Part shown: positions 1-64,000 of the stretch, piece after piece
How positions within the stretch are numbered: the first letter of the stretch is position 1
Layout: each line of letters opens with the position of its first letter
Assembly (NCBI GenBank): GCA_902464635.1
Contig: CABQKC010000008.1
Location: 1,521 to 65,520 of the forward strand
Reading direction: 5' to 3'
Source of the DNA: an uncultured Bacillales bacterium
GTDB lineage: Bacteria > Bacillota_I > Bacilli_A > RFN20 > CAG-826
Length of the DNA stretch: 64,000 nucleotides
The notes under the pieces: generated by a model
Seen by the model: the letters and a program-made list of their open reading frames with translations, nothing else
Told to the model about the DNA's origin: nothing
Databases searched by the model: none
Program-made: the position numbers and the translations under genes

Positions 1-1
1 G

Positions 2-496
2 AAATTATTAACTGATTTTTCTATCCACCTAAGAAACAATGTAGATGCCTCTACTTATGATACGATTCCTTTTTCGCGCGAATTATCTAATATCCTTAAC
101 TATATAGAATTAGAAAATGCAAGAAAGAATAAGAAAGTAGATGTATTGTTTGATATAGGCGATTTTGAATTTGATTTGCCAATGCTTTGCTTAGAACCTT
201 TTGTAGAAAATGCCTTCAAATATTCTAAAGTCGAAGATAAAGAAAATGGTTATATCCAAATAAAGACATATAAAGACAAGAAGAATTACAATGTCTTGAT
301 TTCAGATAACGGGATTGGCTTTGATAAATCAAAAATAAAACCTAATTCAGTCGGAATTAAAAATGCGAAAGAAAGGCTAGAGTTAATTAGCAAGGCAAAG
401 GTAAAAATCGAATCTAAAATCGGAAAAGGTACAAACGTCATTGTTTCTTTTCCTATAAATAAGAAGGAGAAAATAGATGCAGATAGTAGTTGTTGA
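2..496 (+). CDS. Sensor histidine kinase, C-terminal part (5'-truncated by window edge), LytS/YesM (PF06580)-type with GHKL ATPase domain
   Basis: The frame is open from nt 2 with no stop. The translation contains LEPFVENAFKYS (N box), ISDNGIGFD (G1) and GKGTNV (G2). It overlaps the downstream response-regulator gene by 20 nt. Confidence 0.8.
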   Translation, partial: KLLTDFSIHLRNNVDASTYDTIPFSRELSNILNYIELENARKNKKVDVLFDIGDFEFDLPMLCLEPFVENAFKYSKVEDKENGYIQIKTYKDKKNYNVLISDNGIGFDKSKIKPNSVGIKNAKERLELISKAKVKIESKIGKGTNVIVSFPINKKEKIDADSSC

Positions 497-1256
497 TGAT
501 GAAAAAGAATCATTATATATGTTTTCGTCGCATGTCATTGATAAGGCAAATATCCAAATGCAGCTGTTTCAAAAAGATTATCAAGCTGCCTTGGATTATA
601 TTAAGACCCATGATGTCTATGCAGCATTTTTAGATATAGTCATGCCAGATATGAACGGGATAGATTTTGCTTTGAAAATAATTAAGTTGAAACCTAATAT
701 CAAAATCATATTCATAACTGGCTATTTCCAAAATATCGAAGAAATTAAATCCAAATTGAAGGATAACCTATTCGCATTTTGTTATAAGCCTTATAAAAAA
801 GAGACAATGGATAGCATCCTTGTAAAACTATTAGAAAAAGATAAGGCCAAGATATATTTCCAGACATTCTCCCATTTTGATTGCTATGTTAATGATGTCT
901 TGCTTGATTTTGACCGTGCGAAAGCAAAAGAATTACTAGCCTTGCTTGTTTATAGAAGAGGTGGCGAAGTTTTAATGGAAGAAGCCATAACCCAATTATG
1001 GCCAGAAAAAGATCCTAAATATTCCAAGAAGCTATATAGGGATGCCTTATGTAGGCTACGTCTAGCCTTAAGGAAATTTGATATAGAACATATCCTAAAT
1101 GCAAAAAGAGGAAGAATAAGCTTGAATACTAAATGGTGTTCATCCGATTATTGGGATTATCTAGATGGCAAGAATAATTCGTTCCATGGGGAATTCCTTC
1201 GTCCTTATGAATGGAGTTGTGATGAAGAAAATTATCTTTTAAGCATGGCAAAATAA
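477..1256 (+). CDS. Response regulator: receiver domain fused to a SARP/BTAD-like winged-helix DNA-binding domain
   Basis: N-terminal VVVDDE...DIVMPDMNG...IIFITGY are receiver motifs. C-terminal KELLALLVYRRGGEVLMEEAITQLWPEK...RLRLALRK plus DYWDYL resembles the SARP-type wHTH/BTAD start. Confidence 0.75.
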   Translation: MQIVVVDDEKESLYMFSSHVIDKANIQMQLFQKDYQAALDYIKTHDVYAAFLDIVMPDMNGIDFALKIIKLKPNIKIIFITGYFQNIEEIKSKLKDNLFAFCYKPYKKETMDSILVKLLEKDKAKIYFQTFSHFDCYVNDVLLDFDRAKAKELLALLVYRRGGEVLMEEAITQLWPEKDPKYSKKLYRDALCRLRLALRKFDIEHILNAKRGRISLNTKWCSSDYWDYLDGKNNSFHGEFLRPYEWSCDEENYLLSMAK

Positions 1257-1292
1257 AGACAATTAACTGGAAACAAATAAGGGTATAATCGT

Positions 1293-1327
1293 ATTAACAA
1301 ATAACATCATTGCGAATTTTGTTAACT
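1293..1327. repeat. 35-bp direct repeat, copy 1 (ATTAACAAATAACATCATTGCGAATTTTGTTAACT)
   Basis: Matches 2641-2675 at 34 of 35 positions. It contains an internal 8-bp inverted repeat, TTAACAAA / TTTGTTAA. Confidence 0.9.
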
Positions 1328-1338
1328 TTTAATACAAT
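1310..1338 (+). promoter_or_regulatory. Candidate sigma70-type promoter for the HipA-like gene, possibly giving a leaderless mRNA
   Basis: TTGCGA (1310-1315), 17-nt spacer, TACAAT (1333-1338). The ATG lies only 6 nt downstream (1345) and no Shine-Dalgarno is visible. Confidence 0.3.
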
Positions 1339-1344
1339 GGTTTC

Positions 1345-2652
1345 ATGGATACCATATTTGATTTAATACATAGGCAAAATGAACTTCCAAAAGGGAATAT
1401 CTATAAGAAGGTAATCAAAAATAATACCTATTTTTATCATCAATATAGGGAAAACGGGAAGAATTACTCTATTAAATTAAATAATGATGAAATCGCGCCG
1501 TTAAAAGAACAAATAGAAGAAAGAAAAGTAATAGAAAAGAATATAAAAGCATTACTAAAAAACGGGAATAGGGAAATTGAATTATCCACGTTTGCAAAAG
1601 AATATACTGGTTATGTAATGTCAGGGAATATCGTTGTTGCTGAATTTAATAAAGGAGTATTAGTCCCCCCTACCCATAAACTATGTCCCTTAGTGATAAA
1701 AAGAACTAATTCTATCTATGAATTCTTAAAAAGTAGATCTATAGATAGTGGAAGAACAAACTCTAGATTGCTTAGAAAAGTTTTAAACATAAATGTAAAA
1801 GACGATACATTGGTATCTTTATGTTCTTATGCCGCTTCTATTAGTGATAATTACTGGTTTAAGCCGAAACATAGCAAGCTTAAATATGAAGATATCTCAT
1901 TTAATAATGACATCTTTTTCGATACGGCTTTAAAAGGGATAATAACCATTTATCCTAAAAAGCTAATCATAACCCCCGAATTAACTACAAATGGAAGTTA
2001 TGAAAAGGGATGGAGAAATATAGATGGAAATTGGTGGTTATATAAGGTCGGGACAGTAAATGAAAGATATTCTGAAGTATTTTATTCACGCTTGTTTGAA
2101 AAGCTAAACCTGCCGACTGCCCATTATGAAATTGATGGAAATTACATAAGAACTGCTAATTTTGCTAAAGGGGTAAATTTTGAACCAATGGTATCTTTGG
2201 TTGGGGATAACGAAGATATCGAATACATTTATGACACCCTTAATAAAATCAATCATCAAATTGCCTTGGATTATCTTAGGTTAATTACCTTTGATGTAGT
2301 CTTAAATAATGTTGATAGGCATAATGAAAACTGCGGAATACTTAGAGACAAAGAAACTGGAGAAATAATTTCACTCGCGCCTAATTACGATGATAATCTT
2401 TCATTAATCAGCAGGAACACCACTTTAATCGCGACAGAGCAAGAAGGATTCTTAAGTCTATTCCTTAAAACAATAAGAAAATCCAAAAAGATAAAAGAGG
2501 GGTTAAAAGAAATCGAATTCCCTATTATTACTTCAAATTTATTAAGATCTATACATGAAGAAATCGGACTAGAAATAGAGGTTGACTTCGAAACAATCGA
2601 AAGATACATAATGTTTAGATATGAAACCATAATAAAAGCAATTAACAAATAA
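1345..2652 (+). CDS. HipA-like serine/threonine kinase-fold protein
   Basis: NGSYEKGW parallels the HipA GAQEK loop. VVLNNVDRHNENCGIL...LAPNYDDN matches the HipA_C catalytic D-x-H-x-x-N and downstream YD motifs. At 435 aa its length is close to E. coli HipA. Confidence 0.6.
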   Translation: MDTIFDLIHRQNELPKGNIYKKVIKNNTYFYHQYRENGKNYSIKLNNDEIAPLKEQIEERKVIEKNIKALLKNGNREIELSTFAKEYTGYVMSGNIVVAEFNKGVLVPPTHKLCPLVIKRTNSIYEFLKSRSIDSGRTNSRLLRKVLNINVKDDTLVSLCSYAASISDNYWFKPKHSKLKYEDISFNNDIFFDTALKGIITIYPKKLIITPELTTNGSYEKGWRNIDGNWWLYKVGTVNERYSEVFYSRLFEKLNLPTAHYEIDGNYIRTANFAKGVNFEPMVSLVGDNEDIEYIYDTLNKINHQIALDYLRLITFDVVLNNVDRHNENCGILRDKETGEIISLAPNYDDNLSLISRNTTLIATEQEGFLSLFLKTIRKSKKIKEGLKEIEFPIITSNLLRSIHEEIGLEIEVDFETIERYIMFRYETIIKAINK

Positions 2653-2675
2653 CATCCTTGCGAATTTTGTTAACT
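2641..2675. repeat. 35-bp direct repeat, copy 2 (spans the last 3 codons, the stop and 23 nt of 3' flank of the HipA-like gene)
   Basis: ATTAACAAATAACATCCTTGCGAATTTTGTTAACT, one mismatch to 1293-1327. Confidence 0.9.
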
Positions 2676-2696
2676 CAAAAAAAGAGCTTTTATTAG

Positions 2697-3515
2697 TTAT
2701 TTCCCAGCATCTTTCTGCTTGAATAAACCCTTCTCAAATATGTCAGGATAGTATTCCTTATTAATTGAAATATCGAAAATATAATTAAAATAAATAACAT
2801 CAAAAATTAACACGAATGGATTAATTAAGATAAAATACAAGAATAAACACGCAGACAAAATAACGACGTTGCTTATCAAGAAAAGAAGAATTGGCGCTAA
2901 ATTAATTAACGAAACTAACAAAACTCTAAAATAATTCTTTATAAAAACCAATAGACTGTTATGAAAATAGTCCTTTATGGAATTTGAATATACAGATATT
3001 TGATTAACTAAAACCATTAGATATGGAAAGAAAACAAAAACAAGAGTTCCAACTGCAATTCCTTTAAACGCAATGTGGGCCGTAGGAAATAAACAAACCG
3101 AAATATTAAGAAAAAATAATATAGAAAAGATAAATATCGCTAAAAGCAAAGGAAGAAAAGACTCTTTAATACCTTGCACAAGATCATCCTTCAAGAAAAT
3201 TGGTTCTTCATACGAAAGGTGTTTAAGGTTTTTCAGGATTCCACCAAGAGGAATGCTAATTATCAAGATAGAAATAGAGGCAACAAGAAAAAAGAACAAG
3301 TTAGAAACGAAAAATTGATAGTTATCATTGCTTGATAAAACAAATACACGTCTTAATACTAAAATTGCAAGGAAAGGCAATATAGATAGGAAAAAGAAGA
3401 AACCCAATAGAATAAGCAAACGCCACCGCTGCTTTATCACATCAAAAAACAACTCCACTCTATTAGAAGGAAGCGTTGAACTACTTTTTGTTTTTTGTGC
3501 TTTTTTCTTTCTCAT
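2697..3515 (-). CDS. DUF624/YesL-family integral membrane protein (module copy 1, gene 4)
   Basis: About six hydrophobic helices. The N-terminal NRVELFFDVIKQRWRLLILLG motif is typical of YesL-like proteins. Its ATG overlaps the upstream stop (ATGA). Confidence 0.7.
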   Translation of the reverse strand: MRKKKAQKTKSSSTLPSNRVELFFDVIKQRWRLLILLGFFFFLSILPFLAILVLRRVFVLSSNDNYQFFVSNLFFFLVASISILIISIPLGGILKNLKHLSYEEPIFLKDDLVQGIKESFLPLLLAIFIFSILFFLNISVCLFPTAHIAFKGIAVGTLVFVFFPYLMVLVNQISVYSNSIKDYFHNSLLVFIKNYFRVLLVSLINLAPILLFLISNVVILSACLFLYFILINPFVLIFDVIYFNYIFDISINKEYYPDIFEKGLFKQKDAGK

Positions 3516-4120
3516 ATTTCTATAATCGATTTAACAATATCAAAAATTCCATCGTGTACGGAATTATTTAATTCCCCTCCATGGAGGCTAGATGCTGATA
3601 TAAAAAGATAATAAGAGCATTCTTCATATTTTATGTAATCAATAAGACCCCCTTTCTTTGATTCAAAATCGTATATTTTGATCCCATACTTTTTGCCGTT
3701 GTTCTCAAAGAAAGAGCAAGAAGACAAATCCATATATTTATTAATCACATCTAGTTTTAGTTCAGCATATTTTGCAATGTTGGATGTAAATGCGCCTATA
3801 GCAAAAATCGATTCAGGAATAATAGTAATATCCATGCTCCCGAGTGTATTTACATAATAAGTTAAAAATGTGTTGCTATTAGATTCATAACACGAAGCCT
3901 CTATTTGATAGATATAGTCTTGTTTTCCTTTTGAAACATAATCTACAAGCCTTGAGGTATCACACTCTTTTGCGCCTATTAACATTTCGACTTTATTCTC
4001 TTTTCTTGGAGAAGAAAGGGTTGCAAAAAGAATAGAAAGCAAAACTACCATCAAAAGGCTTAGAAATATAGAAGGCAAAACCGCCTTTTTAATCTGACCA
4101 CTATAATTAATCTTTTTCAT
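3512..4120 (-). CDS. N-terminally membrane-anchored protein with external ~165-aa domain, unknown function (module copy 1, gene 3)
   Basis: The ATG at 4120 gives MKKINYSGQIKK followed by one TM helix. This ATG is embedded in the Tyr-Glu codons at the end of the upstream gene. It is a paralog of 45601-46221. The ORF-track start at 4132 is a TTG. Confidence 0.6.
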   Translation of the reverse strand: MKKINYSGQIKKAVLPSIFLSLLMVVLLSILFATLSSPRKENKVEMLIGAKECDTSRLVDYVSKGKQDYIYQIEASCYESNSNTFLTYYVNTLGSMDITIIPESIFAIGAFTSNIAKYAELKLDVINKYMDLSSCSFFENNGKKYGIKIYDFESKKGGLIDYIKYEECSYYLFISASSLHGGELNNSVHDGIFDIVKSIIEI

Positions 4121-4586
4121 AAGCCACCACAAATGAATACGAAGTAATCAGTGTTACTTCTTCTTTTTCTTTGAAAGGCAATTCCTCGAGATTGCAGTCA
4201 AAATAGACAACCCATGTATCTATTTTGTCCTTTAAAACAATTTCTAACCCCTTGCCAAAAGAAGGTAAAGACACAATGCCGCCAATTGATGAAATAACAC
4301 CCTTGCACTTTACTCTTTCACCATAATAAACGTGTTTCAAATGTTTCAGTTCTTTTTTAAAAGGAATGAACAAGCCAAACATGCACAAAGAAAACAAAAA
4401 GAATAAAATCGTAGAAATAACAATGCTTAAAGGCAAAAGGATACCCTTATTCAAATAATTAATAAAAAGAGAAAAAAGAAAAACGCATAAAAGGAATGCT
4501 AATAGCAAAGCCAAAGAAACAAGAAGAGACAATTTAGTTTTTCTGCTATATATCCTTATAAAATCTTCATATGGCACTTTAATCAT
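4107..4586 (-). CDS. 2-TM hairpin protein with beta-rich ~85-aa cytoplasmic C-terminal domain, unknown function (module copy 1, gene 2)
   Basis: Basic N-terminus, two TM helices with a 4-aa loop, then KKELKHLKH (positive-inside). From the ATG at 4586 the product is 159 aa, the same length as its paralog 46214-46693. The ORF-track start at 4601 is a TTG. Confidence 0.6.
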   Translation of the reverse strand: MIKVPYEDFIRIYSRKTKLSLLVSLALLLAFLLCVFLFSLFINYLNKGILLPLSIVISTILFFLFSLCMFGLFIPFKKELKHLKHVYYGERVKCKGVISSIGGIVSLPSFGKGLEIVLKDKIDTWVVYFDCNLEELPFKEKEEVTLITSYSFVVAYEKD

Positions 4587-5313
4587 ATTTTTCACTTTCA
4601 AAATAAGGTTTAAGCTCCGAATTTAATAATTTGCTCGCTTCCTTTGGCGTGCAACTATATTTTATTTTCCCTTCTTCAATTACATAAATGGTATCAGCAA
4701 GAGATGTCGCTTCTTTTAGAGAGTGAGTTACATAAATAACAGTAGAATCAAATGTGCGCAAAACATTTTTTAACAAATGCCTGGCGCGATTTCTATTAAC
4801 TTCGTCCAAATTGGCTAATGGTTCATCAAAAAGAGCAATTTCCGGCCTTTTAACAATTGCCCTAGCAATACATGCTCTTTGCAATTCCCCTAAAGAGACT
4901 TGCTTTGGTTTTCTGCTAAGCAAAGCAAAAATATCCAGTTGTCTAGAAACGTCATATACGCGTTGCTTTATTTCTTCCTTTTCGGCACCGGCTAATTTTA
5001 AAGGATATGCAATGCTATCAAAAAGCGTCATATGGGGATACATAGAAAAATTTTGACTTACATAAGATAGATTCCTGTCTTTTGGAGGCACCCCTTTCAT
5101 CTCTTCAGTAGAAAACAATATATTTCCCTTATACTTAAAATCTAAACCTGCCAAAAGTCTTAATAATGTGGTTTTGCCAGAGCCAGAAGATCCTAGTATC
5201 GCACTAATTTTTCCATTGCAAAATAATGCATTTAAATTATCTAGCGCTAATACATTCATTCCTTTTTCACCTTTATAGGAATAACTTAGATTTTTAATTT
5301 CAATTGTAGGCAT
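4579..5313 (-). CDS. ABC transporter ATP-binding protein, MalK/UgpC-like NBD only, degenerate signature motif (module copy 1, gene 1)
   Basis: Walker A GSSGSGKTT, Q-loop VSQNFSMYPHMT, signature position VSLGELQR instead of LSGGQRQR, Walker B ALFDEP, H-loop VTHS. There is no C-terminal regulatory domain. Confidence 0.85.
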   Translation of the reverse strand: MPTIEIKNLSYSYKGEKGMNVLALDNLNALFCNGKISAILGSSGSGKTTLLRLLAGLDFKYKGNILFSTEEMKGVPPKDRNLSYVSQNFSMYPHMTLFDSIAYPLKLAGAEKEEIKQRVYDVSRQLDIFALLSRKPKQVSLGELQRACIARAIVKRPEIALFDEPLANLDEVNRNRARHLLKNVLRTFDSTVIYVTHSLKEATSLADTIYVIEEGKIKYSCTPKEASKLLNSELKPYFESEKYD

Positions 5314-5316
5314 ATG

Positions 5317-7404
5317 CTATATTTCAACCATCACGGCTGATAATGGAGAAATCTTTATCTCGTTAGTAATTATATATTCATCGCTTAAATAATCTTTATA
5401 AATTTTATGAGGTTGTTTAAATTTAATTTTCGTTTCCGTTAATTGGAAATTAGCAATAAATTGCATTGTTTTGTTTTTATATTTAAAAGCAGATGTTTGA
5501 ACCCCTTTAACCAAAAGGTTTGTTCCATCCTCTGTCTTGAATGAAACAAAATTCGCATCTACTTCAATAGGCCTAGAAGCAACACCATAGCATAGGTAGT
5601 CTTTCCCCTTGTGTTGCCTCCAACCGTTTAAATTTTTAAGAATAGTAGTTCCTACTGCTTTGTTTACCTTTAAATCATTGCACCAAGAAAGATGCATTTC
5701 GCCATCGTCATCTATAACCATAGATAACATATCGCCACAGATAAATGAATAAGCCACTCTATAAGAATAATTATAAGGCTCGTTAGATAAAGTCATACAA
5801 ATTTGATTGCCCATAAAATTATTTACATATGTGTGATATAGATATGAATAAATAGGAAATGGCATGCCTATGTAATAGTTTAAGTTAAATCTATTATCGG
5901 AAAATTGAAGTCTACTAATAAAAGGTTCGGAAGCCGCTGATTCGCAGCCTAAAAGCAAATGGCTAGGCCTACTAATCATGTCGATCGCTTTATTGCTTTC
6001 TATTTGTTGCCACATGCCAGGTACAGGTGGGTGTCCGTGGTTAGAACTAAAACAAAAATAACAATTACCGCCGTGATTTTGATCAAGCGCTTGAATGTAA
6101 TCGACGCCAAGTTTAGCAACATTAGATATTTCATCAGCCCAAAGTTTCTTACTTTCATATTGACATGGACAAATGTCATATCCGTCTCTTTGTTGCAAAC
6201 AAATCAAAGATTTTAAGGTTCCATCGCTATTTGAACACATCAACTTAGAATAGTTATTGGATACAAAATCATCGTGACGATTGTATGTTTCTATCAATTT
6301 TGATTGTTCTGTCCATCCAAATCCAGAACAATAGACACCGACAAGGTGATCGTGCTTGTGCATTTCTAATACATAATCCGAAAAGAGTTCCTCGCCACCA
6401 AAAGGAGGGCAAACATAAGGAGGAGCCCAAGGCGCACTTCCTTCATAATGCATAAGCAATGCCATTATTTTTGAATCTGTTAAAGCAGAAAACTTATCAA
6501 TACAAGGAATAGAATTTTTATAAGGATAGAATTTATTTGGTTCCATTTTGTCAGTATCGAAATGACCCCTAATAGGAAAAATCGAAACAATTGGGGAGAG
6601 GCTATGCCAAGAAGGCAACTGTTTGTTTTTTTCTATTTCGGTTAACCCATGTATTAAATTTTGATGAAACCATTGCCTATAGAATCCCATGCCATCGTAA
6701 TAATCTCCGTCAAAAAATAACAAAACGGCATTAAAATCCATTTCATAATCTTTTCCATAATCAGAGTTAGAATATATCCTATTAACAATCTTTAGCGAAT
6801 TATCGCAGCTTTTAAAATCAATGTGTTTGGTACCTCTATTTTTATCATGGAGTCCGAAATAAATCCCGTATCCGTCTTCCATATAGCAAATAAATTGAGA
6901 ACACACCATATTTGGGAAAATTGAATATTTGCCCAAACTAGGATATTCAGGTTCTAAATATGGAAATGGAGAATTATTCCTCCGCTTCATGTTGCTAACT
7001 ATGCACCCTTCGTTATATGGGTAAAGTATTTCACCACTTCCACCATCTTCATCTTTTAGTTTTGGATTAAGGCCGAATGAGTTAAGTTCGACCCACTCTA
7101 TTACAGAGCTAGTATGGTTTTTAACCTTTATCTTTGTTGAAAACCCATCATCTTTGGGCTCAAAAAACAATAAAACATTTACATATAAGTTATGATAAAT
7201 AAATAGGTTCTCTGAAGCAGAGACAAAATCAAAATCAAAGGAAGAGATAACAAATGAAGAATTATCTTTGTTTCTTAATTTTACGGAAAAGAATGGAAGA
7301 CGCTCATATATTAGTTCGTTGCCATCCTTTTTAATAGAATTAATTGAGCAATTGATTTCATCGAAAACAACGACAAAATTGTTTTTTAAATAGTAGTTAA
7401 TCAT
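5317..7404 (-). CDS. Cytoplasmic protein of unknown family, probable glycan-active enzyme
   Basis: 695-aa intact ORF without a signal peptide. It is translationally coupled (ATGA) to the GH38 gene upstream. Cys/His-rich block QNHGGNCYFCFSSNHGHPP. I could not assign a family from memory. Confidence 0.5.
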   Translation of the reverse strand: MINYYLKNNFVVVFDEINCSINSIKKDGNELIYERLPFFSVKLRNKDNSSFVISSFDFDFVSASENLFIYHNLYVNVLLFFEPKDDGFSTKIKVKNHTSSVIEWVELNSFGLNPKLKDEDGGSGEILYPYNEGCIVSNMKRRNNSPFPYLEPEYPSLGKYSIFPNMVCSQFICYMEDGYGIYFGLHDKNRGTKHIDFKSCDNSLKIVNRIYSNSDYGKDYEMDFNAVLLFFDGDYYDGMGFYRQWFHQNLIHGLTEIEKNKQLPSWHSLSPIVSIFPIRGHFDTDKMEPNKFYPYKNSIPCIDKFSALTDSKIMALLMHYEGSAPWAPPYVCPPFGGEELFSDYVLEMHKHDHLVGVYCSGFGWTEQSKLIETYNRHDDFVSNNYSKLMCSNSDGTLKSLICLQQRDGYDICPCQYESKKLWADEISNVAKLGVDYIQALDQNHGGNCYFCFSSNHGHPPVPGMWQQIESNKAIDMISRPSHLLLGCESAASEPFISRLQFSDNRFNLNYYIGMPFPIYSYLYHTYVNNFMGNQICMTLSNEPYNYSYRVAYSFICGDMLSMVIDDDGEMHLSWCNDLKVNKAVGTTILKNLNGWRQHKGKDYLCYGVASRPIEVDANFVSFKTEDGTNLLVKGVQTSAFKYKNKTMQFIANFQLTETKIKFKQPHKIYKDYLSDEYIITNEIKISPLSAVMVEI

Positions 7405-10400
7405 ATTATTTTTATGGTTCCAATCTCAAATTTTCCTAGAGAAATCTTTATTCTTCCGTCAACTACTTCTAATCGTTTTATCTCTTTCTCTAAAAGGTTG
7501 CATAGATATGCCGCTTTAAAATCAAAGGAAGGTTTTAGGTAAGCTTCATTACTTTTCCCATGTCCCTCATAAAGGCGGCAAACAAACCCTTCTCCTTCCT
7601 CTGCTTTCTTTATGGTTTCTAAATAAACCCCATCACCTTCTAGCTCAAAAAAGCTTTTTTGCGACTCTAAAGTCGGTTTGGTTAAACTATTTTTATCAAT
7701 ATGAATATATAGCAACGGCCTATTAACAGCATAAGCCTCTTCGATAACTTTGGATCTTTGATAATTATATTTATGAGGATACAAGGAATATGTAAATGTA
7801 GTCACTTCCATAGAAGCGTCTTCATAAGGATACGATTCGGATTTAAGAACAGTTAAAGACAATACACCGTCTTTTATCCCGTAACCGTATTTGCAATCAT
7901 TCAAAACGGCTAATCCCAGTTTATCATTTGACATATCAACCCATTTTTGGCAACACACTTCAAACTTTGCTTCTTCAAAACTATTAGATGGCTTCATGCT
8001 TCTAGTTAAATTGCCAAACTGAATATCAAATTGAGCATTGTCATATTCAAAATTTAATGGGAAGAAAATCTTTAAAAGTTGTCGTTTTTCATGCCAATCT
8101 ATATTGTTAACCACATCTATTCTATCAATAGAAGAATATAGATATATTATTTGTTCTATAGTGGAAGAAAGATATTTTCGTACTATCCTTATTCCTTTTC
8201 TATCTCCTTCATCTAAGTAGGAAAAAGCAGCAGCAGAATCAATCTTATATTTCTTTTCATAGTAATAAGGGGTTAATTCCCAGTTATCATATTGATATGG
8301 CATGTCTTCGAAACAATAAAATGCATTAATGGGGTCGTTATTTTTGACAAATTCCATATTTAAACGTTTGTCATAAAGAGAGATAATTTCCCCTTTTTCA
8401 TTAAGGGTTAACTTAAAATACTTATTCTCAATTGTCTTGTCTTTGATTAAGACGCTGCCGTGCTCTTCTTTGTTTATAGATAATGTCTTATAGCCAAAAG
8501 ATGGAACCCCTTTTACCTCGTGGCAGATACCATCTAATAAAATATACCCATCCATAGTAAAACTATTTGGATTAAAAACTAAGTAATCATCATTTGTTTT
8601 TATGATTTCAGAAAGTAATTTTAAATTAGATTCAATTGTCTTAGATGTGAAATCAAATAGGCTCGCAAATTGAATATCGCTATCTAGATACACTTTCTCT
8701 ATAGCAGATCCCGGCAATATGTCATGAAATTGATTTTGTAACAAAACCCTCCATTGCTTATCCAATTCTTCTTTTGGATAAGCATTTAACGACAGCAAGC
8801 TATTGATTGATGAAGTCACTTCGACATTAGACAAAGCAAACTCGGCATATCTATTGTTCTTTTTAATTCTTGGGACAGAAGTATAGGTGCCCCTATGATA
8901 CTCAAAATAGAGTTCATCATTCCAAAATGGACGATTCTTACTTTTTTTGCAACCCTCGTCGAACTTCTTTTCAATTTCATCCAAAGTCTTGCCTAATGTC
9001 GATAATCTAGTCTTGCCTAAACCCGGCAAACCATAAGCAAATCTAGATTCTCTTTCTATCATTTCCTTAGTCGGACCACCGCCTCCATCACCATACCCGA
9101 ACACGGTGAATGTTAAGTTATTAAGTTCCTTTTGCTGATATCTATTCCACGTTCCTAGTAATTGGCTAGCAGTTATAACCCCCACATAATTAGTGTATGT
9201 TGTGTCTTGAATCCCAATTCTAGGATTAGCATCGCAAGTAGATATTAAATAAGTGAATACACTTGAACCATCGATGCCAACCCAATCGAATGTATCATAT
9301 GGAAATCTATTAGTGTCATTCCATCCGATTTTGGCCGTAACAAAACGCTTTATACCGCATTTATTCATTATCTGAGGCAGTTGAGCGGAATAGCCAAATA
9401 CATCAGGCAAGAACAAACAAGAGCAATCAACATCGAATTCTTTTTTGAAATAATTAATCCCATACAAGAATTGCCTAACTAACGATTCGCCGGAAGTTAA
9501 ATTGCAATCCGCCTCGACCCACATCGAACCATCTAGTTCAAATCGGCCCTCCTTGACCTTTTCTTTTATTTTGTTAAAAAGAGATGGGTTATCTTCTTTT
9601 AAATATTCAAATAGCTGCGGGGTCGTATGGAAATAAGTGAAATCTTTATATTGATCCATTAAATTCAAGACAGTAGAAAAGGTCCTTTGGCTTTTTAGCC
9701 TTGTTTGTTTTAGATCCCAAAGCCAGGCGACATCAATATGGGAATGGCCTATGCAATTAATTATATTGTTTTGTTTTCCACAAAAAGAGATAAAGAATTT
9801 TCCTTTTAAATATTCTCTAGCTCTTGTAACCGAGTCAAAAAAAGATGAAGAACAAATCTGCCTGAAATCAAGAATATTCATTGCATTATCGACGATAGGT
9901 AAGGCATCTAAATACCTCTGGTCATCCTTTTCTAGCATTTGAAGTGATTCCAAAATAGTTTCAAAATCGTAATAAGCCTGTTCCACTCTTTTATCTTTGT
10001 ATTTAATTGAAAAATATAATGGGAAAGAAAACTGAAATGAGTGGGTATAGAAATCCAATAGCATTTCATAGTGCCCATCATCTAGCAAGACTTCGTGATG
10101 GTTTATATCAATGCCTTGAATCAATTCTCCGTTTAAATACAAAAGACCTTGGGGTCTAATCGTAGATGCCACCCCATTAATAAATGTATCTATGCAAAGA
10201 TATGCGTTTTGGTTTTCCTCTTTCTTAATATCGAAACTAGCCTTGAAAAGAATATATTTATTTTCCTCGAAGATAATCCATGGAGATTTGAACTCATTGA
10301 ACACACAGCCTTTTCTATTAGCAGAATCATCTTCAAAACAGTCGCTTCGTTCCACACGAATAGGGAAGATGTATCTAGAAACGCTAAACCTAGATAAAGC

Positions 10401-10442
10401 ATCGACTGTCGTAGATAATTTTTCTTCGATGTTTAATTTCAT
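7401..10442 (-). CDS. GH38 alpha-mannosidase (cytoplasmic)
   Basis: IGHSHIDVAWLW is the GH38 N-terminal metal/catalytic motif. At 1013 aa with no signal peptide, its size and layout match Firmicute intracellular alpha-mannosidases. Confidence 0.85.
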   Translation of the reverse strand: MKLNIEEKLSTTVDALSRFSVSRYIFPIRVERSDCFEDDSANRKGCVFNEFKSPWIIFEENKYILFKASFDIKKEENQNAYLCIDTFINGVASTIRPQGLLYLNGELIQGIDINHHEVLLDDGHYEMLLDFYTHSFQFSFPLYFSIKYKDKRVEQAYYDFETILESLQMLEKDDQRYLDALPIVDNAMNILDFRQICSSSFFDSVTRAREYLKGKFFISFCGKQNNIINCIGHSHIDVAWLWDLKQTRLKSQRTFSTVLNLMDQYKDFTYFHTTPQLFEYLKEDNPSLFNKIKEKVKEGRFELDGSMWVEADCNLTSGESLVRQFLYGINYFKKEFDVDCSCLFLPDVFGYSAQLPQIMNKCGIKRFVTAKIGWNDTNRFPYDTFDWVGIDGSSVFTYLISTCDANPRIGIQDTTYTNYVGVITASQLLGTWNRYQQKELNNLTFTVFGYGDGGGGPTKEMIERESRFAYGLPGLGKTRLSTLGKTLDEIEKKFDEGCKKSKNRPFWNDELYFEYHRGTYTSVPRIKKNNRYAEFALSNVEVTSSINSLLSLNAYPKEELDKQWRVLLQNQFHDILPGSAIEKVYLDSDIQFASLFDFTSKTIESNLKLLSEIIKTNDDYLVFNPNSFTMDGYILLDGICHEVKGVPSFGYKTLSINKEEHGSVLIKDKTIENKYFKLTLNEKGEIISLYDKRLNMEFVKNNDPINAFYCFEDMPYQYDNWELTPYYYEKKYKIDSAAAFSYLDEGDRKGIRIVRKYLSSTIEQIIYLYSSIDRIDVVNNIDWHEKRQLLKIFFPLNFEYDNAQFDIQFGNLTRSMKPSNSFEEAKFEVCCQKWVDMSNDKLGLAVLNDCKYGYGIKDGVLSLTVLKSESYPYEDASMEVTTFTYSLYPHKYNYQRSKVIEEAYAVNRPLLYIHIDKNSLTKPTLESQKSFFELEGDGVYLETIKKAEEGEGFVCRLYEGHGKSNEAYLKPSFDFKAAYLCNLLEKEIKRLEVVDGRIKISLGKFEIGTIKII

Positions 10443-12727
10443 AAGACCCCCAACGATGTTGCATTATCTTTTCCAATCAAGGCAGTAATTTCATCATATG
10501 TGGAATAAATCTTTGTCTTATTTTCCTTAACATTAAAGCACACCAATGAGGAGGAGAAGTCATTGATTGTTACATTGTTCATCTTTAACAAACCTTGAAA
10601 AGAATTTCTATTGTCAATGTCATAATAAAGTTGTCCGATAGAAGAAGAATAGCCTATGTCCTTGCTGCCTTTATTAATAATCAAAACATTGTCCAAAGCA
10701 ATTACATCGATTCTATTTTCCTTATAACCTATCGTTCCAAGTAGACCGGTGTTATTAAATCTTTCATCGCCTTTTCCTAAAGAGACTTCAATAGTTAAGT
10801 TCGAATAATGGCCGCCATAAGAATAAGCTGTAACAAAATCACTTCCCCAATAGCTATCTAAACTGCTTCCTTTCATCGTCAAATCGAATACACGGGTCTC
10901 TTTTCCTGATGAATGAATCAAAGCACCATCCAAGGATGAAACAGTAAAATTAGAAATAGTTTTCTTATTTCCATCAACAAGTCCTTTAAAAGAATTGTCT
11001 TTCCCCTTTGTCGAATTAAGTCCAATTGAATTGTCCCTTGTCCATGTTTTTGAGCAATTGATATCGTTCAATAATTTAAAATAACCATATGTCGATAAAT
11101 TGCCCTTTATGTCAATTAAGTCACAGGTATATTTATTCATGCCAAACAAATCTTCTTCATTATTAATCAACAATGAATAAATGGTTAAATCCAAATAAGA
11201 TAATGTGCCGTTTTTATGAGTTAATATAAAACCAGTAGGTTCTTCTGCTGCCATGTATTTTTCAAAAATTAATGTATTATCTACAATAGACATTTCTTTA
11301 TTAGAAACTGAAAGAGCCTTTATAACGTCATTGTCCAAACGGTAACCATTTTTGACATCGCAAATGTCTTCTTTTACTTCAATTAGTTCATGGCAATTCA
11401 AGCAAAAAGCACCATTGCCTTCTTTTTTAAAATTGTGGCAAAGTGGTTTGGTATCAAACTCAATTGTTTCGCTACCATTTTTATAGATAGCATGCCCAGG
11501 AGTGACACAAGTTTCCATTATATTCTTGCTAGATAAAACATCTCTATCCAGCCCAAGCATGATCGATTTCATTGAATTAATGTCATCTTGACTAACACCA
11601 ATTACATTCACTAAAAATTTATTAAAGCACATCTCTAGTGAATCATCTTTATCACCGGCAGACTTCACCACATCCATAAAAGCGCCCCACCTGGCATCCA
11701 CTCCGCCACTGGTATCATATCTAGATAAATCAAAATCTGTTTGGTCTATATTACTAGCGCTTCTCCACCTGTTTCCTTGTTTAGAAAAACTTGTTAATTC
11801 GTAATCCCTAATCAAATCACCTTCGCTAACACCAAGTACGCCATTAATTAAAGCACATAAGGTACCTGTTCTATCCGCCCCGGCAGAACAATGAATATAA
11901 AATGGATAATTATTCCTATCTGCCAAATAGGAGAATATTTTCCTATTCATTGGCTTTGATGTTTCCTTAATGATTGCGTCATACATTTGATAAGGAAATT
12001 TGTCGTCTTTTAAATAAGTCCTGTCATACAAATCAAATGATTTTTCTGCAAAAGCGGCATATGTTTGTCCTAAATCATCTTCATCATTCCTTAAATCCAA
12101 TTCGGTTTTTACGCCCATGGTATTTCTAATCATGTCCAGGCCTTTGTCAGTTAAACAGTTATCTCCGTTTAATCTAGCACCTCTATAAATAAGCCCATAT
12201 TGGACTTCTTTGCCATTAGAAACATTCCACCCGCCTAAATCTCTAACATTGTTCGTGCCTTCGACATTCATATAACGAACAGTCAAATGCTTTTCTTTTT
12301 CTATTTTTATCTTTCCTTTTTTCAGGAAGTGGTTTGAATTATCTAAAACTTCATAATAATAAGTTTTACCTGGAATAGGGTCTTTTATTATATAGGAAGA
12401 TGAAACGGTTGAAATTTCATAATAAGAAGAAAAGTCTTCTTTATCTGAAATGGAAATAGTATACGGGCCTTCGTTAGAAGCTTCAAAGGAAATAACTACG
12501 GATTTTGAATAATCATACGTTGAAGTCAGGTTATAACGATAATGGTCATTCAGTGCTTGAAACTGTTTCTTTTGTTCTTCCTGGACAAGATAGTTTTTCA
12601 TTTCATCAGGAATTAAAGAAATAGTTTCTTCTTGATAAGGGATGCTTTCTTTAGAAGAAGAAATACTAGTTTCCCCATTACAAGAGACAAGAAGAAAAGG
12701 AATTGCTAAATAAATAATTTTTTTCAT
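10439..12727 (-). CDS. Surface lipoprotein with central protein-tyrosine-phosphatase-like domain (Y_phosphatase3/PF13350-like, CX5R)
   Basis: The ATG at 12727 gives MKKIIYLAIPFLLVSC (lipobox) with AAGGAGG upstream. NVRDLGGW...YRGARL...HCSAGADRTG is the PTP P-loop. A Cys/His knuckle and a ~300-aa C-terminal domain follow. Confidence 0.75.
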   Translation of the reverse strand: MKKIIYLAIPFLLVSCNGETSISSSKESIPYQEETISLIPDEMKNYLVQEEQKKQFQALNDHYRYNLTSTYDYSKSVVISFEASNEGPYTISISDKEDFSSYYEISTVSSSYIIKDPIPGKTYYYEVLDNSNHFLKKGKIKIEKEKHLTVRYMNVEGTNNVRDLGGWNVSNGKEVQYGLIYRGARLNGDNCLTDKGLDMIRNTMGVKTELDLRNDEDDLGQTYAAFAEKSFDLYDRTYLKDDKFPYQMYDAIIKETSKPMNRKIFSYLADRNNYPFYIHCSAGADRTGTLCALINGVLGVSEGDLIRDYELTSFSKQGNRWRSASNIDQTDFDLSRYDTSGGVDARWGAFMDVVKSAGDKDDSLEMCFNKFLVNVIGVSQDDINSMKSIMLGLDRDVLSSKNIMETCVTPGHAIYKNGSETIEFDTKPLCHNFKKEGNGAFCLNCHELIEVKEDICDVKNGYRLDNDVIKALSVSNKEMSIVDNTLIFEKYMAAEEPTGFILTHKNGTLSYLDLTIYSLLINNEEDLFGMNKYTCDLIDIKGNLSTYGYFKLLNDINCSKTWTRDNSIGLNSTKGKDNSFKGLVDGNKKTISNFTVSSLDGALIHSSGKETRVFDLTMKGSSLDSYWGSDFVTAYSYGGHYSNLTIEVSLGKGDERFNNTGLLGTIGYKENRIDVIALDNVLIINKGSKDIGYSSSIGQLYYDIDNRNSFQGLLKMNNVTINDFSSSLVCFNVKENKTKIYSTYDEITALIGKDNATSLGVL

Positions 12728-12728
12728 A

Positions 12729-15683
12729 TTAAGCAGCCTCCTTGATACCATAAATGCTAGTTATCTTCCAAACTGAAGTAGACGAAGATGAGAAATATAA
12801 ATACATGTCCCCACTATTTTCCTCATTATTAAACCATTCGCTCTTCGACAAACTAATCCTGTTATATCCTTCTTTTAAGGCGAATCTAGGACCCCTCCAA
12901 CTCTTGTCGTATTGAAAGATTAATGAAGATGTCCCGCTAGAAGAAGACACATATACATAGAAGAAGGCACTCTCGTAAGAAGATAGTTTCTTCAAAACAT
13001 CATTTTTTAAAACCCCGACAAAAAAGGTATTCCCGGAAGCTACTTCGCCTTCTAAAGTTGAACCATATGCAAAATCACTAGATTCGGAGTCTAATGAATA
13101 AGAAGATGTATTCGCTTCATAAGCAAGTTCCATTTCTTTTATCGTCGAATACAGTTCGTTTAATTTAGCGAAATTAGTTACACGATTTTTAGCCTGCTCA
13201 TCTAATTTTCTATAAGCTTCCATCAGTGATAAAACCTTCATAGAATCTTTTTCGTCTTTTATATCTAAAGGCAATTCGTCAATTCTAGAAATGATAGAAG
13301 ATGTATATTTAGAATAATTAATCCCATAATAAGGGGTCATCTTCCAAGAAGGAGAAGCTAAATCTCCCATTAGCATCAAGAAACTTCTTGACCCCGTTAT
13401 TTTAGAAGCTTCTATTTCCAATTTGTTCCAACTATTTGGAAGCAAAGCAAAGTAAGACAAAACTTCCCAATTGCCATTTGATGGATTAACGTTAAAGAAA
13501 TTGCCACTCACGTTTTTATTTAATGGGTTATAAACGTAGGTAACGACTTTTGCATAATTAGAAATCTCAAAGGAAGAATTCTCGAACTGAAGAAGACTTG
13601 GAAAAAGCATTTTGGAAACATTAATTGAATATATTTTGCCCATGTCCGGATCAAAATCTTCTTTAACCGTTCCTTCCCAGTTATAGTCCAAACCTTTTGA
13701 AATGGTATCGCCTTCGCCATAACTAATTCCGTAATATTTGTTTTTATTAGATATCAACGAAATAATTGACTCATTAGCGCATTCTTTTACCAAATACGAA
13801 TTCTGCAAAGAAATTAACAGCGGCGAAAGCTCATCATCGCTTACTCCGTCAATAATAGAGCGAACATAATCGTTAACAATTGATTTGCTTTTTATAGAAT
13901 TCAATAAAGAATTTATTATAACTTCGGCGTTTTCATATAAGCTTCCCAAAGTCTCTATTTGGTCTTTACTCATTTTTGAATAGGCTTCATAAAATGAAAC
14001 AAGAGAAGGGACATCGCTGGTTAAAAGATCATTTTCTTTTGGTAATCCAAACATGGATAAATAAGTATAAGCAAGCTCAAACGAACTGTTTTTATAACAA
14101 ATTAATTTGGTTAGGGATAACTTCTCCCCTTTTCTAACTTCTAACCTAAAAGAAACCAAATCATTAAAAGACAAATAATCTAGTTGAATTAAATTCCATC
14201 CCTTGTTTAGTTTTTGAGTTTTAATGACGCTACCATCAAAACCAATCAATGACGATTCTGTACCAAATTCACTATAAATACTAAATGAAGCTTCTTCTAC
14301 AGATGATAGGTTTTTGATTTTCTTGTTAAACCTAATATCTAATACACCGGTTTCGTTTGGAACAACATCTAATCCGTTTTGAGTGCAATTCACGCCACTT
14401 AAAAACAGCGGATTATCCTCGACCAAGGCATTCCCGATATCCTTGAATTCGGATTTATAGCCCATTACTTGTCCAAAATAAAGAGCACCAGAAGATGTAG
14501 TAGACAGCCCATTTTTAAGCTGATTGACAATAATGCCGTAACTTGAATTTACCAATGTTTCTGTATTAACTTTAACACTAGTCCAAACATTAGGCTCACA
14601 GTCAACATAATTTCCGTTCCACCCAAAATAAACTCGTTTAATTTGATTGTTTTCCTTATCCTCATTAAACAAATGGAAAACAGTATAGTCATACTCCAAA
14701 ACATCGTTTGGCAGTGTATACCCTAAATAGTTCCAAACCGTACCAAAGAAACTAGCCCTTAATGAACCTTTTTCATCTTCGTAAGCAACACTATGTTGAT
14801 ATAAAAACTCAAGATCTCCGCCAACTGTCTTGTGGTTATATAATTCTCCAACTCCAATAAAACTATCAAAGCCAAGCATCTCTTTTACTAAATCGCCTTC
14901 GTTTTTCTCGTTTATTATTTTTGCTAACGATTGAATTGACGAAAGCAATTTGGAGTAGTTATTTACAACTCTTCTATATAAATCAGGTAAAGAAGCATAT
15001 TCTTCATATAATGCTTCTAGCGTTTCGTAATCTTCATATTTAATTTCGCTTGGAAGAAGAGAAATTTTATACTGCAAAGAGTTTATTTTCTCTTCATATT
15101 TCTGGTCATCCTCATTACTAGCTAATCCAAGTTTAACCCTTAAATTATCAACATAAAAAGTACCAGTACCATCACTAGTAAATCTAAAAACGACACCTTT
15201 GATAGACTCATAATTGCTTTTTATAGCGATAGAAGACAAAGAGAAATCAATCTTATTCCAGCTAGAATTAGTCAAAATAACTGTCTTAGTCAAAAGGTTG
15301 TCCAAAGATGAAGAATTATAGATATTAACATTTAAGGGAACATCTTTTGTTGAAGCGTTAAATATATCTATCGAAACCGAATTTAAGATTGATTTATCAA
15401 AAATATCAACCCCATTATATGAAAATGGGAACATTAATTCTTGAATGCTTCCTTGATCTATTGTTAGTTTTAAAGAGGAAGAACCGCTAGTTACATATTT
15501 GCTATCTTCGTTCAAAGAATAAGAGAGGTGGCTTGAGGTGTCGGTTCTAACGGTTTTAAATTTATATAAATCAGAAATAGATTCAAAATCGTTAAGACAA
15601 ATTGAATCATTACGAGTTTGTTCCTGGTTACATCCAAATAGAAGAGGCAAGGAAAGCAAGAAAGAACACAAAATCTTTTTCAT
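12729..15683 (-). CDS. Large surface lipoprotein, CBM-like beta-sandwich modules separated by helical repeat motifs
   Basis: The ATG at 15683 gives MKKILCSFLLSLPLLFGC (lipobox), with GGAGG 8 nt upstream. FYVDNLRV, WKMTPYYGINY and WKITSIYGIK are module-end motifs shared with 21733-23892. Confidence 0.65.
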   Translation of the reverse strand: MKKILCSFLLSLPLLFGCNQEQTRNDSICLNDFESISDLYKFKTVRTDTSSHLSYSLNEDSKYVTSGSSSLKLTIDQGSIQELMFPFSYNGVDIFDKSILNSVSIDIFNASTKDVPLNVNIYNSSSLDNLLTKTVILTNSSWNKIDFSLSSIAIKSNYESIKGVVFRFTSDGTGTFYVDNLRVKLGLASNEDDQKYEEKINSLQYKISLLPSEIKYEDYETLEALYEEYASLPDLYRRVVNNYSKLLSSIQSLAKIINEKNEGDLVKEMLGFDSFIGVGELYNHKTVGGDLEFLYQHSVAYEDEKGSLRASFFGTVWNYLGYTLPNDVLEYDYTVFHLFNEDKENNQIKRVYFGWNGNYVDCEPNVWTSVKVNTETLVNSSYGIIVNQLKNGLSTTSSGALYFGQVMGYKSEFKDIGNALVEDNPLFLSGVNCTQNGLDVVPNETGVLDIRFNKKIKNLSSVEEASFSIYSEFGTESSLIGFDGSVIKTQKLNKGWNLIQLDYLSFNDLVSFRLEVRKGEKLSLTKLICYKNSSFELAYTYLSMFGLPKENDLLTSDVPSLVSFYEAYSKMSKDQIETLGSLYENAEVIINSLLNSIKSKSIVNDYVRSIIDGVSDDELSPLLISLQNSYLVKECANESIISLISNKNKYYGISYGEGDTISKGLDYNWEGTVKEDFDPDMGKIYSINVSKMLFPSLLQFENSSFEISNYAKVVTYVYNPLNKNVSGNFFNVNPSNGNWEVLSYFALLPNSWNKLEIEASKITGSRSFLMLMGDLASPSWKMTPYYGINYSKYTSSIISRIDELPLDIKDEKDSMKVLSLMEAYRKLDEQAKNRVTNFAKLNELYSTIKEMELAYEANTSSYSLDSESSDFAYGSTLEGEVASGNTFFVGVLKNDVLKKLSSYESAFFYVYVSSSSGTSSLIFQYDKSWRGPRFALKEGYNRISLSKSEWFNNEENSGDMYLYFSSSSTSVWKITSIYGIKEAA

Positions 15684-15685
15684 AT

Positions 15686-18208
15686 TCACTTAGCCTCCTT
15701 ATTGCCGACTAAATTGGATATAGTCAATTCTCTTGCAGGGTAAAGCGAGGCATTACCATTCGAATCAAATTTAACGTTTTTGAAATAAAGTCTTATCTCC
15801 TTTGCGTTCTTTTTTGAATAAGATGATATAGAAGTTAAATCTATGTCTACTAATTTCCTAGAAGAATTAGCTTTGCAATAATTGGTTATTATTAATTCAT
15901 TGCTTTTTCCATTGTTAAGCCCAATGGAAAATTCAATATCCTCATTAGACAAATTGGAATAATCAAAGCTAAAAGAAGAATATTTATTTAAAGTGGTAAC
16001 AGGTATTCCTATATATGGGGTGAATTTCATAGTTGACGAGTCTATTTTCCCGTCTTCTTTAACATATTCAGAACCAATGCTTACCTTTATTTGGTTTGAA
16101 CCACTGCTTTCTTCTACTACTGTAGCAGCATTTTTACTCATAGAATCAATAGAAGAAAAATCATTCAACAAAGTCTGTCCACTTGCTTCCCTGATATAAG
16201 TTGAAGAGCCACTCTTTATGTTATATTTCGTGATTTCCCCATTATTTGGCAAAACTATCTTAAATCCTTGTCCCGACTTTTCTAAAGAAACATCTTTGCC
16301 GTTAATATTCAAGTTGCTATTAGAAGAATAAATAACAGTCTTTAAACCATCTTCTTGTTTTTCGTTTAATAAAAGAATACCGTCTTCGTTATCTAATTCG
16401 ATAATCTTTGAAGCAACCGTTTTCCTTGCATTGAAGAATTGTTTATCGTTAGATGTGCAAGTTGCCCCTGAGAACAACAAATTATAAACGTCCCCGATGT
16501 AGCTAGATAAACTCAGTTCTTCAATTCCATATTTATCTTTATAGGAATTAAGTTTCCTTTCCAAAACACAAAGCAAATCATAGTCATCCATCGAATCCCT
16601 ATAATTGGACAATCTATTTGATGCTATAGGAGTGTTTAATCCATATAGCCTTCCAGGATAAAGAAGATAACCATCACCTGGAGTTGTCTCATATCTAAGA
16701 GGATCATCATATGGATTAACAAGTTTGGATTCATCGTTTGATAAAGTTATTTTATTTACCTCATAATACAAATAACCATTTATGCCAATTTGTTTATTCA
16801 TCCACCCATTTACTCTCATATCAAGATTGTCATCATCGATATGAAACGTTGCAAATGGGTAATTTGGCCCTACACATGAATATGCCCATAAATCCGAATT
16901 AGACATATCTTTGCTTGCATCTTGATATCTTTGTTTAGTGGCAAAATCATCAAATAAAGACATATAAGGACAAAATGTTGTATGGTATTTGCCAACCCAT
17001 TCGTCCTTAAAAACAATGTTTGTAAAAATAGAAGGTATGTTTCTTATTTCTTTTTCTAATTCCAAGGCGAAATCTTTATCACTCAAAGAGGAAAAATAGC
17101 CTTCGCTATGTAGTATCCTTATCGCAGATTCTAATGTCTTGTCCAATTCTCCACCCACTTTTAATAGTCTTTCAGAAGCTGCGGCTTTTACAGGATCTGC
17201 ATCAGCCTCATCATAACTAGAAGGATAAAAATATGCGTATTTAATAAAATCGTTTTCCCTAGACGTAGACATCTTTGCTAAAGTCGTTATATAAGAAACG
17301 CACCTTTTCGCAGACTCATCGCTAGCCATATACGTTTGAGGGAAATCAAAAGGAATGACAATTGATGAAAAATTAGGATTGCCCCACTGCCTTAAAATAT
17401 CATTTTTAAAATCTACAAGATTATTCGAACCAGCATCTTGTATCACATAGGAATTTGTCTTGTAGTCATTAAGGAAATCAACATAGGAGTCTACTACTTT
17501 TTTAGAATTATCATATTCTCCATTAATTAACTCGTTCCGATAAATTAAGAAAGAAGTCTTAAATTCTCTCCTGCCTTCATACTTAATAGGCCACACTTCA
17601 ACACTGACATTTATTCTTTTTTTCACATCACCGATTTTTAAATCAAGATATCCTTCATATGATCCAGGATTGATGCCTTTTGAATCTATCTCAATAGTAA
17701 TGCCTTGGTTATAACCGCCATAAGCTTTGTTTTCCTTATGCTTTTTTGCAACTTCAAAAGGCAAAAGCATATCTGGAACCATGTCAAAAGAAGAATAGGC
17801 AGGATTCAAAGTTGATGCATTTGGTAACGTTATATATTTTTGGTAAAAAAGAGAAATATTAGAGGCAGGGATTTTCTCGCCTTTGCTAGAAGTAAGTTCA
17901 TTAATTGTGGCATCAACGTAAACGCTTTTTTCGCCTTCAAGAGAAATAATTATTTGGCTTCCTTCCTTTTCGTTTTGCATCATTTCGATATTCACATTTT
18001 CGCCAAGATTGAAATATCTTGCTTCATCTTCTTTATGGTTTCTTAAAACTTTTGTTGTTGAATAAGTCGAAAACAAAGAAAAATCTGCATGGGTAGTTTC
18101 TTCTTGATCTTCAATTCTTTTCGAAGTCGAAGAATATTGGTCTTGCCCACAAGAAAGAAGAACGAAAAATGCGCTTAAGAAAAGGAAGTTTTTACCAAAT
18201 TTTCTCAT
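15686..18208 (-). CDS. Lipoprotein, DUF4091/GH123-like putative glycoside hydrolase
   Basis: Signal LFLSAFFVLLSC. PGDGYLLYPG...SNRLSNYRDSMDDYDLL matches my recollection of the conserved DUF4091/GH123 block. The N-terminal VSVEVWPIKY resembles the family's N-domain motif. Confidence 0.55.
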   Translation of the reverse strand: MRKFGKNFLFLSAFFVLLSCGQDQYSSTSKRIEDQEETTHADFSLFSTYSTTKVLRNHKEDEARYFNLGENVNIEMMQNEKEGSQIIISLEGEKSVYVDATINELTSSKGEKIPASNISLFYQKYITLPNASTLNPAYSSFDMVPDMLLPFEVAKKHKENKAYGGYNQGITIEIDSKGINPGSYEGYLDLKIGDVKKRINVSVEVWPIKYEGRREFKTSFLIYRNELINGEYDNSKKVVDSYVDFLNDYKTNSYVIQDAGSNNLVDFKNDILRQWGNPNFSSIVIPFDFPQTYMASDESAKRCVSYITTLAKMSTSRENDFIKYAYFYPSSYDEADADPVKAAASERLLKVGGELDKTLESAIRILHSEGYFSSLSDKDFALELEKEIRNIPSIFTNIVFKDEWVGKYHTTFCPYMSLFDDFATKQRYQDASKDMSNSDLWAYSCVGPNYPFATFHIDDDNLDMRVNGWMNKQIGINGYLYYEVNKITLSNDESKLVNPYDDPLRYETTPGDGYLLYPGRLYGLNTPIASNRLSNYRDSMDDYDLLCVLERKLNSYKDKYGIEELSLSSYIGDVYNLLFSGATCTSNDKQFFNARKTVASKIIELDNEDGILLLNEKQEDGLKTVIYSSNSNLNINGKDVSLEKSGQGFKIVLPNNGEITKYNIKSGSSTYIREASGQTLLNDFSSIDSMSKNAATVVEESSGSNQIKVSIGSEYVKEDGKIDSSTMKFTPYIGIPVTTLNKYSSFSFDYSNLSNEDIEFSIGLNNGKSNELIITNYCKANSSRKLVDIDLTSISSYSKKNAKEIRLYFKNVKFDSNGNASLYPARELTISNLVGNKEAK

Positions 18209-18210
18209 AA

Positions 18211-19767
18211 TCAATTAAGTCCTGATTGTTTTAATATCGTCGCCCAATTTTTATTTAGATAATCCATATTTAGATTCAAGACTTCGCTTGGACTTTTGTT
18301 AAATGAGACCATGGCCTTGATGCAGTTATCGCCAACATTTCCCAAACCATTTGCAAACGTACGATTGATGCCGCCATAACAGAATATTTTGGCAGGAACT
18401 TGGAAGTTATAGGCAAGAATATTGTTTTCCTTTAATGCTTCGTTAACGTTTTTCTTAAAGTTTGAAATTTGAATTCCGGAATCGCTATAACCATTAGAAG
18501 GCTTGCTTCCCAAGACACCACCATTCATGGATTTGTGGAAAATTGATAACCCTTCATTTGAATACATGTATTTAACAAATTGCTTTGCCAAATCTATTTT
18601 CTTGCTATTTGAACAAATAACCAATTGATGGTCACATCCGCTCCTAAGATAAGACCCATTTTGAACAGCATCCTTTACTATCTTGACATCTTCATCGCTA
18701 ACCGAAGAAGGTTTTTCTTTGTTTACGCCACGTATAAATTTAACTACTTCACTCAAAGTTTTATCATCTTTAATAGATGAAATTCTTCCGTTATTGATAA
18801 TTGAAGAAACGATAGGCATATTGATAAATGAGGCATCATAACTCTTGACGTTAGTCTCGGTATCAAGCCAAGAGCCGTTGGCCATAAATAATGCCGTTTT
18901 ATTTCTTAAAAAGTCATTTTGGCAAGATTCGAATTGATAGTTCTTTGACTTTGGATGATGGAAATCATTGTTTACCAATAAATCCTGCGCCACTTGAAGC
19001 GATTCTACAATGCCGTCTCTAGCATAAAACGATGAAGTATGGTGTTCTTTACTAGCTTCAGGATCATCAGGATCTATTCCTTCGTTGAAATATTCCATAT
19101 TCTTGCTTCCTTCATATTGGCCAAACCAAATCGGGAGCAAAGATGTGTAATATTCGCTTTCATAAGAATAAACAAGTGGATAAATTTGATTACCTTCGTA
19201 TTTGAATTCCTTTTGTCTCACTTTTTCGCACAAAGCAATGAATTCATCTGTTGTATAAGGAATGTCATCATCTTTTAACCCTAAGGCATTCCAAATTGTA
19301 TTGTTCCTTACTATTCCTATAACACCATTCGCCCAGGAAAAACTAACATATTTATCACCTATCTTATTAGCGTCTATAAAGCATTGTTCCGTTCTATCTT
19401 CTATTGACCTCCCATCTTCGTCCTTGCTAGTCCAGACATCACTAACATCGACAAAATTGCCTTGATAGGCTAGTTTATAAAAGTCGGTAATTCTAGAGAA
19501 GAAAATATCCGTTCCATCTCCTCCTGCTTTGATTTTAGCTTGCAATGCTTCAACCCCAGCTTGGCCGTCGACTGCTTGGAAGTTTACTTTGATTCCTGTT
19601 TTTGCAGTAAAAGCAGAGACAATGTCTTCCATCCATTTGACTCCATATCCAAGCTTAACGCCTTCAATTTTTAAGGTGTCGCTTGTATCTTTGCTAGTAG
19701 AGCACGAAACTAGTCCCAGACTTATAAAAGACGAAGCCATTAACAATTTAATTTTCTTATTTTTCAT
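18211..19767 (-). CDS. CUT1 ABC transporter extracellular solute-binding lipoprotein (LplA-like, large)
   Basis: The ATG at 19767 gives MKNKKIKLLMASSFISLGLVSC, with GGAGG 8 nt upstream. It is about 518 aa and sits directly downstream of the two permease genes. Confidence 0.8.
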   Translation of the reverse strand: MKNKKIKLLMASSFISLGLVSCSTSKDTSDTLKIEGVKLGYGVKWMEDIVSAFTAKTGIKVNFQAVDGQAGVEALQAKIKAGGDGTDIFFSRITDFYKLAYQGNFVDVSDVWTSKDEDGRSIEDRTEQCFIDANKIGDKYVSFSWANGVIGIVRNNTIWNALGLKDDDIPYTTDEFIALCEKVRQKEFKYEGNQIYPLVYSYESEYYTSLLPIWFGQYEGSKNMEYFNEGIDPDDPEASKEHHTSSFYARDGIVESLQVAQDLLVNNDFHHPKSKNYQFESCQNDFLRNKTALFMANGSWLDTETNVKSYDASFINMPIVSSIINNGRISSIKDDKTLSEVVKFIRGVNKEKPSSVSDEDVKIVKDAVQNGSYLRSGCDHQLVICSNSKKIDLAKQFVKYMYSNEGLSIFHKSMNGGVLGSKPSNGYSDSGIQISNFKKNVNEALKENNILAYNFQVPAKIFCYGGINRTFANGLGNVGDNCIKAMVSFNKSPSEVLNLNMDYLNKNWATILKQSGLN

Positions 19768-19782
19768 ACTGTTTTCCTCCAA

Positions 19783-20745
19783 TTACCCTTTCAATCCACC
19801 TAAATGGACTTTTTCCATTATTGAATTTTGGAATATCAAGAAAAGGATAAGCATAGGTATTAAAGAAACGAATGTCGCGGCCATGAAGACCGGAATATTA
19901 TTCGAATTTGTATTAGCAAACAAATAGGAAGCAAAAGACAAATTTGGGTATTTTTGCATATAAAGCAAGGTATTCTCATAATCGTTCCAACCCATGATGA
20001 AATTCATTATGAATAGGGCTGAAACAGAAGGTAAAGCCATTGGCAACATTATTCTAAAAAACACTTTGTAATGATTTGCCCCATCTACAAAAGCCGCTTC
20101 TGCATATTCCCAAGACAATGACTTAAAGAATGAATACATATAGAAGAAATAACCACCATATAAGCCAATAGAAGTTATGGTAACTAAAGTAACGGTGCCT
20201 TTCAAATCAATACCGGTCCCCAAGAAATTCGAATATAGTTGATAAGTCGATGCTGCAGAGCCAAACAAAGGAATAATTGATACAAATAACCCTAGATTAT
20301 AGATAAATTTTGTAAGTCTAGAACGATAGAAGACCAATATATAACAGACACAGCAACTAGTAAAAATAGACAATGTAGAATAAAGGGTTGTTCTCCAAAT
20401 GGAATTCCAAGTAAGTTGAAGAAAAGAGAAATCCTTTAAAGATGCAGTTGAGGAAGTCAAATTAAACAAAGCTTCATAAAAGGCTTTAAAACTAATCTTA
20501 TCCCATTGAGGAATCCATAGTTTCCCTTCAAATTGAACTTCTTCATATGCCTCAGCATCACCAAGCAACGCCAACGATAATCCATAGAAAAAGAAATAGG
20601 CAACCAATATTGCATAAGCAAGAAGAATAATAAAAGCTATGATAAAGACAATCTTTTCAGACAATGATTTTTTGTCTTTTTTATATTCTCTGCTTAAAAA
20701 CCTAAGCGAATCTTTATCCATTTCATTTTTCCTTTCCATAAGCAA
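19783..20745 (-). CDS. CUT1 sugar ABC transporter permease (LplC/YtcP-like)
   Basis: Six TM helices. EAA-loop region AAFVDGANHYKVFFRIMLPMALP. The more likely start is the ATG at 20721, just after the upstream TGA. Confidence 0.85.
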   Translation of the reverse strand: MLMERKNEMDKDSLRFLSREYKKDKKSLSEKIVFIIAFIILLAYAILVAYFFFYGLSLALLGDAEAYEEVQFEGKLWIPQWDKISFKAFYEALFNLTSSTASLKDFSFLQLTWNSIWRTTLYSTLSIFTSCCVCYILVFYRSRLTKFIYNLGLFVSIIPLFGSAASTYQLYSNFLGTGIDLKGTVTLVTITSIGLYGGYFFYMYSFFKSLSWEYAEAAFVDGANHYKVFFRIMLPMALPSVSALFIMNFIMGWNDYENTLLYMQKYPNLSFASYLFANTNSNNIPVFMAATFVSLIPMLILFLIFQNSIMEKVHLGGLKG

Positions 20746-21721
20746 TACGTTTGACTATCAAAGCAGCTGGGAAGCTAACAACAGTCATGCATATCCCAAT
20801 TGCGGAAGCCATGTATATCCAGCCTTCATTAAAATTAGGAGATCTTGCAACCATATAATAAAGTAAATAACTAAGTGTAAATGTTTGATTCATGTTTCCG
20901 CTAGCAATTCCTGTATAGGCTAGAAGAGGACCACTCGTTCCTAAAAATCCCGCTACACACATTATTAAAATTGTTGATATAGTCGGCCAAATGGAAGGGA
21001 AGATTATATAAATAAGTTCCTTAAACCAGTTACAACCATCAAGTTCAGATGCCTCTATTACTTCTTTATTAATAGAATTCATTGCCCCATTTATAACAAT
21101 CATGTTTGTTCCAAAACCGAAAATAAGCCAGTAGAAAAGCAAGAAATAGATAGAACTTCCATCAGTCCTTAACCAAGGATTAACATAGTCAAAACCTTGT
21201 CCACTTAAGGCATGTAACAATCCACCTTCACCTATGATTTGCTTATAAAGCATTATTAAAGCCGAACTAGTTATGATGCTTGGTAAATAAATTACAAACC
21301 TAAAATATTTATATCCTTTAATCTTTTTATAAAGGAAATACCCAAAGAAAATAGAAATAGGCAATCCTAAGAAAATTCCAACAAAATTGAATAATAAGAC
21401 ATTAACAAGTGAGTTCCTTAAATTTGCGGAAGTCAAAATGGAAATACTTGAATCCTTCCCAAGGAAAAGACAATCAATTATTTCTTTGTAATTTGTAAAG
21501 TTAGGATCAAAATGGCCTTCTCCTCCTTCAAATCTCATAAAAGAATAGAAAAAGGATTGGAAATTTACATAAACATAAAAAATAAGGAAGAAAAGAATCG
21601 GCAAGAATAAAAACGAAAAGACGAAAAGACGTCTATCCCAAACGTGCCTTTTTTTCTTGTTGTATTTTTTTACTTCAACAAGATCTCTTTCTTCTTTGCT
21701 CAATTCTAGATTTTTAGCCAA
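20723..21721 (-). CDS. CUT1 sugar ABC transporter permease (LplB/YteP-like)
   Basis: TM-rich. EAA-loop region EASELDGCNWFKELIYIIFPSIWP. Confidence 0.85.
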   Translation of the reverse strand: MAKNLELSKEERDLVEVKKYNKKKRHVWDRRLFVFSFLFLPILFFLIFYVYVNFQSFFYSFMRFEGGEGHFDPNFTNYKEIIDCLFLGKDSSISILTSANLRNSLVNVLLFNFVGIFLGLPISIFFGYFLYKKIKGYKYFRFVIYLPSIITSSALIMLYKQIIGEGGLLHALSGQGFDYVNPWLRTDGSSIYFLLFYWLIFGFGTNMIVINGAMNSINKEVIEASELDGCNWFKELIYIIFPSIWPTISTILIMCVAGFLGTSGPLLAYTGIASGNMNQTFTLSYLLYYMVARSPNFNEGWIYMASAIGICMTVVSFPAALIVKRIAYGKEK

Positions 21722-21732
21722 AGTAAATCTCC

Positions 21733-23892
21733 TTATTTAAGTGCTACCAAAGGTGAATAATAAAGATAGTTATTGACCGTTGCAGTCCAACTATTTTGAT
21801 AAACAAATCTCGGTGATTTAAAAGAATTAGATTCTTTATTTTTATCTATTTCATATTTAAAGAAAGCAGTTCCTTTACCAAGCCCATCATCGTTATAGAA
21901 TCCAGGGAGCCCATAATTTGCCTTGTTATTCGCTAAATCTAAATCAATGTCATCATCAATCAAATAAGCATAGTCTCCATATTCTTTGGAATCGCCCCAC
22001 TCACATAAATCATTTTTGATTCCTAAGCATAAAGATGAATATGAAGAGAAATCCCGCTTTAAGTTATCAAGGGCAAATTCATAAATACTCATAGGTGACT
22101 TTGTCTTGAATTGAATCTTATAACATTGCCCGAAGTTAGAAGCAAACGAGGAGCTATAATCGAAGTCGATACCTAAAATACTGCCTTTATTCTTTTCTGC
22201 TTCAATAGGAGTAATCGTATCTATATCATTAATACCGTAAATAACCTCTCCTACCTTATCGTAGGTAGAAACTAATGAATTCAATTTATCAATGTCTAGT
22301 TTGGCTTTTAATTCTTCATCAATTGAAGAAAGCATCTTTCTTGCAAATGCCAATTTACTAATAAATTGCATCTTTTCATAATCTGCTTTTCCTTCTAAAG
22401 ATATAGGCAAAGAAGCAATAATCGAATTTACTTTTTTAAAATTGTAGTTATCTATATCTTTATAACCATAGATAGGAGTAATTCTCCAGCCTGTTGTAAT
22501 GGATGTATTAAATAATGCCCATCCAGAAGTAATCGTGTCAATTTTGGCATTAGCTTTATTGTCCAATATTGCTTTTGTTTCAACTTCTACTTTATGCCAT
22601 CCCTTACCATATGTAGTCTTAGAATCTCCAAAACGATTCCATGCAGTATCGCCTAAACACATATTAACTGCAGCATCACCTGGATTATAGAAATAGAAGA
22701 ACAATTTGTCGTATTCCCCAATAGTTTCTGAATTAATAGACTTATTAAAATAAATCTCGAGAGCGTAATTTTGCGTTGCCTGATTTAAAGTTAGATCCAA
22801 AGTTATTCCATAATTTTCATCGTTGCCTTTAACAAATGATTTTGGATAAGAATATTGTTCGCTATCGCCTCTTAACCTCAATGGTTCATCTTCTAAACCA
22901 AGCAAAGAAGAGTAAGAAGAAACTATCTTTTCCAAATTCCCAAGTTTATCGACATTTGTAACTTTTTCTTTCAATTCAGCAGGCAAAAAATCATATTCGG
23001 AACGTATATTTTGAATTTCTTCCTTTTTAGACAAGAAAAGATAATCGTTGTCATTGATTTTCAATAATGTATCAATTCTATTGACTAATTCTTTTGCCTT
23101 TTTGTCTATATTCGCAAGGATTTGATTATATTTCGATACAGTTTCTTCCTTCAAAAACGATTTTGACTTTTCAGTAAGGGAATCGTATTCATTTTTTAAA
23201 GAAACTATTTCTTCATATCCAATCGTATCCGGGTCGGCATTACTAACTTTATCTTCAAAGGCCTTAGCTGCTTGTCTATCTAACTCCACTAATATTTGCT
23301 GGTATTTTTCTTTTGTTTCATTATCCAAAAGTGCTTTTGCTTCTTCTGATAAAGAATCATATTCTTCTTGGATAGCTTGGATGGCCTCTGCAGTCAAAGT
23401 AGATAAATCAATACTCTTTACTTTATTAGCAAACCCTTCTGCTTCTTTCTTATATTCAATGCGTTTTATTGCAGAAAGTAATTTATCCAAATTTGTTACT
23501 AAACCTTTCGCGTCTTCATTTAAAGCATAATAAGCTTCCTTGGCTTTATTGACCGCTTCTTCCGAAGGGTCTTCTCCTAATGCACTTATCAAATCAATAA
23601 CCATCTTACTTGATTCGATATTTGCTATACGGGTCTCTTGTTTTGTTAGTTTAGATAAAATAGAAGAAGGAATATTTGCCTTATCTTCGCTAGATAAAGA
23701 ATCATAAGCCTTTCTCGCTGCTTCTATTTCTTCTTTAGTGGATGAATCGTTTAACGAATTCAACAAAGATATAACTTTGTCAGCCTCTACATAAGACGAT
23801 GAGGAAGATTCATCGTTGCAAGAAGAAAGCACAAAAGAGCCACCTAACAACGAAGTCATAAGAACAGTTGCAACTAAACGTTTTTTTCTCAT
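21733..23892 (-). CDS. Surface lipoprotein: N-terminal array of helical repeats plus two CBM-like modules
   Basis: The ATG at 23892 gives MRKKRLVATVLMTSLLGGSFVLSSC. At least five repeats of the type A-x3-Y-x2-L-x4-K-x2-(V/L)-x-N-x2-KL, then WRITPIYGYK. Confidence 0.65.
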   Translation of the reverse strand: MRKKRLVATVLMTSLLGGSFVLSSCNDESSSSSYVEADKVISLLNSLNDSSTKEEIEAARKAYDSLSSEDKANIPSSILSKLTKQETRIANIESSKMVIDLISALGEDPSEEAVNKAKEAYYALNEDAKGLVTNLDKLLSAIKRIEYKKEAEGFANKVKSIDLSTLTAEAIQAIQEEYDSLSEEAKALLDNETKEKYQQILVELDRQAAKAFEDKVSNADPDTIGYEEIVSLKNEYDSLTEKSKSFLKEETVSKYNQILANIDKKAKELVNRIDTLLKINDNDYLFLSKKEEIQNIRSEYDFLPAELKEKVTNVDKLGNLEKIVSSYSSLLGLEDEPLRLRGDSEQYSYPKSFVKGNDENYGITLDLTLNQATQNYALEIYFNKSINSETIGEYDKLFFYFYNPGDAAVNMCLGDTAWNRFGDSKTTYGKGWHKVEVETKAILDNKANAKIDTITSGWALFNTSITTGWRITPIYGYKDIDNYNFKKVNSIIASLPISLEGKADYEKMQFISKLAFARKMLSSIDEELKAKLDIDKLNSLVSTYDKVGEVIYGINDIDTITPIEAEKNKGSILGIDFDYSSSFASNFGQCYKIQFKTKSPMSIYEFALDNLKRDFSSYSSLCLGIKNDLCEWGDSKEYGDYAYLIDDDIDLDLANNKANYGLPGFYNDDGLGKGTAFFKYEIDKNKESNSFKSPRFVYQNSWTATVNNYLYYSPLVALK

Positions 23893-23900
23893 AAAAATCC

Positions 23901-25436
23901 TCACTTTATCCTTTTTGTCGTATCCAAATCAAAGAAATGCACTTTATCTAAATTAAAGAATATTTCGGTATTATCGTTATCAATAACCTCATTTTCGGCA
24001 TCGTCTTTAATAGAAATGTCTTGACCGTCTATCGAACAATAATAAATGTATTCATTACCTAATAGTTCGGAATCTTTTATAACCGCATTTATAGGGAAAG
24101 AATAGGAAGAACCTAAACTAGAAGTTTTTATATTTTCAGGTCTAATACCTAATGCAATTTTCTTACCTTCATAATTTTTCTCTAGAAGTTTTTTATGTAT
24201 GTCATCTATTTCAATGCTTACATGTTTTTCGCCTTCAAAAACAAATTTCCCCTTTAAATACGTACCGGTTAAAAAATTCATGGCCGGAGAGCCAATAAAC
24301 CCGCCGACAAACATATTCTCTGGCTCGTTATATGCTTCTTTTGGGGTTGCAATTTGTTGTATGCGACCATCTTTCATAATAACTATCCGATCGGCTAAAG
24401 TCATAGCCTCGGTTTGGTCGTGGGTAACATAAATCGTGGTTGCCCCTACTTTTTTATGAATATTAGCAATCTCGCTTCTAGTCTGGACACGTAGTTTAGC
24501 ATCCAAGTTAGAAAGGGGTTCATCCATCAAGAATACTTTAGGGTTTCTAACAATTGCTCTACCTAATGCCACTCTTTGCCTTTGCCCACCAGAAAGTTCA
24601 GCCGGTTTCCTATTTAGATATTTATATAAATCCAAGTTACCTGATGCTTTTAAAACCTGGTAATCTCTTTCAAATACAGTCAAGTTCCTACTCTTTTGGA
24701 TCTGAACCTCGTTTTGTTTTAAATACTCTATCTCTTTACTCAACGACTTTATTTGGTTTTTCTTATATTCAAGATCACGCTTCATGGTATCTAAAAGCAT
24801 TTTGTTTTTAGACTCTTGATCCTTGCTATTTTCTTTCTGAATCAGTTTATTGACTCTAGAAATCCCGCTTTCCAATTTTTTAATTTCTTTTTGTTTCTTG
24901 GCTATTATGCCTTCATCAATTCCTATGACGGGTTTCCTTAAATTAAAGACCTGCTCATATTTTTGTAACAGCAAAAGCCTTAATTCTTCTTCTTTTGATA
25001 GGTATTCATTATTATTTGGGCTTTTTGAAAGTAATTTTGATATTTTCTTATATTCTTTTCTAATGGTTTCGTCTAATAATGCATTTGCCTGAGAGTCATA
25101 TTCATAAACCCCACGCAACGCCTTTCTTATCCTCAGCCCAAATGACATATTTTGATATACAGTCATATGTGGATAAAGAGCATAAGACTGAAACACCATG
25201 GCAATATGCCTGTTCATTGGAGAAACATAATTAACTAGTTTGCCATCAATATAAAGTTCGCCGCTAGTGATATCTTCTAGCCCTGCAATCATCCTTAATG
25301 CAGTGGATTTTCCACATCCAGAAGGGCCTACGAAAACTATAAATTCTTTATCTTTTACTTCTAAATTAAAATCAAAAACAGCTTGAACATTGTTGTCGTA
25401 AATCTTGTTAACGTCAATAAACTTTAAAGTAGCCAT
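23901..25436 (-). CDS. MsmK/UgpC/MalK-type sugar ABC ATPase with ~140-aa coiled-coil insertion in the helical subdomain
   Basis: GPSGCGKST, FQSYALYPHMTV, LSGGQRQRVA, LMDEPLSNLD, VTHD and a C-terminal TOBE-like domain. About 180 residues lie between FGL and LSGGQ, against roughly 35-40 in E. coli MalK. Confidence 0.85.
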   Translation of the reverse strand: MATLKFIDVNKIYDNNVQAVFDFNLEVKDKEFIVFVGPSGCGKSTALRMIAGLEDITSGELYIDGKLVNYVSPMNRHIAMVFQSYALYPHMTVYQNMSFGLRIRKALRGVYEYDSQANALLDETIRKEYKKISKLLSKSPNNNEYLSKEEELRLLLLQKYEQVFNLRKPVIGIDEGIIAKKQKEIKKLESGISRVNKLIQKENSKDQESKNKMLLDTMKRDLEYKKNQIKSLSKEIEYLKQNEVQIQKSRNLTVFERDYQVLKASGNLDLYKYLNRKPAELSGGQRQRVALGRAIVRNPKVFLMDEPLSNLDAKLRVQTRSEIANIHKKVGATTIYVTHDQTEAMTLADRIVIMKDGRIQQIATPKEAYNEPENMFVGGFIGSPAMNFLTGTYLKGKFVFEGEKHVSIEIDDIHKKLLEKNYEGKKIALGIRPENIKTSSLGSSYSFPINAVIKDSELLGNEYIYYCSIDGQDISIKDDAENEVIDNDNTEIFFNLDKVHFFDLDTTKRIK

Positions 25437-25463
25437 GACTATTCCTTTTTATCCTTATGGATA

Positions 25464-25491
25464 ATTATATGATAAATAGAGCCTCTTACAA
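25464..25491 (-). promoter_or_regulatory. Candidate promoter of the 23-kb glycan operon
   Basis: Minus strand reads TTGTAA, 16 nt, TATAAT. It lies 27 nt upstream of the ATG at 25436. Confidence 0.35.
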
Positions 25492-25502
25492 TGGAGCTTT
25501 GG

Positions 25503-25529
25503 TAATTATATCGAGTATTGATATAATTA
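25503..25529. promoter_or_regulatory. Palindromic operator candidate, site A (TAATTATATCGA-GTA-TTGATATAATTA)
   Basis: 12-bp arms, 11 of 12 self-complementary, 3-nt spacer. Same architecture as sites at 28262-28290 and 33843-33871. Confidence 0.45.
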
Positions 25530-25566
25530 TTCATATATATAATATATATGAAAATTCATCTAAAAA

Positions 25567-26481
25567 TCACTTTCTACATTTTTCGTTATAAAAAGATAAC
25601 ATCTTTTCAAACCAAGAAGACGCCACTGTGTTGGTAGCAATTCCATAGCCATGCACATCGCTAGGGTAGGTAATATAAGAGTGCTCTATTTTCGCTTCGT
25701 TTAAAGTCTTATCCATCAACATTGAATTATGCACGTCCACCACGTTGTCCTTATCACATTGCCATATAAACGTTCTTGGAAAATCTTTATCAGCATGCAG
25801 CTCCAATGAATATCTCTTTTTATCTTCTAAAGAAGGGTTGTTCCCAAGAAGATTTCTTCTTGTGGCTAAACTGCAATATGGTTCAAGCATAGTTACAACA
25901 GGATAAGAAAGGACTAGCAAGCCAGGTTTTGGTAGGCAAGTCGTTTTATACCCAAAATTTGAAGTCCCTAGTAAACCAACCAAATGTGCTCCAGCAGAGA
26001 AGCCAGCAGCAATATAATCTTTAATGTCTATATTTAGTTCTTCTTTGTTTGAATCCAAATACCTAATCAAATTATTTAAATCGTTGATAGCGTGAATGGC
26101 TTTATTCTTAATTCCGTAAGTAAAAGTCAAAGCAGAGAACCCCTCTTTATAAAGCCTAACCGCAACAGGCAAAGACTCTGGCAAAGTGCAAACGCATTCA
26201 TATCCGCCACCAGCCACAACAATGGCTAGTTTGCTTGGTTTATCTTGCTTCAATAATAAGAAGCTAGAATCCTCGCTTAATTCTTTATAAACGATGTGTT
26301 TTGTTTCAGATAGATTAATTAGATAATTTAAACAATCAATAGACTCTTTTTCTGGCCAAGGATTTAGGTCGCTAGTAACAATTTTTTTGTCTTCATTAGC
26401 AAAAGAGGCCAAGTGAAAAGCGTATTTTCCTAAAATCGGATCAGTAAACACATCATCATAAGTAGATTCAAAATTGAACAT
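25567..26481 (-). CDS. Alpha/beta-hydrolase fold esterase (carbohydrate esterase/deacetylase candidate)
   Basis: GFSAGAHL is a G-x-S-x-G nucleophile elbow. VVAGGGY is an oxyanion-region motif. A late DKDNVVD...H is consistent with a catalytic triad. No signal peptide. Confidence 0.7.
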   Translation of the reverse strand: MFNFESTYDDVFTDPILGKYAFHLASFANEDKKIVTSDLNPWPEKESIDCLNYLINLSETKHIVYKELSEDSSFLLLKQDKPSKLAIVVAGGGYECVCTLPESLPVAVRLYKEGFSALTFTYGIKNKAIHAINDLNNLIRYLDSNKEELNIDIKDYIAAGFSAGAHLVGLLGTSNFGYKTTCLPKPGLLVLSYPVVTMLEPYCSLATRRNLLGNNPSLEDKKRYSLELHADKDFPRTFIWQCDKDNVVDVHNSMLMDKTLNEAKIEHSYITYPSDVHGYGIATNTVASSWFEKMLSFYNEKCRK

Positions 26482-26499
26482 TTGAAGACCTCTAGTTTT

Positions 26500-26521
26500 A
26501 AAAGGGCTGATTGCTCAGCCC
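26500..26521 (-). terminator. Rho-independent terminator/attenuator between the 551-aa gene and the esterase gene
   Basis: Minus strand reads GGGCTGA-GCAA-TCAGCCC followed by TTTTAAAA. Confidence 0.5.
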
Positions 26522-26527
26522 AAATAT

Positions 26528-28183
26528 TTAATGAGATTCAGTATAAGTCGCCCCGTCTTTAATTAAGACAAATGAAGTAAATTCTAATTCGCTATCAACT
26601 GCAGCTGAACCAGGAATTATGTTCAATAGTCTTAAACCATTTAGCTTTTGCGATGTCGTTGATTTCAAATCCTGATTAGTGTTGGCAGCCCAATCAGTTT
26701 TTATAGTCTTTGTTTCTAACCATAAATATGGGGTACCGCAATCTATTACAGCCCCGGAAATTCCTTTAGTGATGTTTGGGGTTCTTAGGAATATTATGAT
26801 TTTAGAGTAGCCAACAAAAGCTTTTGCGCCATCCGAGAATCCAAACGATACACTGATGGGTTTTTCAACATGTTTTTTACACTTTAAATGAGTTATGTTT
26901 CCATAATCAGAATCATATTTATAAGTTACATCAATATCGTTATATGCTTCTTCGCCTTGTTTGATGCTCATTGAAGTTGTTTTTAGCATATAAGTGTAAC
27001 TAGTTAGAGTGTTTTCTAAAGTTTCCAAATCGGCATAATTAGTAACCAAAGTTTTAGCATCCGAGGGCAATGCTTCGTATTGCTTTCTAGCGGCATCAGC
27101 AAGCAAAGTTGCTTGGGCGGCTATTTCGTTGCTAGTCAATTTCAAAGAGATTGCTTTAGTTATAGAAGCAATAACTTTGTCTGCCATTCCTTGAAGATCA
27201 ATGTTTTTCAAGCCAAATAAGCCAGTTAAGTAAAGATGATTATGGTCACTTGTAGCGGCGTTCCATGTGTTTTGGAAGTCAATTTGAAAGTCGCTGAACT
27301 CATTCTTACCAGAAGTACTTATTATTTCAGAAGAAGAGACTTCAACTAGATTTTCGCCCTTTACATAAGAAGATTCCGCAGGAGCCTCCGCCCAGCCAGG
27401 CAATTCGCCTGCCTTAAGAAGTTTCCAATTGTTTCTTAAATGAATGACATTCGCGCCCTTTCCTACCGCTCCCCGAGGCGTTACATCATTAATAGCGATA
27501 AAGGCTAAACTATCAAACGAAGATAATGAACCTTTTAGTTTATCTAGCGACATATAATGATGTTTCATAGCAGCATCAGATTTAAACTCGACATCATACA
27601 TTTGCCCATATAATTCTTTATTAATCTTAGTAATGCTACTTATTTGGCTATCATCAATTATCTCGCCAGCACTGTTATGCACATTCAATGGGCTAATCGT
27701 ATCAGTATCATTAAGCCCATAAACAGGCGTTATATAGGTTTCATAATTGGCTTTAGCGGAATTAAAAGTATCAATATGTAATTTCTCTTTTTCCGCATCA
27801 GTCAAACTAGATATTTTGGAATTTAATGTATATAGGATATTAGCATTTTTAACCTTTTCATAATTACTAAGGGTCCCAATATCTAGCGTAAGTTTTTCGA
27901 TGTCTTTCTCGATAATTGCAATAGAAGGAACGCCACCTTGCATTTGGCTAACATTGTTATCGACAAATTTTCCTTGAGCAGGTTTTGTCAAAAACGTTTC
28001 ATGACACCTGCAACAAGTCCAGAATTCTACATAATTCGGCCCAGCATCGTAATGATTGCCATCATGAGAGCAACCACTGCCGAATACATTTTGGTCAACA
28101 TTGTTAGATAATGTTGTAGCAATGCCTAAACTCGCTACTCCTAAGCAAGAAAGTACTGAAAGCAAAAGATAACGTTTCTTCAT
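26528..28183 (-). CDS. Secreted/surface protein related to the large lipoprotein family, with N-terminal Cys/His knuckle
   Basis: Signal MKKRYLLLSVLSC, possibly a lipobox. GCSHDGNHY...CCRCHE. Helical motif AARKQYEALPSDAKTLVTNYADLETL. Module-end motif LYLTGLFGLKN. Confidence 0.6.
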   Translation of the reverse strand: MKKRYLLLSVLSCLGVASLGIATTLSNNVDQNVFGSGCSHDGNHYDAGPNYVEFWTCCRCHETFLTKPAQGKFVDNNVSQMQGGVPSIAIIEKDIEKLTLDIGTLSNYEKVKNANILYTLNSKISSLTDAEKEKLHIDTFNSAKANYETYITPVYGLNDTDTISPLNVHNSAGEIIDDSQISSITKINKELYGQMYDVEFKSDAAMKHHYMSLDKLKGSLSSFDSLAFIAINDVTPRGAVGKGANVIHLRNNWKLLKAGELPGWAEAPAESSYVKGENLVEVSSSEIISTSGKNEFSDFQIDFQNTWNAATSDHNHLYLTGLFGLKNIDLQGMADKVIASITKAISLKLTSNEIAAQATLLADAARKQYEALPSDAKTLVTNYADLETLENTLTSYTYMLKTTSMSIKQGEEAYNDIDVTYKYDSDYGNITHLKCKKHVEKPISVSFGFSDGAKAFVGYSKIIIFLRTPNITKGISGAVIDCGTPYLWLETKTIKTDWAANTNQDLKSTTSQKLNGLRLLNIIPGSAAVDSELEFTSFVLIKDGATYTESH

Positions 28184-28261
28184 AAATGTTCTCCTTCGTA
28201 AAAGAGTTCTTCAGATAAATCTAGTTTATGCAAAATAATTACCATTAGAAACCCTTTAAAT

Positions 28262-28290
28262 TTATTTATATTAATGGTTGATATAATTAA
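28262..28290. promoter_or_regulatory. Palindromic operator candidate, site B (TTATTTATATTAA-TGG-TTGATATAATTAA)
   Basis: The right arm is identical to site C. The left arm matches the palindrome consensus at 11 of 13. It lies 79-107 nt upstream of the start at 28183. Confidence 0.4.
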
Positions 28291-28372
28291 ATATCACGCT
28301 TTTTTCCGACAAAATGTCGCTTATTTGCCAAAAATACGAAAACTCTAAAAACTGTAAAAATAAATGTCTTGT

Positions 28373-31009
28373 TTATACCAAAACTATACTTTCGCCTTGC
28401 TTCAATGAAGGAAAAGAATAAGAAGACGATGAAGGAATTGTTTTAATATTCTCGCCTTGGTAAGCAGTTAGTTCTGTTGAAGAAGTAGCTTTAACTGAAT
28501 AACTACCATCATTATTAATATAAGAAGAAATAACATATGCATACTTCCCGTCTTTATTCTTATAAACACCCACATGGTATTTTGATAAAGAACTGATTTT
28601 AAGCCCACCGGGAATCGAAGATAATAAGTCAGTCATGGAAGATGAATTAGAATGAAGCGAATAATTCCCTAATTTATTCGACAAATATGTACCCTGGTAA
28701 TCATAGCCTTTTAATAAGTTGGCCATGTTTAATATTTGTTTATTTATGTGTAATACATCCAGGCTTGTCGATGTTGTGACTTTATATTTTTGATTAAAAG
28801 CCTCGTCAACTGCTTTCTCATTTATGAACAAAGATGTTTCATCATCTGAAAATGTCTTATACCAAACAATGTTCTTGTAGCCAAAAGACAAAGCCATATA
28901 AGCTTGCAAAAGCATCTCGCTATAATAAGATGCACGAGGAAAATCAGCTACACTGCAAAGTTGCATAATTAAGAACGGCGTCGCATTTAGTTCACTGCTT
29001 TTAGACCTCAAGCAAAGCAAATCATGGATGTAATAATCTCTTAATGAAGTTGAATTGTTTTTATATGTAAACGGATAGAAATCGGTGCACAATGATCTAA
29101 GATTATAATCAGGCAAAGTATCAATTATTAAATTACCGTATTTATTTAAGGAATCCTTAAGAGAAGTCCCAGAATAACTAGGCAGCAATGTCGTTATGAA
29201 CTTCGAATCAGACTTATTCGCATATATAGAGTTAAACGATGCTGATAGCCTTTCGATTGAATCAAAGTTGGAATCATTTAACGGCTCATCCCAACTTAAA
29301 AATCCAGCAAAACCTGGAACGTTGCTAAAATCTGGCACACCATCGTAAAAATGCAAATCATTAGATGAATAGCTTCTATCATTTATAACTGTTTTAAGAC
29401 CATTTTTGTGGAACATTCTAACTATATCTTTCAAAGCATCGACATTATCGTTTGTTCCTATTGTTTGTCCTGAATAGAACACTCCATTAAACCCAAATTT
29501 GATTAAGTCACTGCAAATTTGCTTGTTATGATCGTTATCGTAATTATTCCTGCAGTCTAAATAAGGACAATCATAGGCGTATATATTCATGCTTTCATCT
29601 TGATTGATTAAATAAAAATCAAACACAACATCATTATCAAACAACTGTTTAGATAACTCTTTGGGACCAAAAGGTTTATACAAGACGCCGCCTATATCTA
29701 TTTCATCAAAAGAAATGGTTACATTATCATTTAATTTGCCTACATGGGTCTCTTCTTTTAATAAAACATTAGTGTCTTTATTGATATATCTAACTTTATA
29801 GGTAACTTGTTTTTCATCTGAAAGGTACTTAGCAATTATTTCTTCTTTTTTCTCATCCGCTTCATCAATTGCCCTCGATGCAACTCCTAAAACGCTTCTA
29901 ATCGAATTGCTTTGATTGCCATCGAAATCATTCGATAGAAAATAGCCATATTCATTCTTTATATAAAATAGGCCCCGATAAGAAACCAAATAATCTTTTG
30001 TTTCAAGGCCATCTAGCCTTCCAAGCAATGTATAAGAACCGTCGAAATTGTATCTAGCAAAGGCATAACGTTTTTGTGCCTCTATCTTACTCTCTTCTTT
30101 TTTGTTAAAAGAAAATAAGCCATCAACGAAAAGAGAGTGTTCATTTAAATCATTGCTGCTAAACTCATTGTTTTTAAATGCAATAAAACCTATTTCCTCT
30201 GCGCCTTCTAACACCGGAGAAGGAATGTTGCATCTAAACTCAATTGAAGATAAACCATTGTTTAAACTAATGCCGGCACCCTTTTCCATAACAAAGTTTT
30301 TATATCCAACAACTAACTTATAATCATAACGAAAAGAGTAACCATTGGATTCAAAATAAATGGAAAAATCATCAAAAGAAGAAGACCCATTACGAGAGAT
30401 AAATTTATTATTCTCAATCGAACCAGCAGGATAGGCATAAGAAATAGCGCCTTCGAAACCATTGATAATTGATGCCACCAATTCATCCTTACTTGTTCCA
30501 TTATTGACATATATCGTGTTTCCTACTACTTCAATATTTTTGTTATTCGAAACCATTATCTCTGGTTCGTATGTAACGAACTTGCTTCCGTCATATTTAA
30601 ATTGCGAAGTCAAAATATCTATTTTTATTCCAGTTGGATTTACATATTCTCCTGAAAATGTGTACACATCATTTTCTTTGGCCTCACAGCCATTCAAATA
30701 TACCCTATAGTAATTTTCGCCCCGTTTTTCCAAATAAAAGTTATCAGCATCTATATTTTTGTAGTTGTATCCGATTTTTTTGTTTAAAGGAGTCAATATA
30801 GACTGGTACATGTAATTCCCTGCATTGCAGGGTATATCGTTTGACTTCAACGTAACATTAAATGCCGAATTCCCCGTATTTTCATCATGCAACGTAAGCT
30901 TAGATTCAAGTTCATTAGAATTAGAAGCAAAAGAAGAAAGAATAGGAATGACATTCATCGATATTGCATTCATCCCCAAAAATAACAAGAATCCATATTT
31001 ATTTTTCAT
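28373..31009 (-). CDS. Secreted multidomain protein: N-terminal beta-rich domains, MucBP-like segment, C-terminal TIM-barrel-like putative glycosidase
   Basis: Signal peptide MKNKYGFLLFLGMNAISMNVIPILSSFA. VTYKVRYINKDTNVLLKEETHVGKLNDNV is MucBP-like. The C-terminal blocks FLSWDEP, LLPSYS and TDFYPF are shared with 53690-55084 and 59457-60821. Confidence 0.6.
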   Translation of the reverse strand: MKNKYGFLLFLGMNAISMNVIPILSSFASNSNELESKLTLHDENTGNSAFNVTLKSNDIPCNAGNYMYQSILTPLNKKIGYNYKNIDADNFYLEKRGENYYRVYLNGCEAKENDVYTFSGEYVNPTGIKIDILTSQFKYDGSKFVTYEPEIMVSNNKNIEVVGNTIYVNNGTSKDELVASIINGFEGAISYAYPAGSIENNKFISRNGSSSFDDFSIYFESNGYSFRYDYKLVVGYKNFVMEKGAGISLNNGLSSIEFRCNIPSPVLEGAEEIGFIAFKNNEFSSNDLNEHSLFVDGLFSFNKKEESKIEAQKRYAFARYNFDGSYTLLGRLDGLETKDYLVSYRGLFYIKNEYGYFLSNDFDGNQSNSIRSVLGVASRAIDEADEKKEEIIAKYLSDEKQVTYKVRYINKDTNVLLKEETHVGKLNDNVTISFDEIDIGGVLYKPFGPKELSKQLFDNDVVFDFYLINQDESMNIYAYDCPYLDCRNNYDNDHNKQICSDLIKFGFNGVFYSGQTIGTNDNVDALKDIVRMFHKNGLKTVINDRSYSSNDLHFYDGVPDFSNVPGFAGFLSWDEPLNDSNFDSIERLSASFNSIYANKSDSKFITTLLPSYSGTSLKDSLNKYGNLIIDTLPDYNLRSLCTDFYPFTYKNNSTSLRDYYIHDLLCLRSKSSELNATPFLIMQLCSVADFPRASYYSEMLLQAYMALSFGYKNIVWYKTFSDDETSLFINEKAVDEAFNQKYKVTTSTSLDVLHINKQILNMANLLKGYDYQGTYLSNKLGNYSLHSNSSSMTDLLSSIPGGLKISSLSKYHVGVYKNKDGKYAYVISSYINNDGSYSVKATSSTELTAYQGENIKTIPSSSSYSFPSLKQGESIVLV

Positions 31010-31147
31010 AAAATAAATTTTTGCTGAAACGAAAAACTAATCAACACGTTACCAAGCAAAGAAACAAAAATGATATAAATATTAAGAATCTTATTATTTA
31101 AATAATAAAAATTAAGTTTTTTTTAAATTACCAAAACAAAAAATAAA

Positions 31148-32743
31148 TTAGATGATTCTAACGGTTGCAAAGCCTTTGTATAAGTTATACATACTGCCGA
31201 ATTTAGCATATGGCAATAGTTCTTCTTCTAGTTCTGGAATGCTTTTTATTTTTCCTTTAACAAAAAGAGACAATCTTTGTTTGCAATCCTTTAATCTCAT
31301 ATAAAGACCGCCTAACCTAATCTCGTGAACATCAAAACCATGCGGTATGTTTTCTTCCATCCACTGCTTATAAAAAGTTTTTTTGAACCTTAATAAAGCA
31401 CTACAAGCCAAATCGTATGTTTTTATTATATCTTTTAGTTCCTTTAAATCTTTACTCTTATAGGCTTTTCTTGTCCTGATTCCTAAGTCATATTTATAGG
31501 CCAAGCAAGCGCATAATTCCATTAATTTGATATACTGGGTCCTGTATTTTTTTGGAATCAAAGGAATAACTTCATCATATTTTTTTACCATAGATTCATA
31601 ATCAATAGGCATTATTTTTTCTAATTCAAAATCTTTCCAGCCTAAAAATGGATCATTATACAAAAGAGACTTACAAGTAATATTTATATCTTTCAAATCC
31701 GGATTAACTTTTGATCTATTAGGTTCATCCAAAAGTAAATAGATGTCAAAGTCAATCCCAGTGATTTTCTTAAATCTATTCTTTTCTTTATCGTTAAGTT
31801 TCTTCCCGTCGATTAGCAAAGATGCCTCAAATAATCCTGGCAAAGCAGAAAAATACGAACATTCAAACCCGTCATCTGGCCACAAAGTTATTAAATAATT
31901 CTCAATATTAAACTTCCTAGCCTCTAATAACTGAATTTTCAATCTTTCTAGGCTTCCAATATTGCTTGGAGCGAATCCGTTGCAAGTAGAAACGCTGCCT
32001 GCAAAATATAGCTCTCTATTAAACTGAAGATGAGATTTAAACATTGAATCTAATAAATCTTTATCCGTTGAATAATAATCCCAATAGCATAGTCCAACAT
32101 TATTTGGCACCATATCCATAATCTTTTTATCAAAATTCACATTCTTGTCATAGTAAATGCCATGGTTTGCAAATTTAAAAAACATATCAGACCACATATG
32201 GCAAATAAAACCATGCTTATTAGCAATAGCATTCACTTTATTCAGGTGTTTTAACATCAAATCGAACCTATTTACATATCCGTGTTTATCCAAATATTTA
32301 CCCAATCCGACATGATGTGCCTCATCGAACGCTATATTTATCTTGTTGGAAGAAAAGCACTTCCTTAATGTTTTGATTATGTTTTCTATAAGCTCATAAG
32401 TACGTGGCTCATCTATCAATAAAATATCATCTATATCAATAATGTTTTCATATTCCGGAATCTTTGACAGATAACCAAAATGACCAAGAAATTGGCATGA
32501 TGGAATAAGTTCTACCCCTTTTGAAACGGCATATTTATCTAATTCAATTAAATCATCTATAGAATAACCTCCACGGAGGTACCCGAAATAAGGTTCTTCT
32601 TTTATTTTGATCATATCATCCAGGCCCAATTCAATACTTGTATATCCAAACGAAATCATTAAATCAATAAATCGTTTAATCGACCTTACGCTTAGCCCTC
32701 CGTTCCCGGAAAGACAAATAAAGACACCCTTATTTTTGATCAT
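31148..32743 (-). CDS. GH20 beta-N-acetylhexosaminidase (cytoplasmic), paralog 1
   Basis: INIAFDEAHHVGLGKY contains the D-E catalytic pair context. HMWSDMF and YWDYY are present. No signal peptide. Clear paralog of 48710-50338. Confidence 0.7.
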   Translation of the reverse strand: MIKNKGVFICLSGNGGLSVRSIKRFIDLMISFGYTSIELGLDDMIKIKEEPYFGYLRGGYSIDDLIELDKYAVSKGVELIPSCQFLGHFGYLSKIPEYENIIDIDDILLIDEPRTYELIENIIKTLRKCFSSNKINIAFDEAHHVGLGKYLDKHGYVNRFDLMLKHLNKVNAIANKHGFICHMWSDMFFKFANHGIYYDKNVNFDKKIMDMVPNNVGLCYWDYYSTDKDLLDSMFKSHLQFNRELYFAGSVSTCNGFAPSNIGSLERLKIQLLEARKFNIENYLITLWPDDGFECSYFSALPGLFEASLLIDGKKLNDKEKNRFKKITGIDFDIYLLLDEPNRSKVNPDLKDINITCKSLLYNDPFLGWKDFELEKIMPIDYESMVKKYDEVIPLIPKKYRTQYIKLMELCACLAYKYDLGIRTRKAYKSKDLKELKDIIKTYDLACSALLRFKKTFYKQWMEENIPHGFDVHEIRLGGLYMRLKDCKQRLSLFVKGKIKSIPELEEELLPYAKFGSMYNLYKGFATVRII

Positions 32744-33824
32744 TTAAAATTCTCTCCTCTGCCGATTTAAAAGCTACACCGAGCGAAATAGAAATATCAG
32801 AAGACATAGAAATAGTTATGTCAGGCTCTAAGCTACCTTTATATCTCAAATATGCCGATTTAACTTTGTCTGGGAATGAATTAATGTTGACTATTTCCCC
32901 AGTCAAAACAACATTATTTGCCTTAAAAATGGTAAGAACGTTGATTAAAGCAATGCCTAGATACTCAGCGGCTTCATCAATATATTTACCGTATTTGTCA
33001 TCGTTACCAAACAGCTTCTCTTTCTCCTTCGAAGATAGACCTGCTCTTTTTAGTATTCCCCCTACCGAGCAATATACTTCAAGGCATCCTTTCTTCCCGC
33101 AAGTGCAAGGTTCGCCATTTATTACAGCAATTGAATGCCCAAAATCTATTCGTTCTAAACCATTTAAAGTACCGCTTGCGAAAGGGAAAGTAAAACCTAA
33201 GCCATCTGAAATATTTACAACCAACGTATTGTCGGCATTGTTTTTGTGCCTTCTACAATAATCAACCGCTATACAGTTCATGTCGCCACTAGCAGAAACA
33301 AATGTGCGATACCTTTCTTCTAAAAAACTTCTAATTGGGAACGGGCTCCACTCATTTATTGGCAAAAAGCGTTCCAAAATTCCTGTTTGGTTATCTATAT
33401 ATCCTCTACAACTTAATCCAATAGAAAAGACAGTAAATTTATCTTTGGCAAATTCAAACCCTTGATCAAAGGCCTTTACAATCAAATCAATTACTTCTTT
33501 CTGGGTGTTTGCCTCAAAAGGAAACGAAAAAGAAAATAATTCGCATCCATCAATTCTAGCAACAGAACAAGATACATTAAATGAATTAACGCTTACGCCG
33601 ATTGTTGCAAATTTCTTGTTCGCAATTATTGAGTACGTACTCCTCCCTATTCCATTAATTGTAGGAGATGTCTCCTCAATCAAGCCATCATCGATCAAAG
33701 CACAAACATTAGAAGAAACGGTTCCCCAAGAGTATCCTGTTTGAGCTTCAATTTTTCTTCTGGTAGTAGGAGAATTTGTAATTATATTGTAGAAAACATC
33801 ATAATAGCTTTTCTGCCTTTTCAT
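32730..33824 (-). CDS. ROK-family transcriptional regulator (wHTH + ROK sugar-kinase-like domain)
   Basis: N-terminal wHTH (TRRKIEAQTGYSWGTVSSNVCALIDDGLI). Canonical ROK zinc signature GHSIAVINGEPCTCGKKGCLE. Confidence 0.8.
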   Translation of the reverse strand: MKRQKSYYDVFYNIITNSPTTRRKIEAQTGYSWGTVSSNVCALIDDGLIEETSPTINGIGRSTYSIIANKKFATIGVSVNSFNVSCSVARIDGCELFSFSFPFEANTQKEVIDLIVKAFDQGFEFAKDKFTVFSIGLSCRGYIDNQTGILERFLPINEWSPFPIRSFLEERYRTFVSASGDMNCIAVDYCRRHKNNADNTLVVNISDGLGFTFPFASGTLNGLERIDFGHSIAVINGEPCTCGKKGCLEVYCSVGGILKRAGLSSKEKEKLFGNDDKYGKYIDEAAEYLGIALINVLTIFKANNVVLTGEIVNINSFPDKVKSAYLRYKGSLEPDITISMSSDISISLGVAFKSAEERILNDQK

Positions 33825-33842
33825 AAATTTACCTATCCTTTT

Positions 33843-33871
33843 TTAATTATGTCAAAGGTTGATATAATTAA
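33843..33871. promoter_or_regulatory. Palindromic operator candidate, site C, overlapping divergent promoters (TTAATTATGTCAA-AGG-TTGATATAATTAA)
   Basis: 13-bp arms, 12 of 13 self-complementary. The plus-strand arm holds an extended -10 (TGATATAAT, 33860-33868). The minus-strand arm reads TTGACATAAT, 21 nt upstream of the ROK ATG. Confidence 0.5.
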
Positions 33872-33967
33872 CAATGTCGACTTTTGAGCAAAAAAATAAA
33901 GAGCAATTGAGCCTTGAAAAGCAATTATTCAATTCATTTATTTTTCTATTACATTTAAAATATCCTT

Positions 33968-34774
33968 ATGAAAACAATTGCAATAAATATCCCTTCTAAT
34001 TTAACTAAAGTCGAAGACATCATAACTGCTATAAAAGTCTATGGTCATAAGAATACCAAATATCATCTTTCTGTTTACGGAAAAGAAGAATTATTAATAA
34101 CCTTGGAAGGAGTCGAAGGAATAAGTATTAATAAAGGCAAATTCAACCCTTTATCAAATTTCCTTAATGATAAAGAAGTAATCGGATTAGTAGATTTTGA
34201 ATCTAAAAACGAATTAGTCTCTACTTATAAAAATCCGATTAGTTTTGCTTATCTTTTTAACGGGATTGATAAAACTAGGCAAACAATATTCCTTCTTTTG
34301 CCTTCATTAGAAAAAGAAATTGTAGTTTCTGCGATTAATAACTGCCTTTCATATCTAAAAAAGATAAATATGGAAGTTATATCCACTCCAAGAATTGGTT
34401 ATCTAAACCTAAATAGAGGCAACCCATTAGCTAATTTAAAAGAATTTGATATAGAAAATGTCTCCTTTTTAGATGTTTTAGAAGGCAAGGAAAATATAAT
34501 CCTAAGTTTAGAAAAAGAAGGGACTTATTTCCTAGAAGGAATAAATGCCGCAGCAACATTTATATCTAGACAAGATAATAAAAGAGTAAATGAATCCAAA
34601 AATCCTTTTACACGCCTATTTGTAAAAAAGGATAGAAACGAATTATTAATCTCAACATCTACATTAGTAATCGGGTTAGATAAACCGTTAATTAATCTTC
34701 CGTTAAATGCTTCCTATAGCCAGGCTTTCGATGCAATAACTGGAATAGAAAAAATAGATGAGGCCAAAAAATGA
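33968..34774 (+). CDS. Hypothetical protein, distant PlsX-like fold lacking the GGD motif (tentative)
   Basis: MKTIAINIPSN parallels PlsX M-x-IAVDAMGGD. STPRIGYLNLN parallels SPRVGLLNVG. LVIGLDKPLINLPLNASYSQAFDAI parallels [24 protein letters not shown]. The similarity was judged by eye only. Confidence 0.35.
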   Translation: MKTIAINIPSNLTKVEDIITAIKVYGHKNTKYHLSVYGKEELLITLEGVEGISINKGKFNPLSNFLNDKEVIGLVDFESKNELVSTYKNPISFAYLFNGIDKTRQTIFLLLPSLEKEIVVSAINNCLSYLKKINMEVISTPRIGYLNLNRGNPLANLKEFDIENVSFLDVLEGKENIILSLEKEGTYFLEGINAAATFISRQDNKRVNESKNPFTRLFVKKDRNELLISTSTLVIGLDKPLINLPLNASYSQAFDAITGIEKIDEAKK

Positions 34775-35418
34775 ATTTCTTAATCGAAGGAAATAATTTA
34801 CCCCCTTCTTTTCTAGAAGTCGTAAAAGTAAATTCATTAAAGGGTGATAAACATTTTTATTTCAAGGAAATGCCAACTACTATTGTTGCTAACGAAAATA
34901 TTTCTCTTTATAAAAAAGAAACGGATTTTATAAAGATTACATTTTGTAATGATCCTTTGTCTAATTTTGAGCAGTCATCAGTCCCAATTCTTTTATTAAA
35001 AGATACTTTTTCTTTCTTATATGGAAACCATAGATCAATTAAAAAACAATTGACCCCTGTATTAAATAAAACGAAATTGGAAGTGAATTCTAACGATGAT
35101 TTATCTTTGATTCTATTAGGCCAATATAACGAATATGTCTTTGCTAGTCCAGATGATTTTAAAACAAAGATGTCATTATTTTTCTCTTTTCTAGATTCAT
35201 TAGACAAATTAGAAGAAAAGAAACAAAAAGACAATGGGGTCAAGAATTATTTCCTTAGGATGTTTGTTAAAACTAGTGTTTCAAGAAAGCATTTCAACAA
35301 AGAGGATTATTTCCTCAATGCCTTGATTGATATAAAAAATAATCCCATTATTTATCTTTCTAGTAACGGGGATTATAAACATTTTGATAAATTGCTAAAT
35401 CTATTAAGCGTAAACTAA
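34771..35418 (+). CDS. Hypothetical protein, unknown function
   Basis: 215-aa ORF, translationally coupled (ATGA) to the preceding gene. No recognisable motif. Confidence 0.45.
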   Translation: MNFLIEGNNLPPSFLEVVKVNSLKGDKHFYFKEMPTTIVANENISLYKKETDFIKITFCNDPLSNFEQSSVPILLLKDTFSFLYGNHRSIKKQLTPVLNKTKLEVNSNDDLSLILLGQYNEYVFASPDDFKTKMSLFFSFLDSLDKLEEKKQKDNGVKNYFLRMFVKTSVSRKHFNKEDYFLNALIDIKNNPIIYLSSNGDYKHFDKLLNLLSVN

Positions 35419-35703
35419 TCCAAAATAGACTAGAAGCACGACTAATGTAGCTTGCCATATGGTGTGAATAATACCAAATATCAAATAACGTCTTTTATGT
35501 CCTAAATCTTCTATACGTATCTCAGTAATCATATATGTTAGAAGCAAGATTGGCCCACCGAAAAATATAGCAGTCAGTATAGGTGCTAGGTCATTTATCT
35601 TGCCACTAGTTTGGCCACGTAAGTATTTTGCATACGCCAAAGCAACCGTATAGGTGCAGATAAAACCAATAATAATTAAAGTAAAAAAAGTATAGATATT
35701 CAT
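35404..35703 (-). CDS. Small 3-TM membrane protein, hypothetical
   Basis: 99-aa hydrophobic ORF. Its ATG follows the mgl terminator directly with no Shine-Dalgarno, so expression is uncertain. Confidence 0.35.
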   Translation of the reverse strand: MNIYTFFTLIIIGFICTYTVALAYAKYLRGQTSGKINDLAPILTAIFFGGPILLLTYMITEIRIEDLGHKRRYLIFGIIHTIWQATLVVLLVYFGLVYA

Positions 35704-35704
35704 T

Positions 35705-35735
35705 GTTTTAGAAAAGGGGAGGAAGCCCTCCCCTT
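35705..35735 (-). terminator. Rho-independent terminator of the mgl operon
   Basis: Minus strand reads AAGGGGAGG-GCTT-CCTCCCCTT followed by TTCT. 9-bp GC-rich stem, 18 nt after the mglC stop. Confidence 0.7.
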
Positions 35736-35753
35736 AATGATACATTATTTTTA

Positions 35754-37436
35754 TTATTTCTTCTTAAGGAATTTAGCGCAGTCAAATGTAACAGCAACAA
35801 GGATGATGATGCCTTTGACGAATAACTGAGCATTAGAATCACCGATTCCAATATATGGAAGGATGAAAGAGATTGCCTGGAATAACAATGTTCCGATGAC
35901 AACGCCATGAATTGTACCAACGCCACCACTAAATGAGACTCCACCGACAACGCAAGCTGCAATAGCATCAGATTCCATACCAGTACCATTCTGTGCCTTA
36001 ACAGAAGTTGAATAGATACCGAATATTGATGATCCTAATCCATAAAGGATACCAGCCATCAAGAAAACGCCCATGGTTGTCCAGAATACACTGATTCCAG
36101 AAACAGCAGCAGCTTCAGGATTTCCACCTACTGCAAACATATTCTTACCGAACTTCGTCTTATTCCAGATAAACCACATTACGATAATTAATACAATCGC
36201 ATAGATAATCATAATTGGGAATGTGCCGTTTATCCTACCAGTCAAATTGGTGATTAAGTCATTGTTTGGCATACCGGTGAATCCGTTTTCAGTCAATAAG
36301 ACCATGCCACCGAAGATGATGAGTTGGTTAGCTAAGGTTGAGATGAATGGATGCATCTTGAATTTAGCAGTGAAGAAACCAGCTAAACAAGAGAAGAAAG
36401 TACAGGCAACAGTTGAGCATAAGAATCCAAGGATTACCCTAAACCAAAGTGGAATAGCAGAGAAATCCATTGTCTGTCCTAAGAATTTGATGTCAGGTAT
36501 ACCGCTAGTTGTGCAGAACATAACAGTCAATACGCCGCCCATACCAATCATTCTGCCAACAGAAAGGTCGGTACCAGCTAAGACAATTAATCCTGCTACA
36601 CCTAACGAGAAGAATAAACGAGGAGAACTTTGTTCGACAATAGAAACAATTACGCTCCACTTGAACAAAAACGCCCCATCATTAGCAACGGCATAACCAA
36701 TGGTTAAGAAGATGATTGCTAAGACAATAACAACATATAGACCATTATTGAAGATGAAGTCACGCATATTGAATTTGTAGACTTTTTCTTCAAATTTTTC
36801 CAAGAAATATTCTTGGATTGGACGATACTTCCCGCTAGCGTTTTTAATCGCAGTGCTGCGTTCTTGGAACATTTGATGCTTAGCATCTTTGTTCTCGGTT
36901 ACTTTATTGTTATAGGCTTCCTTTGCTTCTTCAATAGAGAGCATATAAGCCTTTTTGGCAGCAATTAGGTTGCTTCTAGCTTCTTCTTTTTCTTCTTTAG
37001 TAGAAGCACCAACTGAATCAGCTTTAATTTCAGCAAGTTTAGCTTTATAGGTGGCCTTTGCTTCCTCAATTAATTTATTACGAGCAAGTTTAGCTTCTTC
37101 TTTTTCTTTCTTGTTAGACGCAGCCTTTTCTTTTAACATGGCCCCATATTGAGAAGAAACTAATTGATAGAATTCTTTTCTTTCTCTCTTGAGTTCTTCC
37201 TTATTTGTCAAGGCAACTTTCTTTGCCTCTTCAATCAAGGCCTTATCTTTTATAATGATGTCTTCTTTAGCTTCCTTTGGGATTTGATGGTTACTTTTAA
37301 CGCTGCGGATTTCACGATGTAAATCGGCAATGCGCTTTTCACCAAGCTTAGTTAAGGCATCTATGCGTTTTTGACGTATTTCCATTTCTTTCGCTAATTC
37401 TTCTTTTGGAAGTATCGCGACTACTTTTTGTTCCAT
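35754..37436 (-). CDS. mglC: Galactose/glucose ABC transporter permease MglC with ~200-aa N-terminal Lys/Glu-rich coiled-coil extension
   Basis: The C-terminal ~340 aa is a CUT2 permease (GGVSFSGGVGTIHGVVIGTLLFQAI). The N-terminus is rich in repeated IEEAK motifs. Confidence 0.8.
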   Translation of the reverse strand: MEQKVVAILPKEELAKEMEIRQKRIDALTKLGEKRIADLHREIRSVKSNHQIPKEAKEDIIIKDKALIEEAKKVALTNKEELKRERKEFYQLVSSQYGAMLKEKAASNKKEKEEAKLARNKLIEEAKATYKAKLAEIKADSVGASTKEEKEEARSNLIAAKKAYMLSIEEAKEAYNNKVTENKDAKHQMFQERSTAIKNASGKYRPIQEYFLEKFEEKVYKFNMRDFIFNNGLYVVIVLAIIFLTIGYAVANDGAFLFKWSVIVSIVEQSSPRLFFSLGVAGLIVLAGTDLSVGRMIGMGGVLTVMFCTTSGIPDIKFLGQTMDFSAIPLWFRVILGFLCSTVACTFFSCLAGFFTAKFKMHPFISTLANQLIIFGGMVLLTENGFTGMPNNDLITNLTGRINGTFPIMIIYAIVLIIVMWFIWNKTKFGKNMFAVGGNPEAAAVSGISVFWTTMGVFLMAGILYGLGSSIFGIYSTSVKAQNGTGMESDAIAACVVGGVSFSGGVGTIHGVVIGTLLFQAISFILPYIGIGDSNAQLFVKGIIILVAVTFDCAKFLKKK

Positions 37437-37447
37437 CTTCTTTCTCC

Positions 37448-38947
37448 TTATAAATATTTAGCACTCAATTTGAGCAATTCTTCCTGGTTAGTTTCTTTTG
37501 TTTCCACAATTCCGCTAAGGTTATAGTTGCTCATGACGGCAATACGATTTGTAATACCAAGAATTTCAGGCATTTCGCTAGAAACAACGATACATGTCTT
37601 GCCTTGCTTGGCTAGGTTGATGATCAATTGGTATATTTCATATTTAGCACCGACGTCGATACCACGTGTCGGCTCATCAAGAAGGAGAAGGTCTGGAGAT
37701 GTTTCAAGCCATTTTCCAATGATGACTTTTTGTTGGTTTCCACCACTAAGAGCCATGATGTTGTCATCTGGTCCCATGCAGCGGGTATGCATCAATCTAA
37801 TTTCTTCTTCAGTCGATTCTTTCATCTTGGAATCGCTTAATGCAATCCCGTGGATGAATTTATCTAAGTTAGAAATGCATGTATTGAAGGTAAGGTCCAT
37901 CTTTGGGAAGATACCAGAGATCTTTCTTTCTTCGGTAAGATAGGCAAAATTATAATTAATCGCATCCCAAGGACCTTTGAAATCAAGTGGCTTTCCTTTG
38001 TAGATAATCTCGCCACTTCTAATGGTTCTTAATCCGAAGATTGTTTCAAGCAATTCGGTTCTACCTGCCCCAACTAATCCATAAATGCCAAATATTTCAC
38101 CTTTCCTTACTTTAAAGGAAATGTTATTTAGTTTTGGAACATAACGGGTACAAAGATCTTTTAATTCAAATATGACTTCGCCTGGAGTGTTATCGACTTT
38201 TGGGAAACGCTGGCTCAATGAACGCCCAACCATGGCAGAGACTAATTCTTCCATGCAAGTTTCCTTAGTAGGCTTAGTCATAATCATATTTCCATCACGG
38301 AGAACACTGACTTCGTCGCAAATCTCAAATATTTCATCCATTTTATGGGAAATATAAACAAACGAGACACCTTTATCTCTTAATGAGGAAACAATTGAGA
38401 ACAGCTTTCTTACTTCTCTTTCAGTTAAAGAGGAAGTCGGTTCATCTAATACGATTACTTTGGCGTTATAACTTACCGCCTTAGCGATTTCGACCATCTG
38501 TCTTTCGCTAACGCTCATTTTTCTCATTATAGTTTTTGGATTGATATCCATCTTCAAACGTGCAAAAAGCTCTTTGGCAGATCTTAGCATTTCAGCTTCG
38601 TCGACCAAACCGAATTTTGTTGGATACCTTCCTAAGAAGAGGTTATCGAGAATAGTACGGTCAAGGCATTGATTTAGTTCCTGGTGAACCATGGCCACGC
38701 CATTTTCGAGAGCGTCTTTAGGATCTTTGAAGTTGATATGCTTCCCATCGAGGACAATATCGCCTTCATCCATACTATAAATGCCGAAAAGACACTTCAT
38801 CATCGTGGACTTTCCAGCACCATTTTCACCCATTAAGCCAAGGACTGTACCTTTTTTGACTTCAAGATTAATGTCATGAAGGACTTTGTTTTTGCCAAAG
38901 CTTTTGGAGAGATGGTGTATTTCTAATATGTTAGTAGTTTCTTCCAT
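37448..38947 (-). CDS. mglA: Galactose/methyl-galactoside ABC transporter ATP-binding protein MglA (tandem NBDs)
   Basis: Long collinear matches to E. coli MglA as I remember it: MVHQELNQCLDRTILDNLFLGRYP, VLDEPTSSLTEREV, YISHKMDEIFEICDEVSVLRDG, LSGGNQQKVIIGKWL, LLDEPTRGIDVGAKYEIYQLI. Confidence 0.85.
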   Translation of the reverse strand: MEETTNILEIHHLSKSFGKNKVLHDINLEVKKGTVLGLMGENGAGKSTMMKCLFGIYSMDEGDIVLDGKHINFKDPKDALENGVAMVHQELNQCLDRTILDNLFLGRYPTKFGLVDEAEMLRSAKELFARLKMDINPKTIMRKMSVSERQMVEIAKAVSYNAKVIVLDEPTSSLTEREVRKLFSIVSSLRDKGVSFVYISHKMDEIFEICDEVSVLRDGNMIMTKPTKETCMEELVSAMVGRSLSQRFPKVDNTPGEVIFELKDLCTRYVPKLNNISFKVRKGEIFGIYGLVGAGRTELLETIFGLRTIRSGEIIYKGKPLDFKGPWDAINYNFAYLTEERKISGIFPKMDLTFNTCISNLDKFIHGIALSDSKMKESTEEEIRLMHTRCMGPDDNIMALSGGNQQKVIIGKWLETSPDLLLLDEPTRGIDVGAKYEIYQLIINLAKQGKTCIVVSSEMPEILGITNRIAVMSNYNLSGIVETKETNQEELLKLSAKYL

Positions 38948-38964
38948 ATGACCTCCTAAAAGAA

Positions 38965-38995
38965 GCGAGCGCCCAAATCCTATTTAGACGCTCGC
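38965..38995 (-). promoter_or_regulatory. Intercistronic stem-loop between mglB and mglA
   Basis: Minus strand reads GCGAGCG, 17-nt loop, CGCTCGC followed by TTCTTTT. This is the usual position for a partial terminator or stabiliser that raises binding-protein stoichiometry. Confidence 0.45.
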
Positions 38996-39016
38996 CCCAT
39001 ACTTACAAAGAAATTG

Positions 39017-40165
39017 TTATTTCTTCATGTTAGCATCGAACCAGTCGGTGATAACTTTTCCTTGGACTTCGCCTTGTCCGGTGGAACCAGTTCCAACGAA
39101 GTAGACATTATCAAGATTGGCAGCTGCTAAATTAGCAACATCAGAGCCAGTCTTTGGTTGACGGTTGAAGAAGACAGTTGGTTTGCCTTTCTTGGTGCAG
39201 GCACCACTTCCATCAAATTCGAATCCAGCAATCTTTAGGTATTCTTGCCAGGTTGAATGTTCTGGGATATTGAAGGCATAGGCATCAAAGGAGTCACTTT
39301 GATTGGCGTTCTTGACGGATTCAAGCATCTTGGAGTTGTCATTTTCGCCTTTTAATTCCTTATAAGATCCACCTAAAGCAGTAACATAATGTGGAAGGTC
39401 TTTGGCATAGGTTTCGCCGATGAAGTTATCTTTGGCGTCATATAGGCAATATAGGACCTTCTTTCCAGAGAGTAATCCAGTTGCAGTTGGAGTTACATAG
39501 CTTCCTGGAGCATATTGATTAGCATTAGCAGCAGTAACAGCGGCTAACTTGGTTTGAACGATATGGTCAGCAACGCCATCTTTATTTAATTCGGCGTTTC
39601 CATTATATCCTTCGGTGATGTCGGTCTTACCGGCGATTAAGTTGCCAAGTACTAAGGCGGTAGCATAGGCTTGGTCAGTTCCGTTTTGGGAAACAGATCC
39701 AGCTAATGTTCCTTCAACGATCATGTTACAGGCAGTCTTTAAAGCGTCAAATCCAACGATTGGGGTCTTCTTTTGAAGGGTTTGGACAGAGCTAGCAGCA
39801 ATGGCCATACCATCGTTATTAGAAACGACAAAGTCAATCTTGTCACCATGCTTGGTTACCCAGGTTTCCATTAAGACTTTGGCTTGGGTGTCGCTCCAAG
39901 AAGCACCAGATCCATCTTTGGAAGTGGTCTTTTCGAGCATTTTGGCTTTTAATCCATACTTAGCAGCAACTGCATCCATAGCAGCGATGCAGCCTTTGGT
40001 ACGGTCTTCGGCTTCTGGATTGCCATCTTCTCCAACGAGAACGACATAGCCAATTTCGCCATCAGCAACGTGAGTGGCTAAATCATATTCGGTTGAGGTG
40101 TTGCCGCAAGAAGCAAGTAAGCTCATGCTAGCAAGAGCAAATAATGGAATTAAATGTTTTTTCAT
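39017..40165 (-). CDS. mglB: Glucose/galactose-binding lipoprotein, circularly permuted MglB (MglB-2-like topology)
   Basis: Lipobox LLASC. Residues ~35-180 align with the second half of E. coli MglB (GEDGNPEAEDRT / GEPGHPDAEART; SNNDGMAIAA / ANNDAMAMGA; LAGSVSQNGTDQA / LAGTVLNDANNQA). Residues ~235-380 align with the first half (LYDAKDNF / YKYDDNF; VFFNRQP / VFFNKEP; YFVGTGSTGQGEVQG / YYVGTDSKESGIIQG). Confidence 0.8.
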   Translation of the reverse strand: MKKHLIPLFALASMSLLASCGNTSTEYDLATHVADGEIGYVVLVGEDGNPEAEDRTKGCIAAMDAVAAKYGLKAKMLEKTTSKDGSGASWSDTQAKVLMETWVTKHGDKIDFVVSNNDGMAIAASSVQTLQKKTPIVGFDALKTACNMIVEGTLAGSVSQNGTDQAYATALVLGNLIAGKTDITEGYNGNAELNKDGVADHIVQTKLAAVTAANANQYAPGSYVTPTATGLLSGKKVLYCLYDAKDNFIGETYAKDLPHYVTALGGSYKELKGENDNSKMLESVKNANQSDSFDAYAFNIPEHSTWQEYLKIAGFEFDGSGACTKKGKPTVFFNRQPKTGSDVANLAAANLDNVYFVGTGSTGQGEVQGKVITDWFDANMKK

Positions 40166-40242
40166 GTTTTCCTCCTTTAATCCCTAATTGTGGCGGCACT
40201 TCAACAAGAACGACACCGCCTTTTATTAACTCTATTTTGTCT

Positions 40243-40256
40243 AGAAAGCGCTTTCA
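40243..40256 (-). promoter_or_regulatory. Catabolite-responsive element (cre) candidate in the mglB upstream region
   Basis: Minus strand TGAAAGCGCTTTCT against cre consensus TGWAANCGNTNWCA. The core GAAAGCGCTTTC is a perfect 12-bp palindrome. It lies 78-91 nt upstream of the mglB ATG. Confidence 0.5.
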
Positions 40257-40316
40257 AAAGAATGGAAAAAACTCTAAAAAATTTAGAATAAAATACTATC
40301 TTAAACTAGCAAAAGC

Positions 40317-41327
40317 CTAGTTATTCCTAGTTATTTTAGTACCTTTTACATAGTAAAAATTATCGTTTATCTTGATTTCTTCTCCATAAATAGGAAGAGG
40401 AGTATTTTCAACTATATTCAAATAGATATCGGATAAAATCTTGGCTTGGTTATAGGCATCATTAAGCACAGTTCCTAATAAATATCCATCCTTGACTGCT
40501 TGCTTTCCAGTCTCTGTTCCATCTACTCCTAATATAGGGAAGAATTGATCAATGAAAGGAGTATTTATTTCCATTTTTTCCTTTAGATATTCAACTGCGC
40601 CTAAAGCCATTTCATCATTATTGCATAACAAGAGCTCTACATTCTCGCCATTTAGGTACATCTTTTTCATCTCTTCATAGGCAAGACTTTTTTCCCAATC
40701 GCAATAACTAACATTAATCAAGTCGACTTTAAATCCTAATGTCCTAAGTTTTTCTAAAGCGTATTTACTTCTATTCTCGGCATCTTGATGGGAAAGTTCT
40801 CCTCTAAATAAGGCGACCTGCAATTTGCCATCGTTATTCTTGTCAAATCTAGAAGAAGGGAAATTGGATGCTTCTCCAAAATAAATAGAGGCAATCTCAG
40901 ATTGGGCTTCGCCTTGGTAAGTGCTATCGGCACCTACATAATATATATTTTCTTTAGCCCAGCTATTCTTCGTACAGTCTTCTTTAAGGGGTTCTCTATT
41001 AATAAACAATACAGGGGTATCTTCTTTTTCGGCTTTTTCAATAATCATAGATGCACTTAATCTATCTACGACATTAATAATTAATGGGTTTTTTGGATTT
41101 AATTCCAATTCCTTCCCTATCTGGGTATTTTGGGTGCTTTGTTTCCTTGAAGCGTTATATGTAGTAACTTCATATCCTCTTTCCTTTAAGGCCAAAGAGA
41201 ATTCATCTTTTAAAGAAGACATGAAATTGTCGTTTAGATCATAAATAAAGAAACACGGGTTTACTTTAGCCTCGCCACAGGAAAGCAAAAGAAGAGGCAA
41301 GAATATTAAATTAGTTTTATTTTTCAT
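40317..41327 (-). CDS. MglB-like sugar-binding lipoprotein with canonical topology, probable sensor partner of the adjacent kinase
   Basis: Lipobox LLLLSC. Collinear with E. coli MglB: IYDLNDNFMSSL, VLFINREP, YYVGADSTYQGEAQ, NNDGKLQVALFRGELSHQDAENR, CNNDEMALGAVEYLK, LGTVLNDAYNQAK. Overlaps the kinase gene by 11 nt. Confidence 0.75.
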   Translation of the reverse strand: MKNKTNLIFLPLLLLSCGEAKVNPCFFIYDLNDNFMSSLKDEFSLALKERGYEVTTYNASRKQSTQNTQIGKELELNPKNPLIINVVDRLSASMIIEKAEKEDTPVLFINREPLKEDCTKNSWAKENIYYVGADSTYQGEAQSEIASIYFGEASNFPSSRFDKNNDGKLQVALFRGELSHQDAENRSKYALEKLRTLGFKVDLINVSYCDWEKSLAYEEMKKMYLNGENVELLLCNNDEMALGAVEYLKEKMEINTPFIDQFFPILGVDGTETGKQAVKDGYLLGTVLNDAYNQAKILSDIYLNIVENTPLPIYGEEIKINDNFYYVKGTKITRNN

Positions 41328-43041
41328 GTTCCCCTCCTTCTGGGATTATCAAGGTAATTGTCGTACCTATATCCAAAGCACTTTCGATTTTCATATCGGC
41401 TTTGTTCCCATAATAGACACGTAGACGCATATAGACATTCTTCAATCCAACCCCTTTAGAAGTAGATTCATCTTTTAATGAATTCTCTAAAGCGAGGCGG
41501 GTTTCTTCTATCATTCCATATCCATTATCGGAAATAGATAGATACACGTATCCATTATCTTTATATCCTTTGACTTTAATTAACCCCACTTCCCCTTCTT
41601 TTAAACCGTGGTTAATAGAATTCTCGATTATAGGTTGGAGGACTAATTTAACTATATCCATATCAAGGATATCTTCACTTACATCAAAACTATAATCGAA
41701 AGCATCCCCAAACCTAAGTTTCTGGATTAATAGATAATTCTTCGCATGTTCTATTTCTTTTCTTAAAGGGATGATGTTTTTCCCTTTGGAAATAGAAATC
41801 CTAAAGAACCTAGAAAGGGCAACAATCATTTCTTCGGCCTTGTCATTTTCTTTTTCTTCAATAAGGGCAAGAATGCTATCTAAGGTGTTATAAAGGAAAT
41901 GAGGATTAATCTGGTTTTGAAGGGCAAGGAGTTCGCTTTTCCTTTGCTCTTCTTTTTCAAATATTAGTTTCTTAGTTAAATCATCAATCCTATCAATAAG
42001 GGCAATGAAGGAATTATCTAATTCAACAATTTCTTTTGACCCCTCAATATTCAAATGCTTGGAAGGAAGTTCTTCTAAGGATACTATTTGGCTCATCTTT
42101 GAACTTAATAACAAAATTGGCTTTACTGATTTTCTTGATACAAGCAAGAAAATAAAAGCAGAAACCAATGCTAAAGCCACCCCGATTAGCGTTGTATATA
42201 AGGTGAAATTAGATATAGCAACATGGACGGCATCGTTATTTAAAAAGACGCCTAATCTCCAAGATGTTGAAGATATAGTAGATGCAAAAACAAAGAAAGA
42301 ATGGTCGCCTAGATTATAATTACCTACTCCCATTACTAGGTTTTGTAATATCCCCTTCTTAGCATCAAAATCGCTAGGCAAAGAAGAATATACTTCTCTA
42401 TATTCCTTATCATAAATTAAGAAGCTGCTTCCTTCTCCTAAAGCTGTCTCGCTTAAGACATTTACGATTTGATTGAAACTAAAATCAATACGTATAACTG
42501 CATCAAAAGAAGAATCCCTATCGTAACTAGCATATCTAGAAAGAGTAAACATATATGGGTAGACAGGATTTGGAATAGAAGGAAGAGTAAGAATAGGTAT
42601 TAATTTATTCTCGTTACTGGAAAATGTTTGTTTAAACCATCCTTCGTTTTTAGCGTTGCTACTTGCTTCTATTTTCCCTGCGCTAGTAATCAAAGCCCCA
42701 TCATTTGCGCTATAGATAGATGTTCCTATTACTTCTTCTTTTAAAGACAATAAACCTGAGAAAGTCGCATCCATCTTTACTTTAAAAGAAGACGGGTCAT
42801 CAGTTTCGTTAAAAGAAGAAATAACTACATCGCTATTTTTAAATATCTGCGAGAAATAGGCATCATAAGTGCCTAATAATTGTTCTCCTGTAGTCCTTAG
42901 GTTTTGATTTGAAGTGGTCTCAACGTTTTCTTTGTAGATGAAATTAGCGCTAGCGACAATAGAGCCAACCAAAATAACTAGAATCAGTTCTAGAGGTAAT
43001 AACAATGAAAAATATAATGACTTTGGTTTCCTTTTCTTCAT
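41317..43041 (-). CDS. Sensor histidine kinase, YesM/LytS-type (two TM, extracellular domain, HAMP, PF06580 H-box, HATPase)
   Basis: LQNQINPHFLYNTLDSI is the H-box. LVLQPIIENSINHG is the N box. SDNGYGM and KGVGLKNV are G boxes. Confidence 0.85.
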   Translation of the reverse strand: MKKRKPKSLYFSLLLPLELILVILVGSIVASANFIYKENVETTSNQNLRTTGEQLLGTYDAYFSQIFKNSDVVISSFNETDDPSSFKVKMDATFSGLLSLKEEVIGTSIYSANDGALITSAGKIEASSNAKNEGWFKQTFSSNENKLIPILTLPSIPNPVYPYMFTLSRYASYDRDSSFDAVIRIDFSFNQIVNVLSETALGEGSSFLIYDKEYREVYSSLPSDFDAKKGILQNLVMGVGNYNLGDHSFFVFASTISSTSWRLGVFLNNDAVHVAISNFTLYTTLIGVALALVSAFIFLLVSRKSVKPILLLSSKMSQIVSLEELPSKHLNIEGSKEIVELDNSFIALIDRIDDLTKKLIFEKEEQRKSELLALQNQINPHFLYNTLDSILALIEEKENDKAEEMIVALSRFFRISISKGKNIIPLRKEIEHAKNYLLIQKLRFGDAFDYSFDVSEDILDMDIVKLVLQPIIENSINHGLKEGEVGLIKVKGYKDNGYVYLSISDNGYGMIEETRLALENSLKDESTSKGVGLKNVYMRLRVYYGNKADMKIESALDIGTTITLIIPEGGEHEK

Positions 43042-44630
43042 TGTTTACGGAACTCCAAAGGTGACATTCCAAAGCATTTCTTAAAGCAATGGGAGAAATA
43101 ATATGGGTCATCATATCCAATGTCATGAGCAATCTGGGCCATCTTAATATTTGGATCAGAAAGAAGGCGTTTAGCTTCTTCCATTCTTCTATTGGTCAAT
43201 AATTTAGTAAAGGTAGTCCCGTGTTTTTTTAAAATCGCGAATATATAGGAAGAAGAATACCCCAACTCACTTGAAAGAGATTCAATAGAAACGGAGCTAT
43301 TCGCATAATTGAAATCAATATATTTCTTAATTAGGATAAAAGCGTTATCTAACCCACTTATACGTGCCCCATTATTGATTTCTAGGACCATATCGATAAG
43401 TTCATCAAAGAAATCACATGTCGATTCTAATCCCTTTTTTGAATAAAGTTCATTGATTAATGCTACATGGGGTCGATGTGTTGCATATAACTTATCCAAG
43501 GCTATGCAACTTTTTAACATGGAATCAAATAGGTTGTTAATGATTAAAGAATAGGAATCCTTGTAATCAATGCTTCCTAGTTTCTCTATTAGTTTCCTGC
43601 TTAATTCTTTTGCTTCTTCTTTTTTGCCATAAAGCAAGGCATAACCGATGTTTTTGAAATCATTATCATCAACTTTGCCTAGCCCCGCCTGGCGGAATGC
43701 TAAATCATCATAGAAAAGAAGAAGCCCTTCGCCCATGATGGTCCTATATTCCAAAACCCATCTAGTATGTCTAAATAATCTTCTATAGCTAAACCCTTCT
43801 TCCCCCATATGGCTAGATTCGCTAACCGCACAAGAAAAACTTAACCCACAGCTTCTTTTAATCTTAGCCAATACAAAAGATAACTTTCCTTCTAATTCGT
43901 CTCTAGTAAGAGGCTTGTCGCTTACAAAAAGAACACCTAATGATGAAGATGGTTCAAAAGTAAAGAAGGATAAAGAATCCTTAAAAGCAGTATTTAGATT
44001 CTCTTCTAGATAGAACCTAGATAATTCAATATCTTCATAAGTAAGAGATTCTTCTTCCTTATCTGAATCAAATAAGGCAATAGAAATGTATTTATCTTTT
44101 AAATCAATCCCGTCTGCTTCTAATTTTTCTAATAATTTGTCTGGGATAGTTTTCAAGGTACATAACCTTAATAAATCAGCATTCTGTTCTACTTTCCTTA
44201 ATGTCTGCCTATGTTCTTGTAGTTTCTTGATGTCTCTATTTATATCTTTTGATTTATCTAGCCTTTCTTTAGCCTTGGCTAACGCTTGACGTAATTCTTC
44301 AAAAGATAACGGCTTAGATAGATAAGCAACGGCATCTAGATTAATCGCTTGCTTAGCAAAATCAAAATCATCAAAGCCAGAAAGAATTATTATTTGAAGC
44401 AATGGGTGCGTTTCTTTTAGGGTTTTAGCTAATTCAAGACCTGTAATAAAAGGCATCTTGATATCAGTTATAAGCAAATCCAAATCAGTTAATGATACCC
44501 CTGCTTCTAAAGCGTCATAACCATTTTGGTATGATCCAATAACTTCAAAGTCTTCTTTTTGTTTTTCTAGTAATGAAAGCAGGCGATTTCTAACTGCCTC
44601 TTCATCGTCGGCAATAATGATTTTATACAT
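43038..44630 (-). CDS. YesN-type response regulator (receiver + AraC-family HTH)
   Basis: MYKIIIADDE...LITDIKMP...IIILSG is the receiver. The C-terminal AQIAHDIGYDDPYYFSHCFKKCFGMSPLEFR is an AraC HTH. Confidence 0.85.
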   Translation of the reverse strand: MYKIIIADDEEAVRNRLLSLLEKQKEDFEVIGSYQNGYDALEAGVSLTDLDLLITDIKMPFITGLELAKTLKETHPLLQIIILSGFDDFDFAKQAINLDAVAYLSKPLSFEELRQALAKAKERLDKSKDINRDIKKLQEHRQTLRKVEQNADLLRLCTLKTIPDKLLEKLEADGIDLKDKYISIALFDSDKEEESLTYEDIELSRFYLEENLNTAFKDSLSFFTFEPSSSLGVLFVSDKPLTRDELEGKLSFVLAKIKRSCGLSFSCAVSESSHMGEEGFSYRRLFRHTRWVLEYRTIMGEGLLLFYDDLAFRQAGLGKVDDNDFKNIGYALLYGKKEEAKELSRKLIEKLGSIDYKDSYSLIINNLFDSMLKSCIALDKLYATHRPHVALINELYSKKGLESTCDFFDELIDMVLEINNGARISGLDNAFILIKKYIDFNYANSSVSIESLSSELGYSSSYIFAILKKHGTTFTKLLTNRRMEEAKRLLSDPNIKMAQIAHDIGYDDPYYFSHCFKKCFGMSPLEFRKQ

Positions 44631-44711
44631 AGGTTAATAATATAGCATTTCGATTACAAAATAATCAAAAAGCTATTAATTAACTTAAATTATAGATACA
44701 TGCTGGATAGA

Positions 44712-45614
44712 TTATTTCTTTTTTATCCTATAGATACCTTTATCTACTAGTTTGGGATAAGAAGTCTTGTTTATCACTTTGTCGAATACATATGTTGAAT
44801 AAATGTAGAAAAGAAGAAATCCTAGAGGAAAATAAAGAAGGAAATATAAAGCCAAGGTTATAAGAACAACATATAAGTTGCCTAATAACAAAAGGAATAA
44901 GGGAGCGATTAAAACCAAAGAGAAACCTAATGTTGGTAAAGATGATGCGAAATATAACAAATAGCCATTTCTAAAATTAACCCACATAGAATTTTTATAA
45001 ATCGGGGTAGAGCAAATCGATAATAAGAAAGAAGGCATTATAAAGATAAAAAGCAATATCAACGGGGCAAAAAACGCCATTGTGGAAACAAAACCTTTTG
45101 ATCCGCTAGAAAGAAGGAAGATTACTAAAATATTCGATAAAGTAAATATAAAGGAAGTTAACAAAACCAAAATAAAGGTTTGCCCTATGTTTTCTTTTAT
45201 TCCTTTAAAGAAATCGGCTTTGAAATCTAACATTTCATAATAAACCATTATCTTAAATATTTTTTCTAGCCCTGCTAAAGGAATAGAAAGAAGTAATAAA
45301 CACAATAGATTAGCGATACTAAAGGCAACGTTAAGAATGAATAGATTTGAATGATATATTCCCGCTTCTATTTTTCCTTCTAAATAAGAAGCATATAAAG
45401 ATGAAGACATTATGTTTAAGCCTAGAATTGAAGCAATTAAAGGCAAAGAGAACAAAAACATAATCGCCCCACTAATAAGCAATGCTCTCCACCTAGATTT
45501 AAATAAATCGGCGAAGACCTCTACCCTATTATGAGGCAAATTCTCGATTGTAAAATCCTTGTTAGAATAATTTACAAATATACTATTTTTCTTCTTTCCC
45601 TTATTCTTTTTCAT
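44712..45614 (-). CDS. DUF624/YesL-family integral membrane protein (module copy 2, gene 4)
   Basis: NRVEVFADLFKSRWRALLISG motif and about six TM helices. The ATG is embedded in Tyr-Glu codons near the end of the upstream gene. Confidence 0.7.
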   Translation of the reverse strand: MKKNKGKKKNSIFVNYSNKDFTIENLPHNRVEVFADLFKSRWRALLISGAIMFLFSLPLIASILGLNIMSSSLYASYLEGKIEAGIYHSNLFILNVAFSIANLLCLLLLSIPLAGLEKIFKIMVYYEMLDFKADFFKGIKENIGQTFILVLLTSFIFTLSNILVIFLLSSGSKGFVSTMAFFAPLILLFIFIMPSFLLSICSTPIYKNSMWVNFRNGYLLYFASSLPTLGFSLVLIAPLFLLLLGNLYVVLITLALYFLLYFPLGFLLFYIYSTYVFDKVINKTSYPKLVDKGIYRIKKK

Positions 45615-46221
45615 AATTTAGCAAAGCCCTTGCTGCTTTTACACCGTTATCGGTCTTCCCATTAGTATCTTTATGAAACGACATGTTGTTCATAGATGTC
45701 TTATTAAATACAAGGATATATTCCTTGCTTAATTCATCTTCATAACTGATGAAATCATTTAAAAACAATGAACCATCTTCTTTAAATAATTTAAGCCCAT
45801 ATGTTTTAGAATCAAGGGAATAACAGTCGTATTTATCCCCAAATGTTTCTTTTAGAAGGCTTTCATCTATCTCTAAACATAATGAGGAAATAATGTTCTT
45901 ATCAAAATATCCAATAGGCAAAAGAAAGAAGTCACAAGAATGTTGCCCAACCGAAGATATCATTGTCCCAAACAAAGAATAAGAAGGATCGCTAGTATAG
46001 ACATCTATTTGCTTTATTGTCTCTATTTCTTCCTTTTCGATAACGGAGGTAAATAAAGATTCATCCCCACTTTTTACGCCAACAAAAATGCCTACTTTTT
46101 CATTTGCTTTATATCTAACTTTTGCAGGAACTAACCAAGTCCATAAAGCAATTGATAAAACAATCAAAAGCAAATAGACAAAGCCGTATCTAAATATGTG
46201 ACGCCTAATAGATTTATTCAT
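45601..46221 (-). CDS. N-terminally membrane-anchored protein with external domain (module copy 2, gene 3)
   Basis: MNKSIRRHIFRYG plus one TM helix. Blocks shared with 3512-4120: K-V-x-(M/I)-(L/F)-(I/V)-G-(A/V)-K after the TM anchor, D(I/F)x(I/L)(I/L)P, and (K/T)YG(I/L)K(I/L). Confidence 0.6.
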   Translation of the reverse strand: MNKSIRRHIFRYGFVYLLLIVLSIALWTWLVPAKVRYKANEKVGIFVGVKSGDESLFTSVIEKEEIETIKQIDVYTSDPSYSLFGTMISSVGQHSCDFFLLPIGYFDKNIISSLCLEIDESLLKETFGDKYDCYSLDSKTYGLKLFKEDGSLFLNDFISYEDELSKEYILVFNKTSMNNMSFHKDTNGKTDNGVKAARALLNYEKE

Positions 46222-46693
46222 ATTTGATTGATGTCACATATCGATTTTGAATACGTGCCTCCACTATTTTCTTGTTTTCTATACATGGAATTAATCTTTT
46301 TTCTATATAGAAAGATTTTGTTTTTCCTTCACTAACTATCTTGAATGTAACAAATTCAACCTCATGAACAAATATAGAAATATCTTCAATTTCAAATGAT
46401 TCAATTTGATAGGTTGAAATCGATACTTTTCTTATTTCCTTAATCAGGGATAACTTTCCAATTAAAGGAGCTAGATAATATGTTCCTATAAAAAACAAGC
46501 TACATAGAAGCAAAGAGAAAAAGAGGCATAGAAGAACTTCATAAACTACATAATTGCTTCTATTAGCAAGGAAATAAAATAACAAAGATATCCCTATTCC
46601 AAAAAGAAGAACGATACCCATGATTATAGAAACAAGCTTAATCCTGCTTCTAACCTTAATTTCTTCTTCTTGAGAATAGAACTTACTTTCCAT
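46214..46693 (-). CDS. 2-TM hairpin protein with beta-rich cytoplasmic C-terminal domain (module copy 2, gene 2)
   Basis: The ATG at 46693 (MESKFYSQ) gives 159 aa, the same as copy 1. Same topology and the same Y-E C-terminal end. The ORF-track start at 46744 would overlap the ATPase gene by 62 nt. Confidence 0.6.
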   Translation of the reverse strand: MESKFYSQEEEIKVRSRIKLVSIIMGIVLLFGIGISLLFYFLANRSNYVVYEVLLCLFFSLLLCSLFFIGTYYLAPLIGKLSLIKEIRKVSISTYQIESFEIEDISIFVHEVEFVTFKIVSEGKTKSFYIEKRLIPCIENKKIVEARIQNRYVTSIKYE

Positions 46694-47477
46694 TTCTAAT
46701 TTCCTCGATATCAAAAGTATCGTTGCTAAATAAAGAAGAAACAAATTCGGTCTTTGGTTTCCTAATTATTTCATCTACTGTCCCTACTTGTTCAACTTTT
46801 CCTTCGTTTAATATGATTAGCCTATCAGAAAAAGCACTAGCTTCTTTTAAATCGTGTGTAATAAAAAGAAAAGTTCCATCTATTAAACTAGATAATTCCC
46901 TTAAGCTATGCCAAATGTCTTGTTTGCTAGCTACATCAATAGATGCAAAAGGCTCGTCAAATATAAATAAAGAAGCATTGTTTGCCATGGCCCTAGCAAG
47001 TGCAACTCTTTGTTGTTGACCTATGGAAAGTTGCTTTATTCTTCTTGGCAAAAGCAATTCAATATCAAATTTCTTGGCCAATTCCAAAACTCTTTCCTTT
47101 ATATAATTAGAATCCATCCTTAGATTCTTCAAAGGAAAAGCAATATTATCGTAAACAGTCATCGAAGGATAAAGGATGCGTCTTTGGGCTATATAGGCCA
47201 AATGTCTTTCTCTTAAGGGAATTGATTCGATATCATTCCCGTCTAAATAGATATTCCCGCCATAATCCTGAAGGCCTAATATAATTTTGACTAAAGTAGA
47301 TTTGCCTGCCCCTGATGGGCCAAGCAAAGAAACAAATTCACCTTCATATATTTCAAAAGAAACGTGTCTTAAAACAATGTTGTGTTTCTTTCTTTTGATA
47401 TATTCGCTAGAAACATCATCAAATTTTAGTTTTATTCTTTTATTGGACTCTGTTTGCGAAGTACGAGATGGCACCAT
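46683..47477 (-). CDS. ABC transporter ATP-binding protein, MalK-like NBD only, degenerate signature (module copy 2, gene 1)
   Basis: GPSGAGKST, IAQRRILYPSMT, LSIGQQQR at the signature position, IFDEP, ITHD. The start is uncertain: ATG at 47477 or TTG at 47516. Either overlaps the ROK gene 3' end. Confidence 0.8.
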   Translation of the reverse strand: MVPSRTSQTESNKRIKLKFDDVSSEYIKRKKHNIVLRHVSFEIYEGEFVSLLGPSGAGKSTLVKIILGLQDYGGNIYLDGNDIESIPLRERHLAYIAQRRILYPSMTVYDNIAFPLKNLRMDSNYIKERVLELAKKFDIELLLPRRIKQLSIGQQQRVALARAMANNASLFIFDEPFASIDVASKQDIWHSLRELSSLIDGTFLFITHDLKEASAFSDRLIILNEGKVEQVGTVDEIIRKPKTEFVSSLFSNDTFDIEEIRNGK

Positions 47478-48702
47478 AATTTTCAGAATTAGTCCTCTTC
47501 TTTGCCATTTCAGCAAATCTAGATAATAGGTATTTGCTGCTAGCTTGATATACAGCCCCTAGCAAATTTGAATCGTGATTCAATGAAGACGTGATTATTT
47601 GAACTGTATTAAAGTTCTTGTCATATAGCCTAAAATAACGAAGCAAAGTCTCAAAATATTCTTTGCCGAAATCAAGAATCCTCCCATCGATGCAGATATA
47701 ATCTAAATCTAATAAGTTAGCAATATATAGCAACTGTAAGGCGTTTACCCTAGCGGATTTATCAACTGCTTTTGAAACTATTGGATCATTTTGCTTATAA
47801 CGTTCAACTACATCGTTTAATTGGAATACATCCTGTTTGAAGAATGAATCATTACTATCTTTTGAAAGTTCATGAATCTCGGCATAAATGTCAGTAATGG
47901 TAAAGAAGCGGCCTAAATAGTTTCTAGAGCAATCATCTACTTCATTTATATTTGCCATTTCGCCTGCAAATCCATTAGACCCAGTATATAAATCTCCATT
48001 AAACATCAAAGAGGATCCAGAAGTTATATCAATGAATACAAAGAATACGTTCTTTGCATCTTTAGGGATAGAACCAAACCTTGCCTCCCCTGCCAAACCT
48101 AGATTGATATCGTTAAACATCTCACATTGGACATGAAATTCATTTTCAAAATATTTTTGAATATTAATCGTCCTGCAATCCTTGACTCTAGGAGCAGAGA
48201 TAAAATCATGGGTAAGTTTATCAAATTTGCCAGGAGAAGAAATACATATTCCTAACAATGGACGATTATTAACAACATCTGAAAGAAGCATGTTTTTTAG
48301 TTTTCTTGAAATCTCTTTTAAAACATCTTCATCGATATAAATTACATGTTTGACTGTATCTCTAATCAATATTTGGTTAGATGCATCGCTAATGCAAAAA
48401 GCCATATCTCTACCAGATAGATCAATCGCGGCAAAAACTCCGATATCATTATCTACTGTATAAAGAACTCTCTGCCTGCCTCTACCTTTTTTTCCATTAT
48501 TAATATTTACATAAGGAACGATTAGTTTCTCTTCTAATAATTCCTCGGTAATGAGTTTTAATGCAGGGTTAGACAAAGAAGTCTTTTTAGAAAGTTCGAT
48601 GCAACTAATAGGGCGTTCACGGATGTAATCCATTACCACTATCTGGTTAGCAATTCTAATGTTAGAAGGCGATTTTAATATAGCTGCTTTTTCTTTTTTC
48701 AT
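47440..48702 (-). CDS. ROK-family regulator-like protein lacking the ROK zinc-cysteine signature
   Basis: N-terminal wHTH (ISCIELSKKTSLSNPALKLITEELLEEKLI) and a ROK/ASKHA-like body (GICISSPG, GFAGEM). The segment where C-x-C-G-x2-G-C-x-E should lie reads AGEMANINEVDDCSRNYLGRF. Confidence 0.65.
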   Translation of the reverse strand: MKKEKAAILKSPSNIRIANQIVVMDYIRERPISCIELSKKTSLSNPALKLITEELLEEKLIVPYVNINNGKKGRGRQRVLYTVDNDIGVFAAIDLSGRDMAFCISDASNQILIRDTVKHVIYIDEDVLKEISRKLKNMLLSDVVNNRPLLGICISSPGKFDKLTHDFISAPRVKDCRTINIQKYFENEFHVQCEMFNDINLGLAGEARFGSIPKDAKNVFFVFIDITSGSSLMFNGDLYTGSNGFAGEMANINEVDDCSRNYLGRFFTITDIYAEIHELSKDSNDSFFKQDVFQLNDVVERYKQNDPIVSKAVDKSARVNALQLLYIANLLDLDYICIDGRILDFGKEYFETLLRYFRLYDKNFNTVQIITSSLNHDSNLLGAVYQASSKYLLSRFAEMAKKRTNSENYGAISYFANRVQ

Positions 48703-48709
48703 TTAAGTA

Positions 48710-50338
48710 TCACAAAATGTTATTTGAAACATTTGAATTGTAACAATTATAGCAAATCGCACTCTTAGGGTTAGTCTCTTTTTTAATTAAAGGCAATATC
48801 TTTTCCCTTAATTCTTCGATTCTATCTATTGTTCCGTTCGTATAGGCAATTACTACTCGTCTAGTTTCTTCTAATCTTGCTTTTAATCCACCAAGACGAA
48901 GTTGTCCTACTTCCATTCCAACTGGTTTATCATCAATAATCCATCTTTTCCTATATTGGGTAGAGAAATCACTTAATCTATTGATACATTCTTCAATTCT
49001 AGGCAACAAATTCTTCAATTCTTCCTTATCACCTTTTTGGTAGGCATCCCTTAATCTAACTCCTAATGAAACCTTGATTGATAAGAGATGACATAAAGAA
49101 GCTAGATAATCAAAGATATATTTATATTCCCCACATCTAAAACTTACTTCACTTAGCTTCTTCGCATGTTTTTCAAATAGGATTTCATCATTCAAATCGA
49201 CTCTGTTATCAAATATGCCTAGCAATGGATCGTTATAGAGAAAATACTTACATGGGTTAACTAATTTAGGGTCATCCCCTTCTCCTGGGTTAGTTATTTG
49301 GTTAGGGATTTCTAATAATTTCAAATCATCGTACTTATAACCTAATACATTAAAGAAATCTTCTTTGATTTTATTAATGTCATTAATTCCCTTGGCTATT
49401 TCAGAAGCAAAGAACAATGATGTAACAGATGAGAACATTGAGCATTCAGCCCCGTTATCACCCCAGCCAGTCATAATGACGTTCCTGACTTTATTATCGA
49501 TGCAACTTCTAATTCCTGGAGCAATAGTTTCTTCTGCCTTACTTAATAAAGGGGCAAATCCAGCCCAAGTCCATACTCCAGAGGCAAAATAAAGCGAATT
49601 AGAATTAATTTCCTTATGGAGAGATATCATCTTGTCATAAACATTCTTGTCATTATGGTAATAATCCCAATAGACTTGCAAGACATCCTTAGGAACATCT
49701 TTCAATTTATTTGGATCCATCTTGGCATCCACGTTATAATAAGAAGAGTTATTAGACGCCAATCTAAAGAACATATCAGACCACATCATCACGCTGAATC
49801 CGTGTTTCTTTGCAATCTCATTAACTTTATTTAGATGTCTAATAAATATGTCGGTTCTATCTTGATATCCGTGTAGTTCTTTGTATTTCCCTAGTCCTAA
49901 TAAATGAGCTTCATCCATTCCAATATGAACTCTTCTAGAGGTAAATTCTTTTTCTAATGAAGAAAACATATTATCGATTAATTGATAAGTTCTTTCATCA
50001 TCTACTAGCAAAATGTCATTTATATCGTTAATCGAAGAATAATCTTCATGACGGAATATTTGATTTAGATGGGCAAGAGTTTGGATACAAGGAATTAATT
50101 CAATCCCATATTCTTTCGCATATTCATCTATCTCTTTTAAATCAGAAACGCTATATCTTCCGCGAAGATAGCCAAAATATGGCTCTTTATCAACTTCATA
50201 AGTATCTTCGGTATAAAGCATTAAGGCGTTATAATCCATTTTCTTTAATAAACGGATTAATCTTTTAACCGATTCAACATTCAAAACCCCATTTCTAGAA
50301 CAATCGACCATAAAGGCAAATGTATCAAAGTTTTTCAT
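48710..50338 (-). CDS. GH20 beta-N-acetylhexosaminidase (cytoplasmic), paralog 2
   Basis: VHIGMDEAHLLGLGKY, MMWSDMF, VYWDYYH. Collinear with 31148-32743. Confidence 0.7.
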   Translation of the reverse strand: MKNFDTFAFMVDCSRNGVLNVESVKRLIRLLKKMDYNALMLYTEDTYEVDKEPYFGYLRGRYSVSDLKEIDEYAKEYGIELIPCIQTLAHLNQIFRHEDYSSINDINDILLVDDERTYQLIDNMFSSLEKEFTSRRVHIGMDEAHLLGLGKYKELHGYQDRTDIFIRHLNKVNEIAKKHGFSVMMWSDMFFRLASNNSSYYNVDAKMDPNKLKDVPKDVLQVYWDYYHNDKNVYDKMISLHKEINSNSLYFASGVWTWAGFAPLLSKAEETIAPGIRSCIDNKVRNVIMTGWGDNGAECSMFSSVTSLFFASEIAKGINDINKIKEDFFNVLGYKYDDLKLLEIPNQITNPGEGDDPKLVNPCKYFLYNDPLLGIFDNRVDLNDEILFEKHAKKLSEVSFRCGEYKYIFDYLASLCHLLSIKVSLGVRLRDAYQKGDKEELKNLLPRIEECINRLSDFSTQYRKRWIIDDKPVGMEVGQLRLGGLKARLEETRRVVIAYTNGTIDRIEELREKILPLIKKETNPKSAICYNCYNSNVSNNIL

Positions 50339-50340
50339 AT

Positions 50341-52401
50341 CTATCTCCCAGGAAGCTGAAGCGTGCTGTCTATTATTTTATCATTTTCTTCTTCTCTTTG
50401 CTTTTCGTTTTGTTTGCATATACGTATATTTTTAATGCAAATGTTCACCTTTTTTGCCTTGTCTGCATGAAAATAGAATTCAATCTTAGAAAGACTCTCA
50501 ATTAATGATTTATCAATTTTAACCTGACCTTCTGAACCATCTAAAACATTACTTAGATCTAGATAAAATGTCTTATAAGCAGAGGTTACTTCTTTACTCA
50601 ATGAATTGAATTTATAAATATTCCCATTGATTCTAAATAAGGCACCCATGAATGAAACGCTTCTATTAGATTTAATATCAATAGCTAAATATGGGTAATA
50701 GGCAAGCCTATGGAAACAGCCGGACAAACCTAGGTTAAACGCGATAGAGGAATAAAAATAAGAATCATTAGTAATCGAGGTAAGGTATCTTAGTTCCCCA
50801 TCCTGTACATTAATTGTTCCAGCTTGGTTCCTTATATATTCGCCCATTTCGAAAGTAGGAACATTAAATCCCCCACCTACACTCGCACCGAAATTATTTT
50901 CCATAATAGACGGGAATCTTAACCCTGAAATTATGTAATCTAAATCAAATAATTTCCTATCGACTTCGGAGTAAAAATTCCTGCACGGGCTTAATGGATA
51001 TCCTTTTATGCTTCTACAGTCACATAAATAAGAGTAATGGGTAAAAGCATAAGTGAAATATATTGGTTTTTTTACATAAGGTGAATATATTCTTATTTTC
51101 TTTGATTCAATAGAAATAGCCTTGGCTAAATAAAAAACCTTATCCTCATTAGCAATGGTAAAACCAAAATATTCTTTACCTAATTCTAATTCATCATCTT
51201 TTATATCCAGTTCAAGAAGTATTGAATTACGCTCAATTTTTATATCTTTTACAAATGGATAATTAAATCCATTAGACCCGTATACATTTCTTTCTAAAAT
51301 AAATGCAATTCTAGAGGCCACTTCCCCTTTGCTAACTGTATGAATTGGATGGTCTACTTGATTGCCGTCTTTTACTAACCATTTTGGATAAATATCAAAG
51401 ACAGGAACATAATAAACATATTTAATGGACAAGGAAGAAATTGCTTCTTGAATATAAAATAAGCCGCATCCATCTCCATATGGGTAATATTCATCCGCAA
51501 TACCTAAAACTACAAAGGGGATTTCTTCTTCAAAATAATCCCTATAAGAATAGATTAGGGAAGTTAGAGCCTTTTTAAAATATTGTCCCGAAGCGAAATC
51601 AAAACAAGAATTCTCACCTTGATAATAGATGATAGATTTAAATTTCAATCTTTTTAAAGGGGCTATTTTTTCATTATAGAATCCTGACTGCTGGGTATAA
51701 TTACCCGGACCAAAACTATTCCACCTGGATTTATCTTCGATGTATTTACCACTACTTAGAAGATAAGACTTTATCTCAGGAGCATTCTCAATCGTATTTT
51801 CATCAAGCAAAGAATCAATTGATATTCCTCCAGTAGAAGCAGAAATTGTTCCCAAAGGATAATTTAGGTTTGGGCAAAGTCTTTCTAGGGTCATGCTAAC
51901 TAAAGCGCTTGATTTCAGCAACACGTCCCCTTTTAATTTCTCCCATTTGCATTTTTCGCAAATATCATTTTTGGGCTTAATAGGTCTATTGATATACCCT
52001 TCCTTGGTTACATCTTCGTCTTCTAGATTGAGAACATATAATTCTTTTCCTTTAACGTTTCTAATTGTCTTTTCCTTATCTTCCATCATGGATAAAGAAA
52101 TAGACATATTGGATTGACCTATGAATAAAAATAAATCGCCACAATAAATAGGAGATATTTCTATATTCTCTTCATCTGAAGTTATTCTTAATGAATATGG
52201 ATCAAAACTTCCCTTTAAAGGAGGAAAAGAGATTTTGAAATCGCCTCCATCGAGATTTATTTTTAAAGGAGAAATCTCTACTAGGCTAACTAGATTAACT
52301 AGCTTTGCCTTGATAGTTTTATTGCAACTATTCCCCCATACTGAAAATACTTCATTTTGTTGAAATACCATGTATGGAGAAAAGATGGAGGCGAGTTTCA
52401 T
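50341..52401 (-). CDS. SGNH/DUF303 sialate-O-acetylesterase-like carbohydrate esterase with C-terminal extra domain
   Basis: N-terminal IFSPYMVFQQNEVFSVWG, FLFIGQSNMS (GQSNM nucleophile block) and IIYYQGENS (WYQGESN-like block). No signal peptide. Confidence 0.7.
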   Translation of the reverse strand: MKLASIFSPYMVFQQNEVFSVWGNSCNKTIKAKLVNLVSLVEISPLKINLDGGDFKISFPPLKGSFDPYSLRITSDEENIEISPIYCGDLFLFIGQSNMSISLSMMEDKEKTIRNVKGKELYVLNLEDEDVTKEGYINRPIKPKNDICEKCKWEKLKGDVLLKSSALVSMTLERLCPNLNYPLGTISASTGGISIDSLLDENTIENAPEIKSYLLSSGKYIEDKSRWNSFGPGNYTQQSGFYNEKIAPLKRLKFKSIIYYQGENSCFDFASGQYFKKALTSLIYSYRDYFEEEIPFVVLGIADEYYPYGDGCGLFYIQEAISSLSIKYVYYVPVFDIYPKWLVKDGNQVDHPIHTVSKGEVASRIAFILERNVYGSNGFNYPFVKDIKIERNSILLELDIKDDELELGKEYFGFTIANEDKVFYLAKAISIESKKIRIYSPYVKKPIYFTYAFTHYSYLCDCRSIKGYPLSPCRNFYSEVDRKLFDLDYIISGLRFPSIMENNFGASVGGGFNVPTFEMGEYIRNQAGTINVQDGELRYLTSITNDSYFYSSIAFNLGLSGCFHRLAYYPYLAIDIKSNRSVSFMGALFRINGNIYKFNSLSKEVTSAYKTFYLDLSNVLDGSEGQVKIDKSLIESLSKIEFYFHADKAKKVNICIKNIRICKQNEKQREEENDKIIDSTLQLPGR

Positions 52402-52406
52402 TCTAA

Positions 52407-53672
52407 TTAATTATCTTTCTTTCTTTTAATAGCAACAACGCTTAAGCCTACTAAAGCAACTACTGCAGCAATAGAAGAACCAACAATCGTACCACCGCAA
52501 CCGCCTTTAGTTTCTACATTTGATGTAGTTGGTTCAGAAGTTGAAGTTGAAGGTGTTTCAGCTTTTTTGGTAAGAGAAATTGTAAATCCGACACTTCCGC
52601 CTTCAGTTGTCAAAATGAAAGTCCATCTACCTTCACCAAGCTTTTCTAGATAATCTTTGGAAATGGTAACTTTATTTCCATCAACCGTGTAATATTGGGA
52701 TAATAATTCATTAACGGCCTGCTTAATGCTAGTAACTTGTTCACCATATAAATTGAAATCGATAGTAACATCTTCTCCTAAAGTTGCATCTATAACATTA
52801 TTTTCAATTGTAGGAGCCTTGTGTTCAGGATCAGTTGGTTCTGGATTTGGGGTATATGGCTTTTCATCGAGGTTTTCTAAATGGATATTGTCATAATAAG
52901 CATCAGAAACACATGATACCAAACTAACATAACCATAGTTTTGGGCAGTCTTCTTTGTAATTGTAGTTTTTCCTAAAACGTGACCGTTTATAGAAATGCT
53001 GAATTCTGTATCAATAACTGAAATCTCAACTTTTAACCAGGTATTGACCGCGCCTGCAAAGTCAGTGAAATTACTTGCATTATATGGAGTGGCTTCAGCA
53101 GTCCCATCTGCATTAGTCATTTCAACATTCATAAAGGAAGCATCAACGCTTCTATATGCTTGGACTCCAAAGCTACTAGCTTCCCAGCTTCTAACTACCA
53201 TCATGACATTGGTGACGCCATTATATCTGCCATCCATTGGTTTTCTGAAATTAAAACCAGTCCAGGCACCAGTTGGAACAGTTTGGTATAAGTCATAAGA
53301 CAATTTGAAATTCTTGACGTAGATATCCTTCATAGTCAAATAGAAGAAGGATTCCATATATGAAGCTGTATCTACTCTTAATACTTTATTGCTAGGATCA
53401 GTTGGACTTTCTGTTACATAAAATCTATTAGCCTGACCTGCGATTTCGTTATTGTCGCCAGTCTTTTCATACCACCCATTAGTCCATTTGGCATTGATAT
53501 CGGCCCTAGTGCCTTCGTTTTGGGTTTCGATTGCATAAGATTCAAAATCCTCATCGAAATTTGGTGTCAAATCTGCTTCTTCCGCTTTAGTAGCAACGGC
53601 ATTGCTAGAAAGTGAAGAAAGTAAAGCGAATGACGAGATTGCCCCTAACATCAAAATTAAATTCTTTTTCAT
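52407..53672 (-). CDS. Secreted LamG/DUF1080-like surface protein with S/T/P linker and GGCGG-TM-KRKK C-terminal signal
   Basis: The ATG at 53672 gives MKKNLILMLGAISSFALLSSLSS. YVKNFKLSYDLY and YDNIHLENLD are jelly-roll motifs. The C-terminus reads TKGGCGGTIVGSSIAAVVALVGLSVVAIKRKKDN. Confidence 0.7.
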   Translation of the reverse strand: MKKNLILMLGAISSFALLSSLSSNAVATKAEEADLTPNFDEDFESYAIETQNEGTRADINAKWTNGWYEKTGDNNEIAGQANRFYVTESPTDPSNKVLRVDTASYMESFFYLTMKDIYVKNFKLSYDLYQTVPTGAWTGFNFRKPMDGRYNGVTNVMMVVRSWEASSFGVQAYRSVDASFMNVEMTNADGTAEATPYNASNFTDFAGAVNTWLKVEISVIDTEFSISINGHVLGKTTITKKTAQNYGYVSLVSCVSDAYYDNIHLENLDEKPYTPNPEPTDPEHKAPTIENNVIDATLGEDVTIDFNLYGEQVTSIKQAVNELLSQYYTVDGNKVTISKDYLEKLGEGRWTFILTTEGGSVGFTISLTKKAETPSTSTSEPTTSNVETKGGCGGTIVGSSIAAVVALVGLSVVAIKRKKDN

Positions 53673-53689
53673 ATATGTAACTACTCCTT

Positions 53690-55084
53690 TCAATTTTCGT
53701 AGTTAAGTAAATCAATTAATATAGATTCCCCTGGCTCTAAATCTAACTCCAAAGAAGAACCCTTAACCTCTTCTATAGAGGCATTTTGGTATTTATTCGC
53801 CCTGACATAACTAGAGAAGTTTAACTTGGCTTTCCCTTTGTTAGTCAAAGAATTATTGAATACGTAATAAGCACTTTTTCCTCCATGGTCAAATACCCCG
53901 ATAAGTAAATCGGATTCAGTATCAACGTTTTTAAGTTCGCGGAAAGAAGTAACGAATTCTGCTTTTTGTTCGTTAGAGAACGCAGCAGGAGAAGAACCAA
54001 ATTGCATCAAGGCAACTCTAGAAGAAATCATCAATATTTCATCCATAGAAGCAATTTGTTTGTTTATGGATTGAAAATATGGGAATAATTCAGTCTTTTC
54101 GCCATTTTTATTAACAAAATTGCCTCTCCAAAGGGCGTCATCTACTTCATATGGGGTCATATAGCAGAAATATTGGATTCCCTTCGCCCCATAAACTAGA
54201 TTGGAACCTATTTGCCAATCGATTTCAACTTTAGTAGGAACTCTTACTGTCCAACTATCAAATGAGCCTGCTTGGATAAATGGCCAGAAAGGAACTTTAT
54301 ACTTATTTGCTAATTTTGATGCTAGATATAGCTGATCAAAATAGCCGCCAGATACAGATGGGAATTCTTTTCTTAAACCATAGAAATCAAAACTAAGTAC
54401 CTGAGGTTGTACGGTTTTTAAAAATGATTCTAGATATTGTTCATAACTAACTGGCTGTCCAGCAATCCCACTAAGTTGATCGCTAGTCGCATAGTTAGGG
54501 AATAAATTAACATAATAGCAATATTTGGAATAATAGCTTCTAAAAGCCTTCCTTCCGCTTACTAAACCTTGGAATTTGTTCAAGGCTGGTTCATCTGTAA
54601 TCAATGAACCTCCATATGATTTGTAGGAAGCAAATTCATCCATGGCTTCCTTAAATGCATCAATGTCCTCACTTAATGCCCCTACTCTTTCATCTCTAGG
54701 AAGATAAACTAAACCATTATCTTCTGCTAATTTAAGAGCCCTTTTGATATTGGTCATTGATAAACCAGCAGTTTCATATAATCCATATATTGAATTAAGG
54801 CCAGCCTCTTTAATCATGGCAAATTGTTCTTGATTAATATAATCCTTATCACCCATCGACCAAGGGGAACACCATCCACTAATAGGCATTGTAGTCCTAT
54901 CTAAAGATGGAAAAGTATATGTGAATAAATTTACTTCTTGGTTGAGTTTTAGTTTCTCTTCATTGTCTTTAGAAGAATTTGTTTCTTTTTCTTCGCTAGA
55001 GGAACTAGAAGTAATTACTTGTCCACCACAGCTAGTCAATGTTAATAAAAGAAACAAGGCAAATGGCTTAATAGATTTATTCAT
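53690..55084 (-). CDS. Lipoprotein, TIM-barrel-like putative glycoside hydrolase (unassigned family), paralog A
   Basis: The ATG at 55084 gives MNKSIKPFALFLLLTLTSC, with GGAGG 9 nt upstream and an ATGA overlap with the permease stop. Blocks LITDEP, YVNLFPNYA, SFDFYG and IQYFCYMTP. Confidence 0.65.
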   Translation of the reverse strand: MNKSIKPFALFLLLTLTSCGGQVITSSSSSEEKETNSSKDNEEKLKLNQEVNLFTYTFPSLDRTTMPISGWCSPWSMGDKDYINQEQFAMIKEAGLNSIYGLYETAGLSMTNIKRALKLAEDNGLVYLPRDERVGALSEDIDAFKEAMDEFASYKSYGGSLITDEPALNKFQGLVSGRKAFRSYYSKYCYYVNLFPNYATSDQLSGIAGQPVSYEQYLESFLKTVQPQVLSFDFYGLRKEFPSVSGGYFDQLYLASKLANKYKVPFWPFIQAGSFDSWTVRVPTKVEIDWQIGSNLVYGAKGIQYFCYMTPYEVDDALWRGNFVNKNGEKTELFPYFQSINKQIASMDEILMISSRVALMQFGSSPAAFSNEQKAEFVTSFRELKNVDTESDLLIGVFDHGGKSAYYVFNNSLTNKGKAKLNFSSYVRANKYQNASIEEVKGSSLELDLEPGESILIDLLNYEN

Positions 55085-55968
55085 CCTTTTAGTCCTCCTG
55101 TAGTAACGTTGGTCATTATTTGTTTTTGGAATGCGATGAAAATAATGATTATTGGGAGCATCGAAAATAGCATCAATGCAAATAAGGCAGGCCAATTAGC
55201 GTCATATTGCATTTGATTTACATAAGCCTGTAATCCTACCGCCAAAGTCGGATTATTCTTTAAATATAGGAACGGTGTGTAATAATCGTTCCAGAATCCG
55301 ATGAAATTAAGTATCCCTAATGGAATTAATGAAGGTAAAACCATTGGGAGCATGATCTTAATAAATACGGTCAATTCATTCGCCCCATCTATATAAGCTG
55401 ATTCAGCATAAGACCAACTTATTGATTTAAACGCCCCATATAGCAATAGGAATTGGAAACCAAATCCACCGGAATAGAGCAAGATTAGGGCCAATATGTT
55501 GTCATATAACCCAAGGTCTCCGATTAATTTATAGGTTGCAGATGTTGATCCAATCGTAGGAACAACCATGACCATAACAGCCAAAATATATAAAGCGTTT
55601 CTTCCAAAGAATTTGAATTTGGCAACTACATAGGCAACGCAAGATGCACTAGCTAAAGAAAGAAGAGTTCCAATTGTAGCAATAAAGAAGCTACGTAATG
55701 TCATTTCCCAGACATTAGAACCCATCATTTTCCTATTCAAGACGGTTTTTAGATTAATCCACCCATTTGAGAAATCTTTTGGCCAACTCCATACATCCTG
55801 GAAGAATTCGGCATTAGTCTTAAACATATTAAGAAACATCCAGACAAAAGGAAAAATTAGACTTGCCGCATAGATGAAAAAGACAAAGAACATGATGCCC
55901 TTGGCTATCCTTAATGATACAGGGTCCCTCACGCTTTTGCCTTTTTTGATATTCCTTCTTATCTCCAT
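55081..55968 (-). CDS. CUT1 sugar ABC transporter permease (LplC/YtcP-like), locus 2
   Basis: EAA-loop region ESAYIDGANELTVFIKIMLPMVLP. Six TM helices. Confidence 0.85.
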   Translation of the reverse strand: MEIRRNIKKGKSVRDPVSLRIAKGIMFFVFFIYAASLIFPFVWMFLNMFKTNAEFFQDVWSWPKDFSNGWINLKTVLNRKMMGSNVWEMTLRSFFIATIGTLLSLASASCVAYVVAKFKFFGRNALYILAVMVMVVPTIGSTSATYKLIGDLGLYDNILALILLYSGGFGFQFLLLYGAFKSISWSYAESAYIDGANELTVFIKIMLPMVLPSLIPLGILNFIGFWNDYYTPFLYLKNNPTLAVGLQAYVNQMQYDANWPALFALMLFSMLPIIIIFIAFQKQIMTNVTTGGLKG

Positions 55969-55984
55969 AAATGTTTCTTTCTTC

Positions 55985-56016
55985 CCTAGGAGGCATAGAT
56001 AACTACGCCCCCTAGG
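55985..56016 (-). promoter_or_regulatory. Intercistronic stem-loop between the 820-aa surface-protein gene and the downstream permease gene
   Basis: Minus strand reads CCTAGGGGGC, 12-nt loop, GCCTCCTAGG. 10-bp stem with one G-U pair and no T-run. Confidence 0.4.
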
Positions 56017-56034
56017 AATAATTGTTATTTTGTA

Positions 56035-58449
56035 TTATTTTTCTTTTTTGCGTTTAGCGGCAATTATACCAATTGCACCTAGAACGCTAACTGCAGCAAT
56101 AGAAGATCCGACGATTGCGCCACCACATCCTCCTTTGCTAGTTGAACTAGTTTCAGAAATGGATGGGGTTGGTTCTACGCTATCTTCGCTTGTAGATGGG
56201 GTTGGAGCAGATGAGGATGATGATTCAATTGGTTCAGTAGCCTTTTCAATTACATGGAGTGTAACTGTCTTGGTTTCAGAATAATCTTCGCTATCAAAAG
56301 CTTTATAGGTGAATGTTACATCTCCAGTAGTTGCATCACCTTTAGCAACATAGCTAAATGTACCATCTTCATTAAAGGTTAATGTGCCCTTAGAAGCAGT
56401 GTTGTCTTCTACTAATTGATATGTAAGGGTTTCTCCTTCATCTTCATCAGTAGCAACGACTGCTTCAGTTAAAGTTTCTCCAGCATTTACATTGAAAGAG
56501 GCATCTACTGCAACTGGAGCTTTATTTGGAGTTTCTCCATCAAGGTTAGTTAGTTTGATATCATCGATCCAGAAATTACCACCTGCAGTTGAAACAAATG
56601 AAATATATCCGGCAGTGTCCCAGTTATATCTAGTTAGAATCGGATTTCCTTCAGCATTTGCAGGATTAGTTAACCAAGTTTTTACTAAGCCATCTTCAGC
56701 CCTGATATGGACTTTCATCATAACGTCCTTATTGGCTTCGTTTAGCATCAATGTATCAGCGCCACACCAGCCTCTATCACCAGCTTGTCCATTTAGGAGA
56801 GAATCGACTGTATCAACACCGAAATAAATTAATCCAGAACTAGTGAATGGGTCGCTTGGATTTTCTTTTCCTAGCGAAACACCAATCCAAGTAGAAGCAG
56901 GGGTGATATTGCCGTCATCATCTTCTTCTAGTTGCTGTTTCTTGCAGGTGAATTCTAAATCAAAGTTAGCGTATTCGTGCTTGGTTGCAAAATAAGATCC
57001 ATCAGCAGAATCTTTGAATCTAACCATGCCGTCTTCTTGAATGTAGACATGTCCGTCTTCTTCGATAACATTGCCACCACTTAAGGCTGTAGATTTATAA
57101 GTCCAGTTATGGTCAATCTTGCCACCTTCAAAAGTTGGGGCCAAATCACGTCCAGACTTAACTACTCCTTTGTAATTAGAAATCTCTATTTTCGAAATCT
57201 TACTAGAAGTAGTACCGTTCCCTAAGAAAGCAATTCCAACTCTTCCTTCTCCAAAAGTAGTGACAGAAGAAACACTTTTTGCTCCAAATGTACCTGTAAC
57301 AGTATATGAAGTTCCATCATATGTAATAGAAGACTCTAATTTTGCTGTAGTTCCATCTAAGGAAGTTTCTCCTAAAGATTCGCTAGCTTTAAGTTCGCCA
57401 CCGACATATAGAACTAGCTCGTTAGCAGTCCTGTTTTTCCTAATTCCAACAAAATTAGCAGTTGTTGCATCGGCTACTTCTCCATTTAGGCCTGTAGCAA
57501 TTCCAATAGCCTTTTCTCCTAATGTTTCAAGAGCCAGTGTAGCAGTCATGGAAACGACTTTATTAGATTTTTCTCCTCTTGTATAAGATGTCTTATAAAT
57601 AATGCCAGCCCCAGTGTCTGGAGAAGAGGCGACTAGATATTTAGCAGGATCATTGCGAGTATATTTAGCTTGGTTAATCATAACCGAGTCCATGACAAAC
57701 TTATCAGTTCCAGGAGTCTCGAAATCTTCTTCAACAACATAGGCTAAATTAGCTAAATCTTTATTATCGGCAAGCCCAACTTTGATATTGTCTAAAGTGA
57801 CGGAGCCAGTAAAAGAATTACCCATGAAGGCAACATAGCCACTACCAACAGAAACAAAAGAACCAGCGGTCCAATAGCAAATCAAGGCAAATTCTCCACC
57901 AGTCACTTTTCCATAAAGTTCTGCTGAGCCATCGGCATTGAAAACCATTCGATATGAACCATTAACATATGTATTGAGTGCTTGCCACTGCGTTTGAGCA
58001 CCTGCTGCAGTAAAAGGTAGTTTTCCCGTTGCTGTATTTGCAATGTTTCCACTTAGTTGAAGCATTACCATATCGCCCCAGCATCCACCAAAATTAGAAG
58101 CACCTTTGCCAATGCATAAGTAGCCTCCACTATCATAATCGGAGGTAGAGAATTCTACGACGGTAGATTTGCCTTCGCCAACAGCCAAGGGTTCCTTTGT
58201 CCTAAAAAATCCATCGTTATAGTTCATCGTTGATAAGGTGACGGAGCCACTTTTATCAACGAAATTAAATGCCCCTCCGTTTCCTTTTACGACATCAAAA
58301 GTTTCAGTTGGGATACCATTAGGAAATCCTTCGCTAACTGTCGAGTCGAGGAATGTTGCGGCTGATGTCGCTTTCGGTTGAGATATCCCTGCTGCAATTG
58401 CGCCCAAGGCAAGTAGCATTCCAGGAATTAATAGTAATTTACCTTTCAT
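56035..58449 (-). CDS. Secreted multi-LamG/DUF1080 surface protein with cadherin-like/tandem-95-type Ig domain and GGCGG-TM-KRKK C-terminal signal
   Basis: The ATG at 58449 gives MKGKLLLIPGMLLALGAIAAG. HEYANFDLEFTCK and WIDDIKLTNLDG are DUF1080-like. DEDEGETLTYQLVEDNTASKGTLTFNEDGTFSYV is an Ig-like repeat. The C-terminus reads SKGGCGGAIVGSSIAAVSVLGAIGIIAAKRKKEK. Confidence 0.7.
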   Translation of the reverse strand: MKGKLLLIPGMLLALGAIAAGISQPKATSAATFLDSTVSEGFPNGIPTETFDVVKGNGGAFNFVDKSGSVTLSTMNYNDGFFRTKEPLAVGEGKSTVVEFSTSDYDSGGYLCIGKGASNFGGCWGDMVMLQLSGNIANTATGKLPFTAAGAQTQWQALNTYVNGSYRMVFNADGSAELYGKVTGGEFALICYWTAGSFVSVGSGYVAFMGNSFTGSVTLDNIKVGLADNKDLANLAYVVEEDFETPGTDKFVMDSVMINQAKYTRNDPAKYLVASSPDTGAGIIYKTSYTRGEKSNKVVSMTATLALETLGEKAIGIATGLNGEVADATTANFVGIRKNRTANELVLYVGGELKASESLGETSLDGTTAKLESSITYDGTSYTVTGTFGAKSVSSVTTFGEGRVGIAFLGNGTTSSKISKIEISNYKGVVKSGRDLAPTFEGGKIDHNWTYKSTALSGGNVIEEDGHVYIQEDGMVRFKDSADGSYFATKHEYANFDLEFTCKKQQLEEDDDGNITPASTWIGVSLGKENPSDPFTSSGLIYFGVDTVDSLLNGQAGDRGWCGADTLMLNEANKDVMMKVHIRAEDGLVKTWLTNPANAEGNPILTRYNWDTAGYISFVSTAGGNFWIDDIKLTNLDGETPNKAPVAVDASFNVNAGETLTEAVVATDEDEGETLTYQLVEDNTASKGTLTFNEDGTFSYVAKGDATTGDVTFTYKAFDSEDYSETKTVTLHVIEKATEPIESSSSSAPTPSTSEDSVEPTPSISETSSTSKGGCGGAIVGSSIAAVSVLGAIGIIAAKRKKEK

Positions 58450-58502
58450 GTGATTTTTCACTCCTTTCAGTAAATATACAAACGGGCTATTGCCCAAAAT
58501 AA

Positions 58503-59453
58503 TTAATATTCAACGGCAGGAAAGAACCTCTCCAATAGCCACTTAATTAATTGGATTAATGGGATACCTATGACGGTAAATATCATTCCAACAGCGGCAG
58601 CTTTATATAATTGATTTGCATTAACTAAATTCATGATAAATAAGGCAATAGTAGAAGAGAGTCCGTCATATGGCCCTCCTCCTGTTAATAACATCGGTTG
58701 CAGGAAGAGAGTAAAGATGACAGATACACCAGAAACAAACAAAGTAGTAATTGTTCCTGAAATCATTGGGGTTACAACTTGGACAAGCTCTCTCCACAAC
58801 CCAATTCCATCCATTTTCCCGGCTTCGAAAATATCGCTAGGAATGCGGTTTATCGCGCCAGAAAGCAAGACGACGTTATAGCCAATCCCAGCCCACAAAC
58901 AATAGAAGAGAACCATCCACATTACAGTTGATTTATCTCCTAACCATCCGTTTTTAGGAATTATTCCACCTAGTCCTATGGCTTTAAGAATTTCATTGAC
59001 TGGTCCGAATGTTGAATCAATCATGAACGAGAATGACATGGTCAAAACAACAACGGATATAATGTTTGGAAGGAAGAATATAACCCTGAAAGCTTTAGAT
59101 CCAGGCACCTTCTTTTGAAGGATATAAGCACAGAAAATAGAAACCGGAAGCAAGACAAAGTTATTGCTCAGGAATAGGTATATGGAATTTATGATTGAAT
59201 TCCTTAAATCGGGCTCGTCTGGACTAGTTAATCTTTCAAATGCCCATTTGTAATTATCTAAGCCTACAAATATCTCTCCTAATTCATAGTCTAATCTTTG
59301 GAAAGACATTACTATCGTGTCGATGTTAACGTAAGCCCAAAAAACAAGGAACTGCAAAAGAGGATAGGCAATCATGCATATAATGAAGATTATCCTACCC
59401 CAATTATGCTTTTTCTTGGGTTTATGTAATTTTAACGTTTCGACCTCATCCAT
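58503..59453 (-). CDS. CUT1 sugar ABC transporter permease (LplB/YteP-like), locus 2
   Basis: EAA-loop region EAGKMDGIGLWRELVQVVTPMISG. TM-rich. Confidence 0.85.
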   Translation of the reverse strand: MDEVETLKLHKPKKKHNWGRIIFIICMIAYPLLQFLVFWAYVNIDTIVMSFQRLDYELGEIFVGLDNYKWAFERLTSPDEPDLRNSIINSIYLFLSNNFVLLPVSIFCAYILQKKVPGSKAFRVIFFLPNIISVVVLTMSFSFMIDSTFGPVNEILKAIGLGGIIPKNGWLGDKSTVMWMVLFYCLWAGIGYNVVLLSGAINRIPSDIFEAGKMDGIGLWRELVQVVTPMISGTITTLFVSGVSVIFTLFLQPMLLTGGGPYDGLSSTIALFIMNLVNANQLYKAAAVGMIFTVIGIPLIQLIKWLLERFFPAVEY

Positions 59454-59456
59454 AAT

Positions 59457-60821
59457 TTATTTAACAAACGGGATAACAAATATTCCATCTCCCTCGTCTA
59501 GAGTGATTTCGAATTTATTGGAATTAAGTTCAACTACTTCTTTATTTTCGCCATGATAAACAAGGGCGTGTGTCGCACCATTGAAATCAAGACTAATGAC
59601 ATCTTTTTTAAGTTCGGAAGGGTCAGAGAAGTTAGAAATAATGAATCCATCCCTTCCTTCTTTGTTCTTAAAGGAGCCGATTAAAGTATTTTGAGAACAA
59701 TTTATATTAGAAATAGCATCAATCTTTTCTAGTGATTGTTGGCACATTTCGATTTGTCTTGGAGTACCCGATACTTCGTTTCCTACAACAGGCATCGTAC
59801 CAACCCAAGAGAAATCTAGATAAGCTTCGTCCATGCTCATCAAATCTTTATTAACGTTTTTGACATGATTATATAAATCAGTTCTCTTTCCATCTTTTGT
59901 AATCATTGATGGAGATGAGGCTTCGCCAAATTCAAGCGGAGTCCAGTAGCAGAAATACTGAATAGACTTGGAGCCATATGCCAATTCAGTCATTACTTGA
60001 TGACGTACTTCGGCTTCATTTGGAATTCTAGTATTCTTATCAAAACTCATCGCTTGAACGAAGGTATACATATCAATCCCGGCTTCTTTACATTTGTTAG
60101 CCACTATCTCAAGATTCCATAAGACATCTTCGGTCAATGATTTATTGCCATAGATATCTTCAGTCATTGAATAATGGTCGTATGAAAGGAATTTTGGTTT
60201 TAGCTTTTGAATATAAAGATCAATATATTCGGCATAGGAATCGGTTTGAGTTTGGCTAGTCAAGGCATATGTAGGGAATAAATTTACATAGAATTCCTTG
60301 CCAGGATAATCTTGTTCATATAATTCTTTTAATTTTGCAAGGGAATCGAATCTAGAAGCCCCAGGTTCGTCAGTAACCAAAAATCCACGCAAAGCCTCAG
60401 CATCGTCATAGGATTTTGTAATGTTGTGTAAATCTCCCTTTTCTAATTCAAGGAGATCAGGGTCTAAATCAATGTAATCCCTTGCCAAATATTCAATACC
60501 AGCATTTTTAGCATATTCCAATGCATTTTTAATAGCAGTTCTATTGCCGATTTCATAAAGGGCATAGATAACATTAATCCCGCTTTCGGCAATTTCGTTA
60601 TATCTTTCTTGGGTTATGAAATTTGGATTTCCCTTGTTATTCCAGTTTTCGGCTGGAGGAGCAACCCAGGCACCAACGCGAAGAACATTTTCAGCTTGTT
60701 TGGAAGCAAAATCTGGCTGTCCTGAAACAACATCATATTTAATTTTATTGGCATCATTGCAAGACATAAGGCAGACCCCTCCAAAGGCTGTTAAAGAAAT
60801 TAATTTGAGTATCCTTTTCAT
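59457..60821 (-). CDS. Lipoprotein, TIM-barrel-like putative glycoside hydrolase (unassigned family), paralog B
   Basis: Signal LTAFGGVCLMSC. Blocks FLVTDEP, YVNLFPTYA, SYDHYS and IQYFCYWTP, shared with 53690-55084. Confidence 0.65.
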   Translation of the reverse strand: MKRILKLISLTAFGGVCLMSCNDANKIKYDVVSGQPDFASKQAENVLRVGAWVAPPAENWNNKGNPNFITQERYNEIAESGINVIYALYEIGNRTAIKNALEYAKNAGIEYLARDYIDLDPDLLELEKGDLHNITKSYDDAEALRGFLVTDEPGASRFDSLAKLKELYEQDYPGKEFYVNLFPTYALTSQTQTDSYAEYIDLYIQKLKPKFLSYDHYSMTEDIYGNKSLTEDVLWNLEIVANKCKEAGIDMYTFVQAMSFDKNTRIPNEAEVRHQVMTELAYGSKSIQYFCYWTPLEFGEASSPSMITKDGKRTDLYNHVKNVNKDLMSMDEAYLDFSWVGTMPVVGNEVSGTPRQIEMCQQSLEKIDAISNINCSQNTLIGSFKNKEGRDGFIISNFSDPSELKKDVISLDFNGATHALVYHGENKEVVELNSNKFEITLDEGDGIFVIPFVK

Positions 60822-62194
60822 TTTCCAAAGTTCCCCGCTTCTTTTTGGAACTTGCTCCAGTTATTAGAAACAAAGTTATAGATTGTGTTATGAACTGTCT
60901 CAGCAGAATCACCTTCCTGGATCATCTTTGAATAAGGTGCGCCATATCCTGGCCATGTATTAAGGCTATTTTGGTAATACATGATGGATTTAGAATTCAT
61001 ATAGACATTCTTTCCTTCTTCCCACATCAAGCAGCAATCTTTTGTGAAATCTGAGATACCTTCAATTGTTGAAGGTTTCTTTTCATATTTGAAAGGGCGG
61101 ATGCCTCCAGCTGATTTTGTAAATATTTCTAGGGCACTTTCGGTGCAGGTATAGGCCAAGAATTTCTTAGCAGCTTCTTTATTGGCAGCTTTCCTTGGGA
61201 TAACCATGAAGTCTCCAGAAGTGCAATATAGCAAGTCTTCTTTAGCTCCTTCTATTGTTGGGGTTTTCATTAGACGCATCTTGAAATTCGATGGCATGGA
61301 TGACTTCATTTCGTTTTCAAGCCAAGCCCCATTAGACATCATGGCAGCCTCGCCTCTAACAAAAGACATTTGGGATTCCATGAATTTCTTCCCAGCTGCC
61401 CCAGGAATTGAATTCTTTGGGCTTCCGTCTTCTCCGCAGACTAATTTTTCAAATCCTTGGAGGGCTTTTAATCTTCCTTCCTGCTTATAGACTTCAGGAG
61501 ATTCAAATTTCCAGAATTCATTCCATTTTTCCCTGCCCTCATATTGAGCCCACCACTGTAATGTTGTGAAATCCCAATATGATGCGACTGCACCGCTCCA
61601 AGAGAATGGGGCAACAGTACCAGCGCTATCGCTATTAATCTTGTTACATAATGTTTCTAATTCAGCAAATGTAGTAGGGACACTCCATTTATATTGCTCA
61701 AACATTGAAGCGTTATAAACCAATCCGCAAGGGTTAACTGACCATGGAAGTGCATAATATTTTCCTTTAACTTCTCCAAAGTCTTGTAAACCTTCAACTA
61801 TGGAGTCTTTAACTGTACGGCTCGTGCCTTCGACAGTCGTGTTATATAAATCGTCTAGAGGTTCTAGATAACCATTGACAGTCCAAGGCTGCCAGTTTGT
61901 TTGAAGAACCATTGCGATATCAGGTAAATTAGTTCCGTTTTGTAATCTTGGCAAAATGTTGACAGTCATCTGGGCATCGCCATCAAGATCTAATTTAATT
62001 TTGTCATCAGGATGTTTTTCGTTATAGTCAGCTTCCCAATCAAGGAGGAATTGCCTTCCAAAGCCAGCTTCAACAAAAGCGATTTTTACAATTGAATACT
62101 CACCGTCTTGAGTATTAGGTTTGCCACCACAAGCAGTCAAAGCTAAAGTAGACAAACACATTAATGCAATGTTACGGATTTTTATTTGTTTCAT
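60818..62194 (-). CDS. CUT1 ABC transporter extracellular solute-binding lipoprotein, locus 2
   Basis: Signal CLSTLALTAC. It is ~440 aa mature and the first gene of the operon with the two permeases. GGAG lies upstream of the ATG. Confidence 0.8.
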   Translation of the reverse strand: MKQIKIRNIALMCLSTLALTACGGKPNTQDGEYSIVKIAFVEAGFGRQFLLDWEADYNEKHPDDKIKLDLDGDAQMTVNILPRLQNGTNLPDIAMVLQTNWQPWTVNGYLEPLDDLYNTTVEGTSRTVKDSIVEGLQDFGEVKGKYYALPWSVNPCGLVYNASMFEQYKWSVPTTFAELETLCNKINSDSAGTVAPFSWSGAVASYWDFTTLQWWAQYEGREKWNEFWKFESPEVYKQEGRLKALQGFEKLVCGEDGSPKNSIPGAAGKKFMESQMSFVRGEAAMMSNGAWLENEMKSSMPSNFKMRLMKTPTIEGAKEDLLYCTSGDFMVIPRKAANKEAAKKFLAYTCTESALEIFTKSAGGIRPFKYEKKPSTIEGISDFTKDCCLMWEEGKNVYMNSKSIMYYQNSLNTWPGYGAPYSKMIQEGDSAETVHNTIYNFVSNNWSKFQKEAGNFGK

Positions 62195-62237
62195 ATTTTT
62201 CTCCTTAAATGAGCAAATATTGTTTCCCTATATTTCT

Positions 62238-62266
62238 ATTGTAAGGGCTTCCAAAAATAATTTAAA
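62238..62266 (-). promoter_or_regulatory. Candidate promoter of locus 2 operon
   Basis: Minus strand reads TTTAAA, 17 nt, TACAAT, about 44 nt upstream of the ATG at 62194. Confidence 0.25.
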
Positions 62267-62425
62267 GTATTTTTTTAACCCGTTTAAATAAATACTAAAA
62301 ATAAAGGAATTTGTTTGACGTTTATATTTATATAACCTGTTAAAAAGTAGCGTTTAAAAATTAATTTAAACCACCTAAAAGCACCCTAAAATCAGAACAA
62401 ATCAAAATATTAACACTTAAAAAAC

Positions 62426-64000
62426 TTATTTTAATAAACCGAGTCTATTGAAATAACATATAGGCTGACTAGCCCAGCCATGGCATAAACTGCCTGCGTT
62501 GTTAAAATCTTTATAACCTAGTTCGGTCTCATAGAAAGTAGTCGCGCCTTCTTCTAGCATTTTGCCATATACTCTTTTGATGTCGTCTAAAACAAAAGAC
62601 GAATACAAACTATCTACTTCTAGCAAGGCATCATATAAAAGAGGCTTTGACGATAAAGTTGATTTTATAAAACTCGTATTTGGATTTGTTAATTCTTTGG
62701 CTAGGTTAATTGCTTCCTCTTTTGTTGCATAACTAACCAATATAGCCAAGGCATTACCATATTGAGAACATCTAGAATCATCCTTGCTCATCTTAAAAAA
62801 TCCTTCTTGAAGGAACTCTTTCCTTGCAGCTTCCTTGTTTTCTAGATAAATCGAAGAATAGTCATTATTTATCCCTAAGGCGTGTTCTATTCTTTCAAAA
62901 CTCCTTAAAGCTTTCACAAACAATCCATTGATGATTAAATCAGCAACCCTATATTGCTTTTGCATCAAGCCACCTTCTAAACCATCTTGCCATTCATAGA
63001 AATTCCATGTTCCAGGGTGGTCGAATGTATATATCAATCCCTTCTCATATTGTTTAAAGAAAGTATTCATCAAATCCTTTAGTTTAGGATAGATTCTCTT
63101 TAATGTTTCTTTATCTTTTGTATTTTGGTAATAAAGATCTACTGCAAAAAAATAATAAAGGGAGAATGAAGGAATAGTTAAATATGATTTGCTAGGAGAA
63201 CATATCGAAAGAAGATGATCTTCCCTATAATCTTGGCTAATCAGAATTAACGATGACTTAAGTTGTTCTACATTGGTAAAGCAAACAAATCCAGCGACCG
63301 CTTGATTTAATGAATCCATCGCATATAAGCACTGCTCTCTCCATGGACAATCTTCATAATGTTCGTGATAACAACATTCCAAAGTATAAACACATGTGTC
63401 ATATATTTTTTTAACTAATGGGTCATCTATTTTGTATTCTTTCTTGATGAATGGGTATTTGACTTCCCTAATCCCAAAATAAGATATTTCGATATCATCT
63501 TCTGCGAATACTTCTAGGTAACGTAATCCTAAACGCTTGAAAAGACCTAGGAATTTGTTCTCTCCTTCTTTAGCAATATATTCAAAAGAGAAATCCCTGC
63601 CTTCAATTTGATAGACGATAGATTCGCTTTCTTTATGTTCGGCATACGCAATCAATATCTTTTGCTTTATATTCGAAACAAAATCCAAATCAAGATAACC
63701 CACTACCTCTTTATTGAAGTCTATCAAATAATGACCCTTGCCTAATCTAGTTGCAGAGCATTGAAGCCTTTTCTTTAACTCGATTTTCTTATTTAACCTA
63801 AATTCTATATCCGAATTAGATTTAACTACATAAGACTTATGGAATTCATTTTCTTTACCATTTGCATCAAAACAATACGAATAGCCTAATTGAGGAGTGA
63901 TTCTCTTTTTTAAATGGGGAATATAGTTTGGATGCTTGCAAGACAATATGGATTCATCGCTTTTTAAGATGATCTTGGAATCATTAGAGGCAATTACAAA
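62426..64000 (-). CDS. GH78-like (alpha-L-rhamnosidase six-hairpin) glycoside hydrolase, 5'-truncated by window edge
   Basis: HYEDCPWREQCLYAMDS parallels the GH78 DCP-x-RE-x-x-W-x-GD block. EGATTFYETE and SLCHGWASQP parallel GH78 C-terminal blocks. The frame stays open upstream of the TTG at 63946 to nt 64000. Confidence 0.55.
   Translation of the reverse strand, partial: FVIASNDSKIILKSDESILSCKHPNYIPHLKKRITPQLGYSYCFDANGKENEFHKSYVVKSNSDIEFRLNKKIELKKRLQCSATRLGKGHYLIDFNKEVVGYLDLDFVSNIKQKILIAYAEHKESESIVYQIEGRDFSFEYIAKEGENKFLGLFKRLGLRYLEVFAEDDIEISYFGIREVKYPFIKKEYKIDDPLVKKIYDTCVYTLECCYHEHYEDCPWREQCLYAMDSLNQAVAGFVCFTNVEQLKSSLILISQDYREDHLLSICSPSKSYLTIPSFSLYYFFAVDLYYQNTKDKETLKRIYPKLKDLMNTFFKQYEKGLIYTFDHPGTWNFYEWQDGLEGGLMQKQYRVADLIINGLFVKALRSFERIEHALGINNDYSSIYLENKEAARKEFLQEGFFKMSKDDSRCSQYGNALAILVSYATKEEAINLAKELTNPNTSFIKSTLSSKPLLYDALLEVDSLYSSFVLDDIKRVYGKMLEEGATTFYETELGYKDFNNAGSLCHGWASQPICYFNRLGLLK

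Follow-up and report, generated by a model that had tools for sequence, protein, structure and literature searches.

How does a sugar-importer ATPase come to be encoded in one overlapping gene string with three membrane proteins, none of which is a canonical ABC permease? This question is raised by a locus that occurs twice in the window, i.e., the whole 64,000-nt stretch of DNA analysed here, which comes from a gut bacterium resembling Candidatus Enteromonas. ABC systems are sorted into a few membrane-domain folds, and the clades of their nucleotide-binding domains (NBDs) track these folds closely. A sugar-importer NBD tied to three proteins without a recognisable ABC permease fold would break this rule; alternatively, such a module would reveal a new mode of regulating CUT1 uptake.

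The sequence-only reading had proposed four overlapping minus-strand genes, and all four are present as ORFs (copy 1 in Table 1), with the junction overlaps readable from the sequence itself. The NBD stop codon (TAA) overlaps the hairpin gene by 8 nt when counted from ATG 4586 and by 23 nt when TTG 4601 is the start; in public gene calls the hairpin protein is also 159 aa long and is named 'hypothetical protein'. The ATG of the anchored-protein gene overlaps the hairpin stop by 14 nt, and the last junction is an ATGA in which the anchored-protein TGA and the 6-TM ATG overlap by 4 nt. Hydropathy gave no TM segment for the NBD, two for the hairpin protein, one for the anchored protein and about six for the last protein. 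Promoter and terminator scans around copies 1 and 2 yielded nothing that exceeded the shuffle expectation.

Table 1. Features of the window discussed in the text
Feature	Position	Strand	Basis	Description
DUF6259 glycosidase-like gene, upstream of copy 1	7404-5317	-		ends 3 nt before NBD ATG 5313
Copy 1 NBD	5313-4579	-	ORF	244-aa MalK-clade ABC ATPase, NBD core only
Copy 1 hairpin protein	4586-4107	-	ORF and junction	159 aa, two TM helices
Copy 1 N-anchored ectodomain protein	4120-3512	-	ORF and junction	202 aa, one N-terminal TM helix
Copy 1 6-TM protein	3515-2697	-	ORF	272 aa
CUT1 SBP	18211-19782	-		523 aa
Two BPD_transp_1 permeases of the CUT1 set	19783-21721	-		
MalK-type ATPase with OB_MalK domain	23901-25436	-		511 aa
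Copy 2 NBD	47477-46683	-		264 aa from ATG 47477; signature LSIGQ
Copy 2 hairpin protein	46693-46214	-		159 aa from ATG 46693
Copy 2 N-anchored ectodomain protein	46221-45601	-		206 aa
Copy 2 6-TM DUF624-like protein	45614-44712	-		300 aa
YesN-type response regulator with AraC HTH, 3' of copy 2	44630-43038	-	Pfam	
YesM/LytS-type histidine kinase, 3' of copy 2	43041-41317	-	Pfam	
Peripla_BP_4 sensor-like binding protein, 3' of copy 2	41327-40317	-	Pfam	

A second set in the same gene order had also been reported; it is there, and its members are diverged paralogues of those in copy 1. Its junctions overlap by 11, 8 and 14 nt in gene order, and its NBD gene overlaps the end of an upstream ROK gene by 38 nt. 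Between the two copies, the NBDs share 32% identity (E 2e-50), the 6-TM proteins 33% (E 5e-27) and the anchored proteins 27% (E 1e-7), while BLAST detects no similarity between the hairpin proteins. Leave-one-out family profiles recovered the copy 2 hairpin protein over its full length (21.9 bits) and matched the copy 2 anchored protein at 101 bits. Copy 2 lies directly upstream of, and co-directional with, the YesN/YesM-type pair and the Peripla_BP_4 gene (40317-44630). In B. subtilis, yesL precedes a YesM/YesN-type two-component system, and the arrangement of copy 2 parallels yesL-yesM-yesN.

The order NBD, hairpin, anchored and 6-TM protein was identical in 25 of 25 instances, which are all those whose upstream sequence is available and which represent about 14 distinct lineages; the 9-sequence alignment used for the locus harvest gave seven genome and three metagenome loci, whereas in a more diverse alignment of 49 sequences no stretch was sufficiently conserved for a pattern scan. 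Across these instances, neighbouring reading frames for the most part overlap or directly adjoin, and gene order is kept even where the proteins share as little as 16-26% identity. Divergence is correlated among the four families (r 0.84-0.90 between their pairwise-identity matrices, Mantel p<=5e-4), and purifying selection acts on all four genes, with dN/dS values of 0.08-0.13 in comparison with a Ca. Enteromonas relative. Co-occurrence beyond this genome, on which the sequence-only reading had staked its proposal, is therefore what we observe, and these comparisons support the view that the four genes form a real unit, conserved and inherited together, whose occurrence extends far beyond this genome. 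That they are functionally unrelated neighbours, together by chance or operon hitch-hiking, we consider extremely improbable: the invariant order, the overlapping frames, the co-divergence and the purifying selection on all four argue against it, and nothing specific argues for it, three of the four proteins simply having no known function.

The first gene had been described as a MalK-like NBD devoid of the C-terminal regulatory domain, and Pfam, NCBIfam and PDB matches agree with this description. In the Pfam scan, ABC_tran was the sole domain of the copy 1 NBD, OB_MalK and TOBE being absent; OB_MalK does show in the window's other ATPase under the same type of scan. Residues 17-226 align to the NBD cores of MalK, MsmX, SugC and PotA. 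The PDB matches were MalK, MsmX and SugC (E 1e-52 to 1e-41; P. horikoshii MalK at 182 bits), and the best NCBIfam models were GlcV (213 bits), UgpC (198 bits) and PotA, matched in their N-terminal part only; the GlcV and UgpC scores stay under the equivalog cut-offs because just the N-terminal ~225 residues align. Membership in the type VII ABC group (FtsEX/MacB/LolCDE) was rejected, since neither FtsX nor MacB_PCD was matched and the FtsE model reached 133 bits against the 213 of GlcV; ECF ATPase models scored 130 bits. No matches supported a defence-type (ABC-3C) reading. Alignment shows Walker A, Q-loop, Walker B and H-loop to be intact in the copy 1 NBD and its signature motif to be degenerate, VSLGE standing in place of LSGGQ; most module NBDs retain all catalytic motifs, LSGGQ included. 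The NBD is the best conserved of the four families, with a median identity of 44% versus 17-29% for the others.

In the PDB as in NCBIfam, the NBD has its best matches exclusively among NBDs of CUT1/type I importers. The ATPase might be an additional power source for CUT1 permeases of the LplB/LplC type, whether these are encoded close by or at another site, with the three membrane proteins serving to tether, regulate or sequester it. At four loci (L001, L013, L015 and L021) CUT1 genes for an SBP and permeases, but no visible ATPase gene, do lie within 7 kb of the module, which fits such a role. The CUT1 systems of the B. subtilis rhamnogalacturonan cluster likewise have no known ATPase of their own, and the proposal would match the stand-alone DUF624 proteins found beside MsmX-borrowing CUT1 systems in Bacillus. 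The DUF624 genes of B. subtilis sit within that very (yes) cluster (PMC6120924). However, the upstream part of the copy 1 co-directional gene string is a CUT1 set (18211-25436, minus strand, where a 723-aa unknown protein is also encoded) that is complete with an OB_MalK-bearing MalK-type ATPase. The copy 1 NBD is surplus to this set, just as the sequence-only reading had noticed, and L020 also has its own full-length MalK-type ATPase. Moreover, no CUT1 permease occurs within 7 kb of the module in L014, L016 and L022, and the module forms an operon of its own in L015, L021 and L024. The NBD thus appears tied to the three membrane proteins, with which it is linked in every instance, and not to a permease pair. 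Overall, we regard the role of an extra CUT1 energiser as rather unlikely.

The 6-TM protein belongs to a family that comprises 1,198 clusters at 50% identity in an exhaustive profile search. It had been called a six-TM DUF624-YesL protein, and half of this name stands: the AlphaFold2 model of the copy 1 protein (pLDDT 88.9) has six long TM helices, while PF04854 (gathering score 24.2 bits) is unmatched by both 6-TM proteins of the window and by seven close relatives, even at E<=10, which rules out direct DUF624 membership of the window proteins. Across the wider family, DUF624 was matched weakly by 10 of 150 representatives (best E 5.4e-5), one of these matches falling on the TM2-loop-TM3 region. 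It was the commonest weak Pfam match, any other membrane family being hit by at most 3 of the 150. An indexed-database profile search gave 30 strong members, none of them Pfam-annotated. Kinship with DUF624/YesL would therefore be remote at best, judging from these profile matches. A tblastn search of plasmids with a 6-TM family member gave no match.

The module had also been said to contain no canonical ABC permease, and this holds: BPD_transp_1 was found in none of the module proteins and in none of the 150 6-TM family members, even at E<=10, and Foldseek returned no ABC transporter membrane domain among the 50 best PDB matches of the 6-TM model. The same result would also suit an NBD that energises CUT1 permeases. 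The weak structural neighbours of the model were CTL1, PNS1 and CysZ (E at least 0.18, identity 11-14%), with TMq 0.50 and E 0.18 for 9qu3, TMq 0.47 for 9f63 and TM 0.40-0.46 for 3tx3.

Mapped onto the topology of the AlphaFold2 model, conservation among 150 representatives is highest on the cytoplasmic side: the N-terminal segment, loop 2 and the C-terminal segment have an information content of 2.35-2.45 bits, as against 1.4-1.9 bits for the TM helices and 0.65-0.96 bits for outer loops 1 and 2. The conserved cytoplasmic motifs are LPxNRxExFxDxxK in the N-terminal amphipathic helix, YxEPxF..DFxxGxK in the TM2-TM3 loop, YxN in the TM4-TM5 loop and FDxxINKxxYPxxxxKG at the C-terminus. On the modelled topology, this is the pattern that would be expected if the conserved partner were cytoplasmic. 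Few polar residues are conserved in the TM helices, and thus a substrate path through this protein is not favoured.

The two remaining proteins evolve rapidly (median identity 22% for the ectodomain protein and 17% for the hairpin protein), although both families occur in all of the loci examined; like the 6-TM protein, they are covered by no Pfam or NCBIfam model. The copy 1 hairpin protein is N-in/C-in by the positive-inside rule and has a C-terminal cytoplasmic domain of ~75 aa. It gave no credible Pfam or PDB match, the PDB profile search returning TM-composition hits only. Its tail would be at most a putative stand-in for the MalK regulatory domain: an hhalign comparison with the OB region at the C-terminus of the window's MalK-type ATPase gave no significant match (probability 0.3%). 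DUF4131 was matched weakly (six of 13, best E 6.8e-4), with alignments restricted to the TM hairpin (residues ~24-100 versus profile positions 8-83 of 165). The OB-fold part of the model was never covered, so we rejected a ComEC N-terminal DUF4131 assignment, dropped the idea of an OB/TOBE-like tail and regard these matches as probably compositional. The copy 1 anchored protein is predicted to carry an extracytoplasmic alpha/beta domain of ~165 aa after its N-terminal TM helix. Its family showed no Pfam match beyond scattered single hits at E<=10 and no PDB sequence match at E<=10, and an AlphaFold2 model built from a 5-sequence alignment was unusable (pLDDT 39).

Such evidence leads us to suppose, with somewhat less than even confidence, that the four proteins are subunits of one ATP-driven, non-canonical ABC complex dedicated to its glycan-utilisation locus. 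The contacts, direction of action and substrate that we infer for it would be as follows. As a dimer, the truncated MalK-clade ATPase would dock on the 6-TM protein at its cytoplasmic face, which is strongly conserved, and the hairpin and single-pass proteins would be held in the complex by their TM helices. The single-pass ectodomain, which evolves fast, would provide locus-specific recognition of an external glycan-derived ligand, while the hairpin protein may use its cytoplasmic tail to touch the ATPase, which has no C-terminal domain of its own. The output could be import of the locus-inducing product of glycan degradation, or detection of that product at the expense of ATP; either would fit the AraC-type regulators that usually adjoin the module (L001, L003-5, L013, L015, L021 and L024).

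We favour the single complex because gene order is invariant, the families co-diverge under purifying selection, conservation in the 6-TM protein is cytoplasmic and most module NBDs keep every catalytic motif. We also count in its favour the adjacency of AraC-type regulators or YesN/YesM, and the fact that paralogous modules occupy different glycan loci within one genome. All loci examined have a glycan gene context; the module sits in loci for mannosides, N-glycans and hexosaminides, both in gut Bacilli that are uncultured (RF39, Ca. Enteromonas) and in other gut Bacillota. Against it stands the affiliation of the NBD: it is closest to the NBDs of CUT1 sugar importers, which dock on the EAA loops of type I permeases, and the 6-TM protein has neither an EAA-like loop nor a type I fold. 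The weakness of its Foldseek neighbours and the VSLGE signature in the copy 1 lineage count in the same direction. The more specific claim, that a MalK-clade ATPase is coupled to a DUF624-like, CysZ/CTL-like 6-TM subunit outside the known ABC membrane-domain folds, with two small obligatory partners, we hold to be doubtful.

The same regulators bring up another scenario, in which the module would transport nothing and work as an ATP-driven signalling or mechanotransmission device, like FtsEX or BceAB-to-BceS. ATP hydrolysis would move or read the ectodomain, whose state would then be signalled to extracellular enzymes or to the AraC-type or YesMN-type regulators encoded next door. In most lineages the module does have an AraC-family regulator or a YesN/YesM pair beside it, the ectodomain and hairpin proteins evolve at a sensor-like pace, and the near-absence of conserved polar residues from the TM helices of the 6-TM protein points the same way. 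In addition, a recent paper doubts that CTL1 and PNS1, the nearest folds, are transporters at all (PMC13160678). Yet the AraC regulators next to the module have a cupin or PocR domain for ligand binding and lack a membrane portion, so that a direct hand-over at the membrane is not obvious; Pfam found no FtsX/MacB-type domain, and the NBD scores much higher with an importer model than with FtsE. We consider this device unlikely, including the hand-over to regulators or enzymes.

If the 6-TM protein is indeed a membrane subunit outside the known ABC folds, the complex would represent a structural class of ABC machine not described before. The module would then also offer a first way into the function of the DUF624/YesL superfamily (we found no functional study of DUF624, YesL, YesV or YteU in the searchable literature), and stand-alone members of that superfamily would be expected to borrow ATPases of the MsmX type in trans. 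The 6-TM component is by no means rare, as its cluster count shows, and yet it is annotated as 'hypothetical'. Since the module sits in glycan loci of gut Bacillota, it may matter for the sensing or uptake of host and dietary glycans, in particular by gut bacteria with reduced genomes.

Finally, we would like to compare the module with known systems. ECF transporters (EcfAA'T plus an S component) also combine small membrane proteins with ABC ATPases and use no classical solute-binding protein, but an ECF assignment was rejected, as neither Pfam nor Foldseek gave a CbiQ/EcfT or S-component match and the ECF ATPase models score lower. CTL1/SLC44A1 and yeast PNS1 are larger than the 6-TM protein; the E-values for these two and for CysZ are not significant and, to our knowledge, none of the three works with an ABC ATPase. 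With CUT1/type I importers (MalFGK2, MsmEFGK, LplABC with MsmX), the module shares its NBD clade and the glycan-locus setting, whereas the OB/TOBE domain, the BPD_transp_1 permease with its EAA loop and a binding protein recognisable by sequence as SBP_bac_1/8 are all missing from it and the 6-TM model matches no type I membrane domain in the PDB. DUF624/YesL proteins (YesL, YesV and YteU of B. subtilis) are, like the 6-TM protein, multi-pass membrane proteins of glycan loci. The module family differs from them in being longer (270-300 aa), in having conserved cytoplasmic motifs of its own at the N- and C-termini and in always being accompanied by the NBD and two small membrane proteins, company in which we know of no YesL-type gene. 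MlaFEDB and LptB2FGC each combine a short NBD and a subunit with ~6 TM helices with a cytoplasmic accessory element and an N-anchored protein whose domain lies outside. We found no sequence or fold relationship to either, the module NBD belongs to another clade and the host is a monoderm, RF39-like bacterium without an outer membrane; nevertheless, in architecture only, the division of labour in the module would resemble theirs.

ORF calling recovered the four minus-strand genes of copy 1 as the sequence-only reading had described them, and the overlapping stop and start codons could be read directly from the sequence. The NBD gene begins with an ATG at 5313, 3 nt past the end of the upstream DUF6259 glycosidase-like gene, and its TAA (4579) is overlapped by 8 nt by the hairpin ATG (4586). 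The ATG of the anchored gene (4120) overlaps the hairpin stop (4107) by 14 nt, and an ATGA motif joins the TGA of the anchored gene (3512) to the 6-TM ATG (3515). The hairpin protein has the same length, 159 aa, in NCBI gene calls of identical proteins. By hydropathy, the NBD has no membrane segment, the hairpin protein two, the anchored protein one and the 6-TM protein about six. Copy 2 repeats this gene order, as had been claimed, with overlaps of 11, 8 and 14 nt. The identity between copies is 32% for the NBD, 33% for the 6-TM protein and 27% for the anchored protein, and the likeness of the hairpin proteins is detectable at the profile level only; copies 1 and 2 are old paralogues. A pair of ROK-family and GH20 (Glyco_H_20C_C) hexosaminidase genes occurs twice in the window, once directly upstream of copy 2, where 38 nt are shared by the ROK gene and the start of the NBD gene.

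Features of the window and of relatives' loci discussed in the text
Feature	Positions	Strand
Copy 2, NBD	47477-46683	-
Copy 2, hairpin	46693-46214	-
Copy 2, anchored	46221-45601	-
Copy 2, 6-TM	45614-44712	-
ROK and GH20 gene pair	31148-33824	-
ROK and GH20 gene pair	47440-50338	-
Sensor genes downstream of copy 2	40317-44630	-
CUT2-type ABC importer	35754-40165	-
LplB/LplC-type permeases	19783-21721	-
511-aa MalK-type CUT1 ATPase	23901-25436	-
Stand-alone BD-FAE esterase	25567-26481	-
Y_phosphatase3 protein, window	10439-12751	-
Y_phosphatase3 protein, L001	4215-6419	
Y_phosphatase3 protein, L013	204-2291	
Large ORF, 986 aa	12729-15689	-
Large ORF, 723 aa	21733-23904	-
Large ORF, 551 aa	26528-28183	-
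Large ORF, 501 aa	53690-55195	-
HipA_C-like kinase gene	1345-2652	+
Histidine-kinase tail and response-regulator-like gene	146-1256	+
Interrupted NBD gene, L023	3921-5915	

Gene contexts were fetched for relatives of the 6-TM protein down to 23-27% identity, and the hairpin and anchored partners found there go down to 16-22%. Within this sample, which is skewed towards the query's relatives, the order NBD-hairpin-anchored-6-TM was present in 25 of the 25 instances with upstream sequence, covering about 14 lineages (Candidatus Enteromonas, uncultured Bacilli and 'Mollicutes' MAGs, and other metagenomic contigs). Thus, the four genes do occur together beyond the source genome, the point on which the sequence-only reading had made itself refutable. 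The sole apparent exception is the locus L023, where a transposase-like gene splits the NBD; the inserted ORF encodes 373 aa, and beyond it a separate ORF supplies the last 60 residues of the NBD, from the H-loop onward. Between the four families, the matrices of pairwise identity are correlated (r 0.84-0.90, Mantel p<=5e-4), and each of the four genes has a dN/dS of 0.08-0.13 when compared with a Ca. Enteromonas relative.

Among the four proteins, Pfam and NCBIfam recognise only the NBD, while public records label the three membrane proteins 'hypothetical'. The NBD does belong to the MalK/MsmX/UgpC/PotA clade, its alignment being confined to the N-terminal ~225 residues of those proteins. As anticipated, the Pfam scan detects neither OB_MalK nor TOBE in it; the ATPase belonging to the CUT1 set upstream, 511 aa long, does possess such a domain. 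Most module NBDs retain LSGGQ in the alignment, L016 being one with the canonical signature, whereas the copy 1 lineage has VSLGE and copy 2 LSIGQ. Besides OB_MalK, the 511-aa ATPase carries an insertion of ~150 residues, roughly at positions 107-259, that separates its Q-loop region from the signature motif. L020 encodes a comparable ATPase of 520 aa, with ABC_tran, OB_MalK and TOBE_2 domains.

The DUF624 label given earlier to the 6-TM protein survived only in part. Neither the window proteins nor eight close relatives match DUF624 in Pfam, even at E<=10. An exhaustive profile search delineated a family of 1,198 representative clusters, nearly all full length at 270-300 aa, of which 403 lie at E<=1e-30 and the stronger third was inspected. 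In this family DUF624 is the commonest weak Pfam match, in 10 of 150 representatives (best E 5.4e-5), the next membrane family reaching 3 of 150; one match falls on the TM2-loop-TM3 region. As these are weak matches of single sequences, the 6-TM protein would be at most a remote DUF624 relative outside the coverage of current models. Literature searches returned no functional studies on DUF624, YesL, YesV or YteU. In two representatives (P0012 and P0049, 590 and 598 aa), the 6-TM protein is fused to a C-terminal BD-FAE/alpha-beta-hydrolase esterase; if these fusions are real, the 6-TM C-terminus and the soluble esterase lie on the same side. The window also has a stand-alone BD-FAE esterase gene, located immediately upstream of copy 1's operon.

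The AlphaFold2 model of the 6-TM protein, built from a 30-sequence alignment (pLDDT 88.9, pTM 0.85), shows six long TM helices preceded by an amphipathic helix at the N-terminus. A Foldseek search against the PDB returned nothing significant, with no ABC transporter TMD in the top 50. Conservation is highest in the cytoplasmic N-terminal helix, TM2-TM3 loop and C-terminal tail (2.35-2.45 bits per position), compared with 1.4-1.9 bits in the TM helices and 0.65-0.96 in the first two external loops. The invariant residues are almost all cytoplasmic (P16, R19, F23, D25, K28, D111, G115, K117, Y176, D248, N252 and G263). Such a location fits a conserved cytoplasmic partner and is the strongest, albeit indirect, clue to the mechanism. 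The hairpin and anchored families have no credible match in Pfam or the PDB, and the anchored-protein model is poor (pLDDT 39) owing to a too shallow alignment. Both evolve fast within the module, as would be expected of locus-specific recognition elements, and the NBD is its most conserved member. These rates, together with the cytoplasmic conservation of the 6-TM family, therefore lead us to favour, tentatively and at somewhat less than an even chance, a single ATP-driven complex of four subunits joined by putative contacts. Herein, the NBD would be the conserved partner at the cytoplasmic face of the 6-TM protein, the ectodomain and hairpin proteins would serve recognition specific to each locus, and the output would likely be a glycan-derived inducer taken up or sensed.

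Glycan-utilisation genes surround the module in every locus (GH38, GH20, GH2, DUF4838, DUF6259, Y_phosphatase3 fusions and ROK kinases). LplABC-type CUT1 sets of SBP and permeases are often nearby, frequently with no ATPase in view (L001, L013, L015 and L021); a CUT1 permease is absent within 7 kb of the module in L014, L016 and L022, and a full-length MalK-type ATPase lies close to it in two cases, window copy 1 and L020. It is on this pattern that another reading turns, in which the NBD powers the CUT1 permeases and the three membrane proteins modulate it; we consider it unlikely. An AraC-family regulator adjoins the module in L001, L003-5, L013, L015, L021 and L024, and directly after copy 2 come genes for a regulator of YesN type, a kinase of YesM type and a Peripla_BP_4 protein (Pfam), neighbours that recall B. 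subtilis yesL-yesM-yesN. With such surroundings, the complex could also be a non-transporting signalling device, which we likewise consider unlikely.

The genes after copy 2 (Peripla_BP_4 protein, His_kinase/dCache kinase, response regulator with AraC HTH) have the layout of a three-component sugar sensor. After them comes a CUT2-type importer with a binding protein, a 499-aa double ATPase and a 560-aa BPD_transp_2 permease, an arrangement that resembles XylFII-LytS-YesN systems. The recurrent Y_phosphatase3 (tyrosine-phosphatase-like) protein of ~700-770 aa, whose domain is unexpected in an operon for breaking down glycans, is encoded either in the module's operon or divergently from it. For four large ORFs of the glycan operons Pfam yielded no match, the cut-off being E<=1e-3 for the 551-aa ORF and E<=1e-5 for the other three; they may represent undescribed glycoside hydrolase families. 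Genes for a 435-aa HipA_C-like kinase, a histidine-kinase tail and a 259-aa response-regulator-like protein converge on the end of copy 1; we regard them as unrelated to the glycan operon because of their opposite orientation.

Overall, we rate the module as an ABC system with an undescribed set of membrane partners; the more radical view, that it represents a new class of ABC membrane domain, appears rather doubtful. It has the NBD clade of CUT1 importers and lacks the three other features that define them. Compared with DUF624, the 6-TM family has extra conserved termini and obligatory partners. As for MlaFEDB and LptB2FGC, the likeness extends to the division of labour only.

Follow-up and report, generated by a model that had tools for sequence, protein, structure and literature searches.

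A recurrent four-gene module in gut bacterial sugar loci that looks like an undescribed ABC-type membrane complex with a short MalK-lineage ATPase

Results

The 64-kb window (the whole stretch of DNA analysed here, from an uncultured Bacillales bacterium) carries two four-gene modules, both on the minus strand, at 44712-47477 (copy 2) and 2697-5313 (copy 1). They are placed at the ends of two sugar-degradation loci, copy 1 with locus 1 and copy 2 with locus 2, and have the same gene order: an ABC ATPase (NBD), a two-helix hairpin protein (HP), an N-terminally anchored protein (ANC) and a six-helix membrane protein (TM). In copy 2, NBD occupies 46683-47477 (264 aa from the ATG at 47477, the longest ORF beginning at a TTG at 47516), HP 46214-46693 (159 aa from an internal ATG), ANC 45601-46221 (206 aa) and TM 44712-45614 (300 aa). 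Their copy 1 counterparts are a short MalK-lineage ATPase of 244 aa (4579-5313), an HP of 159 aa from the ATG at 4586 (4107-4586), an ANC of 202 aa from the ATG at 4120 (3512-4120) and a TM of 272 aa (2697-3515). An earlier, sequence-only reading of this DNA had described the same order, near-matching sizes and matching topologies in both copies; the ORF coordinates bear out the first two and the predictions for TM, HP and ANC the third. TM is predicted to form six helices with both termini intracellular. HP is predicted to have two helices and then a C-terminal domain of ~80 aa on the same side as its N-terminus; in copy 2 a short NRSNY loop joins the two transmembrane helices, and the C-terminal domain is beta-rich and predicted to be cytoplasmic. 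For ANC, an inside N-terminus, one helix and an acidic outside domain of ~165 aa are predicted, the helix being an N-terminal signal anchor in copy 2 and the domain, of alpha/beta type, extracellular.

Adjacent genes overlap by 4-14 nt at all six junctions, as had been noticed before: in the order NBD to HP to ANC to TM, by 11, 8 and 14 nt in copy 2 and by 8, 14 and 4 nt in copy 1. The further claim that the downstream ATG lies within a Tyr codon at four of the six junctions is numerically exact, these being TAT GAA (HP-ANC and ANC-TM of copy 2, HP-ANC of copy 1) and TAT GAT (NBD-HP of copy 1), but the tATGg form that it included is not seen; the remaining two junctions, with no ATG in a Tyr codon, read AAT GGA and ATA TGA. 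Upstream of copy 2, a gene for a ROK-family regulator with an N-terminal helix-turn-helix (47440-48702, minus strand) shares 38 nt at its 3' end with the start of NBD.

Three of the four protein pairs are recognisably similar between the copies by BLASTP: NBD (32% identity, E 2e-50), TM (30%, E 1e-26) and ANC (26% over 134 aa, E 1e-5). The HP pair showed no significant BLASTP similarity (E 0.29), and a small profile-profile comparison gave a probability of 26%. However, an HP family profile made from copy-1 HP and nine relatives, with the copy-2 lineage absent from it, matched copy-2 HP end to end with 47.1 bits (E 4.6e-13 in a set of 2,594 ORFs). One alternative, to which we give very little weight, is that the genes form an exporter or housekeeping ABC system unconnected to the glycan loci, or that the copies are alike in composition and topology only. 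The second half of this proposal could draw on the failure of BLASTP with the HP pair, but all four pairs are homologous at family level, which largely refutes its 'no homology' part; for the small proteins a likeness in composition and topology only is ruled out, HP included, the best of 300 region-preserving shuffles scoring 9.4 bits against the 47.1 of the native sequence.

Each protein is thus homologous between the window copies (by BLASTP for NBD, TM and ANC, by profile for HP) and to recurrent modules elsewhere, and the proposal of a single homologous four-gene module family stands. For every protein, the nearest relative of copy 2 lies in the module of locus L001 and that of copy 1 in L016 or L030, and in none of the four are copies 1 and 2 each other's nearest relatives. 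Going by these comparisons the two window copies are old paralogues, in keeping with the old duplication suggested earlier: each is closer to modules of other genomes than to its sister.

Both ATPases match Pfam ABC_tran (E 1.1e-33 for copy 2, 2e-27 for copy 1) and, at 264 and 244 aa, end 10-20 residues past the NBD core. The C-terminal OB/TOBE regulatory domain (~130 aa) is absent from both, with no OB_MalK or TOBE match in Pfam; it is present, by contrast, in long type B NBDs and in a canonical MsmK/UgpC-type CUT1 ATPase of locus 1 (23901-25436, minus strand; 511 aa; Pfam ABC_tran and OB_MalK). The best NCBIfam models for the copy 2 NBD are UgpC and PotA (~210 bits), far under their cut-offs: the window NBDs score 210.8 and 197.7 bits against the UgpC cut-off of 432, and 167 and 175 bits against the MalK equivalog cut-off of 568. 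Among solved structures, MalK-type sugar ATPases of archaea and thermophiles come closest, and the nearest CUT1, PotA and CysA-type ATPases of known structure (355-378 aa) all bear the regulatory domain that the short NBD does not have. Walker A, the Q-loop Gln, the Walker B DEP, a MalK-type SN[LIV]D D-loop and the H-loop are intact in the short NBDs, so that judging from its motifs the short NBD looks active. The signature differs from LSGGQ in both copies, being LSIGQ in copy 2 and a degenerate VSLGE in copy 1, and takes the form LS[ILV]GQ in several short-NBD members; VSQ for VFQ and THD[LIM] for THDQ are substitutions common to the short NBDs.

In a neighbour-joining tree that included E. 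coli MalK, UgpC, PotA and CysA, and in which support within the short-NBD grade was low, canonical MsmK-like proteins clustered with E. coli MalK and UgpC (bootstrap 69-76), and 25 of 25 short or fused NBDs fell outside this MalK/UgpC/MsmK clade. This speaks against the idea that the NBD is an ordinary MsmK-like energiser minus its C-terminal domain. The 511-aa ATPase of locus 1, which has an insertion of ~120-140 aa in its NBD, groups with E. coli MalK and UgpC, exceeds the NCBIfam UgpC cut-off (439.6 vs 432) and is likely the common energiser of the CUT1 permeases in the window.

TM belongs to an unannotated family of ~1,770 clusters at 50% identity. It had been labelled DUF624 from the sequence, and this label fails at family level: neither window protein matches PF04854 or any other model (Pfam, E up to 1; NCBIfam, E up to 0.1), and none of 22 distinct relatives from two homology searches has a precomputed Pfam domain or a name. 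Sub-threshold DUF624 matches occur in 2 of 64 family members (best E 0.0016), and the family consensus reaches E 0.0018 and 18.9 bits, under the gathering cut-off of 24.2, over model positions 4-75 of 77. DUF624 is nevertheless the sole Pfam family that the TM family touches; with scores below threshold, the relationship to DUF624/YesL is therefore remote at best.

The copy 2 TM has an N-terminal amphipathic helix in addition to its six transmembrane helices, and its AlphaFold2 model has a pLDDT of 87.3. Three conserved motifs, LPHNRxEVFxD, DFxxGIKxN and FDKxINxxxYPxLVxKGIY, all lie on the predicted cytoplasmic face, which is where an NBD would dock, and the family has no conserved polar residues within the membrane. 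The top Foldseek hits of the model are choline-transporter-like proteins (E 0.025, TM-score 0.48), then CysZ; the Foldseek PDB hits include no ABC membrane domain of known structure, and comparison of the family with 38 CUT1 and E. coli permeases by hhalign revealed no similarity (probability 5.6%). It is therefore by inference that we give TM the role of translocating subunit. An exporter, the other half of the alternative raised above, would have a comparable layout, as in ABC-2/type V exporters, too, the NBD precedes a six-helix membrane protein that begins with an amphipathic helix. Against this, the NBD falls in the importer-type MalK/PotA/CysA group and not in the ABC-2 group, no ABC-2 membrane domain is found among the top Foldseek hits of TM, and the genomic context is almost wholly sugar catabolism.

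ANC bears a weak resemblance to a binding-protein lobe, as far as profile comparisons go. Against local CUT1 binding proteins it gave an hhalign probability of 34.5% (P 4e-4) with the N-lobe covered in register, and its best PDB profile match is a HAAT binding protein (E 0.058). Its AlphaFold2 model is poor (pLDDT 58), and the Foldseek hits of that model are meaningless. An NBD-ANC fusion in locus L031 puts the ANC N-terminus in the cytoplasm.

Scanning one genome for each species turned up 43 TM-family loci, in uncultured gut and rumen Bacilli (RF39-like ones among them), Erysipelotrichaceae and Oscillospiraceae. When these were combined with metagenome loci fetched earlier, flanks were readable in 48 loci, and in 44 of them the TM gene adjoins or is fused to a MalK-lineage NBD. 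The order NBD-HP-ANC-TM occurs in 17 loci and a permuted TM-NBD-HP-ANC in one; HP-ANC-TM followed by a long MsmK-like NBD is found in 13, and NBD-TM alone in 11. The core is the NBD-TM pair, then, with HP and ANC optional and a full-length MsmK-like ATPase instead of the short one in some lineages. A single ORF of 521 aa joins NBD to TM in L041, and one of 472 aa joins NBD to ANC in L031; each fusion was seen once, a metagenome scan yielding no second, independent fusion of the L041 type.

The neighbours of the module are overwhelmingly sugar-catabolic, in host-glycan, rhamnose and fucose loci. Of 51 loci, only 17 have a CUT1 permease within ~8 kb, and four have one within 2 kb. The gene order in locus L015 is GDSL esterase, GH78 rhamnosidase, fucose isomerase, NBD, TM, GH36-like protein, FGGY kinase and rhamnose isomerase, and a profile search of ~8 kb to each side detected neither a CUT1 permease nor a further ABC ATPase. 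Four loci (locus 1 of the window, L022, L029 and L031) have a short-NBD module together with a canonical MsmK-like ATPase.

These neighbourhoods bear on a rival explanation according to which the CUT1 permeases of the locus are powered by the short NBD, with TM, HP and ANC as accessory or regulatory subunits of that transporter; in a variant of it, the accessory subunits might tether or stabilise an NBD dimer that lacks its C-terminal dimerising domain. Two CUT1 permeases and a binding protein are encoded in locus 2 and, as claimed earlier, no other ABC ATPase lies between 47.5 kb and the end of the window at 64 kb, although the locus may extend further. Gene placement elsewhere can be read the same way: L059 runs permease, permease, NBD, TM, with NBD where a CUT1 motor would sit; in L031 the NBD-ANC fusion directly follows a permease pair and precedes TM; and in L016 two permeases begin 239 nt past TM. 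The short NBD is, besides, still MalK-like around its D-loop and Q-loop, and true DUF624/YesL genes are common in CUT1 loci. However, the loci with two ATPases have a canonical MsmK-like protein beside the module, and MsmK/MsmX-type ATPases are typically common to several CUT1 systems in Firmicutes, so that locus 2 would not need one of its own. Further to that, most related modules, L015 and its relatives among them, have no CUT1 permease within 8 kb, the short NBDs stand outside the MalK/UgpC/MsmK clade, and they lack the regulatory domain of the nearest solved CUT1, PotA and CysA-type ATPases. The idea that this NBD could energise the CUT1 permeases, raised when the sequence was first read, is thus weakened by the dual-ATPase loci, the permease-free modules, the separate clade and the fusions to TM and ANC, while the placement in L059 and L031 continues to speak for it. 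We regard the short NBD as unlikely to be a motor for standard CUT1 permeases, and the wider proposal with accessory subunits as unlikely too.

Regulators in the neighbourhood admit another explanation, namely that the module is no transporter but a signalling device, an ABC-driven membrane sensor that reports the availability of substrate to the adjacent regulators: the overlapping ROK repressor and, in copy 2, the AraC-type response regulator and histidine kinase immediately downstream. Transporter-controlled regulators such as MalK-MalT, PtsG-Mlc and BceAB-BceS provide parallels. Consistent with such a device are the 38-nt overlap of ROK and NBD, the preservation of the copy 2 order GH20-ROK-NBD-HP-ANC-TM in L001 and L010-L012, the AraC response regulator, histidine kinase and sensor binding protein that lie 81 nt downstream of copy 2, the frequency of AraC-type regulators beside the module, and the location of TM conservation on the cytoplasmic side and not within the membrane. 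Copy 1 and most relatives, however, have no adjoining ROK or two-component system, and a promoter-like site between the copy 2 TM and the response regulator gene suggests that the latter belongs to a separate transcription unit. Because regulators turn up in sugar loci of every kind, finding them here does not separate the readings, and the NBD-TM pair of L015 sits amid catabolic enzymes. We consider a signalling function improbable.

Discussion

Our preferred reading, to which we assign a probability of roughly 0.45, is that the products of the four genes are subunits of a single dedicated, self-contained ABC-type membrane complex, built on a YesL-like membrane protein. The short NBD, of MalK/UgpC lineage with its regulatory domain lost and its catalytic motifs kept, would dock on the cytoplasmic face of TM. 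This NBD-TM pair would form the core, and HP and ANC would be auxiliary subunits, apparently gained or lost always together, of which ANC may capture ligand with its extracellular alpha/beta domain. The overlaps between stop and start codons would let the complex be translated as a unit, along with the glycan-degradation operon that ends in the module. Most likely, it would use ATP to take up a sugar or a small fragment of glycan set free by its own locus, in parallel to the CUT1 permeases of that locus and not as a motor for them; the two window copies, as ancient paralogues, would serve two different loci. That the subunits physically assemble, in which direction they transport and what their substrate is we infer; the module is probably a sugar importer.

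Several known systems share features with the putative complex. Proteins of the MalK/UgpC/MsmK/MsmX group provide the best NCBIfam and PDB matches of the module NBD and have a similar DEPLSNLD Walker B/D-loop and Q-loop region, and type B lineages, for example L044, put a true full-length MsmK-like protein beside HP-ANC-TM. Unlike these proteins, the module NBD has no OB/TOBE domain, scores less than half of the family cut-offs, falls in another clade with VSQ and THD[LIM] of its own, and has, as its linked or fused membrane partner, a protein other than a permease. BPD_transp_1 permeases (MalF/MalG) resemble TM as partners of MalK-lineage ATPases and in having their best-conserved part in a cytoplasmic loop, the EAA coupling helix in their case and DFxxGIKxN after helix 2 in TM, but share no sequence, profile or structural match with it.

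The TM family and DUF624/YesL (PF04854) are both multi-helix membrane proteins of Firmicute sugar loci. TM differs in its size (~280 aa) and in its N- and C-terminal motifs, which lie outside the DUF624-matching stretch (consensus residues 80-148). Our full-text literature search found no paper assigning a function to YesL or DUF624. ECF and other binding-protein-free importers are comparable in combining a small six-helix membrane protein with an ABC ATPase, as the NBD-TM-only loci do with no classical soluble binding protein; however, the module has no EcfT-like scaffold gene, and its NBD matches MalK-type models above ECF-type ones. ANC recalls the tethered binding domains of Gram-positive ABC importers, having an extracellular alpha/beta domain on one N-terminal helix, but its ~165 aa make up roughly one lobe and the similarities are non-significant.

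By the fold of their membrane domains, ABC transporters are divided into a few classes, and the parts list of a CUT1 importer (binding protein, two permeases, MalK-type ATPase) is thought to be fixed. In the present loci, a membrane protein that annotation pipelines leave unnamed and that has no solved structural relative shows tight and repeated linkage, and now and then fusion, to an ATPase of MalK lineage, often with two further unannotated small subunits alongside, and the TM family occurs in abundant but uncultured gut lineages. To us the module looks like an undescribed ABC-type membrane complex. A broader and more doubtful proposal is that YesL-like six-helix proteins constitute an unrecognised class of ABC membrane subunits with a fold unlike the solved ones, alternative clients of ATPases of the MalK/MsmK lineage (whether a short paralogue of their own or a shared MsmK), forming with these a sugar importer that needs no classical two-lobed binding protein and uses at most a tethered one-lobe ANC. 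Were this true, it would also explain what orphan DUF624/YesL genes, widespread in the sugar loci of Firmicutes, do. If the module is a transporter, it would add a missing uptake route to models of gut glycan foraging and offer a first functional handle on DUF624/YesL; if it instead regulates MsmK-type ATPases, it would bear on how shared ATPases are distributed among many permeases.

Consistent with the preferred reading, two TM relatives carry additional C-terminal sequence, which would be cytoplasmic: one is fused at its C-terminus to a BD-FAE esterase, and a second has an extension of ~130 aa, to which the single weak cupin match in the TM family scan (E 0.0068) may belong.

Two copies of a four-gene module at the ends of the glycan operons

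Both long glycan-degradation operons of the window, in which G+C is ~33% and the minus strand holds nearly all genes, terminate in the same four genes, coding for an ABC ATPase (NBD), a two-helix hairpin protein (HP), an N-terminally anchored protein (ANC) and a six-helix membrane protein (TM). Copy 1 (2697-5313, minus strand) follows locus 1 (~5.3-33.8 kb), which encodes a ROK regulator, GH20C, an esterase, a 511-aa MsmK-like ATPase, two CUT1 permeases, a binding protein, GH123, Y_phosphatase3, GH38 and DUF6259. Copy 2 (44712-47477, minus strand) follows locus 2 (47.4 kb to at least 64 kb), with a GH78-like protein, a binding protein, two CUT1 permeases, Big_9/cadherin, CBM_X2, a SASA esterase, GH20C and ROK. 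All factual statements of the sequence-only reading hold. Counted from the internal ATG, each hairpin protein has 159 aa; ANC has 202 aa in copy 1 and 206 aa in copy 2, and TM 272 and 300 aa, respectively. All six gene junctions overlap, copy 2 sharing 11, 8 and 14 nt and copy 1 sharing 8, 14 and 4 nt, and at four of them the downstream ATG lies inside a TAT tyrosine codon. The ROK gene and the start of the copy-2 NBD gene share a further 38 nt.

Downstream of copy 2, after a spacer of 81 nt, lies a second minus-strand unit (35754-44630), composed of an AraC-type response regulator, a Cache/His_kinase sensor and a Peripla_BP_4 sensor protein, which together make a three-part sugar sensor directly 3' of the module, and then a CUT2 ABC transporter (binding protein, tandem-NBD ATPase, 560-aa permease). 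No terminator was predicted in the spacer, a promoter-like site is present at 44668-44639, and the unit probably has its own promoter.

Several neighbouring genes deserve mention. In locus 2 an 820-aa Big_9/cadherin protein (56035-58497, minus strand) sits between the two CUT1 permease genes, and the permease/Big_9 set is flanked by 501-aa (53690-55195, minus strand) and 454-aa (59457-60821, minus strand) proteins, neither with a Pfam match; the 501-aa ORF, called from a TTG start, overlaps a permease ORF by 115 nt. A HipA-like kinase gene (1345-2652, plus strand) is convergent on copy 1, with a lone response-regulator gene (477-1256, plus strand) at the upstream side, and in the related locus L004 HTH_3 and HipA-like genes (13587-15148) occur shortly downstream of the module, past MsmK-like and esterase genes. 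Large tyrosine-phosphatase-like Y_phosphatase3 proteins are encoded inside glycan-degradation operons both in the window (10439-12751, minus strand) and in the fucose locus of a relative (L007, 3296-4456 and 6477-8084).

Homology of the four proteins and age of the duplication

Direct BLASTP between the copies was significant for NBD (E 2e-50, 32% identity), TM (E 1e-26, 30%) and ANC (E 1e-5, 26% across 134 residues), and not for HP (E 0.29), for which a three-against-three profile-profile comparison was also equivocal (probability 26%). A profile was then iterated from copy-1 HP using hairpin ORFs of related loci, comprising ten sequences with the copy-2 lineage absent; it reached copy 2 in round two with an E-value of 4.6e-13 among 2,594 ORFs, 35 of which were matched, every one at the hairpin position. 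Copy-2 HP aligned colinearly over model positions 1-158 and protein residues 1-157 at 47.1 bits, compared with at most 9.4 bits for 300 sequences shuffled separately within the membrane half and the soluble half. Iteration started at copy-2 HP stayed within its own lineage, so that the copies were bridged only from copy 1. With a full-length match this far above the shuffles, the suggestion that the small proteins are alike in composition and topology only therefore fails. All four pairs are homologous, and the BLASTP pairs together with the HP profile support the module-family homology that had been part of the earlier interpretation.

In the TM-family tree copy 2 groups with loci L011, L003, L001 and L014 and copy 1 with L030, L019 and L022, and the two are not sisters. 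For all four proteins the nearest relative lies outside the other copy, being the L001 module for copy 2 and L016 or L030 for copy 1. The tree and these nearest relatives favor an old duplication over a recent copy, as had been proposed, and the window copies are either ancient paralogues or were acquired independently. Other MAGs likewise have a second module on a separate contig (L020 with L027, L024 with L028). Across 12 modules, pairwise identity averages 41% for NBD, 30% for TM, 21% for ANC and 17% for HP; the small subunits evolve fast, with order, size and topology retained.

Distribution and gene order of the family

In a profile search that exhaustively covered 1.84 billion cluster representatives, the TM family comprised 1,766 clusters at E ≤ 1e-3, of which 537 reached E ≤ 1e-30. 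Word-indexed homologue searches strongly under-reported the family in comparison (3, 8 and 17 matches), and the relatives they returned carried neither names nor Pfam domains. A tblastn search of TM against plasmids gave zero matches. A one-genome-per-species scan yielded 43 TM-family loci, every one from uncultured gut or rumen MAGs, with Bacilli, Erysipelotrichaceae and Oscillospiraceae/Clostridia among the hosts; L010-L012, which share 92-97% identity with the window, come from Bacilli bearing the label 'uncultured Mollicutes' or Candidatus Enteromonas.

Neighbourhoods were labelled by our own ORF calls and profiles, plus three Pfam-labelled contigs. Seventeen loci have the order short NBD-HP-ANC-TM (type A), the short NBD being an ATPase without the C-terminal OB/TOBE regulatory domain; exceptionally, a full-length NBD with an OB domain replaces it in L044, and L058 shows the permuted order TM-NBD-HP-ANC. 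In type B (13 loci) HP-ANC-TM is followed within a few nt by an NBD of 626-834 aa, while type C (11 loci, mostly Oscillospiraceae) consists of short NBD-TM without HP or ANC. Fusions account for two loci, and TM lacks an adjacent NBD in four. Overall, TM is linked to a MalK-lineage NBD in 44 of 48 readable loci, and HP and ANC occur together with the sole exception of L031, which has ANC without HP.

The short NBD is an offshoot of the MalK/MsmK lineage

The best-matching models for the window NBDs are UgpC, GlcV, PotA, CysA and MalK, with scores of ~165-213 bits where the cut-offs are 432-568. Among solved structures, the nearest to them are sugar ATPases of the MalK type (355-378 aa), each of which has the regulatory domain. 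The 511-aa ATPase of locus 1 (23901-25436, minus strand), by comparison, passes the UgpC model (439.6 vs. cut-off 432) and contains OB_MalK. Its ABC domain is split by an insertion of ~120-140 aa (Pfam match at residues 22-128, resuming near 248), and a 439-aa MsmK-like protein in L029 (2828-4147) has, by reading of the sequence, a shorter insertion at seemingly the same place. In type B NBDs, OB_MalK and TOBE_2 precede a C-terminal extension of 250-450 aa that has no annotation, and their cores are identical to E. coli MalK at five compared catalytic motifs; such MsmK-like genes are found in rumen and gut Bacilli and Erysipelotrichaceae (e.g. L004 10888-12771, L035 8811-11315, L038 8820-11186).

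By neighbour joining (100 bootstrap replicates), the long MsmK-like proteins cluster with E. coli MalK and UgpC (69-76% support), with PotA and CysA next, and all 25 short or fused NBDs fall outside the MsmK/MalK/UgpC group in a poorly resolved, long-branched grade. Catalytic motifs of the short NBDs are intact and the D-loop is MalK-like (SN[LIV]D); common substitutions are VSQ for VFQ and THD[LIM] for THDQ, and the signature motif is LSGGQ in most, with LSIGQ and VSLGE in the window copies. Tree position and motif substitutions therefore argue against an ordinary MsmK shortened by the loss of its tail, and the short NBD is a distinct, fast-evolving offshoot of the lineage.

Relation to known families and folds

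Neither window TM protein has a match in Pfam or NCBIfam. Below-threshold DUF624 matches were obtained for two of 64 TM-family members and one family consensus; the latter comparison (E 0.0018, 18.9 bits, cut-off 24.2) covers 72 of 77 model positions, spanning helix 2, loop and helix 3. Remote kinship of TM with DUF624 is plausible because this was the only family matched. Of the DUF624 label in the sequence-only reading a remote lead remains, and membership at threshold does not. No functional study of DUF624 or YesL was found in the searchable literature. Foldseek of the TM model against the PDB gave nothing below E 0.001 and matched no solved ABC membrane domain, the best matches being PNS1/CTL1 (E 0.025-0.09, TM-score 0.45-0.48) and CysZ. 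That TM is a divergent CUT1 permease was rejected after a negative profile comparison with CUT1 permeases.

ANC weakly resembles binding proteins, in register and over their first lobe; its five-sequence AlphaFold2 model was poor and a fold search with it uninformative. Family and profile searches with HP gave no informative match, and its C-terminal domain was rejected as a substitute for the missing MalK OB/TOBE (hhalign probability 0.1%, zero Pfam matches). The module is a variant of a known system type, and neither a description nor an annotation of it was found in the databases and literature searched.

A dedicated ABC-type complex as the preferred reading

We consider it probable, at roughly three in four, that NBD, HP, ANC and TM form one dedicated ABC-type complex; the joint claim that this complex is, most likely, a sugar importer is more tentative, and we place it a little short of even odds. 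Two fusions were observed once each, both in Oscillospiraceae MAGs. In L041 (7317-8882, plus strand) a single 521-aa ORF contains a complete NBD (LSGGQ) running into TM, with LPHNRKEVFFD from ~residue 262; a second fusion of this type was sought in a metagenome scan and none was found. In L031 (6598-8016, plus strand) a 472-aa ORF joins NBD to the transmembrane helix and then the domain of ANC, which puts the ANC N-terminus on the cytoplasmic side. The AlphaFold2 model of TM is confident (pLDDT 87.3, pTM 0.83) and has six long helices, with an amphipathic helix at the N-terminus, and with 10 Lys/Arg ahead of helix 1 and 8 past helix 6 (positive-inside) both ends are predicted to be cytoplasmic. 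Invariant or near-invariant residues lie mostly on the predicted cytoplasmic side, in the motifs LPxNRxEVFxD (preceding helix 1), DFxxGIKxN (following helix 2) and FDxxINxxxYPxxxxKG (following helix 6), a pattern consistent with a docking surface for a cytoplasmic partner. That the module is instead a sensor or regulatory device we regard as quite improbable, and any other reading as highly so, with a small share of the probability left unassigned.

The sequence-only reading had also raised the alternative that the NBD energises the locus-2 CUT1 permeases (55081-55968, 58503-59453), in which case the short NBD would be the motor of CUT1 permeases and TM, HP and ANC accessories. Gene order in L059 (permease, permease, NBD, TM) and L031 (permease, permease, NBD-ANC, TM) agrees with it. 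Locus 1, however, holds a canonical MsmK-like ATPase in addition to the module, as do L022, L029 and L031; of 51 loci, 17 have a CUT1 permease in the ~8-kb flanks and only four have one closer than 2 kb, neighbour Pfam scans agreeing; and in L015 an NBD-TM pair lies within a rhamnose/fucose catabolic operon with no CUT1 permease or other ABC ATPase found within 8 kb. MsmK and MsmX ATPases are shared between CUT1 systems as a rule in Firmicutes, and therefore the 511-aa protein could serve locus 2. We hold this alternative to be unlikely, and energising CUT1 permeases unlikely as the main function of the short NBD, with the L059 and L031 orders remaining in its favor.

One model accommodates all gene arrangements: the YesL-like TM would be an additional membrane client of MalK-lineage ATPases. 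Its ATPase partner might be a dedicated short NBD in some loci and a shared MsmK in others (type B), and a few operons may have a short NBD that works for TM and CUT1 permeases alike.

Some TM-family members are extended at the C-terminus. P0024 (590 aa) has its cytoplasmic C-terminus fused to a BD-FAE carbohydrate esterase, and P0047 (414 aa) carries an extension of ~130 aa, which gave zero matches when searched alone against Pfam; a single weak cupin match in the TM-family scan may belong to it. Stand-alone BD-FAE esterases adjoin the MsmK-like gene both in the window (25567-26481) and in L004.

Follow-up and report, generated by a model that had tools for sequence, protein, structure and literature searches.

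A cysteine-containing tripartite C-terminal tail as a candidate sorting or anchoring signal on surface proteins of wall-less RFN20/CAG-826 Bacilli

Among C-terminal sorting signals built around a cysteine, MYXO-CTERM and its myxosortase MrtX have been described in a preprint (Haft 2023; 10.1101/2023.06.07.544157) and by Guo, Haft & Wall (2025; PMC11980579). Cleavage of MYXO-CTERM by MrtX depends on the Cys and can be reproduced in E. coli; the foremost candidate for the lipidation is Lgt, despite the inverted topology (PMC11980579). Invariant-Cys tripartite signals are defined as a class by the order motif, helix and basic cluster at the extreme C-terminus, by the invariant Cys itself, by several unrelated carriers per genome, by a cognate CPBP-family (PF02517) intramembrane protease and by Cys-dependent cleavage of the helix (Haft 2023). 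Synerg-CTERM (TIGR04564), CGP-CTERM (TIGR04288) and JDVT-CTERM are likewise Cys-type signals with CPBP 'Mrt' enzymes, and their taxa are Synergistota, Thermococcales and Proteobacteria. To our knowledge, the four known Cys-type C-terminal sorting signals are all found in diderm bacteria or archaea. PGF-CTERM and archaeosortase ArtA, which act on the Haloferax S-layer glycoprotein, provide a precedent for a monoderm cell that swaps a C-terminal helix for a covalently attached lipid. The surface display of proteins other than lipoproteins by wall-less Bacillota after sortase loss is largely unexplored.

We analysed a stretch of 64,000 nucleotides (hereafter the window) that is 92-96% identical to MAGs labelled Mollicutes, Bacilli or Ca. 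Enteromonas. Enteromonas has been placed in the RFN20 family CAG-826 (PMC8035907); this family is predicted to be peptidoglycan-deficient, and the RFN20 order is without srtA/B (PMC10868615). The preliminary description of this DNA had supposed a host unable to use wall anchoring, which this literature and the MAG identity support, and its statement that no LPXTG protein is visible in the window was correct. The tail described below belongs to gut Bacilli of RFN20/CAG-826, uncultured and of 30–56% GC, namely Ca. Enteromonas and its relatives. A lipobox regex matches near the N-terminus of 10 of the 44 window ORFs of at least 150 aa (the match at 26528-28183 is questionable), and an eleventh lipoprotein ORF, 12729-15689, has an evident LFGC lipobox that the regex missed. 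Since the host makes many canonical lipoproteins, Lgt is presumably encoded by the lineage.

Two exported proteins of the window, both encoded on the minus strand, share an ending in which an S/T/P-rich stalk is followed by K-G-G-C-G-G, a 21-residue helix and KRKK. The positions first assigned to the two tails, 56038-56139 and 52410-52511, proved exact. The parts of both genes are as follows.

56035..58449, minus strand: Big_9 tail gene (ORF list), exported surface protein of 804 aa with a Big_9/cadherin-like module
56035..58497, minus strand: 820-aa ORF of the Big_9 tail protein, TTG start
58360..58449, minus strand: predicted Sec type-I signal peptide of the Big_9 protein, MKGKLLLIPGMLLALGAIAAGISQPKATSA, without lipobox; predicted cleavage before the A that follows
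56140..56241, minus strand: disordered, S/T/P/E-rich stalk of the Big_9 protein, ATEPIESSSSSAPTPSTSEDSVEPTPSISETSST (read from sequence)
56035-56139, minus strand: tail segment of the Big_9 protein, translating to SKGGCGGAIVGSSIAAVSVLGAIGIIAAKRKKEK and a stop
56119..56136, minus strand: signature motif K-G-G-C-G-G of the Big_9 protein, Cys codon TGT at 56125-56127
56056..56118, minus strand: small-residue-rich 21-residue helix of the Big_9 protein, AIVGSSIAAVSVLGAIGIIAA (hydropathy)
56038..56055, minus strand: basic stop-transfer cluster KRKKEK of the Big_9 protein, predicted cytoplasmic; stop codon at 56035-56037
52407..53672, minus strand: lectin-like CBM_X2 tail gene, exported protein of 421 aa, ATG start at 53672
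52407..53693, minus strand: 428-aa ORF of the CBM_X2 tail protein (ORF list)
52407-52511, minus strand: tail segment of the CBM_X2 protein, translating to TKGGCGGTIVGSSIAAVVALVGLSVVAIKRKKDN and a stop
52491..52508, minus strand: signature motif K-G-G-C-G-G of the CBM_X2 protein, Cys codon TGC at 52497-52499, residue 392 of the 421-aa form
52428..52490, minus strand: 21-residue helix of the CBM_X2 protein, TIVGSSIAAVVALVGLSVVAI (hydropathy)
52410..52427, minus strand: basic cluster KRKKDN of the CBM_X2 protein; stop codon at 52407-52409

Both tail ORFs have type-I signal peptides and no lipoboxes. For the Big_9 tail protein, gene callers place the start at the ATG at 58449 (MKGKLLL), which gives the 804-aa form; its residues 657-749 match Pfam Big_9/Cadherin_4/Cadherin_5, and homologue searches find the family restricted to the RFN20/CAG-826 lineage. 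The CBM_X2 tail protein consists of signal peptide, ConA-like beta-sandwich, Ig-like CBM_X2, stalk and tail. Its AF2 model (mean pLDDT 77) gave Foldseek matches to CBM66, DUF1080, the Aap and YwfG lectins and the GALC lectin domain, and places the helix at residues 401-420 of the 421-aa form, starting about 6 residues C-terminal of the segment drawn from hydropathy and extending into the basic cluster. An example of a tail-helix peptide is GGAIVGSSIAAVSVLGAIGIIAAK. The degenerate DNA pattern for G-C-G-G-x-I-[IVM]-G-x17-K-R has 2 matches in the window against 0.00 expected (100 shuffles), and the window contains no tail of this type beyond the two. The two tails are identical at 66 of 105 nt and share a codon at 9 of 21 identical residues; given the different codons at many identical residues, recent duplication was ruled out as their origin.

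The preliminary description had read the tail as a reusable signal, and had allowed that it might prove confined to these two proteins. It was found on ectodomains of no fewer than five unrelated architectures (Big_9/cadherin; lectin plus CBM_X2; Big_2/Big_3; Flg_new; Flg_new plus F5/8-C) in several species, which confirms the first view and removes the second. The cargo consists of Sec-exported glycan-binding and adhesin-like surface proteins, the kind that bear LPXTG in walled Firmicutes. Besides the two tails of the window, three occur in the W1P33.029 MAG (two in locus L007 and one in L010), and the two to three per genome documented here are counted from partial genome sequence. Tail-positive MAGs include CAAGAN01 (HGM10937), URTN01 (UMGS1337), DAVZIW01 and further Ca. 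Enteromonas spp., SFUB01 (W1P33.029), JAKSUL01 (Horse_feces332) and GCA_045597825.1. About 221 kb from these organisms were surveyed, counting ORFs of 150 aa or more with no more than three predicted TM segments; wherever such an ORF is a real gene and ends in a TM segment plus basic cluster, the motif is there, and LPXTG-like tails are absent.

The tripartite architecture and its invariant Cys were borne out by the CBM_X2 protein family, in which 30 orthologue clusters of 43-99% identity all retain G-1 and the Cys, and 29 of the 30 keep G+2; the Cys is present in all 60 distinct tails. Ten strict-type tails are invariant at G-1, C0, G+1 and G+2, at I+4, A+11, L+15 and A+22 and at K+24 and R+25, and they contain a G-x-x-x-G (G+2, G+6). 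Among the CBM_X2-protein orthologues the helix sequence drifts and the first basic residue lies 21 to 25 residues from the Cys, and in the wider family half of the clusters have A in place of G+6, and the I+4/A+11/L+15/A+22 stripe disappears. The strict GGCGG signature proposed at first is present in both window tails but is narrower than the family core, G-C-[GNKSAR]-[GSK]-[SAET]-[IVA]; the tail variants include GCGG, GCNG, GCKG and GCRG, as well as E or S at +3. Between orthologues the tail is 53-73% identical, the folded ectodomain 53-69% and the linker 17-42% with indels; residues STPGEDNQ make up 77% of the linker in the CBM_X2-protein family. The Big_9 family has Cys-tailed members only, and all lectin-family orthologues likewise end in the Cys tail; P0106, a distant lectin-family homologue without the motif, ends in a plain TM tail. 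The tail is not a product of chance and probably not a plain anchor.

The tail helices contain 51% G/A/S/T, as opposed to 23% in permease TM helices (P=2e-21), and are poor in aromatics, with Pro at 0.1% of residues. A composition rich in small residues and poor in aromatics is also seen in intramembrane-enzyme substrates.

Among the Cys-type signals, the tail is best read as closest to MYXO-CTERM (GCGC). Three of the features that define the class were found: the order motif, helix and basic cluster at the extreme C-terminus, the invariant Cys and several unrelated carriers per genome. The two signals have in common the extreme C-terminal tripartite design, a Gly-rich motif with an invariant Cys (GCGC there, GCGG here, with a doubled GCGGCGG in P0103 that is reminiscent of GCGC), hardly any spacer, a TM helix that lacks charged residues and proline, a basic cluster, disorder in the linker upstream, Sec export by an N-terminal signal, several substrates in each genome that are unrelated to one another, and co-variation of the signal by lineage. 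They differ in that MYXO-CTERM belongs to diderm Myxococcota, whereas the hosts here are monoderm, wall-less Bacillota, to which no outer membrane or T2SS step is therefore applicable; in that the basic cluster is Arg-rich there and Lys-rich here; and in the CPBP enzyme, of which none was found here in about 300 kb of loci. The likeness to MYXO- and CGP-CTERM noted at the outset is thus apt at class level (Haft 2023 preprint; PMC11980579), but it does not extend to the models TIGR03901 and TIGR04288, which the tails do not match. None of 24 queries, tails or proteins, returned TIGR03901 (MYXO-CTERM) even at E<=10, and the hosts are Bacilli/Mollicutes-like MAGs, not Myxococcota; weak, sub-threshold matches that include the motif were seen to the MYXO-CTERM ends of MXAN_2561, MXAN_5453 and Mrt_dep_phytase. 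Comparison with existing CTERM models, as the preliminary description had proposed, yielded no NCBIfam CTERM model (release 20) that recognises the motif.

The tail resembles Synerg-, CGP- and JDVT-CTERM in its Ser/Gly cluster and a single invariant Cys abutting the helix, and the CGP-CTERM description also has an S/T-rich stalk ahead of the signal. However, the Leu-rich helix of Synerg-CTERM has an invariant Pro that is absent here, CGP-CTERM has a C-G-P signature in place of G-C-G-G, the DP motif of JDVT-CTERM is lacking, and their taxa are unlike the RFN20 hosts. The TIGR04564 HMM gave no hit for the tails, and the highest TIGR04288 score, which covers just the helix, was 14.1 bits (cutoff 21). 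PGF-CTERM shares with the tail an S/T-rich, probably glycosylated stalk and differs in its PGF motif, enzyme family and archaeal hosts; PGF_CTERM (TIGR04126) reached 9.2 bits (cutoff 24.5) and Firmicu_CTERM (TIGR04145) 16.7 bits (cutoff 50). No match to the tails was reported for the HMMs of GlyGly-CTERM/rhombosortase and PEP-CTERM/exosortase. LPXTG signals of sortase A have the same overall layout, with the motif about 7 residues before the hydrophobic core, and similar cargo types (Ig-like, InlB B-repeat, cadherin-like and CBM), but here a Cys motif replaces the pentapeptide. TIGR01167 (LPXTG_anchor) matched weakly (12-17 bits, cutoff 15.9) over model positions 11-34, mostly 13-34, and the tails contain none of the LPXTG-like strings that TIGR01167/PF00746 anchors have; as far as the sequences tell, the resemblance is confined to the helix and basic half of the tail. 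As the RFN20 lineage is reported to be without sortase and peptidoglycan (PMC10868615), attachment to a wall would be impossible.

Read backwards, the tail recalls an N-terminal lipobox (Lgt/LspA), with the basic end inside, an uncharged helix, small residues, a Cys at the outer face and an S/T/G/N-rich linker. The reversed tails satisfy a PS51257-type lipobox rule in 45 of 60 cases, the other 15 having E at +3 or K/R/N at +1, which are not tolerated beside the Cys in canonical lipoboxes, and the preference beside the Cys is for G, then N, then S in both tails and lipoproteins. Chain polarity is nevertheless opposite and the location C-terminal, the tail proteins lack the N-terminal [LVI][ASTVI][GAS]-C of bacterial lipoproteins, and the LspA of N-terminal lipoproteins could not remove a C-terminal helix. 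The idea of a mirror-image lipobox appears partly supported by these sequences.

The tails of two unrelated proteins within one genome are 58% identical (permutation 0/100,000), compared with 26% when the genomes are mismatched and 27% between orthologues from different genomes. Rare variants are common to both proteins, such as GCK in L034 and GC[KR]GEAT.SLL in L035. Paralogous tails have a DNA identity of 56-66% and different codons at about half of the identical residues; recent gene conversion is therefore ruled out as the cause. Similarity within a genome combined with scrambled synonymous sites implies a shared, genome-specific partner, and this pattern in the sequences argues for one recognition partner common to the tails of a genome. 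The same pattern could also have arisen from gene conversion that was old and repeated, or from docking to a partner that is not an enzyme.

Both tail genes lie in a conserved glycan-utilisation operon, whose members, apart from the tail genes themselves, are listed below.

44712..62194, minus strand: whole glycan-utilisation operon
60818-62194, minus strand: SBP lipoprotein
59457-60821, minus strand: lipoprotein
58503-59453, minus strand: permease, preceding the Big_9 tail gene
55081-55968, minus strand: permease, following the Big_9 tail gene
53690-55195, minus strand: lipoprotein, preceding the CBM_X2 tail gene
50341-52401, minus strand: SASA-like esterase, following the CBM_X2 tail gene
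48710-50338, minus strand: GH20
47440-48702, minus strand: ROK
46683-47516, minus strand: MalK/UgpC-type ATPase
46214-46744, 45601-46221 and 44712-45614, minus strand: three small membrane proteins at the operon end

The order of these genes is identical in six further loci of 30-54% GC (L007, L031, L032, L033, L034 and L035). The cassette of ATPase and three membrane proteins, co-conserved with the operon, was considered as a sorting system and rejected: a second copy (2697-5313) trails a tail-less operon, and the ATPase is a MalK/UgpC-type importer NBD, so the cassette is probably transporter-related.

We searched about 300 kb of loci in total for a processing enzyme. No signature or Pfam hit for CPBP (EExxxR/FxxxH/HxxxN), rhomboid, sortase or exosortase was found in the window, in the 10 kb past each edge or in related loci, and regex searches of these loci for CPBP, sortase and rhomboid signatures found none. 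Pfam scans of 7 of the small membrane ORFs of the window and NCBIfam scans of six of them gave no candidate enzyme, nor did the neighbours of the tail genes in L007-L010, L023 and L027-L035. Downstream of their Big_2 tail gene, L010 and L023 encode a conserved 5-TM protein of 200 aa (65% identity); it was set aside as an enzyme, being absent from the window and without family hit or catalytic-looking motif, and a divergent rpiB separates its gene from the tail gene.

We regard it as an evenly balanced proposition that the tail is a lineage-specific, Cys-type tripartite C-terminal sorting or anchoring signal of wall-less RFN20/CAG-826 Bacilli, with lipidation of the C-terminal Cys as the likeliest chemistry. 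Judging from its sequence, the N-terminal signal peptide would direct Sec export and be removed by signal peptidase I. The C-terminal helix and K/R cluster would then halt transfer, and on the predicted topology the S/T/P stalk would carry the ectodomain outside the cell, and the Cys would lie at the outer face of the membrane. That the motif is invariant and the tails evolve in concert suggests that a membrane-embedded factor, common to the tail proteins of a genome and co-evolving with them, may recognise G-C-x-G and the small-residue helix. If MYXO-CTERM/myxosortase and PGF-CTERM/ArtA are a guide, the Cys thiol would most likely be lipidated by Lgt or an Lgt-like enzyme; an intramembrane protease might or might not remove the helix as well, and the product would be a surface protein lipid-anchored at its C-terminus. 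A monoderm, wall-less cell needs no helix removal for surface exposure, a counterpoint to processing. More tentatively, and with somewhat less than even confidence, we propose that RFN20/CAG-826, after losing peptidoglycan and sortase, converted LPXTG-type signals to G-C-G-G, with the Cys lipidated (possibly by Lgt, on a mirror-image lipobox) and the helix recognised and perhaps removed by a co-evolving membrane enzyme. The resulting C-terminal lipoproteins would present glycan-binding proteins beside sugar ABC importers, and the system would be the first of the Cys type in a bacterium that is both monoderm and wall-less.

A permanent type-I membrane anchor would explain part of these data. 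Its small-residue helix would pack against the ABC permeases, the other tail protein or itself, and the Cys would be a Gly-flanked juxtamembrane hinge, possibly S-acylated, so that glycan-binding proteins are held beside the transporter. We think this unlikely, though far from negligible. The Big_9 tail gene lies between two ABC permease genes, an odd order kept in all lineages, and co-evolution with the permease pair would also give concerted tail evolution; the abundance of small residues in the helices, the G-x-x-x-G and the one-sided stripe of the strict-type tails, the plain helix of P0106 and the negative enzyme search all agree with such an anchor. However, the same tail occurs on proteins encoded outside permease sandwiches (L008, L009, L010 and L023), and in the wider family the helix and stripe drift while G-C-x-G stays invariant, which makes the extramembrane Cys motif, not a packing face, the conserved determinant. 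Helix packing also leaves the invariant Cys unexplained.

The Cys might instead form an intermolecular disulfide at the membrane surface, joining one tail protein to a second or to a different membrane protein. In favour of this, two co-expressed proteins each have one Cys by the membrane that is invariant and solvent-accessible, and the rest of the 428-aa CBM_X2 protein has just one other Cys; yet the hosts are strict gut anaerobes of a reducing habitat, no thiol-oxidoreductase gene was seen in the examined loci, the tail also occurs on proteins encoded alone, and the invariant glycines around the Cys would go unexplained, all of which makes a disulfide improbable. Least credible, and already disfavoured, is the reading of the tail as a decayed LPXTG signal from walled ancestors that now serves as a generic stop-transfer tail anchor with a functionless motif. 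The lineage is reported to have lost sortases (PMC10868615), the ectodomain types are typical of LPXTG proteins, and the most consistent weak match of the TM-plus-basic half is to TIGR01167 positions 13-34, but a motif without function would not remain unchanged in 30/30 clusters, down to 43% overall identity, beside a randomised linker, nor be expected to evolve in concert between unrelated proteins, nor be present on every C-terminally anchored protein sampled.

A dedicated signal, if true, would define the surface proteome of abundant uncultured 'Mollicutes-like' bacteria of the human and animal gut. With no outer membrane and no T2SS, these cells would offer a simple system for a question raised by the myxosortase work, namely which enzyme lipidates an inverted C-terminal Cys, and whether it is Lgt. 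The strong co-variation of tails within a genome provides a concrete co-evolution signal for finding the partner enzyme, and a tail HMM would serve as a handle for adhesins and glycan-capture proteins in metagenomes. An exhaustive HMMER search with a 2-sequence tail profile, a narrow one that predates the broader G-C-x-G family, returned 6 matches, and a word-indexed protein search with the tail alignment, whose index is unsuited to a 40-aa query, gave no match. A DNA-pattern scan of a metagenome collection returned 15 matches, of which 3 are real, the strict motif being rare in that collection.

Two surface proteins encoded in the window terminate in the same kind of tail, in which the end of a Ser/Thr/Pro-rich stalk is followed by a K-G-G-C-G-G motif, a 21-residue helix and a cluster of basic residues (positions are numbered from the Cys, C0). 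The preliminary description of these Cys-containing tails was accurate: both sites translate into them, and the window contains exactly two matches to a degenerate DNA pattern encoding G-C-G-G-x-I-[IVM]-G-x17-K-R, where shuffled sequence would give 0.00.

Tails and tail-bearing ORFs of the window
56035-56139, minus strand: tail of the 820-aa protein, translated as SKGGCGGAIVGSSIAAVSVLGAIGIIAAKRKKEK and followed by the stop
52407-52511, minus strand: tail of the 428-aa protein, translated as TKGGCGGTIVGSSIAAVVALVGLSVVAIKRKKDN and followed by the stop
56035..58497, minus strand: ORF ending in the first tail, 820 aa (804 aa in public gene calls)
52407..53693, minus strand: ORF ending in the second tail, 428 aa (421-428 aa in public gene calls)

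No further ORF of the window carries a tail of this type. Both tail proteins begin with an ordinary type-I signal peptide, whereas 10 of the 44 large ORFs match a lipobox regular expression near the N-terminus; one of these matches (ORF 26528-28183) is questionable, and an eleventh ORF (12729-15689) has an evident LFGC lipobox that the expression does not match. In public assemblies, gene callers use internal ATGs as the starts of both tail genes. The TTG starts of the mechanical ORFs at 58450-58497, 53673-53693 and 55085-55195 lie upstream of the likely starts, the public ATG starts giving 804, 421-428 and 464 aa, respectively; since public calls begin at ATG, the apparent overlap of neighbouring ORFs is mostly an ORF-calling artefact.

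The tail is a real, reusable and strongly selected C-terminal module. The ten strict-type (GCGG) tails have zero indels from the Cys to the K-R pair and share G-1, C0, G+1, G+2, I+4, G+6, A+11, L+15, A+22, K+24 and R+25. A homology search with the 428-aa protein gave 30 orthologue clusters (identity 43 to 99%), with G-1 and C0 in 30/30, G+2 in 29/30, G at +1 in 25/30 (elsewhere N, K or S), S, A, E or T at +3, and I, V or A at +4; the helix varies in sequence, and the first basic residue lies 21 to 25 positions from the Cys. The Big_9 paralogues add GCAG, GCGS, GCKK and GCRG, and the signature is therefore wider than GCGG: as read from these sequences, it is G-C-[GNKSAR]-[GSK]-[SAET]-[IVA], then an uncharged helix, then a K/R cluster, within which G-C-x-G is the invariant core. 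One orthologue of the 428-aa protein (P0103) has a duplicated signature, GCGGCGG, with two Cys, recalling the second Cys that MYXO-CTERM often has (GCGC). A short signature with physico-chemical conservation is how tripartite sorting signals behave. The tail is under purifying selection, orthologues sharing 53-73% identity there as against 53-69% in the folded ectodomain, and 17-42%, with indels, in the linker. Helix composition is also unusual: 55 distinct tail helices contain 51% G/A/S/T and 3% aromatic residues, compared with 23% and 14% in 79 permease transmembrane (TM) segments of the same organisms (Mann-Whitney P = 2e-21). Such a composition is typical of helices that are substrates of intramembrane enzymes, and likewise of tightly packing helices.

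That the tail is a reusable signal, as had been proposed from the two copies, is borne out by an exhaustive HMMER search (1.84 billion representative proteins), a genome scan and neighbourhood look-ups, which place it on at least five unrelated architectures, namely Big_9/cadherin, lectin + CBM_X2, Big_2/Big_3 (1014 aa), Flg_new (InlB B-repeat; annotated 633 aa, ORF 650 aa) and Flg_new + F5/8 type C (837 aa). These ectodomain types are typical LPXTG/sortase cargo in walled Firmicutes. When C-terminal tails were surveyed across ~221 kb from these organisms (ORFs of 150 aa or more in which no more than 3 TM segments are predicted), every helix-plus-basic tail of a real gene had the Cys motif, the only two other matches being antisense shadow ORFs, and no surveyed tail contained an LPXTG-like string.

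Within genomes, the tails evolve in concert. Across nine genomes in which both operon proteins are known, and with invariant positions left out, same-genome tails of the two different proteins share a mean identity of 58%, as against 26% for mismatched genome pairs and 27% for each protein's own orthologous tails elsewhere; 0/100,000 permutations reach the observed value. Rare variants are shared by both proteins at two loci of the same operon order, G-C-K-x-[ST]-I-[IV]-A-S-F-G in L034 and G-C-[KR]-G-E-A-T-x-S-L-L in L035. The most economical reading of these sequences is that every tail of a genome has to fit one genome-specific partner, and a parallel argument was made for MYXO-CTERM and its sortase (Haft, 2023, preprint 10.1101/2023.06.07.544157). 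As DNA, paralogous tails share just 56-66% identity, and roughly one in two of their identical residues differs in codon, so recent gene conversion does not account for their similarity. Repeated conversion in the distant past, with purifying selection afterwards, is possible, and it would likewise need selection on the tail sequence.

With 24 queries, none of the many CTERM models of NCBIfam release 20 scored up to its own cutoff on the motif. Of the weak matches, the most consistent was to TIGR01167 LPXTG_anchor, over its helix and basic half (12-17 bits, mostly at positions 13-34), which is in keeping with descent from LPXTG signals; the Cys region was included only where three Myxococcus family models were weakly matched at their MYXO-CTERM ends. 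PGAP names the tail proteins hypothetical, Ig-like, InlB B-repeat or X2-like CBM, never as having a CTERM sorting domain, and our literature search turned up no published account of a signal of this type from Mollicutes-like bacteria. Cys-type signals known so far (MYXO-, JDVT-, Synerg- and CGP-CTERM) belong to diderm bacteria and Thermococcales and are paired with CPBP-family 'Mrt' proteases (Haft, 2023, preprint 10.1101/2023.06.07.544157), whereas the RFN20/CAG-826 host is a monoderm member of the Bacilli, predicted to be wall-less. Cleavage of MYXO-CTERM by MrtX is Cys-dependent, in E. coli too, and Lgt has been proposed as the lipidating enzyme, inverted topology notwithstanding (PMC11980579). 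Reversed, 45 of 60 tails meet the PROSITE-type lipobox rule, and the residues favoured beside the tail Cys (G first, N second, S third) match those favoured in the same organism's N-terminal lipoproteins. Lgt acting on a mirror-image lipobox would be attractive but not clean, because in the remaining 15/60 tails position +3 is E or position +1 is K, R or N, residues that the canonical lipobox disallows.

We contend that the tail is best classed as a Cys-type tripartite C-terminal sorting signal with putative processing and a putative partner. After predicted Sec export, the helix would retain the protein and place the Cys at the outer face of the membrane, where a membrane factor common to the tail proteins would recognise the tail; the thiol may then be lipidated, the helix being removed or kept. 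Its main rival is a permanently anchored tail that, through its helix, docks on the ABC permeases or oligomerises. It can draw on the position of a tail gene between permease genes, on G-x-x-x-G in the strict subgroup, and on the result that the window, the 10 kb past either edge and the related loci contain no gene of the CPBP, rhomboid, sortase or exosortase-like kind; the tail is, however, also present on proteins encoded elsewhere, and family-wide it is the extramembrane Cys motif that is invariant and the helix that varies. A disulfide role for the Cys is unlikely, as the hosts are strict anaerobes, and the conservation data contradict a reading of the tail as a functionless LPXTG relic. 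Related loci of two species encode, just downstream of a Big_2 tail gene, proteins that are 65% identical, absent from the window, and without known family or obvious catalytic motif:

L010:10950-11552, plus strand: ~200-aa protein, 5 TM
L023:5763-6362, minus strand: ~200-aa protein, 5 TM

Pfam places a Big_9/cadherin-like module in the 820-aa protein and CBM_X2 in the 428-aa protein. An AlphaFold2 model of the latter family (27 sequences, mean pLDDT 77) comprises a concanavalin-like beta-sandwich and an Ig-like X2 domain, together with a stalk that is disordered and a helix at the terminus. Since the sandwich structurally resembles CBM66, DUF1080, the lectin domains of Aap and YwfG, and the galactocerebrosidase lectin domain, the tail proteins of the window are predicted to be surface glycan-binding proteins. 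Both genes lie in a sugar-import and glycan-degradation operon ordered SBP lipoprotein, lipoprotein, permease, Big_9 tail protein, permease, lipoprotein, CBM_X2 tail protein, SASA-like esterase, GH20, ROK, MalK/UgpC-type ATPase and three small membrane proteins, an order repeated in genomes spanning 30 to 54% GC. The insertion of a large secreted surface-protein gene between two permease genes of a CUT1-type ABC importer (55081-59453, minus strand) is unusual, and it is kept at the same position in L007 and L031-L035 (genomes of 30-54% GC). The operon's last four genes form one of two paralogous cassettes:

2697-5313, minus strand: MalK/UgpC-type ATPase and three small membrane proteins
44712-47516, minus strand: MalK/UgpC-type ATPase and three small membrane proteins

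Each cassette is the terminus of a sugar-utilisation operon. Its MalK/UgpC-type ABC ATPase lacks a regulatory domain, its three small membrane proteins have no Pfam or NCBIfam family, and its final protein is a 6-TM protein with a YesL/DUF624-like N-terminus (two copies, 30-33% identical). L007, L031, L032 and L033 keep the cassette together with the tail-protein operon.

Among species-representative genomes, the strict motif occurs in uncultured MAGs only, labelled Bacilli bacterium HGM10937, uncultured Mollicutes bacterium UMGS1337, Ca. Enteromonas sp., bacterium W1P33.029, Bacilli bacterium Horse_feces332 and one Lachnospiraceae-labelled bin. Identity to the window is 96% for UMGS1337, 94.5% for HGM10937 and 92% for the Ca. 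Enteromonas sp. locus, and the W1P33.029 proteins cluster with NCBI-named Ca. Enteromonas sp. proteins. Ca. Enteromonas corresponds to GTDB genus UBA733, family CAG-826, order RFN20 (PMC8035907); a deficiency in peptidoglycan is predicted for the family, and srtA/B are absent from the order (PMC10868615). The literature thus supports the earlier guess of a host unable to use peptidoglycan anchoring (PMC8035907, PMC10868615), and a monoderm gut Bacilli lineage, predicted to be wall-less and sortase-less, is a new context for Cys-type C-terminal signals.

Strain-level variation is seen when ~2690-33900 is compared with the metagenome contigs L027 and L028 by gene sizes and Pfam content. Two adjacent ORFs lie between minus-strand sugar operons, have no Pfam family and are kept in other strains (L027):

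33968-35418, plus strand: two adjacent ORFs of 268 aa and 215 aa

In L027, a response regulator and a 435-aa HipA_C-like gene directly precede these ORFs, so ~31 kb of glycan-utilisation genes (GH38 mannosidase, DUF6259, large lipoproteins, ABC importer, GH20) appears absent; in L028 the 435-aa gene is the missing one instead. The Lachnospiraceae-labelled bin (51% GC) carries its Flg_new/F5-8-C tail protein on a 12-kb contig (L008, CAVKPZ010000058.1) among neighbours forming a lipoprotein-rich ABC locus. Its tail is nearest to Enteromonas-type tails, and its presence in this bin could mean either that the contig is mis-binned or that the signal has spread to a host with a wall.
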